Of a stretch of DNA of 64,000 nucleotides, positions 1-64,000 are shown piece after piece (within the stretch, counting starts at the first letter, position 1; every line of letters begins with the position of its first letter). A program made the position numbers and the translations under genes. The notes under the pieces were generated by a model, which made no database searches, was not told the DNA's origin, and worked only from the letters and a program-made list of their open reading frames with translations. The DNA is from a virus (Duplodnaviria > Caudoviricetes): positions 20,769 to 84,768 of the IMG/VR virus record IMGVR_UViG_3300033064_000910; one strand, given 5' to 3'.

Positions 1-3000
1 AATGATGGATACAAATAATAATATTGTCCAGCTATAACACTTCTTTGATTTCCACCATAGAAATTATCAGTTATAACTGCATCTAAAATATATCCAACAT
101 CACGTCTACACGTTTCTCTTAAATAAACTAAGTTAGGGAAGAAAGCATCTATGTATTGTACAGTTTCATTTTGTATAAATTTTTTATTCTGTCTTAATAA
201 ATTAACTGATGATGTTGTAAATCCAGTTGGTGATATTAATACTTTATTTGCTATTATATTTTCTGCAGTACCAGCTACATATTTTATTCCATCAAGTGTA
301 GGTCCTTTTTGTGTTGCGGCAGTTGGTGAAACGGATCCTGTTAGGATTGCTGCCGATGGATATAGGTAATAGTATTCTCCAGCTTTAGAGCTTCTCTCAT
401 TACCACCATATACCAAGTCAGTTCTAACAGCATCTATAATATGTCCAATATCTCTCTTACAAGTTGTTTCGTTATAATAGAATCCATCACCACCACTCCA
501 AGAAGAAGATAGATAAGCAATTGATTCACTTTGTATAAACTTCTTATTATCAAGTAATAAATTAAATCCAGTTAATTCAGATGTTGTTGGTGATTGTAAT
601 AATAAATTTGCTACAATTTTTTCAGTAATTCCTTTAGCGTATTTAATACCATCTAAAGTTTGATTTAATTGTCCACCAGTATCACCATCGTTACCCACAG
701 TTGCTAATGAAGGATATAAGTAATAATACTCACCGGCTTTAGCTACTCTTTCGTTACCACCATAAAGAATATCAGTTGCTACCGCATCTAATATATAACC
801 AATATCTCTTTTACAAGTAGTTTGGTTATAACTGAATGCACTCCAAGAAGAAGATAGATAAGCAATAGTTTCATTTTGTATAAATGCCTTATTATTGAAT
901 ATCAATTCGTATGCAATAATATTAGAATTAGATGCTGATACAAATGTTGAATTTTTTAACACGCTATCGGTTAAATCTTTTGCGTATTTGATTCCACTTA
1001 ATGTTGGTCCTAATTGAGATGTTGTAGCTTGTGATGGATATTCATAATAGAATTTTCCAGCATTTATACTTCTCTCATTACCACCATACACTATATCAGT
1101 TGTTACCGCATCTAAAATATGTCCTACATCTCTCTTACAAGTTACTTCATTATAAGATGCTGTACTCCAACTTGCCGAAATATAACTTATAACTTCATTT
1201 TGTATAAATGCTCTATTGTTATAAATTAATTCTTTTGCTTGTAATTTATTTTGTGATACTTTTACGAATGTATTTCCTCTAATAATTTTGAATGCAAGGT
1301 TTCTAGCATATTCAATACCTGTTACAGTCTCCTGTATTTGTGAACCAGTTGCATCGGATGGATATTGATAATAAAATATTCCAGCATTTACAGTTCTTTC
1401 ATTTCCACCATATAATAAATCGGTAGAAACTGCATCTATAATATGACCAACATCTCTCTTACAAGTTGTTTCAATATATTGGTGTGTACTCCAAGATGAA
1501 CTTATATAAGGTATTACTTCATTCTTAATAAGCTCTTTGTTATTAACCAAAAGAGTATATGCAGTTTGAACTTGCGCCGATTGAGTTACAAATAAAGTAT
1601 TTAATACTAATTTTTGTGCTAAACGTGATGCGTATTTAATACCATCTAATGTTTGGTTTAATTGTGCTCCTTGCGCTTGTGATGGGAACTGATAATAAAA
1701 CTTACCATTGAATACTGATGCTGAATTTGCATTGAATATTAAATCTTCAGCCGAACCACTAAGTATTCCTTTTAAATCACGTCTACACTTACTCTCATCA
1801 TAAGATGCAGTACTCCAAGATGAACTTAAATATGCAATACTTTCTGATACTATAAAATCTAAGTTACTTTTTAGTATAGTATAAGCTGCTACTACATTTG
1901 AAGATGATATTGATGATGTATATAAAGTTACAGTTGGTAATGAACCAGTGCCATTTGCTATTATATTTGTTACAATAGAAATAGATGCCGATATTGCGTT
2001 AGCTTCAGTTTGTGTTGCCGCGCTTACTCCAAAATATTGAGTAGCATCAGTTACTTTAATATTTGCACCTGTATTTGGTGTTATTATTATTGGTATAGGA
2101 GTTACTGCATTTCTATCAGCTCTTACGAATGTATGTGCTGCTTGTGGTAAATGTTTAACTGCTCCAGTTGATGCGGATACAAATGTGTGTACCGATTGTG
2201 GTAAGTGTTGTATAGCGTTTGCTGATGCCGATACGAATGTGTGTATAGAACCAGAAGCACTTCCAGCATCTCCTACATTTATTCTAAATATTCCATTTTG
2301 TCTTTGTAATCCATTTGCGGTTGCTGATATAAATGTATGTGCGCTTGTATATGAAGATGGTCCTACATTGATATTAAATGTATTTGTAGTTACACCTGAT
2401 ATACTTAACCATCTACCACTTGGGTAATCGTATCCAGCTCTTGGGTAAGATTTTGAAACTAAATTTTCATCTAATATACAAGTATAAACTAATGAGTTAT
2501 CCGAAATTTTAATGTAATCACCATTACTAAATCCGTGAGATGCTATTGTTATAGTAACATCTCCAGTTTCAGCATTGTAAGGTGCATTTGTTATTGTATG
2601 TTGTGTAAATCCAACTGATGTTATCTCAATTGATTTTCCAGCATATGGGTCACTACCACTTCTAGGATAACTATGAGTTGTTGCGTTACCATCCTGGTCA
2701 CAGGTAAACGCTATTGATGAACTTACTAAAATAACACTTCTACCAACTCCCAATCCATGCTGCCCAACAGTTACATCCATATCTCCAGTTAGTGCATTGT
2801 AATTAACCGCAGATGGTGTAAAGTATTTATTAGCTGCGGATATTCCAGCATTAACTGTCAATGTAGTATATGTAGTATTTGTTATTTTAAAAGAACGTCC
2901 TGCATATGGGTCTATACCAAATCTAGGATAAGATTTAGTTGATTGATTATTATCCATATCGCAAGTGAATGCGATTGAACCAGTTGTTATTACAATTCCT

Positions 3001-6000
3001 TCTCCTATACTTAAAGTGTGCGGTCCAACAGTCAATACAAAATTACCAGTTGCTGGGTCATAAGTTGCAGCTGTAGGAGTGAAATATACATCAGGACCTG
3101 ATATACCAACATTTACAGTTATAGTATTAGTTGTTACTGAAATTATACTTAACCTACTATTATATGCACGCTGTCCAACTGAAGGTAATTTGTGTTCCGT
3201 TCTATTACCATCCATTTCACAAGTGAATACAAATGATTCAGGTTTTAAATAAATAAAATCAGATGCTTTATAGCTGTGGTTTGGAATCGTAATTACAAAA
3301 TTACCATTAGCAGGATTATACGTTGCCGTAGTTGGTTTAGAACCCGTACCATTTTGTAATATGTTTATAATTGTATCAAAGCTTCCTGATATATGTTTTG
3401 CTATTGAAGATGATATAATTACCGAAGATGTATATTGATTTGTATTTGTTATTTTTACTAATCCATCAACATTTTTTATTAATGTAGGCAAAGTATCAGT
3501 ACCATTTTCAACAATATCTAAAACAATATCAAAACTATTATTTGAAGCCGTAAGATATGTAGATGCTATTGATGCAGTTGTTATATATCTGCTTGTTGCT
3601 GTTCTTCTAATTAAAGAATTTACATTTGTTACAATAGTTGGAATTGAACCAGTGCCATTTGCTACAATATCAATTACAGTATCAAATCCAGTAGTTACTT
3701 TTACTTTTTCAGAAGTATTCGGCGTATTTGAAGATGTTATTTGTGTACCACCAATAAAGTTTACACCTCTATTTGTATTTTTAAGAATAGTTGTTGGTAT
3801 TGAACCAGTACCATTTGATACGATATTAAGTATATTACCAAATGAAGATGATATAATAGATTTATCAGCTGTTGCTACTGATATTGATGATGTAATTTGT
3901 AGAGCAGTAGTTGCTTTGATTCCATCTGCAGTATTTAGTACCACAGAAGGTGCAGAATTACTTCCACTTTCAATTACGTTTGCCACAATATCAAAACCAT
4001 CCTCTATTGATTTTCCACCAATTGCTACTAACTTTGCTAAACCTTTTGTGAAGTTTAATGAATCAATTGTTTCTTCAGATTGAACTCCGGTAGCTTGGGA
4101 TGGATATAAATAATAGAATCTTCCTGCTATTACACTTCTTTCATTACCACCATATACTAAATCAGTAATTACAGCATCTACAATAAATCCCGTATCTCTG
4201 TAACACTTACTTTCAATATAATCTAAATTAGGATATATTTCATTAGCGTAATCAACGGTGTTTTGTTGTAAGAATGCTCTATTTTTTCTTACTAAAGCTG
4301 CTGCGTTTGTTATTGCTGAAGATGGTACACTTAATATATTATTTTTAATTATATTTTGTACTAAACCATTACCATATTCTATACCAGTTATTGTACTATC
4401 TAATTGAGAAGTTGCGGATGGTACACCCGCTACTATTGCTTTTGATGGATATCTATAATAATATTCGCCGGCAAATCTACTTCTTTCATTTCCACCATAT
4501 ACTAAGTCAGTTCTAACCGCATCTAAAATATATTTAATATCCCTTCTACATTTAGTATCATCGTAAGGTGCATCACTCCAAGAAGAACTTACATATTCAA
4601 CTACTTCGTTTGCAATCAAATCTCTATTCAATCTTATTAAGTTACTTGCATTTATTTTATTGCTTTCGGCTTGAATAAATGTTGTATTTAATACTGTCTT
4701 TTGTGCTAATCTATTTGCGTAATTAATACCATCAATAGTTTGCATTAATTGTGAACCAGTTGCTGCCGAAGGATATGTATAGTAATAGTATGCTGCTACT
4801 CTAGTTCTTTCGTTTCCACCATATACCATATCAGTAATTGCTGCATCTAATATATGTCCTACATCTCTCTTACAAGTTGTTTCGTTATAATCATGCGCAA
4901 TCCAAGATGATGATAGATATGCTATTGTTTCATCTTTAATAAATTGTGTATTATTTCTTAATAATACTTTTGCGTTTGTTACATTAGAAGATGGTGCAGC
5001 AAACGGTATATTTTGAATTACTTTTTGTGCCAAACGTGATGCGTAATTAATTGCATCCAATGTTTGTGCTAATTGCGAATCGTTAGCTTTAGATGGAAAC
5101 TCTAAATAAAAATTACCATTAAATATAGATGCAGAATTTGCATTGAATATTAAATCCTCCGCTGAACCACTCAATATACCTGTTAAATCTCTTTTACATT
5201 TACTTTCATCATATTCAAATGAAGACCAAGATGATGATATGTATGCAATACTTTCTGAAACTATAAATGGTATGTTTAGTTTTAATAAGTTATAAGATGC
5301 AATATTAGATGTTGATAATACTGGTGCCGAATATAAAGTAATTGCCGGAGATGCTCCTTCACCAAATTCTATTATTTTTGTTACAATTGAAATAGATGAT
5401 GATATAAATGCTACATTTTCCAAGCTACCACTATACAACGATGATGATACTATTTGAGTTCCAGAAGTTACTTTTATATTTCCGTTTAACGAAGATGTTA
5501 ATGCTGGTATAACAGATGTTCCATTTATTAATACTCTTTCAACTAAAGCAAATGATGAACTAATACTTGCACTTTCTGCAGTTGTTGCTGCAGAACTTGC
5601 TGTAAATACCGTATTAGTAACTTTAATACTTTGTGATGTATTTAATTTTAATTCTCCTAATGAACCCGTTCCGTTTATTATAATTCTTGCTACTAAAGCG
5701 AATGATGATGAAAGTGATGATGTTGCCGAACCACTTACAGCAAATGATGCAGTTGTTTGTGTTCCAGTAGTTACTTTAGTTAATCCTACATGTGATGAAG
5801 TAAATAAAGGTTCTGCTACTAAACCACCACCAATAATAGTATTTACAACATCAAAATTTCTGCCAATTGTAGTTACTTCGTTTGGTGTTGTATTAGATGA
5901 TGTTATTTGAGAACCAGTGCTTACATTTATTGGATTGTATTTATTCCAAGTTAATCCAGTATTTTGTGCTAATAAAGATTTAACCGAACTTAATCCTCTT

Positions 6001-9000
6001 GCTACAATTCCTTCTATAATTGAGAACGTATTACCAATAAAAGTTTGCTGCGTTGCCGAACCACTAAATGAAGATGTTGCGTTTGTTAAAGTAGATAATC
6101 TAAAGTTCTTTTCATCATTATAAACAATACGTGGTGTATCTAATATTTGATTTTGAACAATAGTATCTCCAATAATTTTTGCATACTTAACACCAGCAAT
6201 AGTTGATGTTCTTTGAGTTGTTGTTGCTAAAGATGGATAATCATAATAGTATCTACCAGCAGTTATACCTCTTTCAATTCCACCATATAATAAATCAGTT
6301 GCTACATTATCAACAATATACCCAACATCTCTTTTACAAGTTGCTTGAATATATTTTAAATTTGGAAATGCAACATTAATAAATTGAATTGTTTCGTTTT
6401 GAATTAATTCTTTATTATTTATTAAATTATTATATGCCGATAATATTGATGCGGTTGGAGCTGTAAATGTTTTTTTCTTTAATAAATTATCAACCAATCC
6501 ACTTGCGTATCTGATACCATCCGATGTTTGTCCTAATTGACCAACACCATCTCCATCACCTCTTACGATTGCTAAAGATGGGTATTGATAATAGTATTCA
6601 CCAGCAATTATACTTCTTTCATTACCACCATATTTTGCATCAGTTGCTACTGCATCTAATATATAACCAGTATCACGTCTACATTTTGCTTCGTTATAAT
6701 AAAAATTAGACCAAGATGATGATAAATAAGTTATAACTTCATTTTGTACAAATGTTTTATTATCTCTAATAGTATTCCAAACATCATCTACTTCAGTTGT
6801 TGGTTCTGTATATACTTTACCTCTAATTAAATTTAATGAAACTCCAGCTGCATGCTTCATAGCAGTTAGCGTTGGTCCTAATTGTGTAGTAGTTGCTTCA
6901 GATGGATATTGATAATAAAATAAACCATTTCTAATACTTTCTTCATTTCCACCAAATAAAAGGTCTTTTGCTACACCATTTACAATATAACCAACATCTC
7001 TTTTACAAGTTTCTTCTGGATATGAAAACCCACTCCAAGATGATGATACAAATTGTATTACTTCATCTTTGATAAATTCTATGTTACTTACTAATATTTC
7101 GTATGCCGTTACAACATCAATACCTGTTTTAGCTATTGAACCACTTTGTATTGTAGCTGGATATGTTAATGTATTTTTAATTAAGTCAAATGGTGTTGTA
7201 GATGAATTTACTATTTCAATCTTACCACCCATTAAACTTCTATTCTGCGATACATAATATAATTTGTTTGGTGCGTTATATGGTACTGTAAAGGTTATTG
7301 TCCCTCTACTATCGCCATTGTTTACCATACCAATATTATAATCATATTTTTCAGTAATACCTTCTAATTGTTCTGTTCTAATCCAAAACGGATATTCGAT
7401 ACCACCAAATATTTCTATTGCATTTACATTAAATTTGTAAGTTTCTCCTCTAAATAAAGTTAATGTAGGATTACTACCAAGTCCTTCAAAATCAAATGAA
7501 GAACTATTATTATTTGTTATTACAAAAGATTTTTTATGATTAGCTGGTATTGATAAAATATTACTACCAGTACCATTTGCTAAAATATTATAAACAATAC
7601 TAAAACTTGCACTTATAGAATTTATTGTTGCTAAAGATGATGTTACACCCAGCATTATTTGTTCGGTAGTTCCACCCTTTATACTACCACTTGTATTTGC
7701 TATGTACGTTGGTTTAACAGAAACGCCTTTTGTAATAATATTAAGAACCGTTCCAAATGATGAACTAACAGATGCAGTATAGTTTGTTGCAATATTTGTT
7801 ATTTGCTCAATTACATCAGTACCAATTTGTTTACTAGCACTTGTATTTGATTTAAAATTAAATGAACCAGTACCATTTGCTAATATACTTAATAAGGCTG
7901 CGTATGATGAACTAATAGTATTTAAATCATGTTGAGTAGCTGATATAGATGATGTTATTTGCTCTGCTCCTAATATATTATATGGAGAATCAAATCCGTA
8001 TCCCTTTATAGAACTCTTAGCTAATAGGGTTGGAAAATTAGTTACACCTTTATCAACTATTTCACTTATTAATGTATAATCAGAAAATATTTCATCTGCT
8101 GCAGTAGTTGATAATGTTGTTGTAGCAGATACTCTACTTTGTGTATATAATGATGGCGCTGTTATACGAATCCCTTCAGCTGTATTCAATTTTGTTATTG
8201 TAGGTAATCCATTTTCTAATCCTTTGTTTAGAACATTAACAACACAACTCCAAGTTCCTCTTACACTATCTCTAGCTTGAATATTACCACCACTACCAGA
8301 AATAAGACGAGAACCACTAGCGTACATACCATACAAACCAAACGAAATGTTTGAGTTATTTAGGGTAGCTTGTCCGCCATTGTTTACTCTAATTGCATAA
8401 TATGAGAAGTTATTAAAGAAAGATACCAACTGAATGAAACCTCTACCATTAACCAAACAACCTACGCCGTTTGGAGAAATTTGAGTGTAAGCATCCAATA
8501 CCATTGAAGCCAATGGAGAATCGGGATCAATCACATCACCATTAACATAAAGACCTCCACCTCCTGGTGGAATATCTTCATAAAGTTCGGTGAATGAATT
8601 CTCTTGATTTGAAATTTGAGAACAGTTCTGAACATATGGCGAAGTTGTAATAAATGCTCCGGGTTGGAAAGCCACAGCGAATCCTTTTTCAGGATTTATT
8701 TGGTCTGGATACAATCTCAATCCTCCCATTGTTACCTCTGCAATATAACATCCAGCGTTTACTAAGAATAGGTCTTCTGTGGGTGTTTTAGCGTTAATCT
8801 TGGTGATACGCAAACCGGCACCCCATATAGTTGTATTCTTAGGAAGTATCACAGGATTATCCTCTAAATACGTTCCAGCCTGTACTTTAATCACATATCC
8901 ATTTGATATTGAACCGGTATCGAATCCATATCTACCATCGTATCCTGGTGCTGCCAATGATGCAGCTCTTTTAATTGTACGAAGTGGAAATTGAATAGTT

Positions 9001-9377
9001 CTACCATCGTTTGTATCATCACCATCGGTAGAAGAAACATAAAGAGTAGGTACGTTAGCACCAAAATCTTTTGCAAGAATACCAGCATATCTTTGTGTAT
9101 CAACTGCTAATATTGAATTGGAAGATGTTACCGAAAGAATTGTGTTTGGTGCTGCAGTTCTTAATTCCCCATCAATTACCAATGAACCTGTTAAAAATAC
9201 AGAACCAGTGATTTCACTTTTATCATTTAAATCATTTCCAAAAAAGAAACTCTTAGATACAAACAATGAACCACTTATAATAGCATCTTGTCCAATTTCA
9301 ACATTTTGTTGTATTGAAAGAGACCCACTAATATTTTGTTGTTCTTCAATTTGTTTACGAGGTATTAATCTTGCCAT
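1..9377 (-). CDS. Giant (>3,100 aa, runs off the left edge) virion appendage/fibre protein: TGS-rich N-terminus, pectin-lyase-like beta-helix, ~40-aa helical repeats, cupredoxin-like domain, >=13 CxRD repeats, nested beta-domain repeats
   Basis: Not in the ORF track because its stop lies outside the window. ATG at 9375-9377 (MARLIPRKQ) follows the stop of the upstream gene. The same frame reads AGQYYYLYPS at bases 32 to 3. Blocks translated by hand (2100-3360, 4680-4980, 7200-7560) are open and repetitive. Confidence 0.9.
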   Translation of the reverse strand, partial: MARLIPRKQIEEQQNISGSLSIQQNVEIGQDAIISGSLFVSKSFFFGNDLNDKSEITGSVFLTGSLVIDGELRTAAPNTILSVTSSNSILAVDTQRYAGILAKDFGANVPTLYVSSTDGDDTNDGRTIQFPLRTIKRAASLAAPGYDGRYGFDTGSISNGYVIKVQAGTYLEDNPVILPKNTTIWGAGLRITKINAKTPTEDLFLVNAGCYIAEVTMGGLRLYPDQINPEKGFAVAFQPGAFITTSPYVQNCSQISNQENSFTELYEDIPPGGGGLYVNGDVIDPDSPLASMVLDAYTQISPNGVGCLVNGRGFIQLVSFFNNFSYYAIRVNNGGQATLNNSNISFGLYGMYASGSRLISGSGGNIQARDSVRGTWSCVVNVLNKGLENGLPTITKLNTAEGIRITAPSLYTQSRVSATTTLSTTAADEIFSDYTLISEIVDKGVTNFPTLLAKSSIKGYGFDSPYNILGAEQITSSISATQHDLNTISSSYAALLSILANGTGSFNFKSNTSASKQIGTDVIEQITNIATNYTASVSSSFGTVLNIITKGVSVKPTYIANTSGSIKGGTTEQIMLGVTSSLATINSISASFSIVYNILANGTGSNILSIPANHKKSFVITNNNSSSFDFEGLGSNPTLTLFRGETYKFNVNAIEIFGGIEYPFWIRTEQLEGITEKYDYNIGMVNNGDSRGTITFTVPYNAPNKLYYVSQNRSLMGGKIEIVNSSTTPFDLIKNTLTYPATIQSGSIAKTGIDVVTAYEILVSNIEFIKDEVIQFVSSSWSGFSYPEETCKRDVGYIVNGVAKDLLFGGNEESIRNGLFYYQYPSEATTTQLGPTLTAMKHAAGVSLNLIRGKVYTEPTTEVDDVWNTIRDNKTFVQNEVITYLSSSWSNFYYNEAKCRRDTGYILDAVATDAKYGGNERSIIAGEYYYQYPSLAIVRGDGDGVGQLGQTSDGIRYASGLVDNLLKKKTFTAPTASILSAYNNLINNKELIQNETIQFINVAFPNLKYIQATCKRDVGYIVDNVATDLLYGGIERGITAGRYYYDYPSLATTTQRTSTIAGVKYAKIIGDTIVQNQILDTPRIVYNDEKNFRLSTLTNATSSFSGSATQQTFIGNTFSIIEGIVARGLSSVKSLLAQNTGLTWNKYNPINVSTGSQITSSNTTPNEVTTIGRNFDVVNTIIGGGLVAEPLFTSSHVGLTKVTTGTQTTASFAVSGSATSSLSSSFALVARIIINGTGSLGELKLNTSQSIKVTNTVFTASSAATTAESASISSSFALVERVLINGTSVIPALTSSLNGNIKVTSGTQIVSSSLYSGSLENVAFISSSISIVTKIIEFGEGASPAITLYSAPVLSTSNIASYNLLKLNIPFIVSESIAYISSSWSSFEYDESKCKRDLTGILSGSAEDLIFNANSASIFNGNFYLEFPSKANDSQLAQTLDAINYASRLAQKVIQNIPFAAPSSNVTNAKVLLRNNTQFIKDETIAYLSSSWIAHDYNETTCKRDVGHILDAAITDMVYGGNERTRVAAYYYYTYPSAATGSQLMQTIDGINYANRLAQKTVLNTTFIQAESNKINASNLIRLNRDLIANEVVEYVSSSWSDAPYDDTKCRRDIKYILDAVRTDLVYGGNERSRFAGEYYYRYPSKAIVAGVPSATSQLDSTITGIEYGNGLVQNIIKNNILSVPSSAITNAAALVRKNRAFLQQNTVDYANEIYPNLDYIESKCYRDTGFIVDAVITDLVYGGNERSVIAGRFYYLYPSQATGVQSEETIDSLNFTKGLAKLVAIGGKSIEDGFDIVANVIESGSNSAPSVVLNTADGIKATTALQITSSISVATADKSIISSSFGNILNIVSNGTGSIPTTILKNTNRGVNFIGGTQITSSNTPNTSEKVKVTTGFDTVIDIVANGTGSIPTIVTNVNSLIRRTATSRYITTASIASTYLTASNNSFDIVLDIVENGTDTLPTLIKNVDGLVKITNTNQYTSSVIISSSIAKHISGSFDTIINILQNGTGSKPTTATYNPANGNFVITIPNHSYKASDFIYLKPESFVFTCEMDGNRTEHKLPSVGQRAYNSRLSIISVTTNTITVNVGISGPDVYFTPTAATYDPATGNFVLTVGPHTLSIGEGIVITTGSIAFTCDMDNNQSTKSYPRFGIDPYAGRSFKITNTTYTTLTVNAGISAANKYFTPSAVNYNALTGDMDVTVGQHGLGVGRSVILVSSSIAFTCDQDGNATTHSYPRSGSDPYAGKSIEITSVGFTQHTITNAPYNAETGDVTITIASHGFSNGDYIKISDNSLVYTCILDENLVSKSYPRAGYDYPSGRWLSISGVTTNTFNINVGPSSYTSAHTFISATANGLQRQNGIFRINVGDAGSASGSIHTFVSASANAIQHLPQSVHTFVSASTGAVKHLPQAAHTFVRADRNAVTPIPIIITPNTGANIKVTDATQYFGVSAATQTEANAISASISIVTNIIANGTGSLPTVTLYTSSISSSNVVAAYTILKSNLDFIVSESIAYLSSSWSTASYDESKCRRDLKGILSGSAEDLIFNANSASVFNGKFYYQFPSQAQGAQLNQTLDGIKYASRLAQKLVLNTLFVTQSAQVQTAYTLLVNNKELIKNEVIPYISSSWSTHQYIETTCKRDVGHIIDAVSTDLLYGGNERTVNAGIFYYQYPSDATGSQIQETVTGIEYARNLAFKIIRGNTFVKVSQNKLQAKELIYNNRAFIQNEVISYISASWSTASYNEVTCKRDVGHILDAVTTDIVYGGNERSINAGKFYYEYPSQATTSQLGPTLSGIKYAKDLTDSVLKNSTFVSASNSNIIAYELIFNNKAFIQNETIAYLSSSWSAFSYNQTTCKRDIGYILDAVATDILYGGNERVAKAGEYYYLYPSLATVGNDGDTGGQLNQTLDGIKYAKGITEKIVANLLLQSPTTSELTGFNLLLDNKKFIQSESIAYLSSSWSGGDGFYYNETTCKRDIGHIIDAVRTDLVYGGNERSSKAGEYYYLYPSAAILTGSVSPTAATQKGPTLDGIKYVAGTAENIIANKVLISPTGFTTSSVNLLRQNKKFIQNETVQYIDAFFPNLVYLRETCRRDVGYILDAVITDNFYGGNQRSVIAGQYYYLYPS

Positions 9378-9380
9378 TTA

Positions 9381-9767
9381 TTATAATATTTCTGCTATTT
9401 TTCCTTTTATTTCAAAATCATTTACACTAACTTCACCAGGTAATCTAGTTACATCAGAAACAAATGTTATAACAATATTATTACCACTAATTACAACATT
9501 GTATTTATCCTGTGGTTGCTTTATCCCAAATAAATATACATCTACATAATCTGATACATCATCTAATTCTAAAATATCGAAAATAAATTTTTTATTTATC
9601 AAAGTTAAAATAATTAATCTACCATCTTCGTTTAATTCAATAGTTGATGGGATATAGTTATAAATAAATGTATCAGTATTTACCTGTAATACAAATTGTT
9701 TAAATCCCAATCTATCTCTTAATTTTTGAGTAGTATCTATGTTAATATTTGGTGTACTTCTTGCCAT
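9381..9767 (-). CDS. Hypothetical virion adaptor protein, paralogous to the next ORF and to the gp15-like C-terminal domain
   Basis: 128 aa, TAATG-coupled to the upstream gene; motif VDVYLFG...Y.V...NNIVITF...DFEIKGK. Confidence 0.65.
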   Translation of the reverse strand: MARSTPNINIDTTQKLRDRLGFKQFVLQVNTDTFIYNYIPSTIELNEDGRLIILTLINKKFIFDILELDDVSDYVDVYLFGIKQPQDKYNVVISGNNIVITFVSDVTRLPGEVSVNDFEIKGKIAEIL

Positions 9768-10129
9768 TATTGATTTCTAAATGTTTCTAAATCGCCGTTT
9801 ATTTTAACCTCATCATTTTCATCCAAAGTATAAGGATTACCAAATCTATCAAATTCAGGAAAATTTACTTTTATAAATTTAATATAAAACGCATTTCCTT
9901 TATTTTCAACTATATAATCATTTTCAGATATAAATAACCCATTTATAAAAACATCGAATCTTGCAGATGGATTTCTTAAAGATTCTAGTTTTGAAAATAA
10001 TGTCTTAACTCTAACATTTTCAATTTTATAAATCCAATAGTAAGGGTGTGATAAATCGTGCGCAAATAATTCAAATTCATTTGGCTCATTTATTTCCTTC
10101 ATTATATTTTTTAATTGTCTTATATTCAT
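9767..10129 (-). CDS. Hypothetical virion adaptor protein
   Basis: 120 aa; motif FDVFING...Y.V...NAFYIKF...DEVKINGD shared with its neighbours. Confidence 0.65.
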   Translation of the reverse strand: MNIRQLKNIMKEINEPNEFELFAHDLSHPYYWIYKIENVRVKTLFSKLESLRNPSARFDVFINGLFISENDYIVENKGNAFYIKFIKVNFPEFDRFGNPYTLDENDEVKINGDLETFRNQ

Positions 10130-10130
10130 G

Positions 10131-11189
10131 TTATAATTCTTGGAATTTACCTGTTATTGCAATTTCATCATTAGCATCTAAAGGATATGTCAAACTAAAA
10201 ACAAATACAATTTCATTAGTAGCCCCGTTGTATGAATATGTATAATATGTAGGAGAAACAAAATCCCCATTAACATAAACTCTAAACCAATTATCGGTAT
10301 CAAATACACCAACTAATTCCGATGGAAGTAGTGGTTTTTTAACATTAGTTAATTTAACAGTTGTTGCGTTTACAAAAGTTGCCATCTGAGAACTTCTTAT
10401 TGCCACAAAATCTATAATTTGAGCATATTCATTATACAATGAAGGTTGATTAAATAAATTACCAGTCAAATCAGTTTCAATACCAAACACAACTCTTTTT
10501 TTAGAACGTTCCTTTTTAACCACAGGATTTTCATTAAACGTTTCAGGAAGAAGATATGCGTTTACTTGCATTGTAAACGTTGTTCTTATAATTCTTTCCG
10601 AACCCTGCCCTACTTCTTGTTGATTATCAAATGAATTTATTCTAACTCTAAATTTATATTTTTCCTCACTACCCCAATATCTATCAGTAGCGTATTGAAA
10701 TGCTTCTACAATTTTATTCATATGTTCGGTAAAAGAAGTCCATATCATAACTTCGTATGTCAAAGTTACATAATCTGGAATCTTTACACTATATAATTCC
10801 ATAACAGGTTTTATATTATTTTGTAAAGTAAATCTTTCATATCTATTTTTAGAAGAATATTGTTGAAATGCCGGTAATATTCCCGCATCTTTAAAATGTT
10901 GTAATGATTCATCTCTTTCAATAGAATTTCTTTTAAACATTACTAAAGGAATTTGAATTTTTCCTCTTTCATCTCTTAAATATCCATCTTTTCTAGCACC
11001 TTTCCATCTTTCAGCATTACCATAAATTAAAGGAACTTTTATTTTTTTCTCATGTTCTTCTACATCAGGAATAATAATTTCTGACATGTATTCCGCAATA
11101 GTAGTATCTATATCAATAAGTTTTACACCTTTGATATATTTTTTCTCAATAGAAAGTTGATTGGCTCTATTTGTATCTTTTTTTTCCAT
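10131..11189 (-). CDS. gp15: Tail completion / sheath stabiliser (T4 gp15-like) with an extra C-terminal beta domain
   Basis: KVPLIYGNAERW, KIQIPLVMFKRNSIERD and PDYVTLTYEVMIW resemble gp15; follows the gp13 and gp14-like genes. Confidence 0.7.
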   Translation of the reverse strand: MEKKDTNRANQLSIEKKYIKGVKLIDIDTTIAEYMSEIIIPDVEEHEKKIKVPLIYGNAERWKGARKDGYLRDERGKIQIPLVMFKRNSIERDESLQHFKDAGILPAFQQYSSKNRYERFTLQNNIKPVMELYSVKIPDYVTLTYEVMIWTSFTEHMNKIVEAFQYATDRYWGSEEKYKFRVRINSFDNQQEVGQGSERIIRTTFTMQVNAYLLPETFNENPVVKKERSKKRVVFGIETDLTGNLFNQPSLYNEYAQIIDFVAIRSSQMATFVNATTVKLTNVKKPLLPSELVGVFDTDNWFRVYVNGDFVSPTYYTYSYNGATNEIVFVFSLTYPLDANDEIAITGKFQEL

Positions 11190-11644
11190 TATATTGTTCT
11201 CATTTCAGTTTGTATAGAACTACGTCTAGTCATAAATGTTGAACAAATTAATGAAAATGTATTTCCGGTTTGTCCACCGATTAAAAAATCTTCTGTTACA
11301 TTATCAATTTCAAAATATCCATCATTATGATAAATAATATCACCAATTTCAGGATAGAATCCTTTATCTTCTAAAGTAAATCTATTAAAACGAAATTGTA
11401 CAGTTTGAGATGAATCTGCACCAAATCCTTCGTAATTAGATTGAGTATCTTCTCTTTGTATTATTGCGTTACATTCTACACCTTGATAATAAGTTTTATT
11501 TAATGATTCTCCATATAAATTTGTTTTAGAATCTTCTATGACAAGTTTATATAATACCACAGCCGTTTCTATAACTGCATCTACTAATTCTCTGGATATT
11601 CCTTCAAAAAATTTAATATCTCTACTTAGTGCAAATCTTGCCAT
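11189..11644 (-). CDS. gp14: Neck / head-closure protein (T4 gp14-like)
   Basis: 151 aa; YPEIGDIIYHNDGYFEIDNV; located between the gp13-like and gp15-like genes. Confidence 0.6.
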   Translation of the reverse strand: MARFALSRDIKFFEGISRELVDAVIETAVVLYKLVIEDSKTNLYGESLNKTYYQGVECNAIIQREDTQSNYEGFGADSSQTVQFRFNRFTLEDKGFYPEIGDIIYHNDGYFEIDNVTEDFLIGGQTGNTFSLICSTFMTRRSSIQTEMRTI

Positions 11645-11646
11645 AA

Positions 11647-12813
11647 TTAACCTATATAAATTGGAAGTGGAACTTTTCGTAACATTTCTTGATGTTGATT
11701 AGCTTCCGTATTTCTGTTATCAAATTGCTTTGTTCTTCCCAATTCTTCCAATGTTTCTCTTAATTGAGTCATTAACGCTTCCTTTTCAGTTTGTGCCTCA
11801 CTTCTCAATGCAGCTCCATCTAAACTAATTTCAGAACCAGGAATTGGAATTTGTGAATATTTTTCTCTAACAGCTCCTAACATTTCTTTAACTAATGCAA
11901 GGGTATATTTTCTAATCCACTGCTTACCCACATCATTAATTCCACTATATTCCATAAAATCATAAGGAACATCAGAATAATCAGAAATTACATTTGCGGT
12001 TACTGTTGTTGAATTATTAGTAAAATCATCTTTTACAAAATAGTCAAAATATAATTTTCCATAAAGATTTACATTTTGAGAAGTTGGTACCGGAAATACT
12101 CTAATTTTACCATTTACAATATTAAAAGTAAATGCGGATTTTCTGAATTGGTCATTAAATTCAATTGCTTGGATTCTTAAAATATCTTCAAACATTGGCA
12201 TTAACACAAATTGTGCTGCCGGTGAATATGAACCAAATCCAAATTCATCAATTAAGTTTAAAGTACCTTGTCCAGAAACCGAATAAGGGTCAAAGAATCT
12301 ATTGATTGCAGGTGTTGGTTCTTGGAATACTCTTACTACCTCTATTCTTTTACTACTTTCAGAAACCGCAGACCATAGTGTATCTAAATTATATTCTTGT
12401 TGTCCTGGTACTAATTCAATAAATCCTTTTTTAATATCAGTATTACCCCCTACTCCAGCCAATGTCCCATATGCATCGGAAATTGAAATAAGAGTAGCAA
12501 GATTTGTACCATCAACTAATTTACTTGTTAGTGAAGTTGCTTTAGATTTTCCTCTTAGGCTATCTAAATTATTACGAATATTGAATTGATTTACTTGCGC
12601 TCCATATTCTGATACGGATTCTTCAAGACATGCATAGAAGTTTTCATCTATCAATTCTATGTTTTGTATAGGGTATCCTAATCTTCTAGCACACCATAGT
12701 GCTACTCTAGGAGCTTCTTCTTGAAAGATATAATCATCATCGTATATTCCAAAGGGAGTTTGTCCCGGAAAGAACGAAGATGAACCAGGATATATTAATG
12801 TTTCTAATGCCAT
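11647..12813 (-). CDS. gp13: Neck protein (T4 gp13-like head-tail adaptor)
   Basis: RRLGYPIQNIEL, WIRKYTLALVKEMLGAVREKY, ISLDGAALRSEA. Confidence 0.8.
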   Translation of the reverse strand: MALETLIYPGSSSFFPGQTPFGIYDDDYIFQEEAPRVALWCARRLGYPIQNIELIDENFYACLEESVSEYGAQVNQFNIRNNLDSLRGKSKATSLTSKLVDGTNLATLISISDAYGTLAGVGGNTDIKKGFIELVPGQQEYNLDTLWSAVSESSKRIEVVRVFQEPTPAINRFFDPYSVSGQGTLNLIDEFGFGSYSPAAQFVLMPMFEDILRIQAIEFNDQFRKSAFTFNIVNGKIRVFPVPTSQNVNLYGKLYFDYFVKDDFTNNSTTVTANVISDYSDVPYDFMEYSGINDVGKQWIRKYTLALVKEMLGAVREKYSQIPIPGSEISLDGAALRSEAQTEKEALMTQLRETLEELGRTKQFDNRNTEANQHQEMLRKVPLPIYIG

Positions 12814-12840
12814 TATAAGTACTTTTTTTAATCGTTACCT

Positions 12841-12848
12841 ATAAATAT
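12841..12848 (-). promoter_or_regulatory. Putative late-promoter motif ATATTTAT (representative copy)
   Basis: Found in 17 intergenic gaps, mostly about 20-50 nt upstream of minus-strand starts (see findings). Confidence 0.65.
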
Positions 12849-12890
12849 TAAGAATCAAAAGAATAGTGTTTAGAATCGGATTATCTTAAA

Positions 12891-15800
12891 TTATGCGATT
12901 GAACCCGTCACTAACCATTTCCAATCAGAGCCATCATACATATATAAATTTGTTTTACCATACGATGCTGATGCTACTAACATTCCAGCTTGTCCACTTG
13001 GGAAAGATGTTACCGGTGTTAGTTTAACAACATTATTAATATTTAAACTACCTGTAATATTAACCGAACCAGTAAAATTAGATGAACCACTTACATATAA
13101 TGCGTTTTGTGTACCACTACTTATAATTTGTAATCTAGAACCATTATCAGTTGGAGATGTTAAGTTGGATATTGCAACATTACCCGGTGATGGGAATATT
13201 CTCATATAATTACCACCTATCTCATCACCAAAATTTAATTGAGTACCTCTAACAGAACCAACATATAAAGTACCAGCAGAATATATATTTGCAAATCGAA
13301 ATGATGGAGTACCAATTGTATATGTGTTATTTGATGATGGTGCTATTACTCCAGCGATTGTCAATGAACCAGTCATATTTACCGAACCAGTAAATGATGA
13401 TGAACCACTTACTTGCAGTTTATCATTTCCGTTATCAATTGTCTGTCCTAATAATAAATCTCCGTATATTGCAGTTAATGTTGTTGATGAATTACCTAAT
13501 ACAGTAGTGTTTGAGCCTAAGCCTGTGGAGTTGTAGCCTATTACTATTTGATTGGTTTGAGCATTTGCCAAAGGCATAGCTAGTTGTCCAATCAAAATTG
13601 AGTTATCAATAGTAGTTAATGAGTTAGAAGTTGAACCACCAAAGTATCTGCCTGCCGTAGCACCAAAAGCAACATTATTTGAACCGCCTGAAACGCTTAA
13701 AAAAGTTTGAGAACCTAATGCAGCATTATTTGTACCTGTGCCTAGTAGTTGTAATGAATTATGTCCTACTGCAGTATTGGATACAGTAGTAGTATTTGCG
13801 GATAAAGCAAGTTGTCCAATTGCAATATTCAGATTGCCTGTTGTATTATTTAGTCCTGCACTAGTACCCAAAAATACGTTATTAAAACCTGTTGTATTAT
13901 CTCTACCAGCAGCTTGTCCAATGAAAGTATTTGACTGACCTGTTGTATTAGATTGTCCTGCAAGATACGAAACAAATGTATTATTTTGCCCTGTTGTATT
14001 TCTTCTACCTGCATTTTGTCCTATAAATGTATTACTAATAATACTACTTGCTCTTATTCCTATACTTTCTGTACCAGCACTATTAGCAAAAATAGATGAA
14101 GCAGAACTTGTGCCAATAATCTTAATACTGAATACAACAGTACCATCAAAGTCAGTCGTAGGTGTTATAGTTAAAACACTTGTTGTGGTTGCTAATGGAC
14201 CTATATTTCCTGACGCATTAACACCACTTACAAAAGTAGGTCCGCCATAAGCAATGGATATAGAGCCTGCGGTTCTTCCTGTTATAGTATAAGTAACTTG
14301 ATAGTAAGTTCCAATTACCGCTGCTAATGTTGTTGTTAAAGAAGTTGTTGAACCTGCCGTATGCGTATAACCACCTACGTTTAAGTTAGTACCTGCTAAT
14401 GTCCAATTCGTACCTGTTCCTGTTACCGCAGCTAACTCTGAACCTAATGGTGCAGTATCTGAAGCAGTAGTTCCTGTGAAACGAGTTAATCCAAAGGTAG
14501 TTAATGACCCACTTATATTTACCGAACCAGTTATAGTTTGATTACCATAGAAAGTATTTGCCGATTCCGTTTGTGCGAATAAATTATAGTTTTGTATTTG
14601 TGCTGACGAACTTACTAATCCAACTGCTTTTAATGATGCCGTATATGCTTCAATACCATTTACCTCACCTATTATAGAACCAGTGAAAGTATTTAAAGAT
14701 GCGGTTGTTTGTAGTATTCTATTTCCAACACTATCGTTTAATGATGTGTAAGTATTTAAAGATGATGTTGTTACAAATGTTGTTGGAACAAATGCCGTTG
14801 TTTGTACCGTTTCATCGGCGAATCCAATTGCTAATGTATTAATACCAATTTCCCTAGTTAATGGCTTTTGAAATTCTATATCCAAACTAAGTTGAGGTCC
14901 TCCATTATAAGAAGAATGCTGAAACGCCTCAGTTCTTTTATTTACGAATACACCACCTTGTTCTACAGTGTTTGATATGGTTTCGGAACCTTGAGTACTT
15001 GTATCACCACCAATACTTAAAGTACCACTTACGTTTAATGAACCTGTTATTGTTTGATTTCCTATAAATGTATTTGAACCAATGAAATTTGCAGGTCCGA
15101 TATTTGTGAAAGTACCCGATGATGATACTGTTAATGAACCAATAATAGTTGTTGAGCCACTTATATTAACTGAACCAGTAAATTCTTGCTTATCACTACT
15201 TGCATCACCAAATTTGTTACTTCCACTTGAGTAAATGATTGAGGACGAAATAAAAGTTACAAATAATTCACTTGTTTGAATTTTACCATTAACATTTAAA
15301 TTCCCACTTATAGTTTCATTTCCGGTTACCGTTAAAGTAGTACCATCAAATTTAAGATTACTTTCAACCGTTGCGTTTGGTGCTGACCCATTTAAAGTTA
15401 ATATACCATTATCAGTTGTACCACTTATAGATAATGCTCCACTAGTCCCAGAAGTTCCAGAAGTTCCTGATGTACCACTACTTCCGCTTGTGCCAGAAGA
15501 ACCCGATGTACCACTACTTCCACTTGAACCAGACGTTCCTGATGTTCCACTACTTCCACTAGTCCCAGAAGAACCTGATGTACCACTACTTCCACTAGTC
15601 CCAGAAGAACCCGATGTACCACTACTTCCAAAGAAAGTTCCATTTACACCACTAGTCCCACTTGTTCCAGAAGTTCCCGATGTTCCATTTACTCCGCTTG
15701 TTCCAGAAGTTCCTGAAGTACCAGTATCAAAACCTCTCGGTCCTGTTGGTCCTTGAACTCCTGCCGTTGCTATTACTATTTCCGGTCTTGAAGTTTGGAC

Positions 15801-15893
15801 AGTTATTTCCGTTATCGCAGTTTCAATTGCAACATTGGTTTTTGGTACTTCAACTTGGACAGTTGTTATATCTTTGTTTATCTGTATTGACAT
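12891..15893 (-). CDS. Fibre protein with Gly-Thr-Ser collagen-like segment, TGSVNISGS repeats and 14-aa NTxxG repeats
   Basis: 1000 aa; (GTS/GSS)n at residues 58-152; NTFIGQNAGRRNTTG-type repeats as in trimeric beta-helical heads; C-terminal LYMYDGSDW. Confidence 0.75.
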   Translation of the reverse strand: MSIQINKDITTVQVEVPKTNVAIETAITEITVQTSRPEIVIATAGVQGPTGPRGFDTGTSGTSGTSGVNGTSGTSGTSGTSGVNGTFFGSSGTSGSSGTSGSSGTSGSSGTSGSSGTSGTSGSSGSSGTSGSSGTSGSSGTSGTSGTSGTSGALSISGTTDNGILTLNGSAPNATVESNLKFDGTTLTVTGNETISGNLNVNGKIQTSELFVTFISSSIIYSSGSNKFGDASSDKQEFTGSVNISGSTTIIGSLTVSSSGTFTNIGPANFIGSNTFIGNQTITGSLNVSGTLSIGGDTSTQGSETISNTVEQGGVFVNKRTEAFQHSSYNGGPQLSLDIEFQKPLTREIGINTLAIGFADETVQTTAFVPTTFVTTSSLNTYTSLNDSVGNRILQTTASLNTFTGSIIGEVNGIEAYTASLKAVGLVSSSAQIQNYNLFAQTESANTFYGNQTITGSVNISGSLTTFGLTRFTGTTASDTAPLGSELAAVTGTGTNWTLAGTNLNVGGYTHTAGSTTSLTTTLAAVIGTYYQVTYTITGRTAGSISIAYGGPTFVSGVNASGNIGPLATTTSVLTITPTTDFDGTVVFSIKIIGTSSASSIFANSAGTESIGIRASSIISNTFIGQNAGRRNTTGQNNTFVSYLAGQSNTTGQSNTFIGQAAGRDNTTGFNNVFLGTSAGLNNTTGNLNIAIGQLALSANTTTVSNTAVGHNSLQLLGTGTNNAALGSQTFLSVSGGSNNVAFGATAGRYFGGSTSNSLTTIDNSILIGQLAMPLANAQTNQIVIGYNSTGLGSNTTVLGNSSTTLTAIYGDLLLGQTIDNGNDKLQVSGSSSFTGSVNMTGSLTIAGVIAPSSNNTYTIGTPSFRFANIYSAGTLYVGSVRGTQLNFGDEIGGNYMRIFPSPGNVAISNLTSPTDNGSRLQIISSGTQNALYVSGSSNFTGSVNITGSLNINNVVKLTPVTSFPSGQAGMLVASASYGKTNLYMYDGSDWKWLVTGSIA
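15438..15722 (-). repeat. Coding tandem repeat, about 31 Gly-X-Y triplets (GTS/GSS)
   Basis: Imperfect 9/18-nt tandem units visible in the DNA (e.g. gatgtaccactacttcc recurring). Confidence 0.9.
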
Positions 15894-15894
15894 C

Positions 15895-16275
15895 CTATCG
15901 AGTTACGTTTTTAGATAACTTAACTTTACCTTCTAATAATCTCGTAACTTCATTTCCTTTTATCAATTCTATATCGTAAAATGCTTCACCAAAATTTAAT
16001 ACTGACGAAGATACTGCAGAAATATATACTCCAATCGAACCACTTGCCAATGGAGTTATGAAATTAGAACCACTTAAATTGATTCCAGTATTATCGGACT
16101 TTAAAGATGATGATAGTGAAAGAAAGACATCGGATGATTCAACACCCGGTCTGATTTGCATTCTTGCATGATAACCACTCAAATCAACTGCTGAACCTGA
16201 TTCATCGTTCCAATTGATTTGAAAATTTGTTGTTGCTCCTTGCTCTATTATAAAAGAGTATTTTCCTGCTGCCAT
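15895..16275 (-). CDS. Small beta-sandwich virion protein (fibre anchor / BppU N-terminal-like)
   Basis: IEQGATTNFQINW...VDLSGYHARMQIR...AFYDIELIKGNEVTRLLEGKV is a common phage structural pattern; directly precedes the fibre gene. Confidence 0.6.
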   Translation of the reverse strand: MAAGKYSFIIEQGATTNFQINWNDESGSAVDLSGYHARMQIRPGVESSDVFLSLSSSLKSDNTGINLSGSNFITPLASGSIGVYISAVSSSVLNFGEAFYDIELIKGNEVTRLLEGKVKLSKNVTR

Positions 16276-16333
16276 ATATGAAATAGTTTAATACTCTTAT
16301 AAATATTAAAATGTTGGAAAGGGGTAAAAATAA

Positions 16334-16362
16334 AAAAGGAGATAGTATTAGTATCTCCTTTT
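16334..16362 (-). terminator. Rho-independent terminator
   Basis: AAAAGGAGATA-7 nt loop-TATCTCCTTTT perfect inverted repeat with a U-tract on the minus strand, downstream of the 16384 gene. Confidence 0.85.
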
Positions 16363-16383
16363 ATGTATAATTTGTGAAAGTTA

Positions 16384-16923
16384 TTAATTACTTGCGAATA
16401 TACCAGATTGTGCAATACCATACCAAGTTGTAATACCATCAGATACCAATGTGATAGTATCTCCTAATACATTTGTTGCTGAAGTATTTTTAATACCAGT
16501 GTCAGCTGCTACACTTACACTTGCTCCTGCATTAGCTGCTTTACAATTAATAGTATTTCCAGCTATTCCCAAAATTTTAATTTCCCCACCTGCATTTCCA
16601 CAAATAAATGTGTATTGAAGTCCTGCAGTTGATGCTGCTGGTAATGTGAATGTTTGTGTTGCTGAAGCTTTAGTAGCTATAAATACTTTACCATTAATAG
16701 CTGCCGATACTGCTACTGTTGCATCCACATCTGCATATATTGGTCTAACTGGATTTTGTGCATCAGTTGCAAATGTTGCATCAATTACTGCGGTTAATGT
16801 TGTAGTATGGTTAATCATAGCTGGAGTTGTACCACTATTTGTTCTTGCTGCAGATTCTCCGTATTTATCCATATACGCTTGTTGTTGAACGGTTGGCGTT
16901 GGAGTTCCTTTTCTTTGTCCCAT
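16384..16923 (-). CDS. Putative capsid decoration/structural protein (MGQ family)
   Basis: 179 aa; FTLPAAS.AGLQYTF motif; starts ATGGGACAA; downstream of the capsid gene. Confidence 0.55.
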   Translation of the reverse strand: MGQRKGTPTPTVQQQAYMDKYGESAARTNSGTTPAMINHTTTLTAVIDATFATDAQNPVRPIYADVDATVAVSAAINGKVFIATKASATQTFTLPAASTAGLQYTFICGNAGGEIKILGIAGNTINCKAANAGASVSVAADTGIKNTSATNVLGDTITLVSDGITTWYGIAQSGIFASN

Positions 16924-17005
16924 TTTATTTTTTATTTAGTTTTTTATAATATAACGATATATGAATAAATATCAAAGCTTTTATAAAAAATAATTTATTT
17001 ACTTT

Positions 17006-17380
17006 TTAGTATGAATTGTTATCTGCCCACATTACTGCTTCGTTAAAAGTTGAACCAGTTGATAATGCGTAATTTAATTGATATTTTTTATATAACTCTG
17101 GATTTAATCTTCTATCATATAATCCTATAATTTCGGATATATCCAATGAAGATGAACCCGCTGCTTTTAATTGTTCCTTTAATGAATTTGAATTGCGGAC
17201 TGCAGTATTAGAAATAAAAGTATTATTAACTGAATCAAAAGAAGCGCTAGAATAAATTTCTCTTTCTAATGAAGCAGATTGAATAGTATTACCATACACT
17301 TTACTACCAACTGTTGTATAGTTTACATACTGTGCTACATTTTTAGCTTGTAATATTTGATGTGTTGGTTGCTTGCTCAT
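17006..17380 (-). CDS. Hypothetical protein
   Basis: Probable start is the ATG at 17380 (MSKQPTHQ), just after the upstream stop, rather than 17416. Confidence 0.55.
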   Translation of the reverse strand: MSKQPTHQILQAKNVAQYVNYTTVGSKVYGNTIQSASLEREIYSSASFDSVNNTFISNTAVRNSNSLKEQLKAAGSSSLDISEIIGLYDRRLNPELYKKYQLNYALSTGSTFNEAVMWADNNSY

Positions 17381-17382
17381 TA

Positions 17383-17856
17383 TTATTGATTTTTTGGAGA
17401 TACACCACCAACCCAACCAACTTTAGTTGTATTGTTTGGATATCTTAATTCGTTTGCTTGCTTAGATGAACTAATTAATACACCATTATCATATAGAGGT
17501 GCGTTATATGCAGCTGACCCAGAGTTTGTTTCAAATGGATATTGTACATATAATCCTATTGGTCTTTGTACAGTTGTTGATGGATATCCGTAAGTAGTTC
17601 CTTTATTAGTTCTATTTGTATTGGTTGGATATTTTGTTGCAAATGCCATAGATTCACTAACATTTGTAGTAGAATCATTACCATTACGAGTTGCTGAACT
17701 TAATTGATAACTTCCATTAACTATACTATGATAATTTGTACCATTTCGTTTATTATCAGTTGTTGGATATTGAGCCATACTAGCTGAAGCTTGCAAACTA
17801 TATCCAAAACTTGGTGACCATGTACCTGTTTGTATGGTTGTTTTCTTTTGTCCCAT
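17383..17856 (-). CDS. Hypothetical low-complexity virion protein (MGQ family)
   Basis: Ends RYPNNTTKVGWVGGVSPKNQ, paralogous to the 17863 ORF. Confidence 0.65.
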   Translation of the reverse strand: MGQKKTTIQTGTWSPSFGYSLQASASMAQYPTTDNKRNGTNYHSIVNGSYQLSSATRNGNDSTTNVSESMAFATKYPTNTNRTNKGTTYGYPSTTVQRPIGLYVQYPFETNSGSAAYNAPLYDNGVLISSSKQANELRYPNNTTKVGWVGGVSPKNQ

Positions 17857-17862
17857 TTTTAA

Positions 17863-18066
17863 TTACTTTTGTTTTGGAGATACACCATTAGCCCAACCAG
17901 CTTTAGTTGTGTTATTTGGATATTTTGCTGCAATTGCATTTGGTTGTGTTATTGCTGCAGTTCTTGCGAATCTTAAAGTTGATGCGGTTGTTGCTCCAGA
18001 TAGATATGTTGTACCTAAATCTCTATTAGTTAAACCAGCTACTCTTGCTACTTTTGCTTGTCCCAT
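17863..18066 (-). CDS. Small basic protein (MGQ family)
   Basis: Ends KYPNNTTKAGWANGVSPKQK; late motif upstream at 18111. Confidence 0.7.
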   Translation of the reverse strand: MGQAKVARVAGLTNRDLGTTYLSGATTASTLRFARTAAITQPNAIAAKYPNNTTKAGWANGVSPKQK

Positions 18067-18137
18067 TTTATTTTCTTATTTATTTTTATTAAACTATAAC
18101 CAATACATCTATAAATATAAGAATGTTTAAGAAACCT

Positions 18138-18701
18138 TTACTTTGCTTTTAAAAATCTACCATTCTCATCTTTCTTCAAATTTCTACTCTTTAACCACAT
18201 TCTCCTTTCCTCATATAATCTCTCACCTTCTACATCACCATTTCTTTCCTTATACCAATCTAATGTGAAACGGCCTTTGGCTCTTTCTTTTAGTTTATCC
18301 CTTGATTCATCGGAGTGTGTCTTTCCGTACATACCATTATTTTTGCCTGTACTGATTTTTTTCATATGAGATATCCATTCCATATATTCTTTAGTATCTC
18401 GTCTATCTACCCATATATCTCCACCTCCGCCGGTATAGGTATCGTTGTACCCTTTTCTAACTGAATTATGTGCTTTGATTAATTCTTCTTCTAACATTTG
18501 CGCTTTTTCGGTTTCAACTTCGCAAATAATTTCTTTTGTCATATTATCCCACCCATACTTTCTAATAGCTTTATATAATGAGTTTTTCATTTTCTTTGTT
18601 AGAGCACAATGCTTATGCTCGGCCATTCTACCATTAAAATTGTTTGTTCTACCAATATATACCTTTCCTCTTGGTGAACTAATTTTGTAAATTACATCCA
18701 T
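18138..18701 (-). CDS. Free-standing GIY-YIG homing endonuclease with NUMOD3-like DNA-binding motif
   Basis: VIYKI...KVYIGRT, RMAEH, E..LIKAHNSVRKGYN, NGMYGKTHSDESRDKL. Confidence 0.85.
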   Translation of the reverse strand: MDVIYKISSPRGKVYIGRTNNFNGRMAEHKHCALTKKMKNSLYKAIRKYGWDNMTKEIICEVETEKAQMLEEELIKAHNSVRKGYNDTYTGGGGDIWVDRRDTKEYMEWISHMKKISTGKNNGMYGKTHSDESRDKLKERAKGRFTLDWYKERNGDVEGERLYEERRMWLKSRNLKKDENGRFLKAK

Positions 18702-18744
18702 AAAACTTCTTTTATATAAATATCAAAGTTTTACCGAAAGGAGC

Positions 18745-18775
18745 AAAAAAAAAGGGGAAGAATTTCTTCTCCCCC
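18745..18775 (-). terminator. Rho-independent terminator after the major capsid gene
   Basis: Minus strand GGGGAGAAGA-AAT-TCTTCCCC followed by a run of about 9 T. Confidence 0.85.
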
Positions 18776-18836
18776 AATTTTATAGATTATATCTAAGATT
18801 ATTAGAATTATCTAATCATTAATTCAATTGATATCC

Positions 18837-20492
18837 TTAGATAGCATTTAAATCTTTGATGTAGATTTTTCCATAATATTCCGGTCTGACCATCTTCTTA
18901 GCGTATCTAGTCATCACCCCGCGTCTTGGAGTGAAATTTTGAGGGTCATACACTAATGGAGTCATAATCAATGGTACATATGGAGCGTAAACAGCACCAG
19001 TCTCTAAGAAGTTGTTACCTCTATAACCCATCAAGATTTCGTTAGAAGTCATGTAAGGGTTTTTGTAAACTGTGTATCTATTGCTCATAGAACCTACTGC
19101 AGTAACACCAGCTGCGAATTGAGCTGCGTCTTTATCTGCATTTACTGTGAATCCAGGAATTGATTCCAAAATAGTACAAACATCTGGAGAAGCAACTACG
19201 AAGTTAGCTCCACCTCTAAGTGTCAATTGATGAATCTTGTTAGAAACTTTGTTCAATTTGATACCTAATGTTTGAAACCATGCATTCTTAGTGTATGCGT
19301 TAGAAGCACCACCGATGTTACCCCAAGCGTTTTGACCTGATGTACCATTGTTTAGGTATTCTTCACCTACAGTTGTAGACCAATATTCAGTTGTTAAAGC
19401 GTTTGATTTTAACATATCTAAGATTTCTAAATCAATCTCTAAAGAGATATAATCAGATAACATAGAAGTTAATTCAGCTTCTGCATCAATTGAATGGTAA
19501 GCGTTCAAATCTTGTGCTAATTCAGGAGTCCATACTGCTTTCAACTTACGAGTCTTAGCAACGATAGCCTCTGATTTCAATTCTAAGTCGATTTCAGGAA
19601 TATCTAATGCAGTTGTTGTGTTACCAGCAGAGTTTGCAGTTGAATCTTCGAAATCACCTCTGTCATAAGCAACAGGTACTTCAGAATAGATAACGTCAAG
19701 ATGACCACCAGCTAATGCCAATGAAGATGCAGATACATATAATGCAACGTTAGTACCAGATACATAACTAAATTGACCTAAAGTACTTACAATTCCAAAA
19801 CCTGCAGTTGCGTGTCCTTTCTGAACTTGGAAGCTTCTTACAGCTTCAGTATCAGCAGTTGCTGAAATGTTAGCTTTAGTTACAATGAATTTAACAATTT
19901 TACTAGCTGCTACAGAAGCTGAGTAAGCTTGGTCATATCCTAAATCAGCCCATGTTGCAGATGCTGAAGTGATATTTGCTGGTGCTACCGATGCAGTTGC
20001 ATCATTTACTGAATAGCCATAACGTCCTTCACCATAAAGACCGTTTGAAGCTGCGTCAGTTCTACCGAAGTTAGTAGCTGAACCAGTTGCGTTAGTACCA
20101 CCAAAAAGTGATTTACCACCGAACTGTCCTGCTCCACCTTGTGCAGAACCATATTTGAAGTCTAAGAAGAAGATAAGACCTGAAGGTAAGTTCATAGGTT
20201 GTACACTTACGAATTCCTTAGATGCGATTTCTCCGAAGATTCTTCTTACTAATGGTAAAGCAACACCAGACCATTCTTCTGATCCTGATGATGTACCTGT
20301 TTGAGTTGCCTCATCCAACAATTGTTTTGCTTGGTTCTCTAATAGAACTGCCATAGAGTGTTGGTCTCTTTCTTTCATACCTTCTAGAAGACCTGTTTTC
20401 TCCCATTTGCTTTTCAATTGACGTGTTTCAGCCAACATTACTGCTTGTGGGTTCTTGCCTTCCATAAGTTTACTTAAATCAAAATTTGCCAT
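18837..20492 (-). CDS. gp23: Major capsid protein (T4 gp23-like)
   Basis: VSVQPMNLPSGLIFFLDF, AKTRKLKAVWTPELAQDLNAYH, AVYAPYVPL, PRRGVMTRY. Confidence 0.97.
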   Translation of the reverse strand: MANFDLSKLMEGKNPQAVMLAETRQLKSKWEKTGLLEGMKERDQHSMAVLLENQAKQLLDEATQTGTSSGSEEWSGVALPLVRRIFGEIASKEFVSVQPMNLPSGLIFFLDFKYGSAQGGAGQFGGKSLFGGTNATGSATNFGRTDAASNGLYGEGRYGYSVNDATASVAPANITSASATWADLGYDQAYSASVAASKIVKFIVTKANISATADTEAVRSFQVQKGHATAGFGIVSTLGQFSYVSGTNVALYVSASSLALAGGHLDVIYSEVPVAYDRGDFEDSTANSAGNTTTALDIPEIDLELKSEAIVAKTRKLKAVWTPELAQDLNAYHSIDAEAELTSMLSDYISLEIDLEILDMLKSNALTTEYWSTTVGEEYLNNGTSGQNAWGNIGGASNAYTKNAWFQTLGIKLNKVSNKIHQLTLRGGANFVVASPDVCTILESIPGFTVNADKDAAQFAAGVTAVGSMSNRYTVYKNPYMTSNEILMGYRGNNFLETGAVYAPYVPLIMTPLVYDPQNFTPRRGVMTRYAKKMVRPEYYGKIYIKDLNAI

Positions 20493-20517
20493 TTTATTTA
20501 TTTGTTTTTATGGATTG

Positions 20518-21597
20518 TTATTTTATGATACCAGCTAATTGCTTAAAGCGATTTGCTAATTCATTACTTTCAGAAATAATTTCTTTCTTAGGAGCTGTTG
20601 TTGCTTGTGGTTTAGAAGCAAACCCTTCGGTCATTGTCTTCTTAGCCGCAACTTTTCTTTCAGTTCCAGTAAATTTCATTGATTCTGCAAGTGTAGCGTA
20701 AACTAATTTAACTTCTCTTACGTTAGAAGTTCTGTCCAAATTCTCAACAACTTTAACCTTTTGTTCATTAGTTAAGTTATAAGAACGGAACAATTTGTTT
20801 GCATAAAGTAATTTTGCGTTTAACAAATTTACTTCATTAATAGTGCCTTTTAAAGATTTAATAGTAGAAATTGCTTCTGCTAATTCTGATTGAAGTTTTT
20901 CTTTTTCTTCATCGTGATTTGCTTCTTCAGCTTCTGTTACTTCTTCTTCATCTTCACCATAACCCATTTCACGAAGGATTTCATCTAAATCGATTTCTTC
21001 CTCATCGTGTGCTGGTTCTTCGGCTTCCATAGCTGGTTCTTCAGCAGGAATTTCTTCTTCTGCATCGAACTCATGTTCGCCTTCTAATGCTGGTTCTTCA
21101 ATGTGAGCTTCCTCACCTTCTTCACCTGCGATTTGTGCTTCTAATTCTCTGATGATAGATTCTAAATCTAATTCATCTTCATCTTCTGCACCGAATTCAC
21201 CTTCTGTTGCTACTGGTTCTTCTGCAGGAATTTCTTCTTCTGCACCGAACTCATCTTCATTTTCAGTTAGGTCTTTAACTTTATCGTAGTCTTCTACTTC
21301 GCTTCCAGCTTCGCCAGATTGCTTAGAGATACCACTTAGGTCAGTTTGTGCTGAGTTTGCTTTGTCTGTAGGTTGTTTGTTATCACCAGTACCAATACCA
21401 GTAGAGATATCATTATCTTCATTCACATCTGCTTCTTCTTCTTCACCTTCCATTTCAGCGGTTAGTTTTTTAGAAAGAATAGATTGTAAACGAGGAGTAA
21501 ATGCTTCTTCTAATGCGATTTTAGCGTTAGCGATAGCAGTTTCACGTACAGCTTTAGCATCAGCAATTGCTTCTTTCAACAATTTTGAACTTGCCAT
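20518..21597 (-). CDS. Prohead core scaffold protein (gp22-like)
   Basis: Very acidic, coiled-coil C-terminus, repeated ELDLESIIRE/EIDLDEILRE; immediately precedes the capsid gene. Confidence 0.8.
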   Translation of the reverse strand: MASSKLLKEAIADAKAVRETAIANAKIALEEAFTPRLQSILSKKLTAEMEGEEEEADVNEDNDISTGIGTGDNKQPTDKANSAQTDLSGISKQSGEAGSEVEDYDKVKDLTENEDEFGAEEEIPAEEPVATEGEFGAEDEDELDLESIIRELEAQIAGEEGEEAHIEEPALEGEHEFDAEEEIPAEEPAMEAEEPAHDEEEIDLDEILREMGYGEDEEEVTEAEEANHDEEKEKLQSELAEAISTIKSLKGTINEVNLLNAKLLYANKLFRSYNLTNEQKVKVVENLDRTSNVREVKLVYATLAESMKFTGTERKVAAKKTMTEGFASKPQATTAPKKEIISESNELANRFKQLAGIIK

Positions 21598-21713
21598 TTG
21601 TTTTCCTTATTTATCGGATTTCTGAAGTCATTGTATTTGTGGACTTCAATAGAATGTTTTTATTGGCTTTTTGGTCACTACACATAAAGGTGAGTATTCA
21701 TTACCAATGTAAA

Positions 21714-21732
21714 AACCTATATGAAATAGGTT
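21714..21732 (-). terminator. Probable terminator downstream of the methyltransferase
   Basis: AACCTAT-5 nt-ATAGGTT stem followed by a T-run on the minus strand. Confidence 0.5.
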
Positions 21733-21787
21733 ATTGTATCAATAAATATAATAAAATTAATAAAAACGTAATTTTCTAAAAAATTCT

Positions 21788-23110
21788 TTAGAATAAATAA
21801 ATGTAATCAGTATATTTTTCTGATTTGAGCTTTTGACGAATACGCTCATCCGAACAACCAAAGAAGTTGGCGGCATCTATAATTGAATAAAATTGTTTAC
21901 CATCACAACTTATGATAGGTAATTCTAAACGGATATTGTTTCCCCATAAATCTTCCATTTCTTCGTAGGTAATATCCCAACCATCTGCTTTCTTCCAATG
22001 ACGGTATTTGGGATTGTTTGATTCTATATAATTTCTAGCTATTGATTCACTTATATCACCACCAATCAATTCTGCTACCTGTTTTGGATTCTCAAAAGGA
22101 ACTCCATCAACTTCGTATTTAATATCGGGCTTTGTTTCCTCACCAATGATTTGCCACTCTTTGTATTTGGATTTGGTTGAACGGCATCTTCTTTGGACTT
22201 CGGTAGCTACTAATTCATTTGGGTCTATTGATATAGCTGCTTCTCTAAATGATTTGTATTGTTTACCATCAACCACGCATTCATAAGTCCCATCCCATTC
22301 AATATCTTCTGCAGCAATATCAGGGTTTCCTTTTACAAATACTAATATGTTTTGATGAACTGATGCTACCTTACGATTTCTTTTAAAGTATGTATCAACC
22401 ACTCTAGCAGCCTGATGTTGGGAGTTGAATAGAATCATATCGTTATAGAAGTGTAGTCCAGCTTCTTCACATGCTCTAATTGTTTTCCAAACCAACCCTT
22501 TGTATTTACCGATTTTATAATTTCCGGTTACCGATTGTTCTCTTACTTCGGATACTACAACTGCAAAGAAACGATTATCTTTTAATTTTGCTGCAGCTTT
22601 TTTAAGAATTGAATAATATTTTTTATCAAATGAATCTGCATTCATATTTGATAGGTCTGCAGGATTATCGGTATATTTTTCCAAATCATAATACGGTGGA
22701 CAAGTAAACACAAAATCCTGTGTTTTATCATATATTGAATCAATAACCCACTCACTATCACCAGTAATCCAATTTGGTTTATCTGATTGTTTTTTATTTG
22801 CTTCTATTTGTTCATCGGAAAGGTCAATACCATTATAGATAAATCCCATTTCAGTTGCAACTATACCCCTAACACTACCACCAGCAAAAGGGTCTAATAC
22901 TCTACCTTCTTTTGGACAAAACCATTCATACATCTTTTCACAAAGTGTAGCATCAAATATAGAAACGGTATTATCTTCCCAAAAACGTGCTCTTGATTCG
23001 GTATCTTCTCTACCTAATTCCGATTGGATATTATAGGTGTTAATCCACCATCTTTTACGTTCTTGCCACTCTTTAGAACGAGTATCTAAAATTGAAAAAG
23101 GCTTAATCAT
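21788..23110 (-). CDS. DNA amino-methyltransferase (N4C/N6A type) fused to three NUMOD1-like DNA-binding repeats
   Basis: DPFAGGS (SAM-binding motif I), FTCPPYY (catalytic motif IV); three C-terminal V.DG..(Y/F).(S/N)...A repeats. The ATG at 23110 is preferred to the TTG at 23116, which lies inside the promoter. Confidence 0.85.
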   Translation of the reverse strand: MIKPFSILDTRSKEWQERKRWWINTYNIQSELGREDTESRARFWEDNTVSIFDATLCEKMYEWFCPKEGRVLDPFAGGSVRGIVATEMGFIYNGIDLSDEQIEANKKQSDKPNWITGDSEWVIDSIYDKTQDFVFTCPPYYDLEKYTDNPADLSNMNADSFDKKYYSILKKAAAKLKDNRFFAVVVSEVREQSVTGNYKIGKYKGLVWKTIRACEEAGLHFYNDMILFNSQHQAARVVDTYFKRNRKVASVHQNILVFVKGNPDIAAEDIEWDGTYECVVDGKQYKSFREAAISIDPNELVATEVQRRCRSTKSKYKEWQIIGEETKPDIKYEVDGVPFENPKQVAELIGGDISESIARNYIESNNPKYRHWKKADGWDITYEEMEDLWGNNIRLELPIISCDGKQFYSIIDAANFFGCSDERIRQKLKSEKYTDYIYLF

Positions 23111-23113
23111 ATG

Positions 23114-23145
23114 CAAATATACGAAAAAAGCTTGGAATAACCAAG
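23114..23145 (-). promoter_or_regulatory. Bacteroidota-type sigma-A promoter
   Basis: Minus strand CTTG-N20-TATATTTG (consensus TTTG-N19-21-TAnnTTTG), 3 nt before the ATG. Confidence 0.75.
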
Positions 23146-23150
23146 CTTTT
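23126..23150 (-). terminator. Rho-independent terminator overlapping the promoter spacer
   Basis: AAAAGCTTGG-AATAA-CCAAGCTTTT perfect 10-bp stem with a T-run on the minus strand. Confidence 0.8.
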
Positions 23151-23161
23151 ATTTATATTTT

Positions 23162-24814
23162 TTAATCTATTGCCGATACATCTAATTGTGCATCTGCATT
23201 CATTTGTTGTATATATTCTTCTTCTTTATCTCTCAATTGAATTAAATTCTTTTCATATCCTTGAATTTGTTTAGTTAGTTTAATCAGGATTTGTTTTAAA
23301 CTTTCTTTTTTCGTAGGGTCTTTCTCACTATTATAAGGAACTACTGCTTTCTTTCTATCAGCCATTAATTCTTTAATCTTCTTTTCAACTGCTCCTGTTT
23401 TTAAAAATATTTGTGGAACTCTACCACTTGCTTCGTTTACTGATTCTAATTTCAAACTACGTTGTGCATTAGTTAAACCACTAATAATAGATTCGATAGC
23501 TTTTTTAGTTGCAGCTTCATCTCTCATCATAACTCTTATTTCTAAAGCTTTAGTGTTTGCTTTTAAAAACTTAACAAATACGTTATAAATAGTTTTCCAA
23601 TCTTTTTCTTTAATTTCTTCGTTTACTACCGATTCATTAGGTACACAATTTGGAACTTGTCTACCACCCTTATCTTTCATACCAACTTGCTTATATCCTT
23701 TCCAACAAGGACCTTTATCTTCTTTAATAGAGTTACCCTCCATCACACCAACTGCAATATCACCTACTACAAAATCAGGCTTAGATACATATTTTTTATT
23801 TACGATAGCAACTTTGTTATTTGGAGTTGGTTGTATAATATAGATTGCCAATGGTTCGGTAGCGAAAGTATATTTCATACCTAATTTTTTCAATTCTGCA
23901 CCAACATTCATAAATGATTTTGCTGCTTCAACTGCTCCTTTGATTTTATCCATATCAGCAGAAGAAACTCCCTCACTTACACTTTCTTTACTAATGTTTT
24001 GTTTTTTGTAATTAGATAATGATTGTAATGCGTTTTTTAATCTTTGTTGAATAAGGTTTTTTTGTTCAGATGATTTTGTTGCTGCCATCTTATCTTTTAG
24101 TGCCTTAATTCTATTATTTAAATTTTGTATTTTTTCACCAGTGTTTGGTGCTTCGTTTACCGATTCATCTACGATTTGTACACCTTGTAAATATGTTCCA
24201 ATTTTATCATCATACTTCATAATATAATGAACGCCATCCATTCCAATATGTTTATTATATTTAGGAATTTTAGACCATTCTTTTTTACTAATAGTATGTT
24301 TTAATTTAGCAGGTGCTTCGTTTACTGATTCTTTGAATAAATTTGTAATTAATCCACCCGAAACATAATCCGGTAATATTTTTTCTAAATCTTTATGGGA
24401 TACTTTACCCATTTTTTCAACTTTATTTGCGAAAGCTTTAGTTGATTGATTTTTTCTCATTTTATTTGCAATAACTTTTGCATCAACTTTTTTATCAGAA
24501 ACAGTTTCGTTTACACTTTCGTTTGAATCACCATATTCGTGATAGTTTCCAGATGCTTGAGAAATTAAGTTTTCTGCTTTAGCTATATGGTCTTGAATCC
24601 AAGCTGGGATTTGTTTTTCATCCTCACCCATTTTAGCTTTCAATTCAGTTGCCATCTTAATAATGATATCTATTGAATTATTTGCCATAGAAACTTCGTG
24701 GTCTTCACCCTCACCTTCTTTAATGAATGCGTTTGCAAATGGATTAGAAATTACTTTACCCATTTCAAATTTACCAAATGCTTTTTGAGATACCAATCCT
24801 GCTAAACTAATCAT
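23162..24814 (-). CDS. Modular internal head polyprotein with ESV(N/S)E linkers
   Basis: Six ESVNE/ESVSE/ESVVNE linkers separate unrelated small modules, e.g. PAWIQDHIAKA and GPCWKGYKQVG...VPNCVP. Confidence 0.7.
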   Translation of the reverse strand: MISLAGLVSQKAFGKFEMGKVISNPFANAFIKEGEGEDHEVSMANNSIDIIIKMATELKAKMGEDEKQIPAWIQDHIAKAENLISQASGNYHEYGDSNESVNETVSDKKVDAKVIANKMRKNQSTKAFANKVEKMGKVSHKDLEKILPDYVSGGLITNLFKESVNEAPAKLKHTISKKEWSKIPKYNKHIGMDGVHYIMKYDDKIGTYLQGVQIVDESVNEAPNTGEKIQNLNNRIKALKDKMAATKSSEQKNLIQQRLKNALQSLSNYKKQNISKESVSEGVSSADMDKIKGAVEAAKSFMNVGAELKKLGMKYTFATEPLAIYIIQPTPNNKVAIVNKKYVSKPDFVVGDIAVGVMEGNSIKEDKGPCWKGYKQVGMKDKGGRQVPNCVPNESVVNEEIKEKDWKTIYNVFVKFLKANTKALEIRVMMRDEAATKKAIESIISGLTNAQRSLKLESVNEASGRVPQIFLKTGAVEKKIKELMADRKKAVVPYNSEKDPTKKESLKQILIKLTKQIQGYEKNLIQLRDKEEEYIQQMNADAQLDVSAID

Positions 24815-24815
24815 A

Positions 24816-25364
24816 TTATTTCTTTTTATTACCTAATCTTTCATGCATTGTATCAGTACTGATATCTGCTATCTCATAGTAACGATTTAAGATGTGACCC
24901 ATATCTTCATATAAAGAATGTAGTCTTTCATCCATTTGTTTTGCTTCTACAGCGAATTTATCAAATGATTTACCCATCTTATCTAATTCCTGCATATTTC
25001 TTTTTACAGTCACATTATCAAACCAATCACCACTTTCTCTCAGGGTCATTTCTTTTGCAGCCTCAACGATAGCACCTAAAGTATTTGCTACTTCAGTTAC
25101 ATCCGATTGTCTTTTCATTTGGTCTTGGAAAGTGTTGTAAGTAGAAATTATTTCTAAGAAGTGTTTTTTAACTTCGTTTGATAATTTTCTATCTCCTAAG
25201 TTTTCAGCTAAGCTGAATTTACCATTTACTATTTTTACTTCTTTCAAGTTAGTTTTACGGATATCATTATATGCTTTATGCACAGTAGTTCCTTTTGGTG
25301 CATCAACTTTTAAGGTTATCTTATTGTTGTGTACGAAATCGTATATATCAAAATTATTTGCCAT
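24816..25364 (-). CDS. Hypothetical head-cluster protein
   Basis: 182 aa, helical, tightly coupled downstream of the protease gene. Confidence 0.6.
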   Translation of the reverse strand: MANNFDIYDFVHNNKITLKVDAPKGTTVHKAYNDIRKTNLKEVKIVNGKFSLAENLGDRKLSNEVKKHFLEIISTYNTFQDQMKRQSDVTEVANTLGAIVEAAKEMTLRESGDWFDNVTVKRNMQELDKMGKSFDKFAVEAKQMDERLHSLYEDMGHILNRYYEIADISTDTMHERLGNKKK

Positions 25365-25366
25365 TT

Positions 25367-25960
25367 TTATGCTATTTCAGTTATTATTTCTCTCATTAAA
25401 TCCTGTGCTTTACAGTATTCACCACAAGCATCAGTACCAATTTGTTTTAGTGGATTTACGGATTCGTTCATTGGGACCATAAATGCACCATGCGTTGATG
25501 GGTTTGAAACAAAGTCCCAACCAATCAATTCAAAATCGTCTGCCACTTCTACTTTATTTCCACTCAAAGGTTTAGTTGAACCCATACCTCTTGATGAAAT
25601 ACCCAATAGGATACCAGCTTTTAGTAGTTCTTTAAGTATATTACCAGATGGTGTGGATAAAACCTCAACGGTTCCACATAAATCATCACCATCCCACCAT
25701 ATTTCTTTAATATTGTGTGAAACATTCTTTAAGTTGATTACAGTAGAATCCGGATGGTCTAATTCACCCAATGCTCTACGCTCTTTAATGAACGTTTCGT
25801 ATTTCTTAGCTTCTCTTTCTAATATAGGCTTTGGATAAACTCTACCATTTTGATTTTCGGCACCAGCTCTTTGCAAGACACCTTTAACAAGGGTTCTCCC
25901 ACCTTCATCTTCTTGTACCTTAGCCTCAAATAATTTCGTTTCTATTAAAAGTCCTTTCAT
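25367..25960 (-). CDS. gp21: Prohead core protease (T4 gp21-like)
   Basis: NQNGRVYP, ALGELDHP, LGISSRGMGS, WDFVSNPS. Confidence 0.95.
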   Translation of the reverse strand: MKGLLIETKLFEAKVQEDEGGRTLVKGVLQRAGAENQNGRVYPKPILEREAKKYETFIKERRALGELDHPDSTVINLKNVSHNIKEIWWDGDDLCGTVEVLSTPSGNILKELLKAGILLGISSRGMGSTKPLSGNKVEVADDFELIGWDFVSNPSTHGAFMVPMNESVNPLKQIGTDACGEYCKAQDLMREIITEIA

Positions 25961-25969
25961 TATATATTC

Positions 25970-26389
25970 TTATTTCTTTGATTCCATTTTGCTCCTAATC
26001 TTATTAGCAATAGTACCTAATTGAGTTTTATCAATACCTAAACTATCAACTACTTGTGCTACCAATTGTAATTTTTGAGTAGGGTTTAATTTAGCATCTT
26101 TGATTTTATCAATTGCTAATTCCAATTTTTGTTTAACAGCTGATGGGATTACCGCTTTTGGTAACTCTGCTGAAATATCTTCGCTTACTGATTCATTCTT
26201 TTCACCTTTACCATTCCATGCAGAATCTACTTTATTAAAGAATGCTTTCTTTTCTTCATCAGACATGTCATTGATACCTTTACCTGCTTTTTCTAAAGCT
26301 TTAGCAAAAAACGCCTGATATTCGTTTTCTTCTACCATTACTTCTTTAACTAATTCTTTTAGTCTTGATTTTGTAATTGATGTGTTCAT
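25970..26389 (-). CDS. Hypothetical head-cluster protein
   Basis: 139 aa, contains an ESVSE linker. Confidence 0.6.
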   Translation of the reverse strand: MNTSITKSRLKELVKEVMVEENEYQAFFAKALEKAGKGINDMSDEEKKAFFNKVDSAWNGKGEKNESVSEDISAELPKAVIPSAVKQKLELAIDKIKDAKLNPTQKLQLVAQVVDSLGIDKTQLGTIANKIRSKMESKK

Positions 26390-26390
26390 A

Positions 26391-26948
26391 TTATAGTGTT
26401 CTAATTTTTTCTGAAAGGTTCATTAACCTTTCTTTGATTTTATGTAAACTTTTGTGTGTTCTTTTATAGTAATCATCTCTCTTAACTCCATTCTCATTCT
26501 TTATTTTAGAATACCAGTTAACAAACTTTTCTACTTCACCCAATTGTTGTTTGATGCTTGTCACACCTTTACTCATTTTAGCTTTAGGGGATGCATCTCC
26601 GTTTTTAATATCTAACCAACGATTTTCAGCCAAATGTAAATTCTTTTCAGCTAATTCCATACCACTAATAACTGCAATTTCTGCACCTGGTTCTTTTTTA
26701 GCTGCTGTTGGTTTTTCTTTTTCTTGCTTTAGATTTAATATCTTTGCTTCCTCTAAATCATCAACAACCTCACCACCAGTTACGTTAGCCAATCTTTTGT
26801 TTTTCTTTGCAGTTTGACCTGGTTTTGAAAATGCGTTTGGAGTATCATACCCAGCAACATTAGCCGTTGCAGACATTTCATCCAAAGTTTTTTGAATGTT
26901 TCGTTCTCTAACGTATTTACGAATTACTTCTTTTAATCTTGCTTCCAT
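26391..26948 (-). CDS. Hypothetical head-cluster protein
   Basis: 185 aa, charged; TAATG-coupled. Confidence 0.6.
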   Translation of the reverse strand: MEARLKEVIRKYVRERNIQKTLDEMSATANVAGYDTPNAFSKPGQTAKKNKRLANVTGGEVVDDLEEAKILNLKQEKEKPTAAKKEPGAEIAVISGMELAEKNLHLAENRWLDIKNGDASPKAKMSKGVTSIKQQLGEVEKFVNWYSKIKNENGVKRDDYYKRTHKSLHKIKERLMNLSEKIRTL

Positions 26949-27817
26949 TATTTTACTTTAGATTTAAGTTCTTTAATTAGCTCATAAGAAAGCATAATAG
27001 ATGAAACTTGAGAATCAGATACAGTTTTTCCAATTTTCATTTTTTCTAAAAGGGAAATAGTTTCTGATAATTTAATTTGTGTAACTTTATCTTTTAGTTT
27101 TGATTTAATACCATTTAATTCTGCAATTATGTTTGGTAATTCCTTTCCGATATAATCTACGAATTTGGTAGTATTTGTAATGTTGTTTATATATTCTTTC
27201 AACAAATTCTTTTGAGAATCATCTAAATTTGTATATTTTTTGTTAAAAGTTTCCACTAGAATCTTATAGGTAAGTAATCTAAGGTCTTTATCTTGTTGTT
27301 TATAAGTTTCAATCAACCTTTTTTCTTCAGTTGGTTGAATTTTTTGGGCGGGCTTTGATGTAATGTTTTCGATTAGGGTAATCTTTGAATTAAATATATC
27401 TTTAATATCATATCCATCTGCTCTTTTAGATTCGAATACTTTATATATAGATGCTAATGTTTTATAATTAGAAATAGGGGATGCTAGAAATTGTTCAATT
27501 TCAAATTTTTCTGAAATTTCCTTAATAAGATTGAATTTTTCTTTAGAAAGTGTAACGTGATTTAGCTTATTATGAGCATCACATACAGTTTCTACCAATC
27601 TATCCGCTTTTGTTTCAGAACTATACTTTTCTTTTAACAATATATCATAAAGACGTAATTCTTTGTTTAACTCCGTATTTGGAGAAAAGAATTCTCTTAA
27701 GATATTCTTTGCGTTTTCAGTCTTATCGCCATTAAGAACTTCCAATGTTATTTGTCTTACTAATAATTCAAATAACACACCAGTATTCTTAAATTTGGAA
27801 TGTTTTATTTTTTTCAT
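26948..27817 (-). CDS. Hypothetical helical head-cluster protein
   Basis: 289 aa, first gene after the portal, with a late motif upstream. Confidence 0.65.
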   Translation of the reverse strand: MKKIKHSKFKNTGVLFELLVRQITLEVLNGDKTENAKNILREFFSPNTELNKELRLYDILLKEKYSSETKADRLVETVCDAHNKLNHVTLSKEKFNLIKEISEKFEIEQFLASPISNYKTLASIYKVFESKRADGYDIKDIFNSKITLIENITSKPAQKIQPTEEKRLIETYKQQDKDLRLLTYKILVETFNKKYTNLDDSQKNLLKEYINNITNTTKFVDYIGKELPNIIAELNGIKSKLKDKVTQIKLSETISLLEKMKIGKTVSDSQVSSIMLSYELIKELKSKVK

Positions 27818-27883
27818 TTACTTACCCTATATTTATTCTACCCTATAAACTAACACATATAAATATAAACAAATTTTTCTTTA

Positions 27884-29659
27884 TCAAATTTTACTATCAT
27901 CTAATAGATTTTTTTCATCAAGCATACCCGCTTTTTCAATTAAAACTTGTTTTTTTGATGAAATTCCGTTTATATATTCTCTTGCTAGCTTCTTAGCGTT
28001 TGTGTTTAGTACTCTATCCTCTCTTTTTCTCTCTTTCTCATTTTCTTTATTACCTAATGGGTCTCTACCATATGGATGTTTATCTTTACCATAAGTATTA
28101 CCTTCTCTAGGTCTACCAATTCCTCTGTTTAATTCAATCTCAGTTTTTAATTTACTGATTTCTTCTTCCACATTTTGTTGTTCTGGTGGATTTGCTGGGT
28201 CTTGTCCTTGCTGTTCAATTGAATTATGTCTGAAACGGTCTTTAAGGTCTAAAACTACTTTAGCCCTTTCCATATCAATCTCATCTTCGGATAGTCCAAA
28301 TACATTGTGATAAGCCCAATCGGAAGATAACATATTAAGTGCTTTTACGTCAGTTGCTAATCTTACTTTTTCAGACCACAAATTAACCTTCTCTTGCTCA
28401 TAGATTGTAGATGCGTTGGTTAGAGTTAATTCAAAATTAGTCATTTCAGAATCATCAATACCTTGAGCTGCTAAATGTACGATTGCTATTTTAGTTAATT
28501 CACTAACAACTGTTCTTTGAATTCTTTCGATAGTTCTAGCAAAACGAACATCTTCCGCCGCCAAAGTAGCTTTACCATTAACGTTCTCATCATATGATAA
28601 GTAAGCCTTTGGAACTCTTAATGCTGCAAATAATTTATTCTTTAAGTAATCGATATCTTCAATAGCTGCATATTCTAAACCTTGTAGGTTATCAATGGTT
28701 GTACCACTATCACTACCACGTACAGGTAAGAAAAAATCTTCAGTAAGGTTTTGTATGTTGTATTTTAAATTATAATCACCGGTATCTTTATTAACAAATG
28801 GAGTTTTCTTCATTTTATTAATAATCTTCTGCATATAGTTATCAACTTCTTGCGGTGGGATGTTACCTATATCAATTTTGAACACTCTCTTTTCAGGTGC
28901 TCTCATAATACGATGAATTAACATCGCATCTTCCATAAGGGATAATTGTTTCCAAATTCTCCTAGCTCCCTCTACCATTGATTTACCATATGGGAGAAAG
29001 TTTGTATCGGATAACATTCTAAAGTGAGCCATTTCATACTGCTCATACTCTTTTTTACCCAAACGGTCCATTTCAACCTTATACTTTACATAATCAGGAT
29101 TATTAGGGTCAGTACCTTCTAATCTTTCTACATTATAGATTGAATGTGGAGCAACATTAATAATACCTTTACCAGGCATAATTTCTAATGCTATAAAAGC
29201 ATCACCATATTTTACTAAATTTCTAATCCAAGGCCATAAATTAAATTCTATGTTCATTATATCATAGAATAAATTATGTAACATATCTCTTACATTTTCA
29301 TTTGTAGATTTGATTTGAAGAACATCACCATATTCATTCTTAGTTGTAGATTCATCTGCGTATATATCTAAAGCCGACCCAATGATTGGGTCTGAATCCA
29401 TTGCATCGTAATCTCTAAAAAGTTCTCTACGAACCTGATGATATGCCATTGACTGTGCTCCCGCATTACTATCGTAATAAGAGCGTTGTAATTTTGTATA
29501 TCTATCTTTAAGATTTACAAAGTTTGTGCTTTGTTGGCGTTCTTCGGTATCAACAACCGTACGCTTACCATCTTTATCAACGGTTACAATTGCGTTTGTT
29601 GAAAATAATTTCTTTAACCTACCAAAAAAACTTCTATCATCCAATTCTTGTTCTGCCAT
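27884..29659 (-). CDS. gp20: Portal protein (T4 gp20-like)
   Basis: LMEDAMLIHRIMRAPEKRVFKIDIGN, EDFFLPVRG, YLKNKLFAALRVPK. Confidence 0.96.
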   Translation of the reverse strand: MAEQELDDRSFFGRLKKLFSTNAIVTVDKDGKRTVVDTEERQQSTNFVNLKDRYTKLQRSYYDSNAGAQSMAYHQVRRELFRDYDAMDSDPIIGSALDIYADESTTKNEYGDVLQIKSTNENVRDMLHNLFYDIMNIEFNLWPWIRNLVKYGDAFIALEIMPGKGIINVAPHSIYNVERLEGTDPNNPDYVKYKVEMDRLGKKEYEQYEMAHFRMLSDTNFLPYGKSMVEGARRIWKQLSLMEDAMLIHRIMRAPEKRVFKIDIGNIPPQEVDNYMQKIINKMKKTPFVNKDTGDYNLKYNIQNLTEDFFLPVRGSDSGTTIDNLQGLEYAAIEDIDYLKNKLFAALRVPKAYLSYDENVNGKATLAAEDVRFARTIERIQRTVVSELTKIAIVHLAAQGIDDSEMTNFELTLTNASTIYEQEKVNLWSEKVRLATDVKALNMLSSDWAYHNVFGLSEDEIDMERAKVVLDLKDRFRHNSIEQQGQDPANPPEQQNVEEEISKLKTEIELNRGIGRPREGNTYGKDKHPYGRDPLGNKENEKERKREDRVLNTNAKKLAREYINGISSKKQVLIEKAGMLDEKNLLDDSKI

Positions 29660-29667
29660 AATTTATT

Positions 29668-30105
29668 TTACCATTTACGGCAACTCCAATAGTTTGCCTT
29701 TGTTCTTGGACCCGGATTATCACAATTCATTCTTGCTCTAAATGATTTTCTAGCAGCAGGATTATCTTTTTTAATTACCATTCCTTTTTGTCCGAAGTTT
29801 ACTTTAATGATTTTACCAGTCTTAGGATTCTTTACATATACCTTAAACTTTTTAACATCACCTTGAGTTGGTTTACCTAACTTCACTTCTCTACCCTGAT
29901 ATTCTGCTTCATATACACAATTACAATTTGCTTCTTCTAATTGAGTTGAATATCCTTTTAAGAAATTTATAAAATCATCCATATCTTCTTGCTCAACATC
30001 CAATTCATCATAATCATCAATTGGATTGTCTTGTGGTGTATCCCCCAAAGAATATGCGTTATCTACATATTCATCTTCGTTTAAGATATTTTTAAGTCTA
30101 ATCAT
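29668..30105 (-). CDS. Phage protein with acidic leader and basic RKSFRAR/YWSC domain
   Basis: KVNFG...ARKSFRARMNCD...ANYWSCRKW. Confidence 0.7.
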   Translation of the reverse strand: MIRLKNILNEDEYVDNAYSLGDTPQDNPIDDYDELDVEQEDMDDFINFLKGYSTQLEEANCNCVYEAEYQGREVKLGKPTQGDVKKFKVYVKNPKTGKIIKVNFGQKGMVIKKDNPAARKSFRARMNCDNPGPRTKANYWSCRKW

Positions 30106-30167
30106 TTTAGTTTACTTTATTTTGACATATACCATAAATATCGTAAATTGTCAAAACACTACATTTT

Positions 30168-31763
30168 TTACAACCACTGTGTTAGGTCTTCAATATCATC
30201 TCCAATTTTCATTTTCCAAGGGTTATCAACCATTTCGTTTCCTCCATATACTCCTTCGTATTGTTGATTAGAACTTATACCACCTAAAGCTCTTTTAGTA
30301 AGGTCTATTCCTTCCTGTCTTAAACGAAGTGCAGTATCTCTAACCCACAACCCAATACACAATGCCATAACCAAATCATCATTATAACTTTTCATAGCTT
30401 CCGCTCTACCATTTATAAATATAAAAGTAAATAACTCATCTATTAAACGATTGGAACGAATGGTTACTGATTTCTCTCTAAAATACTCATCCAATTTAGA
30501 AATAATAAGTGGACGGGTTTTAGAGGTTGTTGAAAATCCAGCTACCATTTGTCTTTCATCCGCTCGATATTTGTTTCTCATTTGATTTTCTACATCCACA
30601 TACTTTAAATCCTTACTCATATAGAATAGATTTTTGTATGCTCTATCAATTACCTGTTGAATACACGCCCAACCAATGTTTGCATTCTCTATTACAAGAA
30701 GTGCATCATTATATTGTGTAGATAATTCAACTAAGAAGTTTCCAAAATCTTTTGTATCAACCTTACCTTTATATTCCGCAACCTGTGTACACGTGTTTAT
30801 TTCTATAACATGAGCTGCGGAATAATCCGAGCCATCTCCTCTTGCTACGTCCGCAATAACCATATAAGAACCACCTACGGTTGGGTATTCCCATCTCCAT
30901 AAGTTACCATCAAATCCAGTTTTTTCTAATGGCTCTTTACAAAATGATTCTTTATAAAACATCAATAGCTCCGGCTCAATTACGGTATCACCAGATGAAA
31001 CAAAGTCACAATCACATTCTTGTGCTGCTTTCTTTATTCCTAATAGTTTCTCCTGCTCAGCCCTCCAAGCCTCACCTCTTTCAGGATGTAAGCTCCAATG
31101 TAATTTAATTGTATTGAATGGGCTACTACCTTCTTCAGCACTTAACCAAGTTTTATGAAACCAATTACCCACGCCATTTGGAGTAGAAAGTGCTATACAA
31201 GCTCCACCCGTTGATAGTGTTGATTGTGCCGCTACCCAAATCTCATCGATATCATCAATGAAAGCTGCTTCATCAAATATTAAAAGTGATAAGGCTTCAG
31301 AACGTCCTGCATCAGCAGAAGATGCAATAGCCTTAATTTGAGAACCGTTATGCAAACGAAGGGAAAGTTTATTATCTTCCAAAGAACCGCCTTTTAACCA
31401 ACCTGGAAGTAATTCATGCATTACTCTAACCTTTGTTACTAAGTTCTTTGCAACATCTTGCTTTGTTGCAATAACCAATACGTTAAAATCAGAATTAAAT
31501 ATCATTTTCCAAAGTGCGTATCCAGCCGATAAAGTTGAGATACCAGTTTGTCGTGATTTAAGTACTATATTAAATCGGTTATCTTTAAATTGAGTTAGTG
31601 TTTTTTCCTGAAATGGAAATAAGTGAAATGGTATCTTACCTCTAACCGGATGTTGAATCATGCAATACTTCTTCATAAAGTGAATCGGGTCTACCGCGCA
31701 CTTTTTGTATTCTTCTGCTACTATCTCTTTTAGAGTTTTCTTTTGTGTTATACCAGTACTCAT
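30168..31763 (-). CDS. terL: Terminase large subunit (T4 gp17-like)
   Basis: Walker A KSRQTGIST, Walker B LIFDEAAF, STPNG coupling motif, nuclease ADVARGDGSD and DDLVMA. Confidence 0.96.
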   Translation of the reverse strand: MSTGITQKKTLKEIVAEEYKKCAVDPIHFMKKYCMIQHPVRGKIPFHLFPFQEKTLTQFKDNRFNIVLKSRQTGISTLSAGYALWKMIFNSDFNVLVIATKQDVAKNLVTKVRVMHELLPGWLKGGSLEDNKLSLRLHNGSQIKAIASSADAGRSEALSLLIFDEAAFIDDIDEIWVAAQSTLSTGGACIALSTPNGVGNWFHKTWLSAEEGSSPFNTIKLHWSLHPERGEAWRAEQEKLLGIKKAAQECDCDFVSSGDTVIEPELLMFYKESFCKEPLEKTGFDGNLWRWEYPTVGGSYMVIADVARGDGSDYSAAHVIEINTCTQVAEYKGKVDTKDFGNFLVELSTQYNDALLVIENANIGWACIQQVIDRAYKNLFYMSKDLKYVDVENQMRNKYRADERQMVAGFSTTSKTRPLIISKLDEYFREKSVTIRSNRLIDELFTFIFINGRAEAMKSYNDDLVMALCIGLWVRDTALRLRQEGIDLTKRALGGISSNQQYEGVYGGNEMVDNPWKMKIGDDIEDLTQWL

Positions 31764-31764
31764 A

Positions 31765-32448
31765 TTAATCGTTAAGTGGTCTTACTAAATCGTAATTTTT
31801 ATCTTTTAATTTTTCGTAAGCCTCATTTCTTAATTTAGTAGCTTGTTCAATCTCACCTTCAAATTTAACAATATCTAAAAGTATTTCTGCTTTTAATTCA
31901 TTAACATCTCTTTCCATACTCCATTTTTCAATTGTGCCATCTTCTTGAACTACTTCGTATGTTTGTTTAGCATCGTTATATGCTTGCTTAAATTGTGCTA
32001 CCACATCATTACCATATGCAATCATATTAGAATATATTTTATAATCTTCATATTCTTTCCACAATCCATCATATTTTATCTGAGCTTCTCTCAATGTAAG
32101 ACAATGTAAACAATATCCAGTTTTAGATATTAATTTTTTATCAACTCTACCTATTTTGATTGTTTTACAATTATCCGATTTACAACTATTCAACTTATCT
32201 AAGTAAGCTCTTGTTTCGGCCATTATATCACCAAGTTCCGAAAATTCTATTCTACCACCTTCAGATTGTTCCCAAGACCTACCATTTTCATCAGTCCATT
32301 TTTCACCAACCTTATGTTTTATAATTTTTTTATCTGCACCAGAAAATGAAATAAATGAGTCCTTTTCATATTCAGCCCCATGCATTACCATATCAACCAA
32401 CTTCCTACGAGTTGGATGCATAAACTTTTTCTTGAATTCTCTTGCCAT
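31765..32448 (-). CDS. Hypothetical protein
   Basis: 227 aa, Cys pattern C.S..C...YC..C, coupled to terL. Confidence 0.65.
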   Translation of the reverse strand: MAREFKKKFMHPTRRKLVDMVMHGAEYEKDSFISFSGADKKIIKHKVGEKWTDENGRSWEQSEGGRIEFSELGDIMAETRAYLDKLNSCKSDNCKTIKIGRVDKKLISKTGYCLHCLTLREAQIKYDGLWKEYEDYKIYSNMIAYGNDVVAQFKQAYNDAKQTYEVVQEDGTIEKWSMERDVNELKAEILLDIVKFEGEIEQATKLRNEAYEKLKDKNYDLVRPLND

Positions 32449-32503
32449 ATTAGGTTTGATATATTTGTATATATAAGTATATCAAAATTCGAAAAACAAT
32501 TAA

Positions 32504-35269
32504 TTATCTTGAAAATTTAAAAATACCAAGTATTTGATTAAGAGGTGCAAATGCTCCGGTTAATTTGTATGTATTACCATTATACACAAAAACTAACCCC
32601 TCATTAGGAACAATTTTATCAAATCCCCCCAAAGAATTTAATCTTTGTAATTCTATTTTTAACTTATCTAATTGAGATGCAGTACCAGTTGCTTTTAATG
32701 ATTTAATAGCACTACCCAATTCAGCTCTCATCTTTTTAGTTGCATCTGATGGGTTTGCTGTAAGTACCGATTGCGCAAATGCTAATACATCTGCACCAAC
32801 ACCTAAGAATATCTCCTCAAATTTCATTATGTTTTCCTTTGATATCTTAGCTTGGTCTTTTTTATCCATATTATCAGCCCATGCTTTTATTTTAGCATCT
32901 TGTATTGTAGCGATACGAAATCCCTTATCACCAAACGCCCATCGTTTAACTAATCCTATTTTTTGTTGTGCATCTAAACCCTTTGCATTTTTATTTACCA
33001 AATCGGTCCAATATGCTTGATGGTAATCAGCAACACCCGCTGAATCTGATAATTTATATTCCGATTGTAATTTATTTATCATTGAAATATATTTACCTTG
33101 CTTTTTAGTCAATTCTTCGGATTTTGGCAATGATAACATTGGTGGTCCTTGTATTGTGTATGTCGATTGTACATGCTTATTAACCTGCTTAATCATTCCA
33201 GCCAATATACTTGCAGCTTGTTGGTTTTCACCAATTACCTCACCACTTTCATCATATTCAAATGTACCATGAAATACTAAAAGATTTTGGCCATATGGGA
33301 TTACGTTTGCATTCTTAGGATATATTACTTCCAAATTCATAAAACATGCACCATCTTTAAATATCTTTTTCTTTTGTGGTTCGGATAATGCAGATACTGC
33401 TGCAGACAAATCTTTCATTGCAAATGTATATGCATCGGTTAATGCACCCCTATTAGCAAAGTTAGTAGCTACTTGCCCTATTGTCATAGCACCCTCACCT
33501 TTGTTCTTTAAATGTGATTTATTTCTAGCTGCAACCAATCTACCATTTACCCAACTAATTGCCAATGCTTGCCCATCAGTCTTTTCTCTTGCTAATTCTA
33601 AATCACCATTCAATGCTCTTACCACAATTTGCTTTAAATCACCAAATGTAAGATTCATTTCAATATCAAACGGATGGTTCATATGTCCATAAGCCCCACC
33701 TTCTAATAATAATGATTCGTTTACTGATTCTTTCTTCAAACTTCTTTTTTGTTGAATCAATTGTTGTATTTCTGAAAATAAATCTGCAATTTCTTTATTT
33801 AATTTCTTTTCATCTGTACTCATTGGGGATTCTATATCAACATTAGAATAAAGTTTTTTCTTTTTTGCAATTAAAATATCTGCTTTTTTAAGTAAATCAT
33901 TTTTTACCTTATCTAAATCTTTTATAATTTCCGATGAAGTTGCTTCTTTTACCGGAGTGTATTCATCACTATCATCACCATCTAATTTAGATTTTAATTT
34001 CTTAACATCTTTAGTATCAGGTGCTCCATTGATATATCCACCTGGTAAACTTAAACCTACACCAGCTCCACCACCTAATCCCATCTCATCTAATAGGTTA
34101 TCAAAATCCTCAACTATTTCTTTAATATCTTCTTTTGAAATTATTGTATCTTTTTGATTTTCAGGAAGTTCCCAAAATCTTTTAGGTTTTTTTACTGTTT
34201 TTTTAGGTTTTACTTCTTTCCAATCTTCTACCTTAAAAGGGTCATCTGCTGGATTTAATGTACTTTTTTCTACATTATTTATTTTGTAATACGATTTTCT
34301 AAATTGAGTTTCAGTATCTTTTGTCTTACCAACTCCTCTCATATTATCCGCTTTGGGTTTATCTAATTGAATGTATCCACCTTGCTTATACCAATTTTCA
34401 GGCTTTTCTTTATTTAATATTCGTTTTTGTCTATCTGCTACAAATGATGTATCAGGTTCATCCGCTCCACTAAATCCACTATTAGATGCAGCTTCTTTTA
34501 ATTCTTCTTTTTTAGGAATTCTAAATGTTGCTACCTTCTTACCATTAATTGTTGGCATTCCCCAATCATCTGTACCTATTGTTTTTACTACTACTTTTTT
34601 GTTTTTGAATCTTCCCATTAGAATAGTATCTCCAATTTTGACATTTATTTTAATTTCCTCATTAATACATTCTTTTAAACTCTTTAACTTAAGAGTGATT
34701 AATTTGAATATTTGAGAATCAAATTTAGGATATGCTTTTGTAAAATTCTTTTTTCTTTCTTCCTCACTACCAGCACTTAACCAATAACGAACATCAGTAC
34801 CACTAATAGGATTTGCTGTTGCGGGTGAAGCGTACACATATCCTTTATCTAAATACCCTTGCTCTACTTTACCTTTATATGGAGTGAAGTATTTACCACT
34901 TAATCGGTTTTGGTCCTTTTCACCAACTACAACAATTAAACCAGTTGTATCAGAATCATACTTATTTAGTATTTCTTCGGGTCTATATGGATTTTTGACA
35001 TTAACAATTTTAGATGATGGTATCCCAAACATCTGCATCATTATTGCTTTCTTTTCCTTAAAATTAAATGGAGATTTCTTTGAATCGGTAACATTAGAAG
35101 TTCCGATATATACGCTATCCTTTCCGAATTTGCGTATTAAATTTTCATAAGTTGCGTAATGGCCCTTATGAAATGGTTGAAAGCGGCCAGAATAGACAAC
35201 AACTACTTTGTCCATTTCAGCCGCTTCATCCAATATTGTTTCTACTAAAAATTTTGCTAATCCTTTCAT
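32504..35269 (-). CDS. Multidomain protein: N-terminal HxGH nucleotidyltransferase (NadM/NMNAT-like) and C-terminal covalent nucleotidyltransferase (RNA-ligase-like) domain, with intervening modules
   Basis: SGRFQPFHKGH; EKTDG, NLEVIY, LVFHG, NEGLVF and YKLTG motifs; ESVNE linker at about 33716-33731. Confidence 0.7.
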   Translation of the reverse strand: MKGLAKFLVETILDEAAEMDKVVVVYSGRFQPFHKGHYATYENLIRKFGKDSVYIGTSNVTDSKKSPFNFKEKKAIMMQMFGIPSSKIVNVKNPYRPEEILNKYDSDTTGLIVVVGEKDQNRLSGKYFTPYKGKVEQGYLDKGYVYASPATANPISGTDVRYWLSAGSEEERKKNFTKAYPKFDSQIFKLITLKLKSLKECINEEIKINVKIGDTILMGRFKNKKVVVKTIGTDDWGMPTINGKKVATFRIPKKEELKEAASNSGFSGADEPDTSFVADRQKRILNKEKPENWYKQGGYIQLDKPKADNMRGVGKTKDTETQFRKSYYKINNVEKSTLNPADDPFKVEDWKEVKPKKTVKKPKRFWELPENQKDTIISKEDIKEIVEDFDNLLDEMGLGGGAGVGLSLPGGYINGAPDTKDVKKLKSKLDGDDSDEYTPVKEATSSEIIKDLDKVKNDLLKKADILIAKKKKLYSNVDIESPMSTDEKKLNKEIADLFSEIQQLIQQKRSLKKESVNESLLLEGGAYGHMNHPFDIEMNLTFGDLKQIVVRALNGDLELAREKTDGQALAISWVNGRLVAARNKSHLKNKGEGAMTIGQVATNFANRGALTDAYTFAMKDLSAAVSALSEPQKKKIFKDGACFMNLEVIYPKNANVIPYGQNLLVFHGTFEYDESGEVIGENQQAASILAGMIKQVNKHVQSTYTIQGPPMLSLPKSEELTKKQGKYISMINKLQSEYKLSDSAGVADYHQAYWTDLVNKNAKGLDAQQKIGLVKRWAFGDKGFRIATIQDAKIKAWADNMDKKDQAKISKENIMKFEEIFLGVGADVLAFAQSVLTANPSDATKKMRAELGSAIKSLKATGTASQLDKLKIELQRLNSLGGFDKIVPNEGLVFVYNGNTYKLTGAFAPLNQILGIFKFSR

Positions 35270-35299
35270 ATAGTTATCTTACTATATAAATATTGGATA

Positions 35300-35701
35300 T
35301 TATTCTTTTACAACTTTCATACCAGAACTAGCCGGTTGTTGAGCTTGTTGTCTTTGCTGTTCAGCTTGTTGTTTTCTAGTAGGTGCTCCAGGTTGGTATT
35401 GAATTGTACCATCCTGTATATTAACTCTACCTTGAGGATATTGCTCATCTAAAGCATCGAGTATATCTCTTAATTCTTTATTAGTAGCTGCTAATTCTTC
35501 TTGTCCTTGTACTAAAAATTCATCCATAGAGATTATATCTAATTCAATTTCTTTTTTCCTAACATAGATTTTTCCAAATTCTTGAATAATCGATGCCGCT
35601 TTATCGTTTAGCTCGGTGATGCTTTTTAATACACCTTCATCTAATTTTACCGATTCAATCTCAATTGATTGTTTTTGTGGGATTTTATCTAATTCTGCCA
35701 T
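35300..35701 (-). CDS. Coiled-coil hypothetical protein, paralogue of 39497-39748
   Basis: TNKELRDILDALDEQYPQGRVNIQDG vs TNKELNIILADLNQKYPNGEINLVEG. Confidence 0.7.
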   Translation of the reverse strand: MAELDKIPQKQSIEIESVKLDEGVLKSITELNDKAASIIQEFGKIYVRKKEIELDIISMDEFLVQGQEELAATNKELRDILDALDEQYPQGRVNIQDGTIQYQPGAPTRKQQAEQQRQQAQQPASSGMKVVKE

Positions 35702-35736
35702 AAGTTTTTGTTTTTGTTTTTATATATATAAGTATA

Positions 35737-36126
35737 TTACTTTTTATTTTTTAATATATTAGTTGTACTAAATCCTTCTATTTTTTCAAAAAATTCAATA
35801 CTAGGTACATTCTCCAATCCTATTATTTCTTTATATTTGTATTCACCACCAATAACCATTATATCCGTATCCCATTCTTTTATACAATTACGAAGTTCAT
35901 CATCTGTATCAAACGATACAACTGAATTAACACCAGCAATAGCAGATAAGAATTCCATACGGTCATCTAATTTATTAAAAGGTCTTTCTATTCCTTTCTT
36001 TGAACGAACTCTTTCATCAGTATCGATACCCACTCTTAATACACCCAAAGATGCTGCGTGTAATATAAGTCTAATATGTCCAATGTGTAACACATCAAAT
36101 GTTCCATTTACCCAAATCTTTTTCAT
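35737..36126 (-). CDS. rfaE: Heptose 1-phosphate adenylyltransferase (RfaE/HldE domain II-like, ADP-heptose synthase)
   Basis: NGTFDVLHIGH, GIDTDERVRSKKGIERPFN..DDRMEFL, IMVIGGEY, GFSTTNIL. Confidence 0.8.
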   Translation of the reverse strand: MKKIWVNGTFDVLHIGHIRLILHAASLGVLRVGIDTDERVRSKKGIERPFNKLDDRMEFLSAIAGVNSVVSFDTDDELRNCIKEWDTDIMVIGGEYKYKEIIGLENVPSIEFFEKIEGFSTTNILKNKK

Positions 36127-37283
36127 TACAAAAATTTTTCTAATTCTTTTATTACCGTTTCAGATGTTATCAATTTTGTACATTCAAATTGTCTTTCAGT
36201 ACCTTTGTGGTCTGGACACCAATTCCAATCAGATGGGTCTAATCTCACTCTATTAAAACAACCTTCACATTTTCCTTTTGGTGCAGCAATTCTTACACAA
36301 TCTTCCATTTCTGCCCAATCGTATGAGAATCCACTTATTAAAACAGTTGGTACATTTAAACTCCAACTTAACCAACTTAATCCACTACCTATACCAATAA
36401 ATGCTTTTGATTTTAACATTTCATCCATAACTAATTCCAAAGGACCGTGTGGATGTTGAACTACTCCTTTTGGTAATTTGTTTCCCATATAATCATCCCC
36501 TTCCTTTGAAAGTAATTTTACCGTATATCCTTTGTTATTTAACCAATCAACAACAGTCTGCCATCCTGTTGGATTATTCCAAAATTTGGATTGTGCTGTA
36601 CCAAATACACCGATACAAACTTGTTTAAGTGATGGGTCTATTTGTAAGTTTCTTTTTTTAATTTTAGGTTTTACTTCTACAAAATCTAATCCCAATATAT
36701 CAGAACACATTTTTTGCATTGTTTGTGCTTTTGGGTCTATTGGATTTTTATAAAGATTAATTCTACTATCATCGTTATAAAACAATCCAATTTTATACAT
36801 TGCATATAGTCCTTCTACATTTGTTCCTGGCTCCACAAATGATATTTCAGGATATTGGTCTATAAACATATGATTCATAAATGTTGAAGTTATTACCTTA
36901 CAATTATGTTTTTTTCTAAATTCATCTACATATGCAAACCAAGCCAATGAATCTCCTAATGCCTTTGAATCTATTGCTATATATACACGTTTATCCTTTG
37001 CATCGTAAAGATATTCATACCACAATTTTCCATTTTCATAAATTTTTATATTCCACTCTACAAAATATTCTATACTACATTTACACCAACAATTATTTTT
37101 TATTGTAGTTGAATAATAAATTTTTCCACTTTTGTTATCTATAAATTCAACGGTATAATCAGAACTTATATTTCCCTGTACTTCCACATATGGACCATTG
37201 ACAAAATAAATTATTACTTTATTTTTTACTTCAACTATATTGTTTTTATTTTTCTTTAAATTATCGTATATCATTAACTCCAA
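36126..37283 (-). CDS. aah: Autotransporter strand-loop-strand protein O-heptosyltransferase (AAH/TibC family)
   Basis: N-terminal beta domain ending YFVEWNIKI, ALGDSLAWF, FIGIGSGLSWLSW, and four-Cys iron finger CEGC...WCP...FECTK. Likely start is 37274 (TAATG coupling). Confidence 0.88.
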   Translation of the reverse strand: MELMIYDNLKKNKNNIVEVKNKVIIYFVNGPYVEVQGNISSDYTVEFIDNKSGKIYYSTTIKNNCWCKCSIEYFVEWNIKIYENGKLWYEYLYDAKDKRVYIAIDSKALGDSLAWFAYVDEFRKKHNCKVITSTFMNHMFIDQYPEISFVEPGTNVEGLYAMYKIGLFYNDDSRINLYKNPIDPKAQTMQKMCSDILGLDFVEVKPKIKKRNLQIDPSLKQVCIGVFGTAQSKFWNNPTGWQTVVDWLNNKGYTVKLLSKEGDDYMGNKLPKGVVQHPHGPLELVMDEMLKSKAFIGIGSGLSWLSWSLNVPTVLISGFSYDWAEMEDCVRIAAPKGKCEGCFNRVRLDPSDWNWCPDHKGTERQFECTKLITSETVIKELEKFL

Positions 37284-39451
37284 GTTTTAACTGTTAAATC
37301 TAATAAAGAAAATCCTTCCGCTTGTTTACTATACAATTTGTTAGTTGTATAACGTGGTCTTGGATAATTAGCAAATACGTGATTATACCAAAGGTCTCCA
37401 ACATCCCAACCACAATCTTTTAATCTATCTGCCCACCATTGCTTTTCTCTATTTGGAATTAAATAACAATGTGCAAGGTCTTGATTCGGTGCTGTTTTTG
37501 AAAACAACTCATCTATTTTTTCTTTACTTCTCGATGGATTATCTGCGAATGAAATGAATGGTACATCATCTCTTTCCGATAAGAAACATGCTCTATGTAC
37601 TATCTCAACAAATTCTTCTAATCCAGTATAGATAAATGCATCTGCTTCAAATACTAAAGTGTAATCAAAGTTTTCAGTATCCATAGTTTCTAATGCCATT
37701 CTATGTGCCAAATAACATCCGTAGTGTCTACCTGTCATCCATCCTAAACCTGCACCAGGATATAATTCTCCCGGTTTATTATCTTTACTTATATGTTCAG
37801 GCCTTCTACAATTCTCAGCAGGCGCAAATCCTTCGTATGGTTGGTTTACAATTGGTTCATAATACATTCCATATTTTTCCAATTGTTTAATAGATTGAAT
37901 AGATACTCTTTCTCTCATATCATCCGGTCTAGTCAACATATGCTTTATTTGAATACGAGGTTTCTTACGATACCAAGTTCTAAATCCTCTACTAAATTGT
38001 TTATAAAAGAATTCATCTGCCGCTTGTGTTACGCCTGGAAAATAACTTCCACCATAATCATCCCCACTAATAATACCACCTGGTTTTATTTTATTATACC
38101 ATATTTTTATATCATTAGTAACATCTTCGTATGAATGTCCAGCATCTAACATTATATAATCAATACTATTATTTGTAAATTGATTAGCTGCATTATGTGA
38201 AGTATCTTTTATAATATCAAACGAACCATAATTATTTGAAAGAACTGTATTATCTATAAATTCATAAAATATATCTCCATTAAATGCTCCTACAATATTT
38301 TGGTGCAACTCCTCATCATCAGTTCCTTTGAAAGTATCTATTGTTACAAAATTAACTTCTTTTTTTAATTCTTTAAGTTTATCTAACAAATAGTTTGCGG
38401 ATTTACCAAGCCAAGTTCCAACCTCAACCAATGTAGAATTAGGTGTAACATTATCAGCAACATAATCGTATAAATCATTGTAAGAAAAATAACCAGGTAC
38501 TTCATTAAATTCAGGTTGTAATTTTTCTAAAATAATTCGTTTAGTTAATTTTAAATCATCATCTATATAAGTTACTAATGGATTGGTATCGTATGTATCC
38601 AAATATGTATATAACTTTCTAAATATAGAAGGTAATTTATAACTCAATGCTTCTTTTACAGACAATGGGTTTAATTCTAATTTAGAACTAAAATAAAACA
38701 TATCACACGCTGAATAGAATTTATCCACATCATTTCTTTCTCCCCATATAATACAATTATCAGGAACAAATTTCATCAATGGACCCCAATAATGTTCAAA
38801 ATTACCAGCTTGATTTCCTACAAAGTGAAATTTAATTTTATACTTTTCTAATTGTCTTGCTATTGCAAATATTTCAGCCTGATTTTTACCAGGTGCAAAT
38901 AATCCAACATTAAGTATGTGTTTCCAAGTTGGGTCTAATCCTAATTCTTTTTGAGCAGCTGATTTATCAAATGCATATTCTTCAATAGGGTATTCCCATA
39001 CATCAGTTTCTACTCCAGTATCAATAAATTTCTGTCTACTCCATTCGGATACTAAAACATATCTATCAGGATGATAAGATATTTCAGATGGATTTGTCAA
39101 TGAACCATGTGTTGATGCTACTATAAAATACTTTCGTTTATCTGAAAATATTCTGTCTAATATGTTTGTTGCTAAATCGAATTGTGGTATCTCTTGAAAA
39201 TGTATAATATCAGGTTGGAATACATTTATAATATCAACTATTTGTGATTTGTTATCTCCAAGTGTGTGTATAGGTACTAATGATTTGATTCTATTTTTTT
39301 GAACCACGAAAGCATCACCACCACTATTGTTTATTTCAACAATTTCGATTTCAAACTCATTGATAAAATGCTTTACCTGTTTGTATGTATATTGAGGTTG
39401 TCCGCCGGTAGAAAGATGTGGACAGACATAAAGTAACTTTTTCTTTGCCAT
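37274..39451 (-). CDS. GT4-like glycosyltransferase + class I SAM methyltransferase + GT25-like glycosyltransferase fusion
   Basis: HLSTGGQPQY, GLFAPGKNQ, SKLELNPLSVKEAL; LVEVGTWLGKS, LDAGHSYE, GGIISGDDY; YGCYLAH, LVFEADA. Confidence 0.8.
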   Translation of the reverse strand: MAKKKLLYVCPHLSTGGQPQYTYKQVKHFINEFEIEIVEINNSGGDAFVVQKNRIKSLVPIHTLGDNKSQIVDIINVFQPDIIHFQEIPQFDLATNILDRIFSDKRKYFIVASTHGSLTNPSEISYHPDRYVLVSEWSRQKFIDTGVETDVWEYPIEEYAFDKSAAQKELGLDPTWKHILNVGLFAPGKNQAEIFAIARQLEKYKIKFHFVGNQAGNFEHYWGPLMKFVPDNCIIWGERNDVDKFYSACDMFYFSSKLELNPLSVKEALSYKLPSIFRKLYTYLDTYDTNPLVTYIDDDLKLTKRIILEKLQPEFNEVPGYFSYNDLYDYVADNVTPNSTLVEVGTWLGKSANYLLDKLKELKKEVNFVTIDTFKGTDDEELHQNIVGAFNGDIFYEFIDNTVLSNNYGSFDIIKDTSHNAANQFTNNSIDYIMLDAGHSYEDVTNDIKIWYNKIKPGGIISGDDYGGSYFPGVTQAADEFFYKQFSRGFRTWYRKKPRIQIKHMLTRPDDMRERVSIQSIKQLEKYGMYYEPIVNQPYEGFAPAENCRRPEHISKDNKPGELYPGAGLGWMTGRHYGCYLAHRMALETMDTENFDYTLVFEADAFIYTGLEEFVEIVHRACFLSERDDVPFISFADNPSRSKEKIDELFSKTAPNQDLAHCYLIPNREKQWWADRLKDCGWDVGDLWYNHVFANYPRPRYTTNKLYSKQAEGFSLLDLTVKTWS

Positions 39452-39458
39452 ATTGTAA

Positions 39459-39490
39459 CAAATATACGAATTTTTTTTAAAATAACCAAA
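39459..39490 (-). promoter_or_regulatory. Bacteroidota-type sigma-A promoter of the glycosylation operon
   Basis: Exact TTTG-N20-TATATTTG, 7 nt before the ATG. Confidence 0.85.
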
Positions 39491-39496
39491 TTTATT

Positions 39497-39748
39497 TTAG
39501 AAAGTTACATTACCTTCTACTAAATTAATTTCTCCGTTTGGATATTTTTGATTTAAATCGGCTAAGATTATATTTAATTCTTTATTTGTTTGAACATATT
39601 CATCTTCTATAACTAATATGATTTTATTCAATTCAGCTACATCCAAATGCAATTGTCCTGCATTTGCAATTAGTTCGTTTTTGCGGTTATTAAGTTCTTT
39701 TATCTTTGATAAAATACTTTCTTCTAATTTTTCAGTTTGTAATCCCAT
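39497..39748 (-). CDS. Coiled-coil hypothetical protein, paralogue of 35300-35701
   Basis: KLEESILSKIKELN vs KLDEGVLKSITELN; late motif at 39768. Confidence 0.7.
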   Translation of the reverse strand: MGLQTEKLEESILSKIKELNNRKNELIANAGQLHLDVAELNKIILVIEDEYVQTNKELNIILADLNQKYPNGEINLVEGNVTF

Positions 39749-39782
39749 AATATTATTTTTTATATATATAAATATATAGTTT

Positions 39783-42700
39783 TTATATTTTTGAAGAACT
39801 TATGTATGCTTCTAAAGCTTCCACTTTATCCATTAATATTTGAACTGCTTTTGTTAGTGGAACTACTATTTTGTCATAAGATAATGAATCTGTTGTTACT
39901 AGACTTCCACTAACTCCATAAGAAACATATCTTCTTAATTCAGGATCCTCATCTAACCATTCTGCTATAAATCCACCCATTTTACCAATGTATTCTTTTG
40001 CGTTTGGCATCGGATATGTCATCGAATAATCTTCTTTACCATTTGTTTCGTATGTAGTACTATTAACTACTTGCAAAGGTGTATATAAAATAGGTTTTAA
40101 TTTTTTTATACTATCATATGCACTATTTGGATAATCTTCTATATCCGTTTTAATTCTTATAGTAGATGAATCAAATATCAATTCTCTACCAGATATACCA
40201 AATACGGTATTACCAGGTCTTAAGCGTGCGGTTGCAACGTTTGCTGTTTGCGATGGCCAATTTTGCCCAGTCATCTTTGAATTAGTTCCATCTGTTCCAA
40301 AACGAATACCACCACTTGTGTTGGATGTTCCAATGTAACCACCCGCTATCAATATGTTATTTCCAGCACCAGATACGGTCACATCACCCGCCAATACCTC
40401 AATTGCTTTTGCTGTTGCTGATACGTTGGTGTTTGTAATTTGTATACCAGGATAGGACCCATCTGTTGCTATTTGTATGATTGGTGTAGTTGTAGTTCTT
40501 TTAACTGAAGCGTAGTTTGTGGCATTTGATAGAACAATCAATCCATCTCTGCCAATTTCAGTTTGCGCGAATTGTAGTGATGGTGCTATCGAAGCTGGGT
40601 CTATCTGTCCATAAACAATCAAGGTTGCCGTATAGGGAATGTATCCATATAGACTTGTCACTGTATGGAAATAATAAGTACCCGCCGTTGGAAACGTCAC
40701 CGAAAACGTTCCACCACTCATAGAAGTGTAATCAGTTTCGGATGGACCAGTCATGCCACTATTATACGCTATGGTTTGATTTGAAATATTCGTACCACTG
40801 CGTGCGGCAGTTGTCCAACATTCTATTGATACACTAACGCTTGCATATCCATTAATAAAATTACTATCCGATTCCAATGTTATATAATCACTTCCAAAGT
40901 TTGGGGAAGCTAAAACATATGTACCTGCATCTGCAATAACAACTCCAACAGTATCAAGTGTCTCTTGTTGTACATATAGACTTCCCAAACTCGTATATGT
41001 ACTGGTGCCATAACTTCCAAAGTTATATGATGCAGGAGCATCAATGTTAACTGAGGTGCCTGATGATGGGATTGTAACTTCACCTTGCTTAATAAATACT
41101 CTTGGTACATTACTAGAATCGGAAATCTTAATTTGTTTAAGAGATGCATCTAAAACAATTTGTTCACTATTATGTTGAAAATTTCCGTCCGAAACTTCCC
41201 AATCACCAATTTGAGAAACAGTATTCGCATCGGTTTCGATTTTTCCTCTAATTGTTAAAGTTGCATTATCCCAACGCATATATGGTGGTTTACTACCTAC
41301 TGCGAAGTGAACATCATCAGGATTATTTCCAAATCTAAATTGTCCATCTTCTGCTAAATAAAATCCTGGAGCTGAACCCGTTATCAATGATGATACATCT
41401 GCACTCCTTATAAATCCACTCGTACTACTTTCTTGTCCTAATACTAAACCACGAGTAATAGTTGCATCTTGCGCTAATAAAATATCAGTTGCAACCGAAC
41501 TAAATGTTGCTCCAAATGATTCCCAATATGTTGTGTAACTACCACCAGTAGTAGGTTTTGTAGTTGTATCAGCTGGGGTATGTGTTACTTTACAAAGATA
41601 GTATTGCCCATCACTTCCTTTTACAACATCACGTCTTGTAGATAATGCTGGAGATGCTGGGTCTCTAAAATATTGTACACCCTGAGTCCACGGTCCTCTA
41701 TATACTACACCAGGACCGGGTCCACCTGCAGTTCCGGCAGTTCCCGCAGTACCACCACTACCCGCAGTACCGGATGTTCCTGCTGAGGCCGCAATTGACC
41801 AAGGACCTGAACCAGGATATCCTGTTAGTGCGTTTGTATTATTTGTTGCAATGTGTTGATAATTTTGTGCTTGAGCCGATGTACATTGCCAACTCTGGCC
41901 GGCATATGAAACTATATCATTTGTGAAATAGGTATCACCAGCCGTCCAAGCTCCTCTTAATGAACCTTCACTAACTCCTGGTTCAAGTTGTCTAATTGCT
42001 CCTATAATTGTTAAAGTATCACCATCCCAAAACATTCCCTTTCCAGAAGTAGAAGTGGTTTTGATTGAGAGCCTACCGGTAGTACCAGCTGCGCCATTTT
42101 CATATATTCCTAAAAATACACCCGGTCTATCATATCCTATAACTCCGGTAGCTGCTGCCGATGAACCCGCAGTTCCCGCAGTTCCCGCAGTACCAGTTTG
42201 TCCAATTGCAATATATGGGTCAGTTCTTCCACCCGCAATTACAATATTTGCGAATGGAGTGTTTATATCTTTAACTCCAACGTTAATTGTATTTTTTACA
42301 AATGATTCTTCAAATATTGCAATCTTAGCTGCTACAAAGAATTCTTCTTCACCCAAATATTGCCAATGGTCACTATCAACCCAAGGTGCCGCAGAACCAC
42401 CATTATCCGGTTGTTGAGGTCCTACAATTATTGCTGGGTTGTGTTTTTTTCCAGTATTAGGACCCGAGCCACTTGCAGCTGCCCAATAATGAGTTTCGTT
42501 ATTATAGTTTGATGGATTAGGCCATATTACCGCATCTCTACGTTTATTTGTAGTTTCAACCGCACCGATGTAATCAACACTACCACTCCAAATACCTCTC
42601 ATTACAATACCAGGTCCTGTATTACCTTCATATTGTATTGATAATGATTGTGTTTTAAATATAGTGCTTCCACTTACAATACTTCCAGAATATTCACAAT

Positions 42701-45700
42701 CTATTTGATAAACAATTTCTGCGGTTGGATTATTTACAGGATCATCCCAACCGGTAATACTTCCAATTGTTGCAGGAGTTCCACTTATGAATCCGCCGGC
42801 AGTTAAACCGCCGGCTAAAGTAATATGACCTGGTTTTGATGATAAACTTACTCTACATTTATTTGGAAATCCAAATGTACCAAAAGCATCATATTGTCCA
42901 CCGCCAGGTCCAACAAAAGATGCCGTATTTGTTAATTCAAGATTACCCCTATATGCTCTAATAATGTTACTTGTTCCTGTTATATCATATTCTCCGGATA
43001 CCTTATAAACTACTGATGCATTTTCATTTGTCATTGTCACCGCATAAGGAGCAGGTGGTGTAAATTGTACAGATATTGATTGAGTTACAAATTGTATTTG
43101 TCTAGCTAATGGTCTTACCAGCACATTAGTTGATGAGGAATCTCCTTCAAAATCTACTCTATATACAATTTTTCCAGATGTATTTACAGCTGGTGAAGTC
43201 CAACTAATTATATCTCCAATTGTTGCCGGATTGGTTGTAGTGAGAGGAAATACGGTTGATTGATTAATCCAATTATCTTTGTAAACAATGGATGCTGATG
43301 AAAATCCTAATACCCCAATTGGTTCATTGTTAAAATCTAAATCATTTGGATTGTTAGGAAGTGGTAATGGATTTGCGTTTGTTAGTTGTTCATTACCATT
43401 GAATGTTGTTATTTTCATTCCCGTACCGGTAATATTTGTTGTCCACAAATCCGCAGTTATAGAACAATTATCATTGGTTGAAGCGAGTTTATATGAATCA
43501 GCCCCTGCCTTTACACCAGATATGGTTAATTGAGCTTCTGCTCTATATGGGTTTACAGTTGGAGATGTATATGGATTTCCGTCTGTTATTTTAACTTTAA
43601 ATGTTTTTTGTGTATCAGGTGCTATATCAGAATAGTTCACTTGGTCAAACAAATCACAAAAAGCGGGATTTCCAGAACCAACAAATTGTGAATTAAATGT
43701 TTCAGAACCATCTAAGGCAACATCGTATATAGAAAAATATACTTTATCCGCAGATGATGTTGTATTAAATGCAGTTGCAGATAATATAATTGGATTATTA
43801 GATAAAGCACTAACTCTACCATTTCTATCATAGTTTACTGTATATGAAGATGCTTTAAAATCAACACTACGTGCTTTGGGTGGTGTTACGTTTTTTGTAA
43901 ATGTTTGAGTACGAGTAAAAATAGATGATGTATATAGATGTCCGGCTCCTAATGCAAACGGATATACTTGAATGGTATATATTGCATTAGCCGAAACATA
44001 TGGATAATCAAATCTATTAAAATTTAAAGTTGCTGTACTAAATGATGATGAACTAGGTCCATGTGTATTAAATAACGTTGGACTTGTAAAATCAGTACCA
44101 GAGCCAGTTCTAATAGGCCATATTCCTAATGAACTACTAGTTTCTACTTTATTTATTCTCCAAGTACCAGGATCAGTTGATTGAGTTGTAAATCTTAAAA
44201 AATCATCTCCTTCTTTTACTTGAATTGTTGTATTAGCAGCTGCATAATTTGTATTAGTAACAAATCCAACTTCATCTGCTATCAATGATGGTGATAGTGG
44301 TGATATCAATATTTGAATTGGTGGAGCTCCTTCTAATACCTTAGTATAATTAACAACCACACTCGCCGTATAAATTGAAGATGTAAAGTATGGATGTATA
44401 ATTAATGGATACTCAATACTTCCACTTAATTCTCTCATATTAGATGAAGCACTTACTATCAATGATGATGTATATGGTACTCCAAATGATGATGTAAATT
44501 GTACATTACCAGCTTTAACATTTTTTTCAATTATAGAAGAAGTTGCTATATAAAAAGTACCATGTGTACTTAAATCATTTAAAGTATAAGCACTTGAACT
44601 AAACGCAAGATAGGAAGCACCTTGCTTTAATTTAATATCAGTAATAGATGGTCTAAAATCATTTATAACCCCTCTTGAGTTTGCTCCAAGCGTAATTGAT
44701 ATCGGATTTACTTCAAATACAATACTTTCATCTCCTTGCTTACCTTCCGGTACAATTGTAAATGTTTTATCAATGCTCACCGATGCCGAAGTCCAAGGCT
44801 CAGTATAAACAAATGTTAATGTTAAATTTTTACTTTGATTTAAAGGACTCCTAACATTGCCAGTTGGTGTTTGTGATGGTATTATATTTTTATTCTCATC
44901 TCTAGCAACAACCGTTAAAGTTGGGTCTAAACTTTGTGTATGATAATATAACCAATATTCAGGTACCCAATCTTTATTAATTGACATTGATGGATATACC
45001 TGAAATGATGATGTTATGTTTTCATTTTCGCCCGCAGTACCTCTTTTTGCAAATGATGATGTTGCGAATGCAAATGTTGGTCTAAATAAATTTTCAATTC
45101 TCGGATTTATTGTAAACGTATCTACATTAAATAATACTTTACCACTATCTAAACCATCTTGTAAATCTTCCAATATGATTGATGCCAATATAGAAGAAGA
45201 TACTTCATATGCAAATTTACCCGCATTAGAAGATGATGGTATTAAGAAAATTGTTCTTCTAAAATCTATTGAATCTCTATTGAATACTGCATTATAATCT
45301 ATTTGACTTGTACCAATAGAGCCAGTTGTTAACCCATAAATCATGCCACTTGCAGTAACGTATGATAAGTTTACAAATTTATCAGGTTCTAAATTTGGAT
45401 TTGATTCATAATTTTTTGAACGAGATATAATGTGTAGTTGGATATCAGAAAAGTTTTTGTAAGATTGTTTACTTAATAAAATATCATTTATACCATCAAT
45501 TCTTACCGCTTGAATTTCCAAAGATGAAGTGCTACTATTTCTAATTTGAGTTCCTCTAAACGGTCTAATAATGTGGTTTACTCCGCCAAATCCATCCAAT
45601 ATTTTGTATATATTAATTGTATCGGTGAATCCTTCACATTCTCCGGTTATCTTTACCAATTGAACATTTATATCAGTTCTAGATCCTGTGAAATCCTGAA

Positions 45701-47648
45701 CTCTCATAAAAACATTACCAGTTCCTATTCCCTGCAATACACCAGGATATTGTCCACTACCAGAATAAAGTGGTATTGGCTGTTGATATATAGATTGGGT
45801 ATATTGTGATGAAGATAATGTGTTTCCAAAAAAATCAAATGATGCCGATGTATAATGTACCGAACCTGTTAGTAAAGTTTTTTCTTCCTCTATTGTTATA
45901 ATTGTAGGTGGTACTGGATTAGAACCAGAATCAAATTGAAATCCTGCACTCGATGCTATTAATCTTAATTGTTTTCTAATTGTTTGTAAATTACCCCCAT
46001 CAAATGTTTTAGATTCTTCTACTAATACGGGAACATAGTTGTTATTTATATCATAAAATTCAAAACGATAATCAAAGGTTTCAATTGGTAAACTTCTTGG
46101 CACTGATTGTATAAATGTTATCTCATCAGGAGAATATGCCGTTTCTTGAGCGGCTCTTAAACTTACATCAGCTATATGCCATCCAGTTCCTTTTACATCA
46201 AAATATAGTTTTGAATTTGTAAAATTTTCAGCTTTAAAATTTACAGACGCTATTTGTTTTTGTAAAATAACAGATGAATCCGCTTTAAATGTTACTATAT
46301 CTTGTTCATCTCCACCAATTACCGAATCTTTAGAACCACTAATAAAAACTCTAAGTTGACCTAATTGTCCTATGGTTGTACTATTTCCTCTGTAATTTAA
46401 TCCAATTGTATATTCTGTATTTTCGGTTAGATTAAATGATTTTGATGTGTAATAATAATTCGATGATAAGTTTCCATCTAATTTTACCGAATTAAATAAA
46501 TAATCTTGATTAAATGTTGTTGTTAAAGAATTTGATGATGTTACCCAATACCCAGTTGGGTGTTGTGATTTAAAATTTTCTTTATCAAAAATTCCATAGA
46601 ATTCTTGATTTTTTATTTGAGATTCTAAATCTATAAGTAATTCATTTGATTCTAATTGTATTTCCTGAATAAATTGATAATCCGCTAAATCTGATTGTGA
46701 TTTTCTAAATATTTTTACTCTAGCAACATCTCCAACAAATGTAGTTAAATCTAGGATATTAATTTTAGCAAAAGAACCAGTCAATGCCGTTTTTAAATTA
46801 TCAACTCCTTCTGTATAATTAAAAGATGCGGTAAATCCTTCATTTGTAAAATTTTCAACTGGAGCAGCCGAACCCAATGAAGTATCGCTATATGGTGGTT
46901 GAACAATAATTTGTCTGTCATTTATTATTTCAGTTACTAATGGTCTATAATCTAAATTTGGAAATTCTAAATAAGTATCAACTACTGATGCTGTCCAAAA
47001 TGCATTACCTACCGTAGTTAGTAGATATGAAGTTGGTGATGCATAATTTAATAATGGTTGCCCAGCTACAGGAGTTTGTGATGTACCATTTACTGAACCC
47101 GTTTGTGTTTTTTGTGCAACAACGTTTGAAAATATTGGTTTTACTATTTCGGTAATATTAACAACCGGTCTTTTATAAAATCTAACTTTATCTTCATTGG
47201 AAAGTAATCTGTTTACTTTAAATGTTTTTTCCCATTTTAAATTATAAACACTTTTCCACTCATCTGGAATTTCTTGCGTTATCCCATCTACATCTATGTA
47301 ATTTTTTGCTTCTCCTAAAATTGTAATCTTAGCTTCCCCAATTGGAGTATCTTCATAAACATAAACTGCAATTAATTTTGATAATCCCTCATAGTATTCA
47401 GGAACACCATTACCAGGCTCATAATATATTGGGTCTCCATTAACATCTAATATTTGAATTTTTATTTCAGTTGTTTCTTTTAGATATGGAGAGCCTTCGA
47501 TTAAAAACCCATTTTTACCGCCAGTAAATGTATTGGCAAATTCAGTTATTTTGAAATAAGTTGAATTGGGGTTATCATCTACCAAAAACGTATTATAATT
47601 TGTTAATGGTGCTGTTAATGTTTCAGCATATTTTTTTATTATCGGCAT
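39783..47648 (-). CDS. Large tail/host-recognition protein with repeated beta domains, three CBM5/12-like modules and a C-terminal intramolecular chaperone (peptidase S74-like)
   Basis: 2621 aa; RG.W.....Y...D modules; GTA/GTS triplets; C-terminus SSTIRIKTDIED...LKP...GFIAE...LSYDKIVVPLTKAVQIL. Confidence 0.8.
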   Translation of the reverse strand: MPIIKKYAETLTAPLTNYNTFLVDDNPNSTYFKITEFANTFTGGKNGFLIEGSPYLKETTEIKIQILDVNGDPIYYEPGNGVPEYYEGLSKLIAVYVYEDTPIGEAKITILGEAKNYIDVDGITQEIPDEWKSVYNLKWEKTFKVNRLLSNEDKVRFYKRPVVNITEIVKPIFSNVVAQKTQTGSVNGTSQTPVAGQPLLNYASPTSYLLTTVGNAFWTASVVDTYLEFPNLDYRPLVTEIINDRQIIVQPPYSDTSLGSAAPVENFTNEGFTASFNYTEGVDNLKTALTGSFAKINILDLTTFVGDVARVKIFRKSQSDLADYQFIQEIQLESNELLIDLESQIKNQEFYGIFDKENFKSQHPTGYWVTSSNSLTTTFNQDYLFNSVKLDGNLSSNYYYTSKSFNLTENTEYTIGLNYRGNSTTIGQLGQLRVFISGSKDSVIGGDEQDIVTFKADSSVILQKQIASVNFKAENFTNSKLYFDVKGTGWHIADVSLRAAQETAYSPDEITFIQSVPRSLPIETFDYRFEFYDINNNYVPVLVEESKTFDGGNLQTIRKQLRLIASSAGFQFDSGSNPVPPTIITIEEEKTLLTGSVHYTSASFDFFGNTLSSSQYTQSIYQQPIPLYSGSGQYPGVLQGIGTGNVFMRVQDFTGSRTDINVQLVKITGECEGFTDTINIYKILDGFGGVNHIIRPFRGTQIRNSSTSSLEIQAVRIDGINDILLSKQSYKNFSDIQLHIISRSKNYESNPNLEPDKFVNLSYVTASGMIYGLTTGSIGTSQIDYNAVFNRDSIDFRRTIFLIPSSSNAGKFAYEVSSSILASIILEDLQDGLDSGKVLFNVDTFTINPRIENLFRPTFAFATSSFAKRGTAGENENITSSFQVYPSMSINKDWVPEYWLYYHTQSLDPTLTVVARDENKNIIPSQTPTGNVRSPLNQSKNLTLTFVYTEPWTSASVSIDKTFTIVPEGKQGDESIVFEVNPISITLGANSRGVINDFRPSITDIKLKQGASYLAFSSSAYTLNDLSTHGTFYIATSSIIEKNVKAGNVQFTSSFGVPYTSSLIVSASSNMRELSGSIEYPLIIHPYFTSSIYTASVVVNYTKVLEGAPPIQILISPLSPSLIADEVGFVTNTNYAAANTTIQVKEGDDFLRFTTQSTDPGTWRINKVETSSSLGIWPIRTGSGTDFTSPTLFNTHGPSSSSFSTATLNFNRFDYPYVSANAIYTIQVYPFALGAGHLYTSSIFTRTQTFTKNVTPPKARSVDFKASSYTVNYDRNGRVSALSNNPIILSATAFNTTSSADKVYFSIYDVALDGSETFNSQFVGSGNPAFCDLFDQVNYSDIAPDTQKTFKVKITDGNPYTSPTVNPYRAEAQLTISGVKAGADSYKLASTNDNCSITADLWTTNITGTGMKITTFNGNEQLTNANPLPLPNNPNDLDFNNEPIGVLGFSSASIVYKDNWINQSTVFPLTTTNPATIGDIISWTSPAVNTSGKIVYRVDFEGDSSSTNVLVRPLARQIQFVTQSISVQFTPPAPYAVTMTNENASVVYKVSGEYDITGTSNIIRAYRGNLELTNTASFVGPGGGQYDAFGTFGFPNKCRVSLSSKPGHITLAGGLTAGGFISGTPATIGSITGWDDPVNNPTAEIVYQIDCEYSGSIVSGSTIFKTQSLSIQYEGNTGPGIVMRGIWSGSVDYIGAVETTNKRRDAVIWPNPSNYNNETHYWAAASGSGPNTGKKHNPAIIVGPQQPDNGGSAAPWVDSDHWQYLGEEEFFVAAKIAIFEESFVKNTINVGVKDINTPFANIVIAGGRTDPYIAIGQTGTAGTAGTAGSSAAATGVIGYDRPGVFLGIYENGAAGTTGRLSIKTTSTSGKGMFWDGDTLTIIGAIRQLEPGVSEGSLRGAWTAGDTYFTNDIVSYAGQSWQCTSAQAQNYQHIATNNTNALTGYPGSGPWSIAASAGTSGTAGSGGTAGTAGTAGGPGPGVVYRGPWTQGVQYFRDPASPALSTRRDVVKGSDGQYYLCKVTHTPADTTTKPTTGGSYTTYWESFGATFSSVATDILLAQDATITRGLVLGQESSTSGFIRSADVSSLITGSAPGFYLAEDGQFRFGNNPDDVHFAVGSKPPYMRWDNATLTIRGKIETDANTVSQIGDWEVSDGNFQHNSEQIVLDASLKQIKISDSSNVPRVFIKQGEVTIPSSGTSVNIDAPASYNFGSYGTSTYTSLGSLYVQQETLDTVGVVIADAGTYVLASPNFGSDYITLESDSNFINGYASVSVSIECWTTAARSGTNISNQTIAYNSGMTGPSETDYTSMSGGTFSVTFPTAGTYYFHTVTSLYGYIPYTATLIVYGQIDPASIAPSLQFAQTEIGRDGLIVLSNATNYASVKRTTTTPIIQIATDGSYPGIQITNTNVSATAKAIEVLAGDVTVSGAGNNILIAGGYIGTSNTSGGIRFGTDGTNSKMTGQNWPSQTANVATARLRPGNTVFGISGRELIFDSSTIRIKTDIEDYPNSAYDSIKKLKPILYTPLQVVNSTTYETNGKEDYSMTYPMPNAKEYIGKMGGFIAEWLDEDPELRRYVSYGVSGSLVTTDSLSYDKIVVPLTKAVQILMDKVEALEAYISSSKI

Positions 47649-47699
47649 TTGATTCTATGATTATTTGTTAATAAATATTAATAAAAAATAATTATTTTG

Positions 47700-47707
47700 A
47701 TATTTAT
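47700..47707 (+). promoter_or_regulatory. Putative late-promoter motif ATATTTAT on the plus strand
   Basis: Precedes the only plus-strand gene and is back-to-back with the minus-strand copy at 47671-47678. Confidence 0.55.
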
Positions 47708-47734
47708 TTTAGAAAACTAAAAAAAACTAAAATT

Positions 47735-47896
47735 ATGAAATATAAAATGGTCCAAATCCCAGAAGATGCGTATATTTTATTAAAAGAGCATTGTAAAAAT
47801 AATGATTTAAAAATAGGAGCGTTTGTAGCTAAATTAATTAAAAAAAATGTAAATATTAAAATATCAAATTCTAATATTTTAAAAGTAGAAAGATGA
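47735..47896 (+). CDS. Small ribbon-helix-helix-like DNA-binding protein (only credible plus-strand gene)
   Basis: Translated by hand: MKYKMVQIPEDAYILLKEHCKNNDLKIGAFVAKLIKKNVNIKISNSNILKVER (53 aa). A-rich leader; ATATTTAT at 47700-47707. Confidence 0.6.
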   Translation: MKYKMVQIPEDAYILLKEHCKNNDLKIGAFVAKLIKKNVNIKISNSNILKVER

Positions 47897-47981
47897 TATC
47901 AAATGTTGAAATTATATGCAAAGAGTAATGGTAGTTCTATTATAGATACTGTACATAATATTATTACTGAAAAGATTGGTA

Positions 47982-50900
47982 TTAAAATTTAATCTTAGAA
48001 AATCCGTTTTCTTTTTTTATTTCTATCAGCCCATCTACAATATCCCTCATTTGTTCTAAGTGAGAAATTACCCAAATGAAATCAAATTGAGTTTTAAGGT
48101 ATTGCATCATCATAAATAGAGATGATAGGTTATCTGCATCCAATGTACCAAATCCTTCATCTATTACTAAGAAGTTTGGACGGGGTAACCCACATATGTT
48201 TATAAGTGCTACTCTGATTGCCAATCCACTAATAAATTTTTCCATACCACTACCCATTTCCAATGTCCACTCTTGGTCTTCATAGACAAGTTTTGCATTA
48301 ATATTTTTACCATCCGTATCCATTGAAAGTGAAAAATCTACAACCTGTGCTAATATATTATTTACTTCATTTTCAATTACAGGCATTGCTTTGGAAATAA
48401 GTTCATACGGTACTCCATCTTTTTTTACCGCATCTAAATAATAAGTGTAAAGTGTATTTTTATTTTCTAAATCTTTTACCTCACTTATCTTTGCTTGAGT
48501 GGTATTAATAAATGAATCAATAGAACCAATTTCACCAGTTTTTTGTAAAATCTTTTTATTTGTATCTGAAATATCTTTATCAAATTCCTTTTTTTGAATT
48601 TCTAAAGTTTTAATGCGTTCATTTATTTCTTTATTTTGTAGTATGGTTTCTGATATTGCATTGTACCTATTGATATCCGCTTTTATTCCGGAAAGCTGTG
48701 TTATTAGGAGTTCATATTGAGTTCCTAAACCATCCCACTCCGCTTGTGTTTTTTGTATAATGATTTCACCTTTTTGATATTTGTTACGAAGTTCTACTAA
48801 ACTACCCCATACATCTTCAACATCAGAAAAAGGTTCAGTTGCTTTGATTAAAGCATGGTGACCGATGTTAAGAGTTTCTAATTGAGATTCTTGTGTTTTA
48901 ACAACTTCTTTGGTAGCGATTGCATCCTTAACGAATACATTATCCATACAATACTGACAATTAGGGTCATATTCATGTTGTTCCAAATGTTTTAACTTAT
49001 CCAAATTAGATTCGTATTGTGATTCTAATCTATCTATTTGTTGTTGTACATCTGCAATTTTACCCTTTGCTAAATCCCACTCTTTTTTGGCATCATCTAT
49101 TGATAATCCATTTATTTCCGAATGTTGATTTATGGATTGTGATACTTCATTTAAAAGTGTTTTGTATTCGTTTATCCTACTTTCTTTATCTTCCCTATCC
49201 TTTCTGTTAGTTACCAATTTGCTCTCAATGCTGCCCTTCGCTGCCTCTAACGTGGATAGTTCTAATCGACTATCAATTGGGGTTAGTGATTCCTTTAGGT
49301 CAGATATTTGATTTTGGATTCCGTCCTTTTTTTTATTCAAATCTTTAAGGGTTATCTCTAACTCGTTTACAATTTTTTTTGATTCCTTTAGGTCGGTTTC
49401 TTTTGTCGCTAATTCGGTTGTAAAATCAGTACGTTTGAAATTTCTGATAAGTGCACTCACTTCCTTAATGTCTTCATTAGCAGCCTCGTACAATTTATCG
49501 AATATATCCAATCCCATAAATTGGGCCATCAGGTCTTTCCTTTCGGATTGTGATTTATCAATGAATAAGGTATTGTTTCCCTGCAAAGATAGTGCAGTAA
49601 GTACAAAGTCTTCATACCTACCAACGTATTGTTCAATGACGGAGTTAGTATCTCTCCTTTCAGTTCCATTAAGGGATTCTGATATACCATCCTTTACCCT
49701 CCAGAATTGAACATCTACTTTAACGTTCCTTCCATTATTAACCATCCTTGCTTCTCTCCTTATATAGTAAGGGATACCCTCTACATTAAAGTCCAATTGG
49801 CAATGGAAGTCTGATTTACGATTGTTTAGTATATTACTTGCTTTGAATGTCCTGCTACATCTGTCAAACAAACAAAATGATATCGCATCAAATAGAGATG
49901 ATTTTCCACTAGCATTTGGTGCAAATAATCCCATTAGTCCGCTAACCTTATCAAAATTAATTATATTATCTTCACCATAGGAAAACATATTAGAGAATTC
50001 AAACCTTAACGGCTTCCATTGTACGTTTCGGGTTAAGTCATCTATTACTATCTTACTATTAATTTCTTTATTCAATGATTGGATTCCTAATATATCTTCC
50101 GGCGTTACAAATGGCATCATCCTTTGTATATAATCGGTTATTAAAGAGTTTTGATAATTAACATTCGTAATATCTTCAAGTTCTATTTGGTTATCTCTAT
50201 CACCAGTTTTTTTCTTTGCTAAACTATCCGTTTTTATGATTGTAAAATCTTCAACTCCATACTTTATTTTGATTTCAGTTATTGCCCGCTTTGTATCTGC
50301 GGCATCGGTCTCAGCAAATCTTACTCTAAGTCTTGGAAACTTTGGTAAATTAATTACATCCGGCACTACACCATTTACGATATCCATAGTATAATACCCA
50401 TAATCATTTTGGATATCAACTTCCTCATAGGTCATTGTATCTAAATCCCAAACTAAGAATCCGTGCTTATCTAATGTTTCACCGAAGTTTTGTTGTACCA
50501 AAGAACCAGCGTACACAATCTTACATCCGCTTGGTGATACCATCTCTTGTCTTTTATGTATATCACCTAAAAGGGCTAAATCGTATCCATCAAATATATC
50601 AGTTGTAAAGTGTCTACTACTAACTACATAACCCACATCGGTTGTAGAGTTATCAACAGGTCCGTGAAATAGTGCAATCTTTTTATTTGCAAATATAGTA
50701 TCAGCTTTGGGCCAATTATCTTTGTTATCAAATATACTGAATACTGCAAAATCAACATCTCCAATTCCGTAAACTTGCGTATCTTTTAAATACGTTAGGT
50801 TTGGTAACTTCAATGCATCAACGATTGGAGTAAGTACATCCAATCTATCTGAATTATTCATATTACAATCGTGATTACCAGCGATTACAATAGTAGGACA

Positions 50901-51125
50901 TAATTTGTTACATTCAGTAAACAACCAACTAATCTCACTTACCAATTCAGGACTCATCTCTAATTTAGCGTGAGCTATATCTCCAGCTAAATAGATAATA
51001 GAATCTTCAGTTCCTCTCTTTTTGATTTCTTCAAACATTGAGTAAAATACTTCTCTAAACTCTTTGTGTCTTTTAATGTTACGGATGTGTATATCCGCAA
51101 TGTGATAAATTCTTTTTAACCTCAT
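47982..51125 (-). CDS. sbcCD: SbcD-SbcC (Mre11-Rad50, gp47-gp46) single-polypeptide nuclease/ATPase
   Basis: HIADIH, AGDIAH, AGNHD, LGDIH; Walker A APNASGKSS, CQYC zinc hook, signature GSGMEK, Walker B IDEGFGTLD, VISH. Confidence 0.92.
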   Translation of the reverse strand: MRLKRIYHIADIHIRNIKRHKEFREVFYSMFEEIKKRGTEDSIIYLAGDIAHAKLEMSPELVSEISWLFTECNKLCPTIVIAGNHDCNMNNSDRLDVLTPIVDALKLPNLTYLKDTQVYGIGDVDFAVFSIFDNKDNWPKADTIFANKKIALFHGPVDNSTTDVGYVVSSRHFTTDIFDGYDLALLGDIHKRQEMVSPSGCKIVYAGSLVQQNFGETLDKHGFLVWDLDTMTYEEVDIQNDYGYYTMDIVNGVVPDVINLPKFPRLRVRFAETDAADTKRAITEIKIKYGVEDFTIIKTDSLAKKKTGDRDNQIELEDITNVNYQNSLITDYIQRMMPFVTPEDILGIQSLNKEINSKIVIDDLTRNVQWKPLRFEFSNMFSYGEDNIINFDKVSGLMGLFAPNASGKSSLFDAISFCLFDRCSRTFKASNILNNRKSDFHCQLDFNVEGIPYYIRREARMVNNGRNVKVDVQFWRVKDGISESLNGTERRDTNSVIEQYVGRYEDFVLTALSLQGNNTLFIDKSQSERKDLMAQFMGLDIFDKLYEAANEDIKEVSALIRNFKRTDFTTELATKETDLKESKKIVNELEITLKDLNKKKDGIQNQISDLKESLTPIDSRLELSTLEAAKGSIESKLVTNRKDREDKESRINEYKTLLNEVSQSINQHSEINGLSIDDAKKEWDLAKGKIADVQQQIDRLESQYESNLDKLKHLEQHEYDPNCQYCMDNVFVKDAIATKEVVKTQESQLETLNIGHHALIKATEPFSDVEDVWGSLVELRNKYQKGEIIIQKTQAEWDGLGTQYELLITQLSGIKADINRYNAISETILQNKEINERIKTLEIQKKEFDKDISDTNKKILQKTGEIGSIDSFINTTQAKISEVKDLENKNTLYTYYLDAVKKDGVPYELISKAMPVIENEVNNILAQVVDFSLSMDTDGKNINAKLVYEDQEWTLEMGSGMEKFISGLAIRVALINICGLPRPNFLVIDEGFGTLDADNLSSLFMMMQYLKTQFDFIWVISHLEQMRDIVDGLIEIKKENGFSKIKF

Positions 51126-52048
51126 ATATTATTTAAATTATTTATACAAAGATACTCATCGAAATGAGAATCAATCCAATTTCGTTCACCATTATTATCT
51201 ATAAATGTTGCTAAAAATGGTTTTAATAAATTAACATCAATTATATTGAAATGTTTTTTTATTAATTCTTTTTCGTTTATATCTGGGTATTCACTTTTTT
51301 CTAAAAATCGTTTAATATCATTGACAGAATATTCTATAATATTCCTCCATTTTTTTACATTATACCAATTAATATTATCAAATAGTAATTCGTTTTTTAT
51401 TCTATTTGAAAACAATTCAATAGATGCCAAACTATCTTTTATTAATTTTACAGTGTCGTTTGAATTAAATGGTTTTGGGTCTGGATGATATGAATCATAA
51501 ATGTTTATATCTTTTATTTTTTCTTTTAAGGATGGTTCTACATTCCATAGATAAGATAATCCAAGTTGAGATTCTGGTACTCTCATATTCCAAAAATTAT
51601 TTTTTAAATTATTTAAAGTGGATTGAAACATTAATTTTATATTATTCAATGTACCAGCTATTATATGGTCGGATATTGAAAATGGATGCATTCCAATTTC
51701 TTTAAAGAATAATGAACCACATATTATCTTATGGGGTTCATCACTTACCATATTTAATATCAAATCTAAATTAGACCAATATTCATCACATCTTAGTTTT
51801 ATAACATATTTAGTATTTATTTTTTCTAATCCATACAAAGTAGATAATACTTGCAAATCTAAATTATAATTTGTTAATCTAGGATTTGGTTTTTTGTTTT
51901 TTATTATTTGCCAATTTTCAGGAAAATTATAATCAATATCATCTTCCCAAATGGATACATAAATTTTTTTATCTTTATAATTATTTACCCAAAAGTCCAT
52001 TGATTTAGATTCTATTCTTCCTTGTAATAGTATTGAGTAGTCTATCAT
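51122..52048 (-). CDS. WavE-like polysaccharide-synthesis / GT-A-like protein
   Basis: SILLQG, STLYGLEKINTKYVIKLRCD, FSISDHIIAG pattern. Confidence 0.55.
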   Translation of the reverse strand: MIDYSILLQGRIESKSMDFWVNNYKDKKIYVSIWEDDIDYNFPENWQIIKNKKPNPRLTNYNLDLQVLSTLYGLEKINTKYVIKLRCDEYWSNLDLILNMVSDEPHKIICGSLFFKEIGMHPFSISDHIIAGTLNNIKLMFQSTLNNLKNNFWNMRVPESQLGLSYLWNVEPSLKEKIKDINIYDSYHPDPKPFNSNDTVKLIKDSLASIELFSNRIKNELLFDNINWYNVKKWRNIIEYSVNDIKRFLEKSEYPDINEKELIKKHFNIIDVNLLKPFLATFIDNNGERNWIDSHFDEYLCINNLNNI

Positions 52049-52980
52049 ATATTATTTAGTTTGGATAGAACTAAGTCATCCCATCCAGTTTGTTTTGCTC
52101 CCTTTAGGAGTTCGTTTACTTTTTTAAATCCCATTTCACCAGCATCTTTATCAGTTGGTATAATGTTCCTTACTTTAATTCCATTTTTCATAAACCATTC
52201 GGTATGTTTGGTGGAATCATCAACGGCATCAGAATCTAACATAATTGTTACATCCTTAACACCCTTTTCCATAATTTTATTTTTTAACTTGCTAAGTAAA
52301 AACTTACCCAATAATGGGATTACATTTCTCTTTACTGAAAACGAATCAAATACACCTTCCACTAAAGTAATTGGCTCGTTCCAATTGATTTGATTCTCAA
52401 ACACAATTACATCTCTACTAATTGGCGGATTCTTATATTTGTACGGCTCATCTTCGTAGAAAGAACGAGCTACAAAGTAATTAAGGTCACCACTATCATC
52501 GTAAGAAGGTATAATAACCCTACCACCATATAATCCGTCCTCACAATATCCGATGTTATACTTTACGATATCAGCTTTTGTGATATCTCTTTTATTTAAA
52601 TAATGAAGGGCTTGATTGTAGGCGGGATTAACGCTTTTTGGACAAAAGTACAATTGTTTGAATTCTTTTGGTAATTGTAACTTAACTACATATTCTTCCT
52701 TAGAATCATATTCAGGTTCATCCCCATATACATCTTTAACCTTATTCAGGTCCCTAACATCCACATTGAGTTTGCGAAGTAGAGAATATATACTCCTACC
52801 CTTAGAATCACACACCCAGCAGTGCCATCTTTGTGTATCTAAATTTACTTGAAGTTTCTTTTTATGGTGATTACAAAATGGACAATGATGTGCCTGTTCG
52901 TTTCCCTTTAAGGATGAACCCACTCCGAGTGTAGAATCTAATATTGTAATTATTTGTAATTTATTCCTACCAGATAGCAT
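52045..52980 (-). CDS. DNA primase (zinc finger + TOPRIM)
   Basis: CPFCNHH...HCWVC; LVEGVFD; IMLDSDA; DKDAGEMG. Confidence 0.9.
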   Translation of the reverse strand: MLSGRNKLQIITILDSTLGVGSSLKGNEQAHHCPFCNHHKKKLQVNLDTQRWHCWVCDSKGRSIYSLLRKLNVDVRDLNKVKDVYGDEPEYDSKEEYVVKLQLPKEFKQLYFCPKSVNPAYNQALHYLNKRDITKADIVKYNIGYCEDGLYGGRVIIPSYDDSGDLNYFVARSFYEDEPYKYKNPPISRDVIVFENQINWNEPITLVEGVFDSFSVKRNVIPLLGKFLLSKLKNKIMEKGVKDVTIMLDSDAVDDSTKHTEWFMKNGIKVRNIIPTDKDAGEMGFKKVNELLKGAKQTGWDDLVLSKLNNI

Positions 52981-52999
52981 AGTTTGGATATTATTATCT

Positions 53000-53031
53000 C
53001 AAATATACGAAAATTATCCGATATAACCTAA
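53000..53031 (-). promoter_or_regulatory. Bacteroidota-type sigma-A promoter of the primase operon
   Basis: TTAG-N20-TATATTTG, with the same GGTTAT...TTCG spacer ends as the other two copies. Confidence 0.75.
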
Positions 53032-53232
53032 TTAATGGTTGGAATTCTTTACATCATAAAGGAAGTCTGCTAAGAATTGTAATTTGTTAGCAATTTGTTC
53101 TCTTGGTACATTGTTGTTTACCATTCCTTTAAGGTCTATTAAAGATGCAGCTGCTATTTGAAGTGCATCATCTTTTGCATTTAAGTAAGCTTCGGAGATT
53201 CCGTACTTTTTTGCGATTTCAGGTATTGTCAT
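53032..53232 (-). CDS. Hypothetical protein
   Basis: 66 aa, coupled to the upstream nuclease gene. Confidence 0.6.
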   Translation of the reverse strand: MTIPEIAKKYGISEAYLNAKDDALQIAAASLIDLKGMVNNNVPREQIANKLQFLADFLYDVKNSNH

Positions 53233-53234
53233 AA

Positions 53235-53648
53235 CTATGGGTTTATAATATCCCTACGGAAGAATTTTCCCATAAGGTTTTCGTTTATTGATTGTTCGTT
53301 GGCCAGTACATCGTAATGAAACTGCCATTTAATTTCGTAATATGATAAGGATTTCTTTGAAAAGCAAAACTGGATAATTTCTCTTTCAAAATCACCAGCT
53401 CTACCTTCTTTTACTTCGGATTTAATCCATTCGTTTGATGAATAGTATTTCTCCCAATCGGAAGCACTTCTAACAACTCTTTTTCTAGTCTTGCCCTTAA
53501 GGGGCTTCAATCTTCGAACCTGATTTAGGGATTTCTTCCCTATATAAAATCTACCAGTTGGTATGTGTATCATTTTATAGACAAACCCAACTGCACCTTC
53601 CGGTGTGTTTTCCTCCGTAACAATATTTCCATTAAATATCCAACTCAT
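53235..53648 (-). CDS. GIY-YIG family nuclease (catalytic domain only)
   Basis: GFVYKMIHIPTGRFYIGKK, YYSSN, YYEIKWQF. Confidence 0.8.
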   Translation of the reverse strand: MSWIFNGNIVTEENTPEGAVGFVYKMIHIPTGRFYIGKKSLNQVRRLKPLKGKTRKRVVRSASDWEKYYSSNEWIKSEVKEGRAGDFEREIIQFCFSKKSLSYYEIKWQFHYDVLANEQSINENLMGKFFRRDIINP

Positions 53649-53651
53649 TGA

Positions 53652-53843
53652 TTATTTTTTGAAAAGTTCTGAATACTTTTTTGTAGTATTCACTGCACCT
53701 TTTCTAGCTTTGCTAAGTTTGGTTTCATCCGTTGATAGGTTTGTCCCACCATCGGCACTTATTGGAGTTTTATCTCCACCTTTAATATTAGCTACTCCTG
53801 TTTTAGGAGTTGATTTTGTGTATATATCAACAATGCTTGCCAT
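53652..53843 (-). CDS. Small basic hypothetical protein
   Basis: 63 aa with its own late motif at 53865. Confidence 0.6.
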   Translation of the reverse strand: MASIVDIYTKSTPKTGVANIKGGDKTPISADGGTNLSTDETKLSKARKGAVNTTKKYSELFKK

Positions 53844-53876
53844 TTTTATATGTGTTTATTTAGTATAAATATAACG

Positions 53877-54821
53877 TTATGTATCGAAACGTATGATAAA
53901 GTTTATTGGATAGTTTGGTTCTGATTTAATTGGTTGTGGTAATTTTGCAACCGCTACCAATGTTAATGAGTCATCATACAATCCAATTGTTGTAATATAT
54001 GGAGCTAAATAAGAACCGGTTGGGTCTATTGAACCACTATATTCAAAATCGTCAAAACTACCAAATTTTCCGCTATTTAATTTAGAAACATATGGATATT
54101 TTGAATTTCTTACATTTTTAATTCCAGCATCATAAAAAGATGTAGTAACTAAATCATTTGGTTTTTTTCGTAGTGATTCGGCTCTACTTGTAGTTATATT
54201 AATTTTTCTGCCACCATCTTCATATACCGCTGATGGGTTTTGTGAAAAATTAAATTCTCCCTCCAATACTGGTATGAATATTTCATTTTCATATATTGTT
54301 TTTGTAGAACGAAAGTTTAAAGTAAATTGAGATAATACAGATCCACTAACTACATCTTTAGCTACAACTATCAATCCCCTATCATAAAATATATTACCTT
54401 TTATCTGATTACCATATTTTAAATTAGAATATCCATCATCTGTATATGTTCTCCCTAATTGCTCATCTTCTAATACAACAGTACCAACTTTTATTCCCTC
54501 ACCATAATATCTTTGTGGTACTGAAAACACTGCCATTTCATTTTCTAAAATTCTTTCATCTGTTGATGCATAAGATTTTCGTAACCCAACTTCTGTTAAT
54601 ACAGATGCTGTGGCTGAGTTTGTATAAAATTGTGCTTTTATAGAACGGAATAAACTTATTTTAGAAAATCCATATGATTTTTCTTCAATTTCTGCATCAT
54701 AATCTCCAATACTTCCACTTTTAGCAAAAATAGGATTAATATCATTTTCATCCAATCTCCATTCTTTATAAACTTTGAGAGGTCTTACTATAATATCGGA
54801 TTTTGGAATTTGTTTTAACAT
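53877..54821 (-). CDS. Tail/baseplate structural protein
   Basis: C-terminal YITTIGLYDD...VAVAKLPQPIK resembles tail-collar fibre domains. Confidence 0.6.
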   Translation of the reverse strand: MLKQIPKSDIIVRPLKVYKEWRLDENDINPIFAKSGSIGDYDAEIEEKSYGFSKISLFRSIKAQFYTNSATASVLTEVGLRKSYASTDERILENEMAVFSVPQRYYGEGIKVGTVVLEDEQLGRTYTDDGYSNLKYGNQIKGNIFYDRGLIVVAKDVVSGSVLSQFTLNFRSTKTIYENEIFIPVLEGEFNFSQNPSAVYEDGGRKINITTSRAESLRKKPNDLVTTSFYDAGIKNVRNSKYPYVSKLNSGKFGSFDDFEYSGSIDPTGSYLAPYITTIGLYDDSLTLVAVAKLPQPIKSEPNYPINFIIRFDT

Positions 54822-54856
54822 CTATTATTTTCTTTTATATAAATATTCTATAAATG

Positions 54857-54883
54857 AAAAACCCCCTTTGATTAGGGGGGTTT
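54857..54883 (-). terminator. Rho-independent terminator
   Basis: Minus strand AAACCCCCC-TAATCAAA-GGGGGTTTTT. Confidence 0.85.
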
Positions 54884-54909
54884 ATCATTTTATCTAAAAT
54901 AATTATTGA

Positions 54910-56151
54910 TTAAAATGAAAGTTTAACTTTAATTAAAACTTCTTTATCAAATGATTTAACAATTGGTTGAGAAGTTTTTGCCACAGCAATAAGTTCGTTT
55001 GAATCATTATAAAGACCTACGGTTGTAACAAATGTCTGAGGGTCAGTTTCAAATGTTGGTTCGGTAAAGAATCCGTCAGAATCTACATATGTAGGGTTAT
55101 TAGAATAGTTAAATTCTCTATTCGTTGCTCTTACAAAGAAATGTTGAGTTGAAATATTTTCAGTTCTTCTTGCTTCAAAATCACCACCATGATATATTGC
55201 GTAAAATAATAGTTTATGATTTATTGCATTATGTGTTGTTGCAATTCCACCCTGTAAACTACCAGTAGTTCTGAAATCTTTATCAAATACATTACCAACT
55301 ACATTACCTATTGCTTTAGCGTTAAGAACTATAATACCTCTTTCAGGATAGAATTCTCCGAATCCTTCACCTGTTGCTGTATGTCCTGCTTTTAAGTCAG
55401 TAGCTATATCCGCTGAATGTTCAACCGTTGCTTCACTCTGAGTTCCTAATTCCAATGAACCCGAAACAACTTTGAATACATTACCAGCTAATCCATAAGT
55501 ATCTCCAAATTTCTTACCACTATTATCAATGAATGTAAACAATCCATTAGAACCAGAAAGTTTTAATGACCAGTTACCCGCATCCATACTTTCTCTAAAT
55601 CTATTTCTAGCTAAGTTTATAAAATAACAAGCATTTGCATCAGTTGCAATATTAGTTGAATTATCAAAATTAAATTTAGAATCGATTGGGTCTAACAACA
55701 TTGATTTATATTGTGCGTATGATGCTTTTGTTGCTAATAATGAATTATCATCAACTGATAAAGCCGCAGAACCACTACCATCAACGTGTCCATAAGCTAT
55801 TGCAAATTGAACTTCTTCTTCATCGGTAGTTGCCGGTGATAAGTCATATACATTGTAATAATATTGTCCACTTTGTTGTGCTATTTGTGTAGATGATGTA
55901 AATGCGTTATTTAAAGAACCAGAATCACCAGACCATAGTCCAGTTGTTACAATTTCTATTTTTGCGTTTACTTTATCAAATTCACCAAATCTTTTGTAAA
56001 TACCGGTTGTTTGTGCTCCAACAGTTGATATTTGTTGTCCTGCAGGCAATACCGAATTTAAAAGTGTTACAAGTTGATTTGAATCTACCGTTCCAGTATT
56101 AGCTAATGCTGCTATCTGGGAGGTTATATTTGGGTCATTAATTAGTGCCAT
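54910..56151 (-). CDS. Tail/baseplate structural protein
   Basis: FNYSNNPTY...FVTTVGLYNDSNELIAVAKTSQPI, paralogous to the 53877 ORF. Confidence 0.65.
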   Translation of the reverse strand: MALINDPNITSQIAALANTGTVDSNQLVTLLNSVLPAGQQISTVGAQTTGIYKRFGEFDKVNAKIEIVTTGLWSGDSGSLNNAFTSSTQIAQQSGQYYYNVYDLSPATTDEEEVQFAIAYGHVDGSGSAALSVDDNSLLATKASYAQYKSMLLDPIDSKFNFDNSTNIATDANACYFINLARNRFRESMDAGNWSLKLSGSNGLFTFIDNSGKKFGDTYGLAGNVFKVVSGSLELGTQSEATVEHSADIATDLKAGHTATGEGFGEFYPERGIIVLNAKAIGNVVGNVFDKDFRTTGSLQGGIATTHNAINHKLLFYAIYHGGDFEARRTENISTQHFFVRATNREFNYSNNPTYVDSDGFFTEPTFETDPQTFVTTVGLYNDSNELIAVAKTSQPIVKSFDKEVLIKVKLSF

Positions 56152-56167
56152 TTGTTATATCTTTTTA

Positions 56168-56788
56168 TTATGCTTTATATGTTACAATCACAGGTATAGT
56201 TTGAGAACCTCCAGTTTCATTACCATATACGGTAATGGTTGTAGATACATCTAACGTTAAACTTGGATTTGGAGTAAATCTAAATTCCAAACCAGTTACA
56301 ACCTGCGCAGTTGTTGTTATCTCATCTCCTAAGAACAATGTATTACCTGTTCCACTTGCTCCTCTAGTTACTGTCAACGTACCTGCTCTTTGGTCTGCTA
56401 ATACCATAGTATATCCAGTACTTGCATTTCCTGCAGGTGATGTAGTTGGTAATAGTCCAACCGCTCCTTCGCTTTGGTTTACACTAATTGAAGGGATACC
56501 CAATCTTACAGTTGGGATTTGAGTAGTTCCTTTTGGAAGGGTAACTAATTTATATCTCAATACCTGAGTTTCATCAGGTGAAGCTTCCGTAATAGGAATA
56601 GCTCTAATTGCCGAATCGTAATAAGCCGAACCCTTTGGGTGAGCTGGTTCATACAGTGTGTAATCAATCTCATCATCTCCCAAAGCGAACTTTGTAATGT
56701 TCAAAGATTGTCCAGATGCTAATTTTTGTCTTCCTTTTTTGGTAAGAATTGCATCTACTGTGATTTCTGTGTTATCTAAATATGCCAT
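56168..56788 (-). CDS. Tail/baseplate structural protein
   Basis: ILTKKGRQKLASG...ITKFALGDDEIDY resembles the N-terminus of tail-collar fibre proteins. Confidence 0.6.
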   Translation of the reverse strand: MAYLDNTEITVDAILTKKGRQKLASGQSLNITKFALGDDEIDYTLYEPAHPKGSAYYDSAIRAIPITEASPDETQVLRYKLVTLPKGTTQIPTVRLGIPSISVNQSEGAVGLLPTTSPAGNASTGYTMVLADQRAGTLTVTRGASGTGNTLFLGDEITTTAQVVTGLEFRFTPNPSLTLDVSTTITVYGNETGGSQTIPVIVTYKA

Positions 56789-56880
56789 TTGATATTATTT
56801 TTTTAATTCTTTATTTCTAAAATATAAATATAACCAATTATTATTTTCAATTATTAATTCCTATAACCGTTTCTTAAAAA

Positions 56881-59800
56881 TCAATCAACTTCCAATATGG
56901 GTTCGCCTGAACCTCTACCTGTCTTAGCAACTTTAAGAATATTAGGATTTGTTATAAATGTTTCTACCGCACTTAGTCCATCCGGTGTGGTTGATGAATT
57001 TTGAACAGACCCTTTAAAATATGAACGTCTTAATCCTTCAGATAAATTGTTCACATATTTGTAGTGTGTTGGTAAATATCCTTTAATCGTTTCTACACCA
57101 ACAATTTCATTTCCAATTGATATACTTCCACTAAATGCTAGTGTTGAAACTTTATACCTATATAATGTAACTGGTGTTTTAACGTATCTTACGGGTTCTC
57201 CTAAAGCAGCGCCATTTACCGGCCATCCCGCAACTTGAGTGTTTATTTTTTGAGTATATTGTTCTTTTACAACATATACGTTACTTCTACTTGATGTGTG
57301 ATTTCCAAAAATATTATCAAAATAATTAATTTTGGCAACGCCATTCTTTGAGTATAATCCAAATCCTCTATTTGCTAAAGAATTCGGGTCCATTCCAATT
57401 TCGGTAAATGTCATTGAATCGGCTTCACCAATTAAACTAGCACCAACTGGACATTGTATTTCGGTATCAAAAAATGGTGCACTCGCTTCAAGTTCTGGTT
57501 TTATAGAATTTAAAATTTCCCCATTATACATTATACTTTGACCTACTATTGATGTATCGGATATATCAATAACTGAATCGTAATTATTCAATTCACCTGC
57601 CAATTGACTGATATTATCTACGTTTAAGTTAGCTTCTTCTACTAAATAATCAGATGTTGTAGTTATATTTCTCTTTGTATCAATATTTGATTCAAAGTCA
57701 TTTCTTTCAGATGCCGGCTTCGTCCACTTAATTTTACTTCTTTCTAAAAAGTGTGGTTCGATTAATAATCCTTTTACTACATTAGTTCTCGCAGGTGCTA
57801 ACTCAATTAAAGTATCGAATAAAGACCTATCAATATATTTAACTAATCTTATATATTCGTAGATATCTCTATTTTCTAATCTTTCGAAATAATAATGTCT
57901 TAATGTATCTAATTCTTTGTAAGTTGTTCTATATTCATCCGATGGGTTTCCTATATAGTTATCTATATTAAAATCACCAAATGCTTTTAAGATATCCATA
58001 TTCAACTCCTTAATTGGAGAGAAGAATAATCCTAAACGATTCGTATCTATTGGTGCCTGGTCAAATGCTTTTTTAGTTGCTCTTGTTTTATAAGATAAAT
58101 CAGTAACCAATGATGCGGATTCAAATCTTACTTTATTAGAATAATTAAATCCTAAAGATGGAACATTGGCCGTTACAGTTCTATCATATGGAATATATTG
58201 ATATGGATATGTTGCCGCGGAATACATATTACTTGCAGTTGCAGAACCTTCTCCATATATTTCACTAATTGAAACGTTTTTAATATACGGGTCTAAAATT
58301 CTATCTTTTGGCTTTTCAAAATCTAATCTGAATACTAAATCCGCTGTTGATGCTGTGTATGAGTTTCCATTAATTGCATCTGGAAATAATGTATGATTTT
58401 CAAACTTACTTCTTTGTAAAGGAACTTTCCATAATCTTACTTCATCCAAATTTCCTTGAAACCCATTACCACCAATTTGTAAATAAGAACCGGTTTCCCA
58501 TTGTGTATCATCCGTTTGTATGGACATACTAACTGATGTTATAATTCTCTGTCCATCACTCGTTCCCCACCACACCTCAAACCAAGAAGAAGAATCAGGA
58601 CTATTATGTCTATTAATTACAACTTGTGAATAGTGTTCTGTTGAAATTGGAAAATCTAAACTTCCAGTTTTCAAATCAGGACCAAATGCGTAAACACCAC
58701 TCGATTCAGGTGTTATATAAACCGTTGTTACCACTGGAGAACCACTTGCAAAAGGTTCTGCAAAGTATGTACTATTTGAAATATCTCCACCAAAGTTTAA
58801 TTCTAATTTACCAAAAGAACCAGTAGTTTGTACTAAATCTAAAGTCCACTCACTACCACTTATTAAAGTATAAATTGGTGATGGTAATTCATTTGGCAAT
58901 ATTCTAAATTCAATACAATTAGGATAATCAACATTATTTATTTCATGCCACGGAACTTTAATATTCGAACTACCACTTCCATTTAAATCTCCTTTTAAAT
59001 AAAATGCCGCGGTTCTATCATCAAAAGTAAATTTACTAGTACCACCTTGTGTTGGGTCTTGCGGTCCTCCAAATTCCATTATTGTTAACATAGACTGTGG
59101 AACACCATAACACGCCATAATAGCTTTCATAGCTCTTGCAGTACCTTTATGCTTTAACAAATAAGGTAAGTTATTTAATATCCTTCTCCAAACTTCATCA
59201 TTGGCTTCAGATAATGGCATTCCATATTTTTGAAATCCATCCTTTGTTTTACCAAATGCATATTCCCATAAGAACGGTGAATTAAAAGCGTTTTTAGGAT
59301 TCCAACCAAATGATTGAAGCATTTGAGAAACCAACGTATTTGATAAACCACTAATTTGTTTATGCTCTAATACTTTATTATTATCCAATGCTTTAACATA
59401 AGCCCATACAATATCAAAGTGTTGACCAATCATATCTAAGAAAACTATAAAATCATTATTATTATAATCTTCTCTAATAAATTCAGGTATATTATTTACT
59501 AAATAATTAGGATTGTATTTATCATAATTTGCCCCTTCATCAATTAATGCGTTATACCATGCGGTAACACTTGCGTGCGTTGTATCTCTTAAAATAAGTG
59601 TTCCTAATCCTGTAATTGGATGTACATATAATACTTTTGGATATGCTAAATTATTATTTGATTTGTATAAAAAGTTTTCAAATCCATCAAAATTTCTTAA
59701 AATACCATTTATTGTATTTAATACTTTTTTAGCTTCGCCGGCTTGATTTACACCACTTGATTGTGCAATTTCCCATTGAACATCAAATAGACCATCTTCA

Positions 59801-62091
59801 GTTATTACCTGAAATCCATTTTCTGTTAAAATACCACCATCATAACCACCATACGGTGGAATAAACGTTGTTGCTATTAATGTCTCATACTTTGCTTTGT
59901 AAGTTTCTAATAATTTTACTTTGTAAAAGAAATTAGCCGCTCTTTCTTCAGCCGAACCAAAATGTGAAAAAGCTTTAAACGTATAATCTGACCCGCTTAT
60001 ATATTGTAAATTTAATTTAGTAGTATTAACATTTGTTCCTTCTAAATAATTGTTAACTATATCATTTGAAGTTATTGAACCACTTGCAATTAAATCATCT
60101 AATATTTGGTAAGCAACTCCATTATTTTCTTCTAATGAAAAATTAGGACCTTTTAATGGAGGACAAAAACTTGCATTTTCACCAGATATATTTATTGTTT
60201 CTATAATTGGGTCTGACTGTAATTTAGAAATCCATACCTGTTGGTTTGGTTGTATTGCAGTTGATAATGGTTCATATAATTTTAAAATCAAAGAACCCTC
60301 ACTACCCACCCAAGTTGTAATTAATTTATTATCGTTTGGTAAATGTAATAAGTGATTTAAATATTTTGATGATTCATCTACTAAAGATGCAGTATTTAAT
60401 TGTGATATAAATCCATCAACTAATCTATTAATAACTACATTTCTTGGTATTGTTAATTCGCTTTTATCAAATTTTATTGTAATAAATTCTTCTTTACCAA
60501 CAACAACTTCGTTTCCTTGCTCGTTATATGGAATTAATTTTAATATTAATGATATTAACCCATCACTTTCAGTATATTGTGCACCAGGTGAATTAAGTAA
60601 TTGTTGATAATTTAATGTTACAATTCCTGCAGCTGTAGCTTGTGTATATTGAGAACTCCCTAACGCACATATTTTTACATAATCAGTATTTACTGATTCA
60701 TAACTAATTTTAAAATTTACATTTGTACCTACATAATCTGGACCTTTTATTAATGTTGGGTAATTTATATTTCTAATATCTGGCACACCAACGTAAGTTT
60801 CAGATACTACATTTAATATTAATTCAATTGGTTGCCCATCATTACCATTACTAGTAAATGGTATTATAATTATTCTATATTTACCTACTATTGCTAATTT
60901 ATTCTGTGGTATAGCGATTAGTGTAGATTCGCCTTTCTCTAATTGTGAATATGTAATTTCTTCGTTTGCAAACTTAACTCTTACTCCAGTTGTAAGCTCA
61001 TTTTTATAAATTCCAATTAACGTATCAATTTCAGAATTTATGTTATGTTTTCTATTTAAATCCGGATTCACAAAACTTACAAAGGCTCTATCTGATGATA
61101 TTACTGGTATAGTTTCCGTTTCAATATCAACCAAATATGCTTTATCTATTGTTATCTTAGTATTAACTGATTCAGTATCGGTTACTGCTAATAAAGTTTG
61201 ACTTGTTAAACCATCGGCTGATACTGATATTTTTGTTATTCTCGATATAGTATTTCCTACCGAGTTGCTTTGTATTGTAATAATTTTACCTAGTAATGTT
61301 GATATTTCATTAGCACCAGATTTAAGTGTAACTATTTCTCCAGGTCCATCTATATTATCAATAAGTAATTGGGCACTACCATCTGCGCCAGTTAGTGAAA
61401 CCGTCAATGTTTGTACATTGCCTAAATTATCATCCCCACCATCGTCCGGTATGCCGGTTTTTTGCAAAATAAACGTAATATCTTTATCAATTTCCGCAAT
61501 CGTAGCCGGTTGCTCAATATCATTTATATAATGTATTGCTTTAAACTGATAAAAATTAGTTTTTCCATAATCTGGATCTTGTTCATTTATTGATGGCAAA
61601 GATTCAAATGTAGATAATCCTCTAATTTTTAAATTATTTGTTTTTTCTTCTCCTGAAAAAGAAGTTACCCTATAGTCATCATTATCAATATAATCTGGAT
61701 TTGTTACTAATGTTATAACATATTTTTCAATACTTTTTTGATAACCATTTCCAACTACTGTAATTTCATAATCTCCATTATTAAAAATATCTGTTGCCGT
61801 CAATCTAAGTTCACTTGGACTTACTAATCCAGATGGCTGTCCATTTATATAAATTGAAGCTTGTATTTTTTCACCAGAATATGTTTTTGTAGTAATATCA
61901 CCAACTACACAATTTATTTGTAATTTTCCTGAGAAATTGCTTAAAGGTGTATTGGGTATTTGGGTAATCACAGCTTGCGAACCGCCTCCGCCACCACCGT
62001 TGGTATTACCACCACCGCCGCCACCCGCATCTAATTCGGATTGAACGTTAGAAACTAAACCGTCTTGTAATATGTCTTCTGCTTTTCGCAT
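56881..62091 (-). CDS. Large baseplate wedge-like protein with a LamG-like domain
   Basis: DMIGQHFD, NNLPYLLKHKGTARAMKAIMACYGVP (P2 gpI/gp7-like); FQGNLDEVRLW (LamG-like). Confidence 0.65.
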   Translation of the reverse strand: MRKAEDILQDGLVSNVQSELDAGGGGGGNTNGGGGGGSQAVITQIPNTPLSNFSGKLQINCVVGDITTKTYSGEKIQASIYINGQPSGLVSPSELRLTATDIFNNGDYEITVVGNGYQKSIEKYVITLVTNPDYIDNDDYRVTSFSGEEKTNNLKIRGLSTFESLPSINEQDPDYGKTNFYQFKAIHYINDIEQPATIAEIDKDITFILQKTGIPDDGGDDNLGNVQTLTVSLTGADGSAQLLIDNIDGPGEIVTLKSGANEISTLLGKIITIQSNSVGNTISRITKISVSADGLTSQTLLAVTDTESVNTKITIDKAYLVDIETETIPVISSDRAFVSFVNPDLNRKHNINSEIDTLIGIYKNELTTGVRVKFANEEITYSQLEKGESTLIAIPQNKLAIVGKYRIIIIPFTSNGNDGQPIELILNVVSETYVGVPDIRNINYPTLIKGPDYVGTNVNFKISYESVNTDYVKICALGSSQYTQATAAGIVTLNYQQLLNSPGAQYTESDGLISLILKLIPYNEQGNEVVVGKEEFITIKFDKSELTIPRNVVINRLVDGFISQLNTASLVDESSKYLNHLLHLPNDNKLITTWVGSEGSLILKLYEPLSTAIQPNQQVWISKLQSDPIIETINISGENASFCPPLKGPNFSLEENNGVAYQILDDLIASGSITSNDIVNNYLEGTNVNTTKLNLQYISGSDYTFKAFSHFGSAEERAANFFYKVKLLETYKAKYETLIATTFIPPYGGYDGGILTENGFQVITEDGLFDVQWEIAQSSGVNQAGEAKKVLNTINGILRNFDGFENFLYKSNNNLAYPKVLYVHPITGLGTLILRDTTHASVTAWYNALIDEGANYDKYNPNYLVNNIPEFIREDYNNNDFIVFLDMIGQHFDIVWAYVKALDNNKVLEHKQISGLSNTLVSQMLQSFGWNPKNAFNSPFLWEYAFGKTKDGFQKYGMPLSEANDEVWRRILNNLPYLLKHKGTARAMKAIMACYGVPQSMLTIMEFGGPQDPTQGGTSKFTFDDRTAAFYLKGDLNGSGSSNIKVPWHEINNVDYPNCIEFRILPNELPSPIYTLISGSEWTLDLVQTTGSFGKLELNFGGDISNSTYFAEPFASGSPVVTTVYITPESSGVYAFGPDLKTGSLDFPISTEHYSQVVINRHNSPDSSSWFEVWWGTSDGQRIITSVSMSIQTDDTQWETGSYLQIGGNGFQGNLDEVRLWKVPLQRSKFENHTLFPDAINGNSYTASTADLVFRLDFEKPKDRILDPYIKNVSISEIYGEGSATASNMYSAATYPYQYIPYDRTVTANVPSLGFNYSNKVRFESASLVTDLSYKTRATKKAFDQAPIDTNRLGLFFSPIKELNMDILKAFGDFNIDNYIGNPSDEYRTTYKELDTLRHYYFERLENRDIYEYIRLVKYIDRSLFDTLIELAPARTNVVKGLLIEPHFLERSKIKWTKPASERNDFESNIDTKRNITTTSDYLVEEANLNVDNISQLAGELNNYDSVIDISDTSIVGQSIMYNGEILNSIKPELEASAPFFDTEIQCPVGASLIGEADSMTFTEIGMDPNSLANRGFGLYSKNGVAKINYFDNIFGNHTSSRSNVYVVKEQYTQKINTQVAGWPVNGAALGEPVRYVKTPVTLYRYKVSTLAFSGSISIGNEIVGVETIKGYLPTHYKYVNNLSEGLRRSYFKGSVQNSSTTPDGLSAVETFITNPNILKVAKTGRGSGEPILEVD

Positions 62092-62128
62092 TTAGTAATA
62101 AGTATTTTTATTTAACTTTGTATAAATT

Positions 62129-63478
62129 TTATTGGTATGATATATTATTTTGTTCTCCTCCTAAGCCGAAACCCGCGCCTCTGAAATCATTTAGATTAAC
62201 TTCTCCATCTCTACCACCACCGCCACCACCGTAGCCACCAGCTCCACCACCACCATTTCCACCACCGTTACCATCACTACCACTTTGCCCATCAGGTGTA
62301 TTATATCCACATTGGTTTGAATTAGCTATAATTAGGGCCGTGTATTCACCACCATTACCATCTGCATATTTACCAAATAAGTCAAACCCTTCACAAAATT
62401 CTGAAAGAAGCATTCCCGATGTTGGAAACGGTTTTTCTTTTTTTATTATTTTTTTTAATTCTAATTCTTTATTACTTTCTACAAATGTTTTTGTTTTCTT
62501 TATTGTTATCACAGGATTTGAAGTATCTACTAATAAATCACTTTCTCTAGTTTGTAGTATTTGCCCAACTTCATCAAAACTTTCATCTATTCCTTCATCA
62601 AATGTTGCAGTGGATATTAAATCTTGTTTTGGTAAATAAAAATTAATTACATTTGTAATTAATCTTTGACAGATATCTACGATAGTATTGGATGATAAAG
62701 TTAATGGGATTTTTGTTTGTTTACGTTTACCATAATTTATATCATTGATATCGGATATTCTATTAGTAAGTTCATAAGATGCTGCTTCTCTAAATTTTGT
62801 ATTAATTCTATTTGTAAATTCATCAAAACTTTTTATTTTAAATTCACCACTCATTTTACTAATCCAATTTTCACCATATTTTGTTTTTAAATATGTACCA
62901 ATTATATTCGAATCTATTTGTTCAATTATTTTGAAAGCTTCAATTATTGTATCATCTCTAAAATCTTTATTAGATACAAATAATGCATATCTTTCTTCTA
63001 ATTCTGGATATTTTACTTTTGCATTTTTAATAGGAAATAATCTTACTTCCGTTCTAGATGGTGATATTTCAGAAATCCATAATTTATCTTCTTCTGAATC
63101 AGAGCCAACTCTTTTATTAATTAGTGTAACTTGTGTTTTAAAAATACCATTATCATAACCCGCTTCCCTTAGTAATCTTTCCGCATCTATAAAATATTCA
63201 TTTGGAAATTGAAATTTTTGAAGAACCGTACCTTCTGCTATTAAAATATAATCACTTATATTACTGCTTGTCAATGGTACATATCTAACCGTTTTACCAT
63301 TTACAGCTTTTTGTGGCAACTGATTATCATTTGAATCATAGACAATAAACTCAATTGCATCAGAATCTCCAAGACCAAAAAATGATTGCAGATTTCCTTC
63401 TTCAAATATTTTTCTATCATCTGAACTAACTCTGTACCCTTTGTTGTTTATAATATCTTTAAACGTTTTTATCGCCAT
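62129..63478 (-). CDS. Hypothetical baseplate-cluster protein with Gly-rich C-terminus
   Basis: 449 aa; LWISEISPSRTEVRL. Confidence 0.6.
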   Translation of the reverse strand: MAIKTFKDIINNKGYRVSSDDRKIFEEGNLQSFFGLGDSDAIEFIVYDSNDNQLPQKAVNGKTVRYVPLTSSNISDYILIAEGTVLQKFQFPNEYFIDAERLLREAGYDNGIFKTQVTLINKRVGSDSEEDKLWISEISPSRTEVRLFPIKNAKVKYPELEERYALFVSNKDFRDDTIIEAFKIIEQIDSNIIGTYLKTKYGENWISKMSGEFKIKSFDEFTNRINTKFREAASYELTNRISDINDINYGKRKQTKIPLTLSSNTIVDICQRLITNVINFYLPKQDLISTATFDEGIDESFDEVGQILQTRESDLLVDTSNPVITIKKTKTFVESNKELELKKIIKKEKPFPTSGMLLSEFCEGFDLFGKYADGNGGEYTALIIANSNQCGYNTPDGQSGSDGNGGGNGGGGAGGYGGGGGGRDGEVNLNDFRGAGFGLGGEQNNISYQ

Positions 63479-63502
63479 TTTTATATATTTTTATCTCACC
63501 CA

Positions 63503-64000
63503 TTATGGACTAAAATTAGTACCTCTCATTTTTTGGATAGAAGTTGTAAATGTTATACTTCCTTTTGGTGATTTAATTATTAAATTACCAAGATACTCCG
63601 TATCTCCCGTAAAACCAATAGTGCCTTTAGGTTTTTTGTCATTAACTCCTCCTTTGTTTGTTATTACTTTAATTACTTTTTCCTCACCTTCATTTAATGT
63701 AACATCTGAAAGTTTGTTGAATGCACCTTCATTACTCCCATCAAATTTAAAACTAACGGTAACTTTATCTTTGGTAAAGTTTTTAATTTGTATATCTGGT
63801 CCGTTTACGAATGAACCATTACCATCATCTTTTGCTCTAGCTCTAAATACAATATCTTGATATTTTTCATCACTTTTATTTAATATTTTAGCAGCTATAT
63901 CATCGGTAACTTTCGAACCTTCTGCTTGTTTAGCTTGTTTACCAAAAAGGGTATCTCTCAATACAGTTAACTCTTGTTCCAATGCTTGATTTCTTGCAAA
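63503..64000 (-). CDS. Hypothetical protein, 5' end outside the window
   Basis: The frame stays open to base 64000 (FARNQALEQEL...), so the listed TTG start is not the true start. Confidence 0.65.
   Translation of the reverse strand, partial: FARNQALEQELTVLRDTLFGKQAKQAEGSKVTDDIAAKILNKSDEKYQDIVFRARAKDDGNGSFVNGPDIQIKNFTKDKVTVSFKFDGSNEGAFNKLSDVTLNEGEEKVIKVITNKGGVNDKKPKGTIGFTGDTEYLGNLIIKSPKGSITFTTSIQKMRGTNFSP

Follow-up and report, generated by a model that had tools for sequence, protein, structure and literature searches.

The 64-kb stretch of phage DNA analysed here (referred to throughout as the window) carries a putative protein-heptosylation operon of three genes, as the original prediction had proposed. 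The phage is large and uncultured, comes from a lake and probably infects a member of the Bacteroidota. On balance, we think it somewhat probable that the cassette serves to heptosylate the repeats of the phage's own fibres, and then to extend and methylate the resulting glycan. The earlier interpretation is thus partly supported; we infer its sugar (heptose), its acceptor, the order of its steps, its timing and its benefit from sequence.

Three overlapping ORFs on the minus strand encode proteins of 725 aa (37274-39451), 382 aa and 129 aa (Table 1), and TAATG stop/start overlaps at both junctions bear out the predicted translational coupling. The cassette is flanked by a 2621-aa fibre-like ORF on one side and by the genes for TerL, portal and major head protein on the other, a position beside fibre and packaging genes that is fixed in those related loci that extend to them. 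The claim that it lies among virion genes therefore stands, whereas its neighbour, described as the main tail protein, matches no PHROG family. The locus is common to at least 154 IMG/VR contigs, in which the three-domain 725-aa protein and the TibC-like 382-aa enzyme form a core transferase pair; DNA of the lineage occurs in metagenomes of at least eight studies, and 3237 protein clusters at E<=1e-10 also represent it. An 83-aa coiled-coil protein encoded next to the cassette is a paralogue of a 133-aa protein at 35300-35701 (the two cross-match in tblastn); both are syntenic in related loci long enough to include them, and an exact TTATATATATAAAAA precedes each of their genes.

Table 1. Positions in the window of the cassette, its predicted promoter and the candidate acceptors.
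Feature	Position	Strand	Basis or remark
Proline-free (Gly-Ser/Thr-Ser) x32 tract, candidate acceptor	15432..15722	-	Residues 58-154 of the 1000-aa fibre; regular expression
HldC/RfaE-domain-II-like nucleotidyltransferase, accessory, donor-supply candidate	35737..36126	-	Best NCBIfam family rfaE_dom_II
Aah/TibC-family (BAHT) O-heptosyltransferase, putative	36126..37274	-	TIGR04414, 281.5 bits
GT-A domain, GT25-like	37277..37984	-	Residues 490-725 of the 725-aa protein
Class I SAM-dependent methyltransferase domain (Methyltransf_24, TylF-like)	37997..38479	-	Residues about 325-485 of the 725-aa protein
GT4 (GT-B) glycosyltransferase domain	38492..39451	-	Residues about 1-320 of the 725-aa protein
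Bacteroidota sigma-A-type promoter, predicted	39459..39490	-	Exact match to TTTG-N19-21-TAnnTTTG
83-aa coiled-coil protein	39497..39748	-	Between fibre gene and cassette; system membership uncertain
2621-aa fibre-like protein, second candidate acceptor	39783..47648	-	Directly upstream of cassette

The bacterial autotransporter heptosyltransferases (BAHT) are known from the pairs TibC/TibA and Aah/AIDA-I (PDB 4RAP/4RB4; eLife 2014, PMC4358343). The 382-aa enzyme falls in this family, as predicted, with 281.5 bits against TIGR04414 (hepto_Aah_TibC; cut-off 200) over 359 of 374 profile positions, and it matches TibC 4RAP with an E-value of 6e-52. Its gene starts at an ATG; a longer listed TTG start (37283) is unused by homologues, which are themselves 382 aa long. 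Residues D108, T226, K230 and W301 align with Asp110, Thr226, Lys230 and Trp305 of TibC, and this catalytic Asp and the Thr/Lys/Trp donor contacts do not vary across 81 phage sequences and vary little or not at all among 20 distant homologues. The iron-finger cysteines C336, C339, C353 and C365, which correspond to TibC Cys339, 342, 358 and 370, are likewise invariant in the 81 phage sequences. The GT-B core and Phe368 are further features held in common with TibC and Aah, as is, with TibC, a hydrophobic thumb tip (Tyr-Met in the phage enzyme where TibC has Phe-Val). Three of TibC's four donor contacts are kept, but Arg286, which contacts adenine and whose mutation to Ala abolishes or largely diminishes TibC activity, is replaced by V282 in the window enzyme and all 80 relatives. 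Arg is retained at this position in some other members of the clade. Pro300 of TibC is replaced by G296 in the window enzyme. The 4RAP alignment begins at TibC residue 42, inside the N-terminal beta-barrel (residues 1-97), and PF21129, reported for Microcystis phage Mel-JY01 and 8 of 64 relatives, is not reported for the window enzyme.

The 129-aa protein was originally called an ADP-heptose synthase. Its best family is indeed rfaE_dom_II (TIGR02199), at 88.8 bits under a cut-off of 181.5; the second, glycerol-3-P cytidylyltransferase, follows 36 bits lower (52.5 bits) with a full-length match. Its best PDB sequence match is 5x9q, phrog_7878 matches it over the full length (121.9 bits), and its HIGH and FSTT motifs correspond to the nucleotidyltransferase HxGH and C-terminal STT motifs, which are common to the whole cytidylyltransferase-like superfamily. 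The gene is accessory, as 27 of the 80 related loci carry it and the other 53 do not; it is also missing from Mel-JY01, the huge phage LR756501 and LR756504. None of the further genes named in the original prediction (gmhA, gmhB and a heptose kinase) was found within the 64-kb window, but 16 of the 80 relatives, all among the 27, carry an RfaE-I-like PfkB heptose kinase gene directly downstream of the adenylyltransferase gene. The best family of this kinase is rfaE_dom_I, with 99.6-104.1 bits (cut-off 345) against 37-51 bits for ribokinase. Together, the two genes would supply, as separate proteins resembling HldC and HldA, both activities of HldE. They differ from the known genes in their order (II, then I), in scores well below the family cut-offs (88.8 vs 181.5; about 100 vs 345) and in being accessory to the phage lineage, and no GmhA or GmhB was seen with them. 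Of 101 genomes sampled within the order to which a Flavobacteriales MAG belongs, 40 contain a true rfaE_dom_II, and an accessory adenylyltransferase and kinase are in line with a patchy ADP-heptose pathway in Flavobacteriales.

Several of these features could also be accommodated if the cassette glycosylates proteins with a first sugar other than heptose, drawn from another nucleotide sugar, while the 129-aa enzyme makes a different activated compound. The replacement of both Arg286 and Pro300, the sub-threshold rfaE_dom_II score beside a full-length cytidylyltransferase match, and the absence of the adenylyltransferase gene from most relatives and from three other TibC-bearing phage genomes would all suit this explanation, which we regard as unlikely. 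It is opposed by the 36-bit lead of rfaE_dom_II, the coupling of that gene to an RfaE-I-like kinase in 16 relatives, the persistence of Arg286 elsewhere in the clade, and the invariance of Thr226, Lys230, Trp305 and Asp110 (TibC numbering), the residues that bind beta-phosphate and heptose. The donor site shows the same residues in the 28 sequences with HldC (27 loci and the window) as in the 53 without.

Of the GT4-methyltransferase-GT25 architecture proposed for the 725-aa protein, the first two domains exceed their Pfam cut-offs: the GT4 domain matches PF00534 (38.6 bits, cut-off 26.4) and PF13692 (30.5 bits, also above cut-off), with phrog_2170 glycosyltransferase covering residues 27-317, and the methyltransferase domain matches PF13578 (68.4 bits, cut-off 26.3) and, weakly, TylF O-methyltransferase. 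The third matches PF01755 at 18.9 bits, under the cut-off of 24, and is better described as GT25-like; fragments of it are named 'GR25 family glycosyltransferase' by JGI, and PF01755 is found in two homologues. Its AlphaFold model (pLDDT 88) has human collagen galactosyltransferase COLGALT1/GLT25D1 as best Foldseek match in the PDB (E 1e-7, with a TMq of only 0.58), followed by mimivirus R655 and then a PBCV-1 capsid glycosyltransferase. In Mel-JY01 and LR756501 the TibC domain forms one protein with GT4, and fusions among the 64 nearest 50%-identity clusters involve GT4 (29), FkbM methyltransferase (11) and Methyltransf_24 (5). Because GT4 and methyltransferase domains are so often fused to TibC-like domains elsewhere, the cassette genes likely serve a single shared glycan pathway.

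As acceptors, we infer that the Ser-rich fibres are the best candidates. The first is a 1000-aa collagen-like tail fibre (ORF 12891-15893; 15% Ser, 16% Thr, 14% Gly) that matches PHROG families of collagen-like minor tail, tail fibre and tail spike proteins and bears the proline-free tract listed in Table 1. It is encoded 20 kb away from the cassette, and its proposed role derives from gene neighbourhoods in other genomes. Among 80 genome loci that have a TibC homologue, 21, all in the window's clade, contain ORFs with proline-free G-[ST]-[ST] tracts; in the bacterial ones these ORFs are nearly always immediate neighbours of the TibC-like gene. Tract proteins accompany 27 of 45 entries in the window's clade, bacterial and phage, versus none of 42 in the Aah/AIDA-I clade, an association drawn from related sequences that represent roughly 5-6 independent bacterial lineages plus phages; of the 18 entries of the window's clade that have no tract, 10 are on loci with a short flank. 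The bacterial partners are secreted or lipobox proteins with GSS/GTS tracts, and since all else around these genes is unrelated chromosomal sequence, no partner recurs except the secreted repeat protein. The minimal bacterial module consists of a TibC-like enzyme and a small secreted repeat protein. Tract ORFs lie within a few kb of the TibC genes of Mel-JY01 and LR756501 and are absent genome-wide from two TibC-less relatives; LR756504 has a TibC gene and no tract. The second candidate, the 2621-aa protein, contains two short Gly-Thr-Ala/Ser tracts, one at residues 1816-1830 (42159-42203) and one at 1957-1980 (41709-41780), as well as a weak CBM_5_12 match, and its gene is syntenic with the cassette in related loci that extend to it. 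Its C-terminal beta-sandwich gave middling fold matches only, including the carbohydrate-binding domain of a cyanophage short tail fibre (Z 6.5).

The perfect host-type promoter originally claimed for the operon is predicted to be of Bacteroidota type; an E. coli-type scan gave no match above chance. The match to the Bacteroidota consensus extends to 39490, where the originally predicted region also ends. It has a TTTG at -33, a 20-nt spacer and a -7 box TATATTTG (TTTG-N20-TATATTTG), in agreement with the published consensus and box position (-12 to -5; PMC9723704), and ends 7 nt upstream of the start codon (ATG) of the gene for the 725-aa protein, the first in the cassette. Matches to the consensus across the window are at chance level (3 vs 2.4 expected), but 66 of 67 related loci retain both boxes upstream of the first cassette gene, with a spacer and a distance to the ATG that differ between loci. 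The cassette is not preceded by the ATATTTATA motif that precedes structural genes. With a host-type promoter, late co-expression with the virion genes is not to be assumed.

Such a conserved promoter, lacking the motif of the structural genes, would permit early expression, as might be expected if the cassette instead glycosylates host envelope proteins (such as phage receptors, or secreted lipoproteins that are Ser-rich or have GSS repeats), blocking superinfection or remodelling the cell surface and leaving virions unmodified. Bacterial genes of the same clade adjoin secreted or lipobox tract proteins; hosts thus do have a class of proteins that could serve as acceptors. We nevertheless hold this role to be distinctly unlikely: the tract is carried by the phage's own fibres, the cassette keeps its place next to the fibre and packaging genes in the related loci long enough to include them, the unrelated phages Mel-JY01 and LR756501 also set their TibC gene near tract ORFs of their own, and no lysogeny genes were seen within the 64-kb window.

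The window enzyme falls outside the Aah/AIDA-I autotransporter clade, in a sister clade to it (split at 100% SH-aLRT). Acquisition from a host of an autotransporter heptosylation system of the classical kind, or of an LPS-core (GT9) heptosyltransferase, is a very improbable origin for the cassette, despite the automatic name of TIGR04414 and a weak GT9 Pfam match (16.9 bits), given that E. coli Aah, which adjoins AIDA-I, belongs to the other clade, that no autotransporter was found among the window ORFs scanned, and that the score with the LPS heptosyltransferase I model, 22.8 bits, is below its cut-off of 185. Like TibC and Aah, the phage enzyme is predicted to act in the cytoplasm on Ser-rich repeat proteins before export. 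Unlike them, it is phage-encoded, carries the Arg286 to Val and Pro300 to Gly replacements, has no autotransporter nearby, comes with GT4, methyltransferase and GT25-like domains that are coupled or fused to it, and belongs to a clade in which the adjacent genes encode Gly-Ser/Thr repeat proteins instead of beta-helix adhesins with 19-residue repeats.

No characterised phage protein-heptosylation system of this type was found in the literature searched, in agreement with the original prediction. A close parallel in setting is that of mycobacteriophages, in which phage glycosyltransferases encoded beside structural genes O-glycosylate the phage's own virion proteins (Freeman et al. 2023, Cell Host Microbe 31:1216, cited in PMC12582341). 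Glycosyltransferase genes adjoin structural genes in both cases; modification was shown there by experiment and is read here from the genes. The mycobacteriophage system reportedly involves other enzyme families, actinobacterial hosts, and the C-termini of capsid and tail-tube proteins as acceptors, and is said to include no BAHT-type enzyme, heptose pathway or collagen-like tract. Glycosylated collagen-like proteins are known from Bacillus anthracis (BclA; PMC6222408, PMC10050317) and from mimivirus, where they are modified by L230, which glucosylates hydroxylysine and whose GT domain resembles GLT25D1 (PMC9614988). The phage fibres, with their putative glycan, resemble these as Gly-X-Y repeat fibres on the surface of a spore or virus, and the cassette shares a GT25-type domain with L230. 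Unlike the hydroxylysine-bearing targets of L230, however, the phage tracts have no Lys, and neither the BclA nor the mimivirus system is known to involve a BAHT-type enzyme or heptose. The glycans of BclA are rhamnose/anthrose oligosaccharides made by other enzymes.

We return to glycosylation of the phage's own fibres. In the mechanism we propose, the cassette would be transcribed from its own conserved Bacteroidota sigma-A promoter and would O-glycosylate proteins in the host cytoplasm. The TibC-like enzyme, probably an iron-finger oligomer as TibC is, would transfer heptose from ADP-heptose to Ser/Thr hydroxyls in the proline-free Gly-Ser/Thr-Ser/Thr tracts of the 1000-aa fibre and probably also of the adjacent 2621-aa protein, after which the three-domain protein would extend the glycan with more sugars and add O-methyl groups. 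Heptose-1-phosphate would be converted by the 129-aa HldC-like enzyme to top up ADP-heptose; the gene for this enzyme is auxiliary, and only some relatives carry it together with a heptose kinase gene. Possible benefits include fibre solubility or folding, protease resistance and masking.

To our knowledge, phage-encoded virion glycosylation has been shown experimentally in only a few systems, such as the mycobacteriophages. More tentatively, the sister clade as a whole may represent a widespread, unstudied form of O-glycosylation of proline-free Gly-Ser/Thr (collagen-like) tracts, acting in Methylococcales, Arenicellales and other bacteria through modules of only two genes, one of them for a secreted lipoprotein, and expanded in large lake phages by GT4, methyltransferase, GT25-like and ADP-heptose genes into cassettes for heptose-based, methylated fibre coats. 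If these readings are correct, an abundant lineage of lake phages puts heptose-based, methylated glycans on its fibres, where they would influence adsorption, stability and recognition. These readings would also give the BAHT family a second, larger branch with another class of substrate, present in free-living bacteria too, the iron-finger glycosyltransferases a new acceptor class, and phage particles a novel type of modification.

In the reading towards which we lean, the cassette would glycosylate the phage's own fibres: its TibC-like enzyme would place heptose on Ser/Thr of Gly-Ser/Thr tracts, and the cassette would then extend and methylate the glycan. The 382-aa enzyme belongs to the bacterial autotransporter heptosyltransferase (BAHT) family by both score and residues. 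As predicted, it is of the Aah/TibC type, scoring 281.5 bits on TIGR04414 ('autotransporter strand-loop-strand O-heptosyltransferase'; cut-off 200) and retaining the four iron-finger cysteines (C336, C339, C353 and C365). Key TibC residues were taken from the eLife 2014 structure paper (PMC4358343) and placed on the enzyme through a HMMER alignment to 4RAP, the TibC structure. The catalytic Asp110 of TibC is kept as D108, and Thr226, Lys230, Trp305 (W301 here) and Phe368 are also retained. Two positions are changed: Arg286, which contacts adenine N1 in TibC, is Val282, and Pro300, the D,D/L,D-heptose selectivity residue, is Gly296 (PMC4358343). All of these positions, kept and changed, are identical across the window and 80 relatives. 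That the initial sugar is not heptose, which would be compatible with fibre glycosylation by the cassette, is an unlikely alternative; these substitutions speak for it, the retained residues and the donor-supply genes against it.

The 129-aa protein was proposed to be an ADP-heptose synthase, and rfaE_dom_II is its best family, although the score of 88.8 bits is below the cut-off of 181.5. A phrog_7878 match spans its full length, and the PDB entry closest to it in sequence is 5x9q, which its depositors named a putative cytidylyltransferase and which we take to be Burkholderia HldC. Among the 80 related loci, 53 carry neither donor-supply gene, 11 resemble the window in carrying only the HldC-like gene, and in 16 a gene for a 247-aa PfkB kinase comes directly after it; for this kinase rfaE_dom_I is best at ~100 bits (cut-off 345) and ribokinase next at 37–51 bits. 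With separate RfaE II and I genes following a TibC-type enzyme, ADP-heptose is the likeliest donor. The search for gmhA, gmhB and a heptose kinase suggested by the original prediction found none among the scanned ORFs of the window, which covers about a third of the genome, but the relatives did yield this RfaE-I-like kinase. Four related contigs, 26–32% complete, yielded no GmhA (SIS_2), and rfaE_dom_II was absent from the phage genomes Mel-JY01, LR756501 and LR756504. Donor-supply genes are accessory in the phage lineage. In the order to which a Flavobacteriales MAG belongs, 40 of 101 sampled genomes have a true rfaE_dom_II, and such patchy host supply could account for the patchy carriage of donor genes in phages.

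The cassette genes, like all genes of the window, lie on the minus strand, and TAATG stop/start overlaps at both junctions make the predicted translational coupling of the three plausible. The GT4 and methyltransferase parts of the proposed GT4-methyltransferase-GT25 protein of 725 aa were upheld above Pfam cut-offs, whereas the GT25 match is weak. A PDB sequence search with this protein returned no match. An AlphaFold model of its C-terminal domain (pLDDT 88) matched the GT25 collagen galactosyltransferase COLGALT1 best (E 1e-7, TMq 0.58), followed by mimivirus R655 and the PBCV-1 capsid glycosyltransferase. BclA is a known case of a glycosylated collagen-like fibre (PMC6222408, PMC10050317), and a viral collagen of mimivirus is modified by a GLT25D1-like enzyme (PMC9614988). 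Similar domains are joined to TibC domains elsewhere: a 1226-aa protein of Mel-JY01, annotated 'FkbM methyltransferase', fuses the TibC domain to GT4, as does a 738-aa protein of LR756501 whose gene lies behind that of a 1140-aa GT4 protein. At E<=0.001 a full HMMER search gave 1515 clusters at 50% identity, with a median length of 738 aa among the best 150; the nearest 64 include GT4 in 29, FkbM methyltransferase in 11 and Methyltransf_24 in 5.

Candidate acceptors were sought as proline-free Gly-Ser/Thr-Ser/Thr tracts, by our own definition. The 1000-aa fibre of the window contains (Gly-Ser/Thr-Ser) x32 at residues 58–154, and the 2621-aa neighbour of the cassette has shorter Gly-Thr-Ala/Ser runs. 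A DNA pattern of five such triplets matches in Mel-JY01 and LR756501, where the ORFs hit include some that lie no more than a few kb from TibC; it is absent from LR756504, which has TibC, and from two TibC-less relatives. The 735-kb huge phage LR756501 also bears an enormous Gly-Thr/Ser-Ser triplet array (1273 overlapping pattern matches; about 103.5–105.2 kb and beyond, minus strand, in LR756501.1), far from its TibC genes. The Mel-JY01 locus (L001) has long plus-strand open frames with Gly-Ser/Thr-Ser tracts at 2–3052 and 9143–9986, opposite deposited 'hypothetical protein' CDSs (739–2298 and 9361–9898); the deposited annotation may have chosen the wrong strand for these collagen-like genes.

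Tract ORFs occurred in 21/80 genome loci with TibC homologues, nearly always adjoining the gene in bacterial loci. The bacterial tract proteins (Methylococcales, Arenicellales, Burkholderiaceae and other MAGs) are small and combine a signal peptide or lipobox with a GSS/GTS tract, often followed by a tail of acidic residues; those of phage-like contigs are large fibre-like ORFs. That the phage enzyme instead acts on host surface proteins is unlikely, slightly more so than a different first sugar; the secreted bacterial tract proteins speak for it and the tracts in the phage's own fibres against it. In trees of the TibC family, built with a quick search, a two-way split received 100% SH-aLRT. 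The Aah side holds E. coli Aah (adjoining AIDA-I), Burkholderia, Oxalobacter, Lentisphaerota and Negativicutes, with a tract in 0/42 loci. On the other side are the window, other phages and the tract-linked bacteria, with 27/45 rows tract-positive (phage rows counted); these sequences are related, so they represent only about 5–6 independent bacterial lineages plus phages. For ten of the 18 tract-negative rows there, the locus offers <3 kb of flanking sequence on one side or both. Classical autotransporter or LPS heptosylation, for which family membership might speak, is scarcely credible beside this split and a score of only 22.8 bits on the LPS heptosyltransferase I model (cut-off 185).

In bacterial loci L086–L088, L093, L095, L098, L099, L109–L116 and L128, a TibC-like gene directly adjoins the genes of one, two or three small proteins, secreted or with a lipobox, that are made up of (GSS/GTS)n tracts and poly-Asp/Glu tails; the genomes belong to Methylococcales, Arenicellales, Burkholderiaceae and other gammaproteobacteria. 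Such pairs, set in ordinary chromosomal surroundings, are a putative two-gene module that is uncharacterised. Five of these loci contain DUF6502. The tract proteins aside, the genes around TibC in the bacterial loci are ordinary and unrelated. Methylomicrobium lacus (L093), whose genome is complete, encodes next to the enzyme a secreted protein with a Ser-rich stretch that does not follow strict triplets.

Features of the window with their coordinates
Feature	Position	Strand	Assignment
1000-aa fibre	12891-15893	-	candidate acceptor
GIY-YIG homing endonuclease	18138-18701	-	
DNA N6/N4 methylase	21788-23116	-	
921-aa protein	32504-35269	-	nucleotidyltransferase-like
133-aa coiled-coil paralogue	35300-35701	-	
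129-aa ORF	35737-36126	-	rfaE_dom_II best family
382-aa ORF (counted from ATG)	36126-37274	-	TIGR04414
725-aa ORF	37274-39451	-	GT4, Methyltransf_24; GT25 weak
Predicted Bacteroidota-type promoter	39459-39490	-	
83-aa coiled-coil paralogue	39497-39748	-	
2621-aa protein	39783-47648	-	candidate acceptor
1047-aa polypeptide	47982-51125	-	SbcD/Mre11-like + SbcC/Rad50-like
ATATTTATA sites (examples)	12840, 16298, 18715, 27858, 35285, 39767, 53864, 54838, 56823	-	candidate promoter

The cassette was described as lying among virion genes beside the main tail protein. Virion genes do surround it: the flanks comprise the 2621-aa ORF, two small coiled-coil paralogues, the phage-only 921-aa protein, TerL, a T4-type portal, the major head protein, adaptor proteins, a collagen-like fibre and a >3100-aa tail fibre. 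The 2621-aa neighbour, however, has no PHROG family, and against phages the whole protein matched only at its N-terminus, to Mel-JY01 and the uncultured huge phage LR756508. A model of its last 420 residues (AlphaFold, pLDDT 56.6) gave middling fold matches (Z up to 7.6), with one beta-sandwich matching carbohydrate-binding modules, among them a cyanophage short-tail-fibre domain; these do not identify the protein. An S74-like intramolecular chaperone suspected by eye at its C-terminus is not supported by these results, with no match among PDB sequences or by tblastn in phages.

The coiled-coil paralogues bracket the cassette, share a C-terminal 'YPxGxxN..xGxxx[FY]' ending and are syntenic in those related loci that reach them; they are possibly fibre chaperones or small trimeric whiskers. 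An exact TTATATATATAAAAA precedes each of their genes, and the window holds three matches at <=1 mismatch, two of them exact, against 0.25 expected. The 921-aa protein has an NMN-adenylyltransferase-like domain at residues 23–160 and a long unassigned remainder, falls in phage-only Atlas clusters with CTP_transf_like and DUF5661, adjoins the cassette in synteny and has a counterpart near the TibC fusion of Mel-JY01; it may serve as a further activating enzyme or have nothing to do with the cassette. Elsewhere in the window, one polypeptide combines the phosphoesterase (residues 4–335) and ATPase (323–1046) that are separate genes in most phages, the homing endonuclease gene lies just after that of the major head protein, and the methylase ends in a weakly matching DNA-binding domain of the I-TevI type.

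A host-type promoter had been predicted for the cassette. An E. coli-type sigma-70 scan of 35200–40000 gave 27 sites against 31.7 in shuffles, with nothing convincing upstream, but that consensus is the wrong one for this host; the Bacteroidota consensus TTTG-N19-21-TAnnTTTG, documented with its position (-12 to -5) for Flavobacterium (PMC9723704), matches exactly, its -7 box ending 7 nt before the ATG. Across the window this pattern occurs at chance level (3 matches against 2.4 expected), and both boxes are found upstream of the first cassette gene in 66/67 related loci, with varying spacer and ATG distance. ATATTTATA occurs 11 times in the window, always on the coding strand, ten times in intergenic spacers 15–40 nt upstream of start codons and never in front of the cassette; this motif, which differs from the host-type box, is a candidate for a promoter specific to the phage, perhaps a late one. 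Contigs of four lake RNA libraries match pieces of the operon at 88–99% identity and were not counted as expression because DNA carry-over is possible.

The closest relatives of the head protein are in LR756508 (54%), Microcystis phage Mel-JY01 (51%) and Flavobacterium 'immuto' phages (49%). Together with the promoter type and a GC content of 31%, these relatives suggest a Bacteroidota host. At least 154 IMG/VR contigs carry the enzyme at 72–99% identity in unchanged gene order, and at least eight lake and freshwater metagenome studies contain DNA of the lineage; a megablast of 18 kb against phages gave no match. Related ~50-kb contigs are rated 26–32% complete, so the genome is roughly 180 kb.

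The literature search found no paper on a phage TibC-type or BAHT enzyme, in line with the original claim that no such phage system has been characterised, none that connects heptosyltransferases with phage collagen-like proteins, and none about Mel-JY01. Phage-encoded virion glycosylation itself is known from mycobacteriophages (Freeman 2023, as cited in PMC12582341), and the JGI pipeline already assigns the family name to these genes. The phage enzyme departs from known BAHT enzymes in its clade, one donor contact, its partner enzymes and its likely acceptor.
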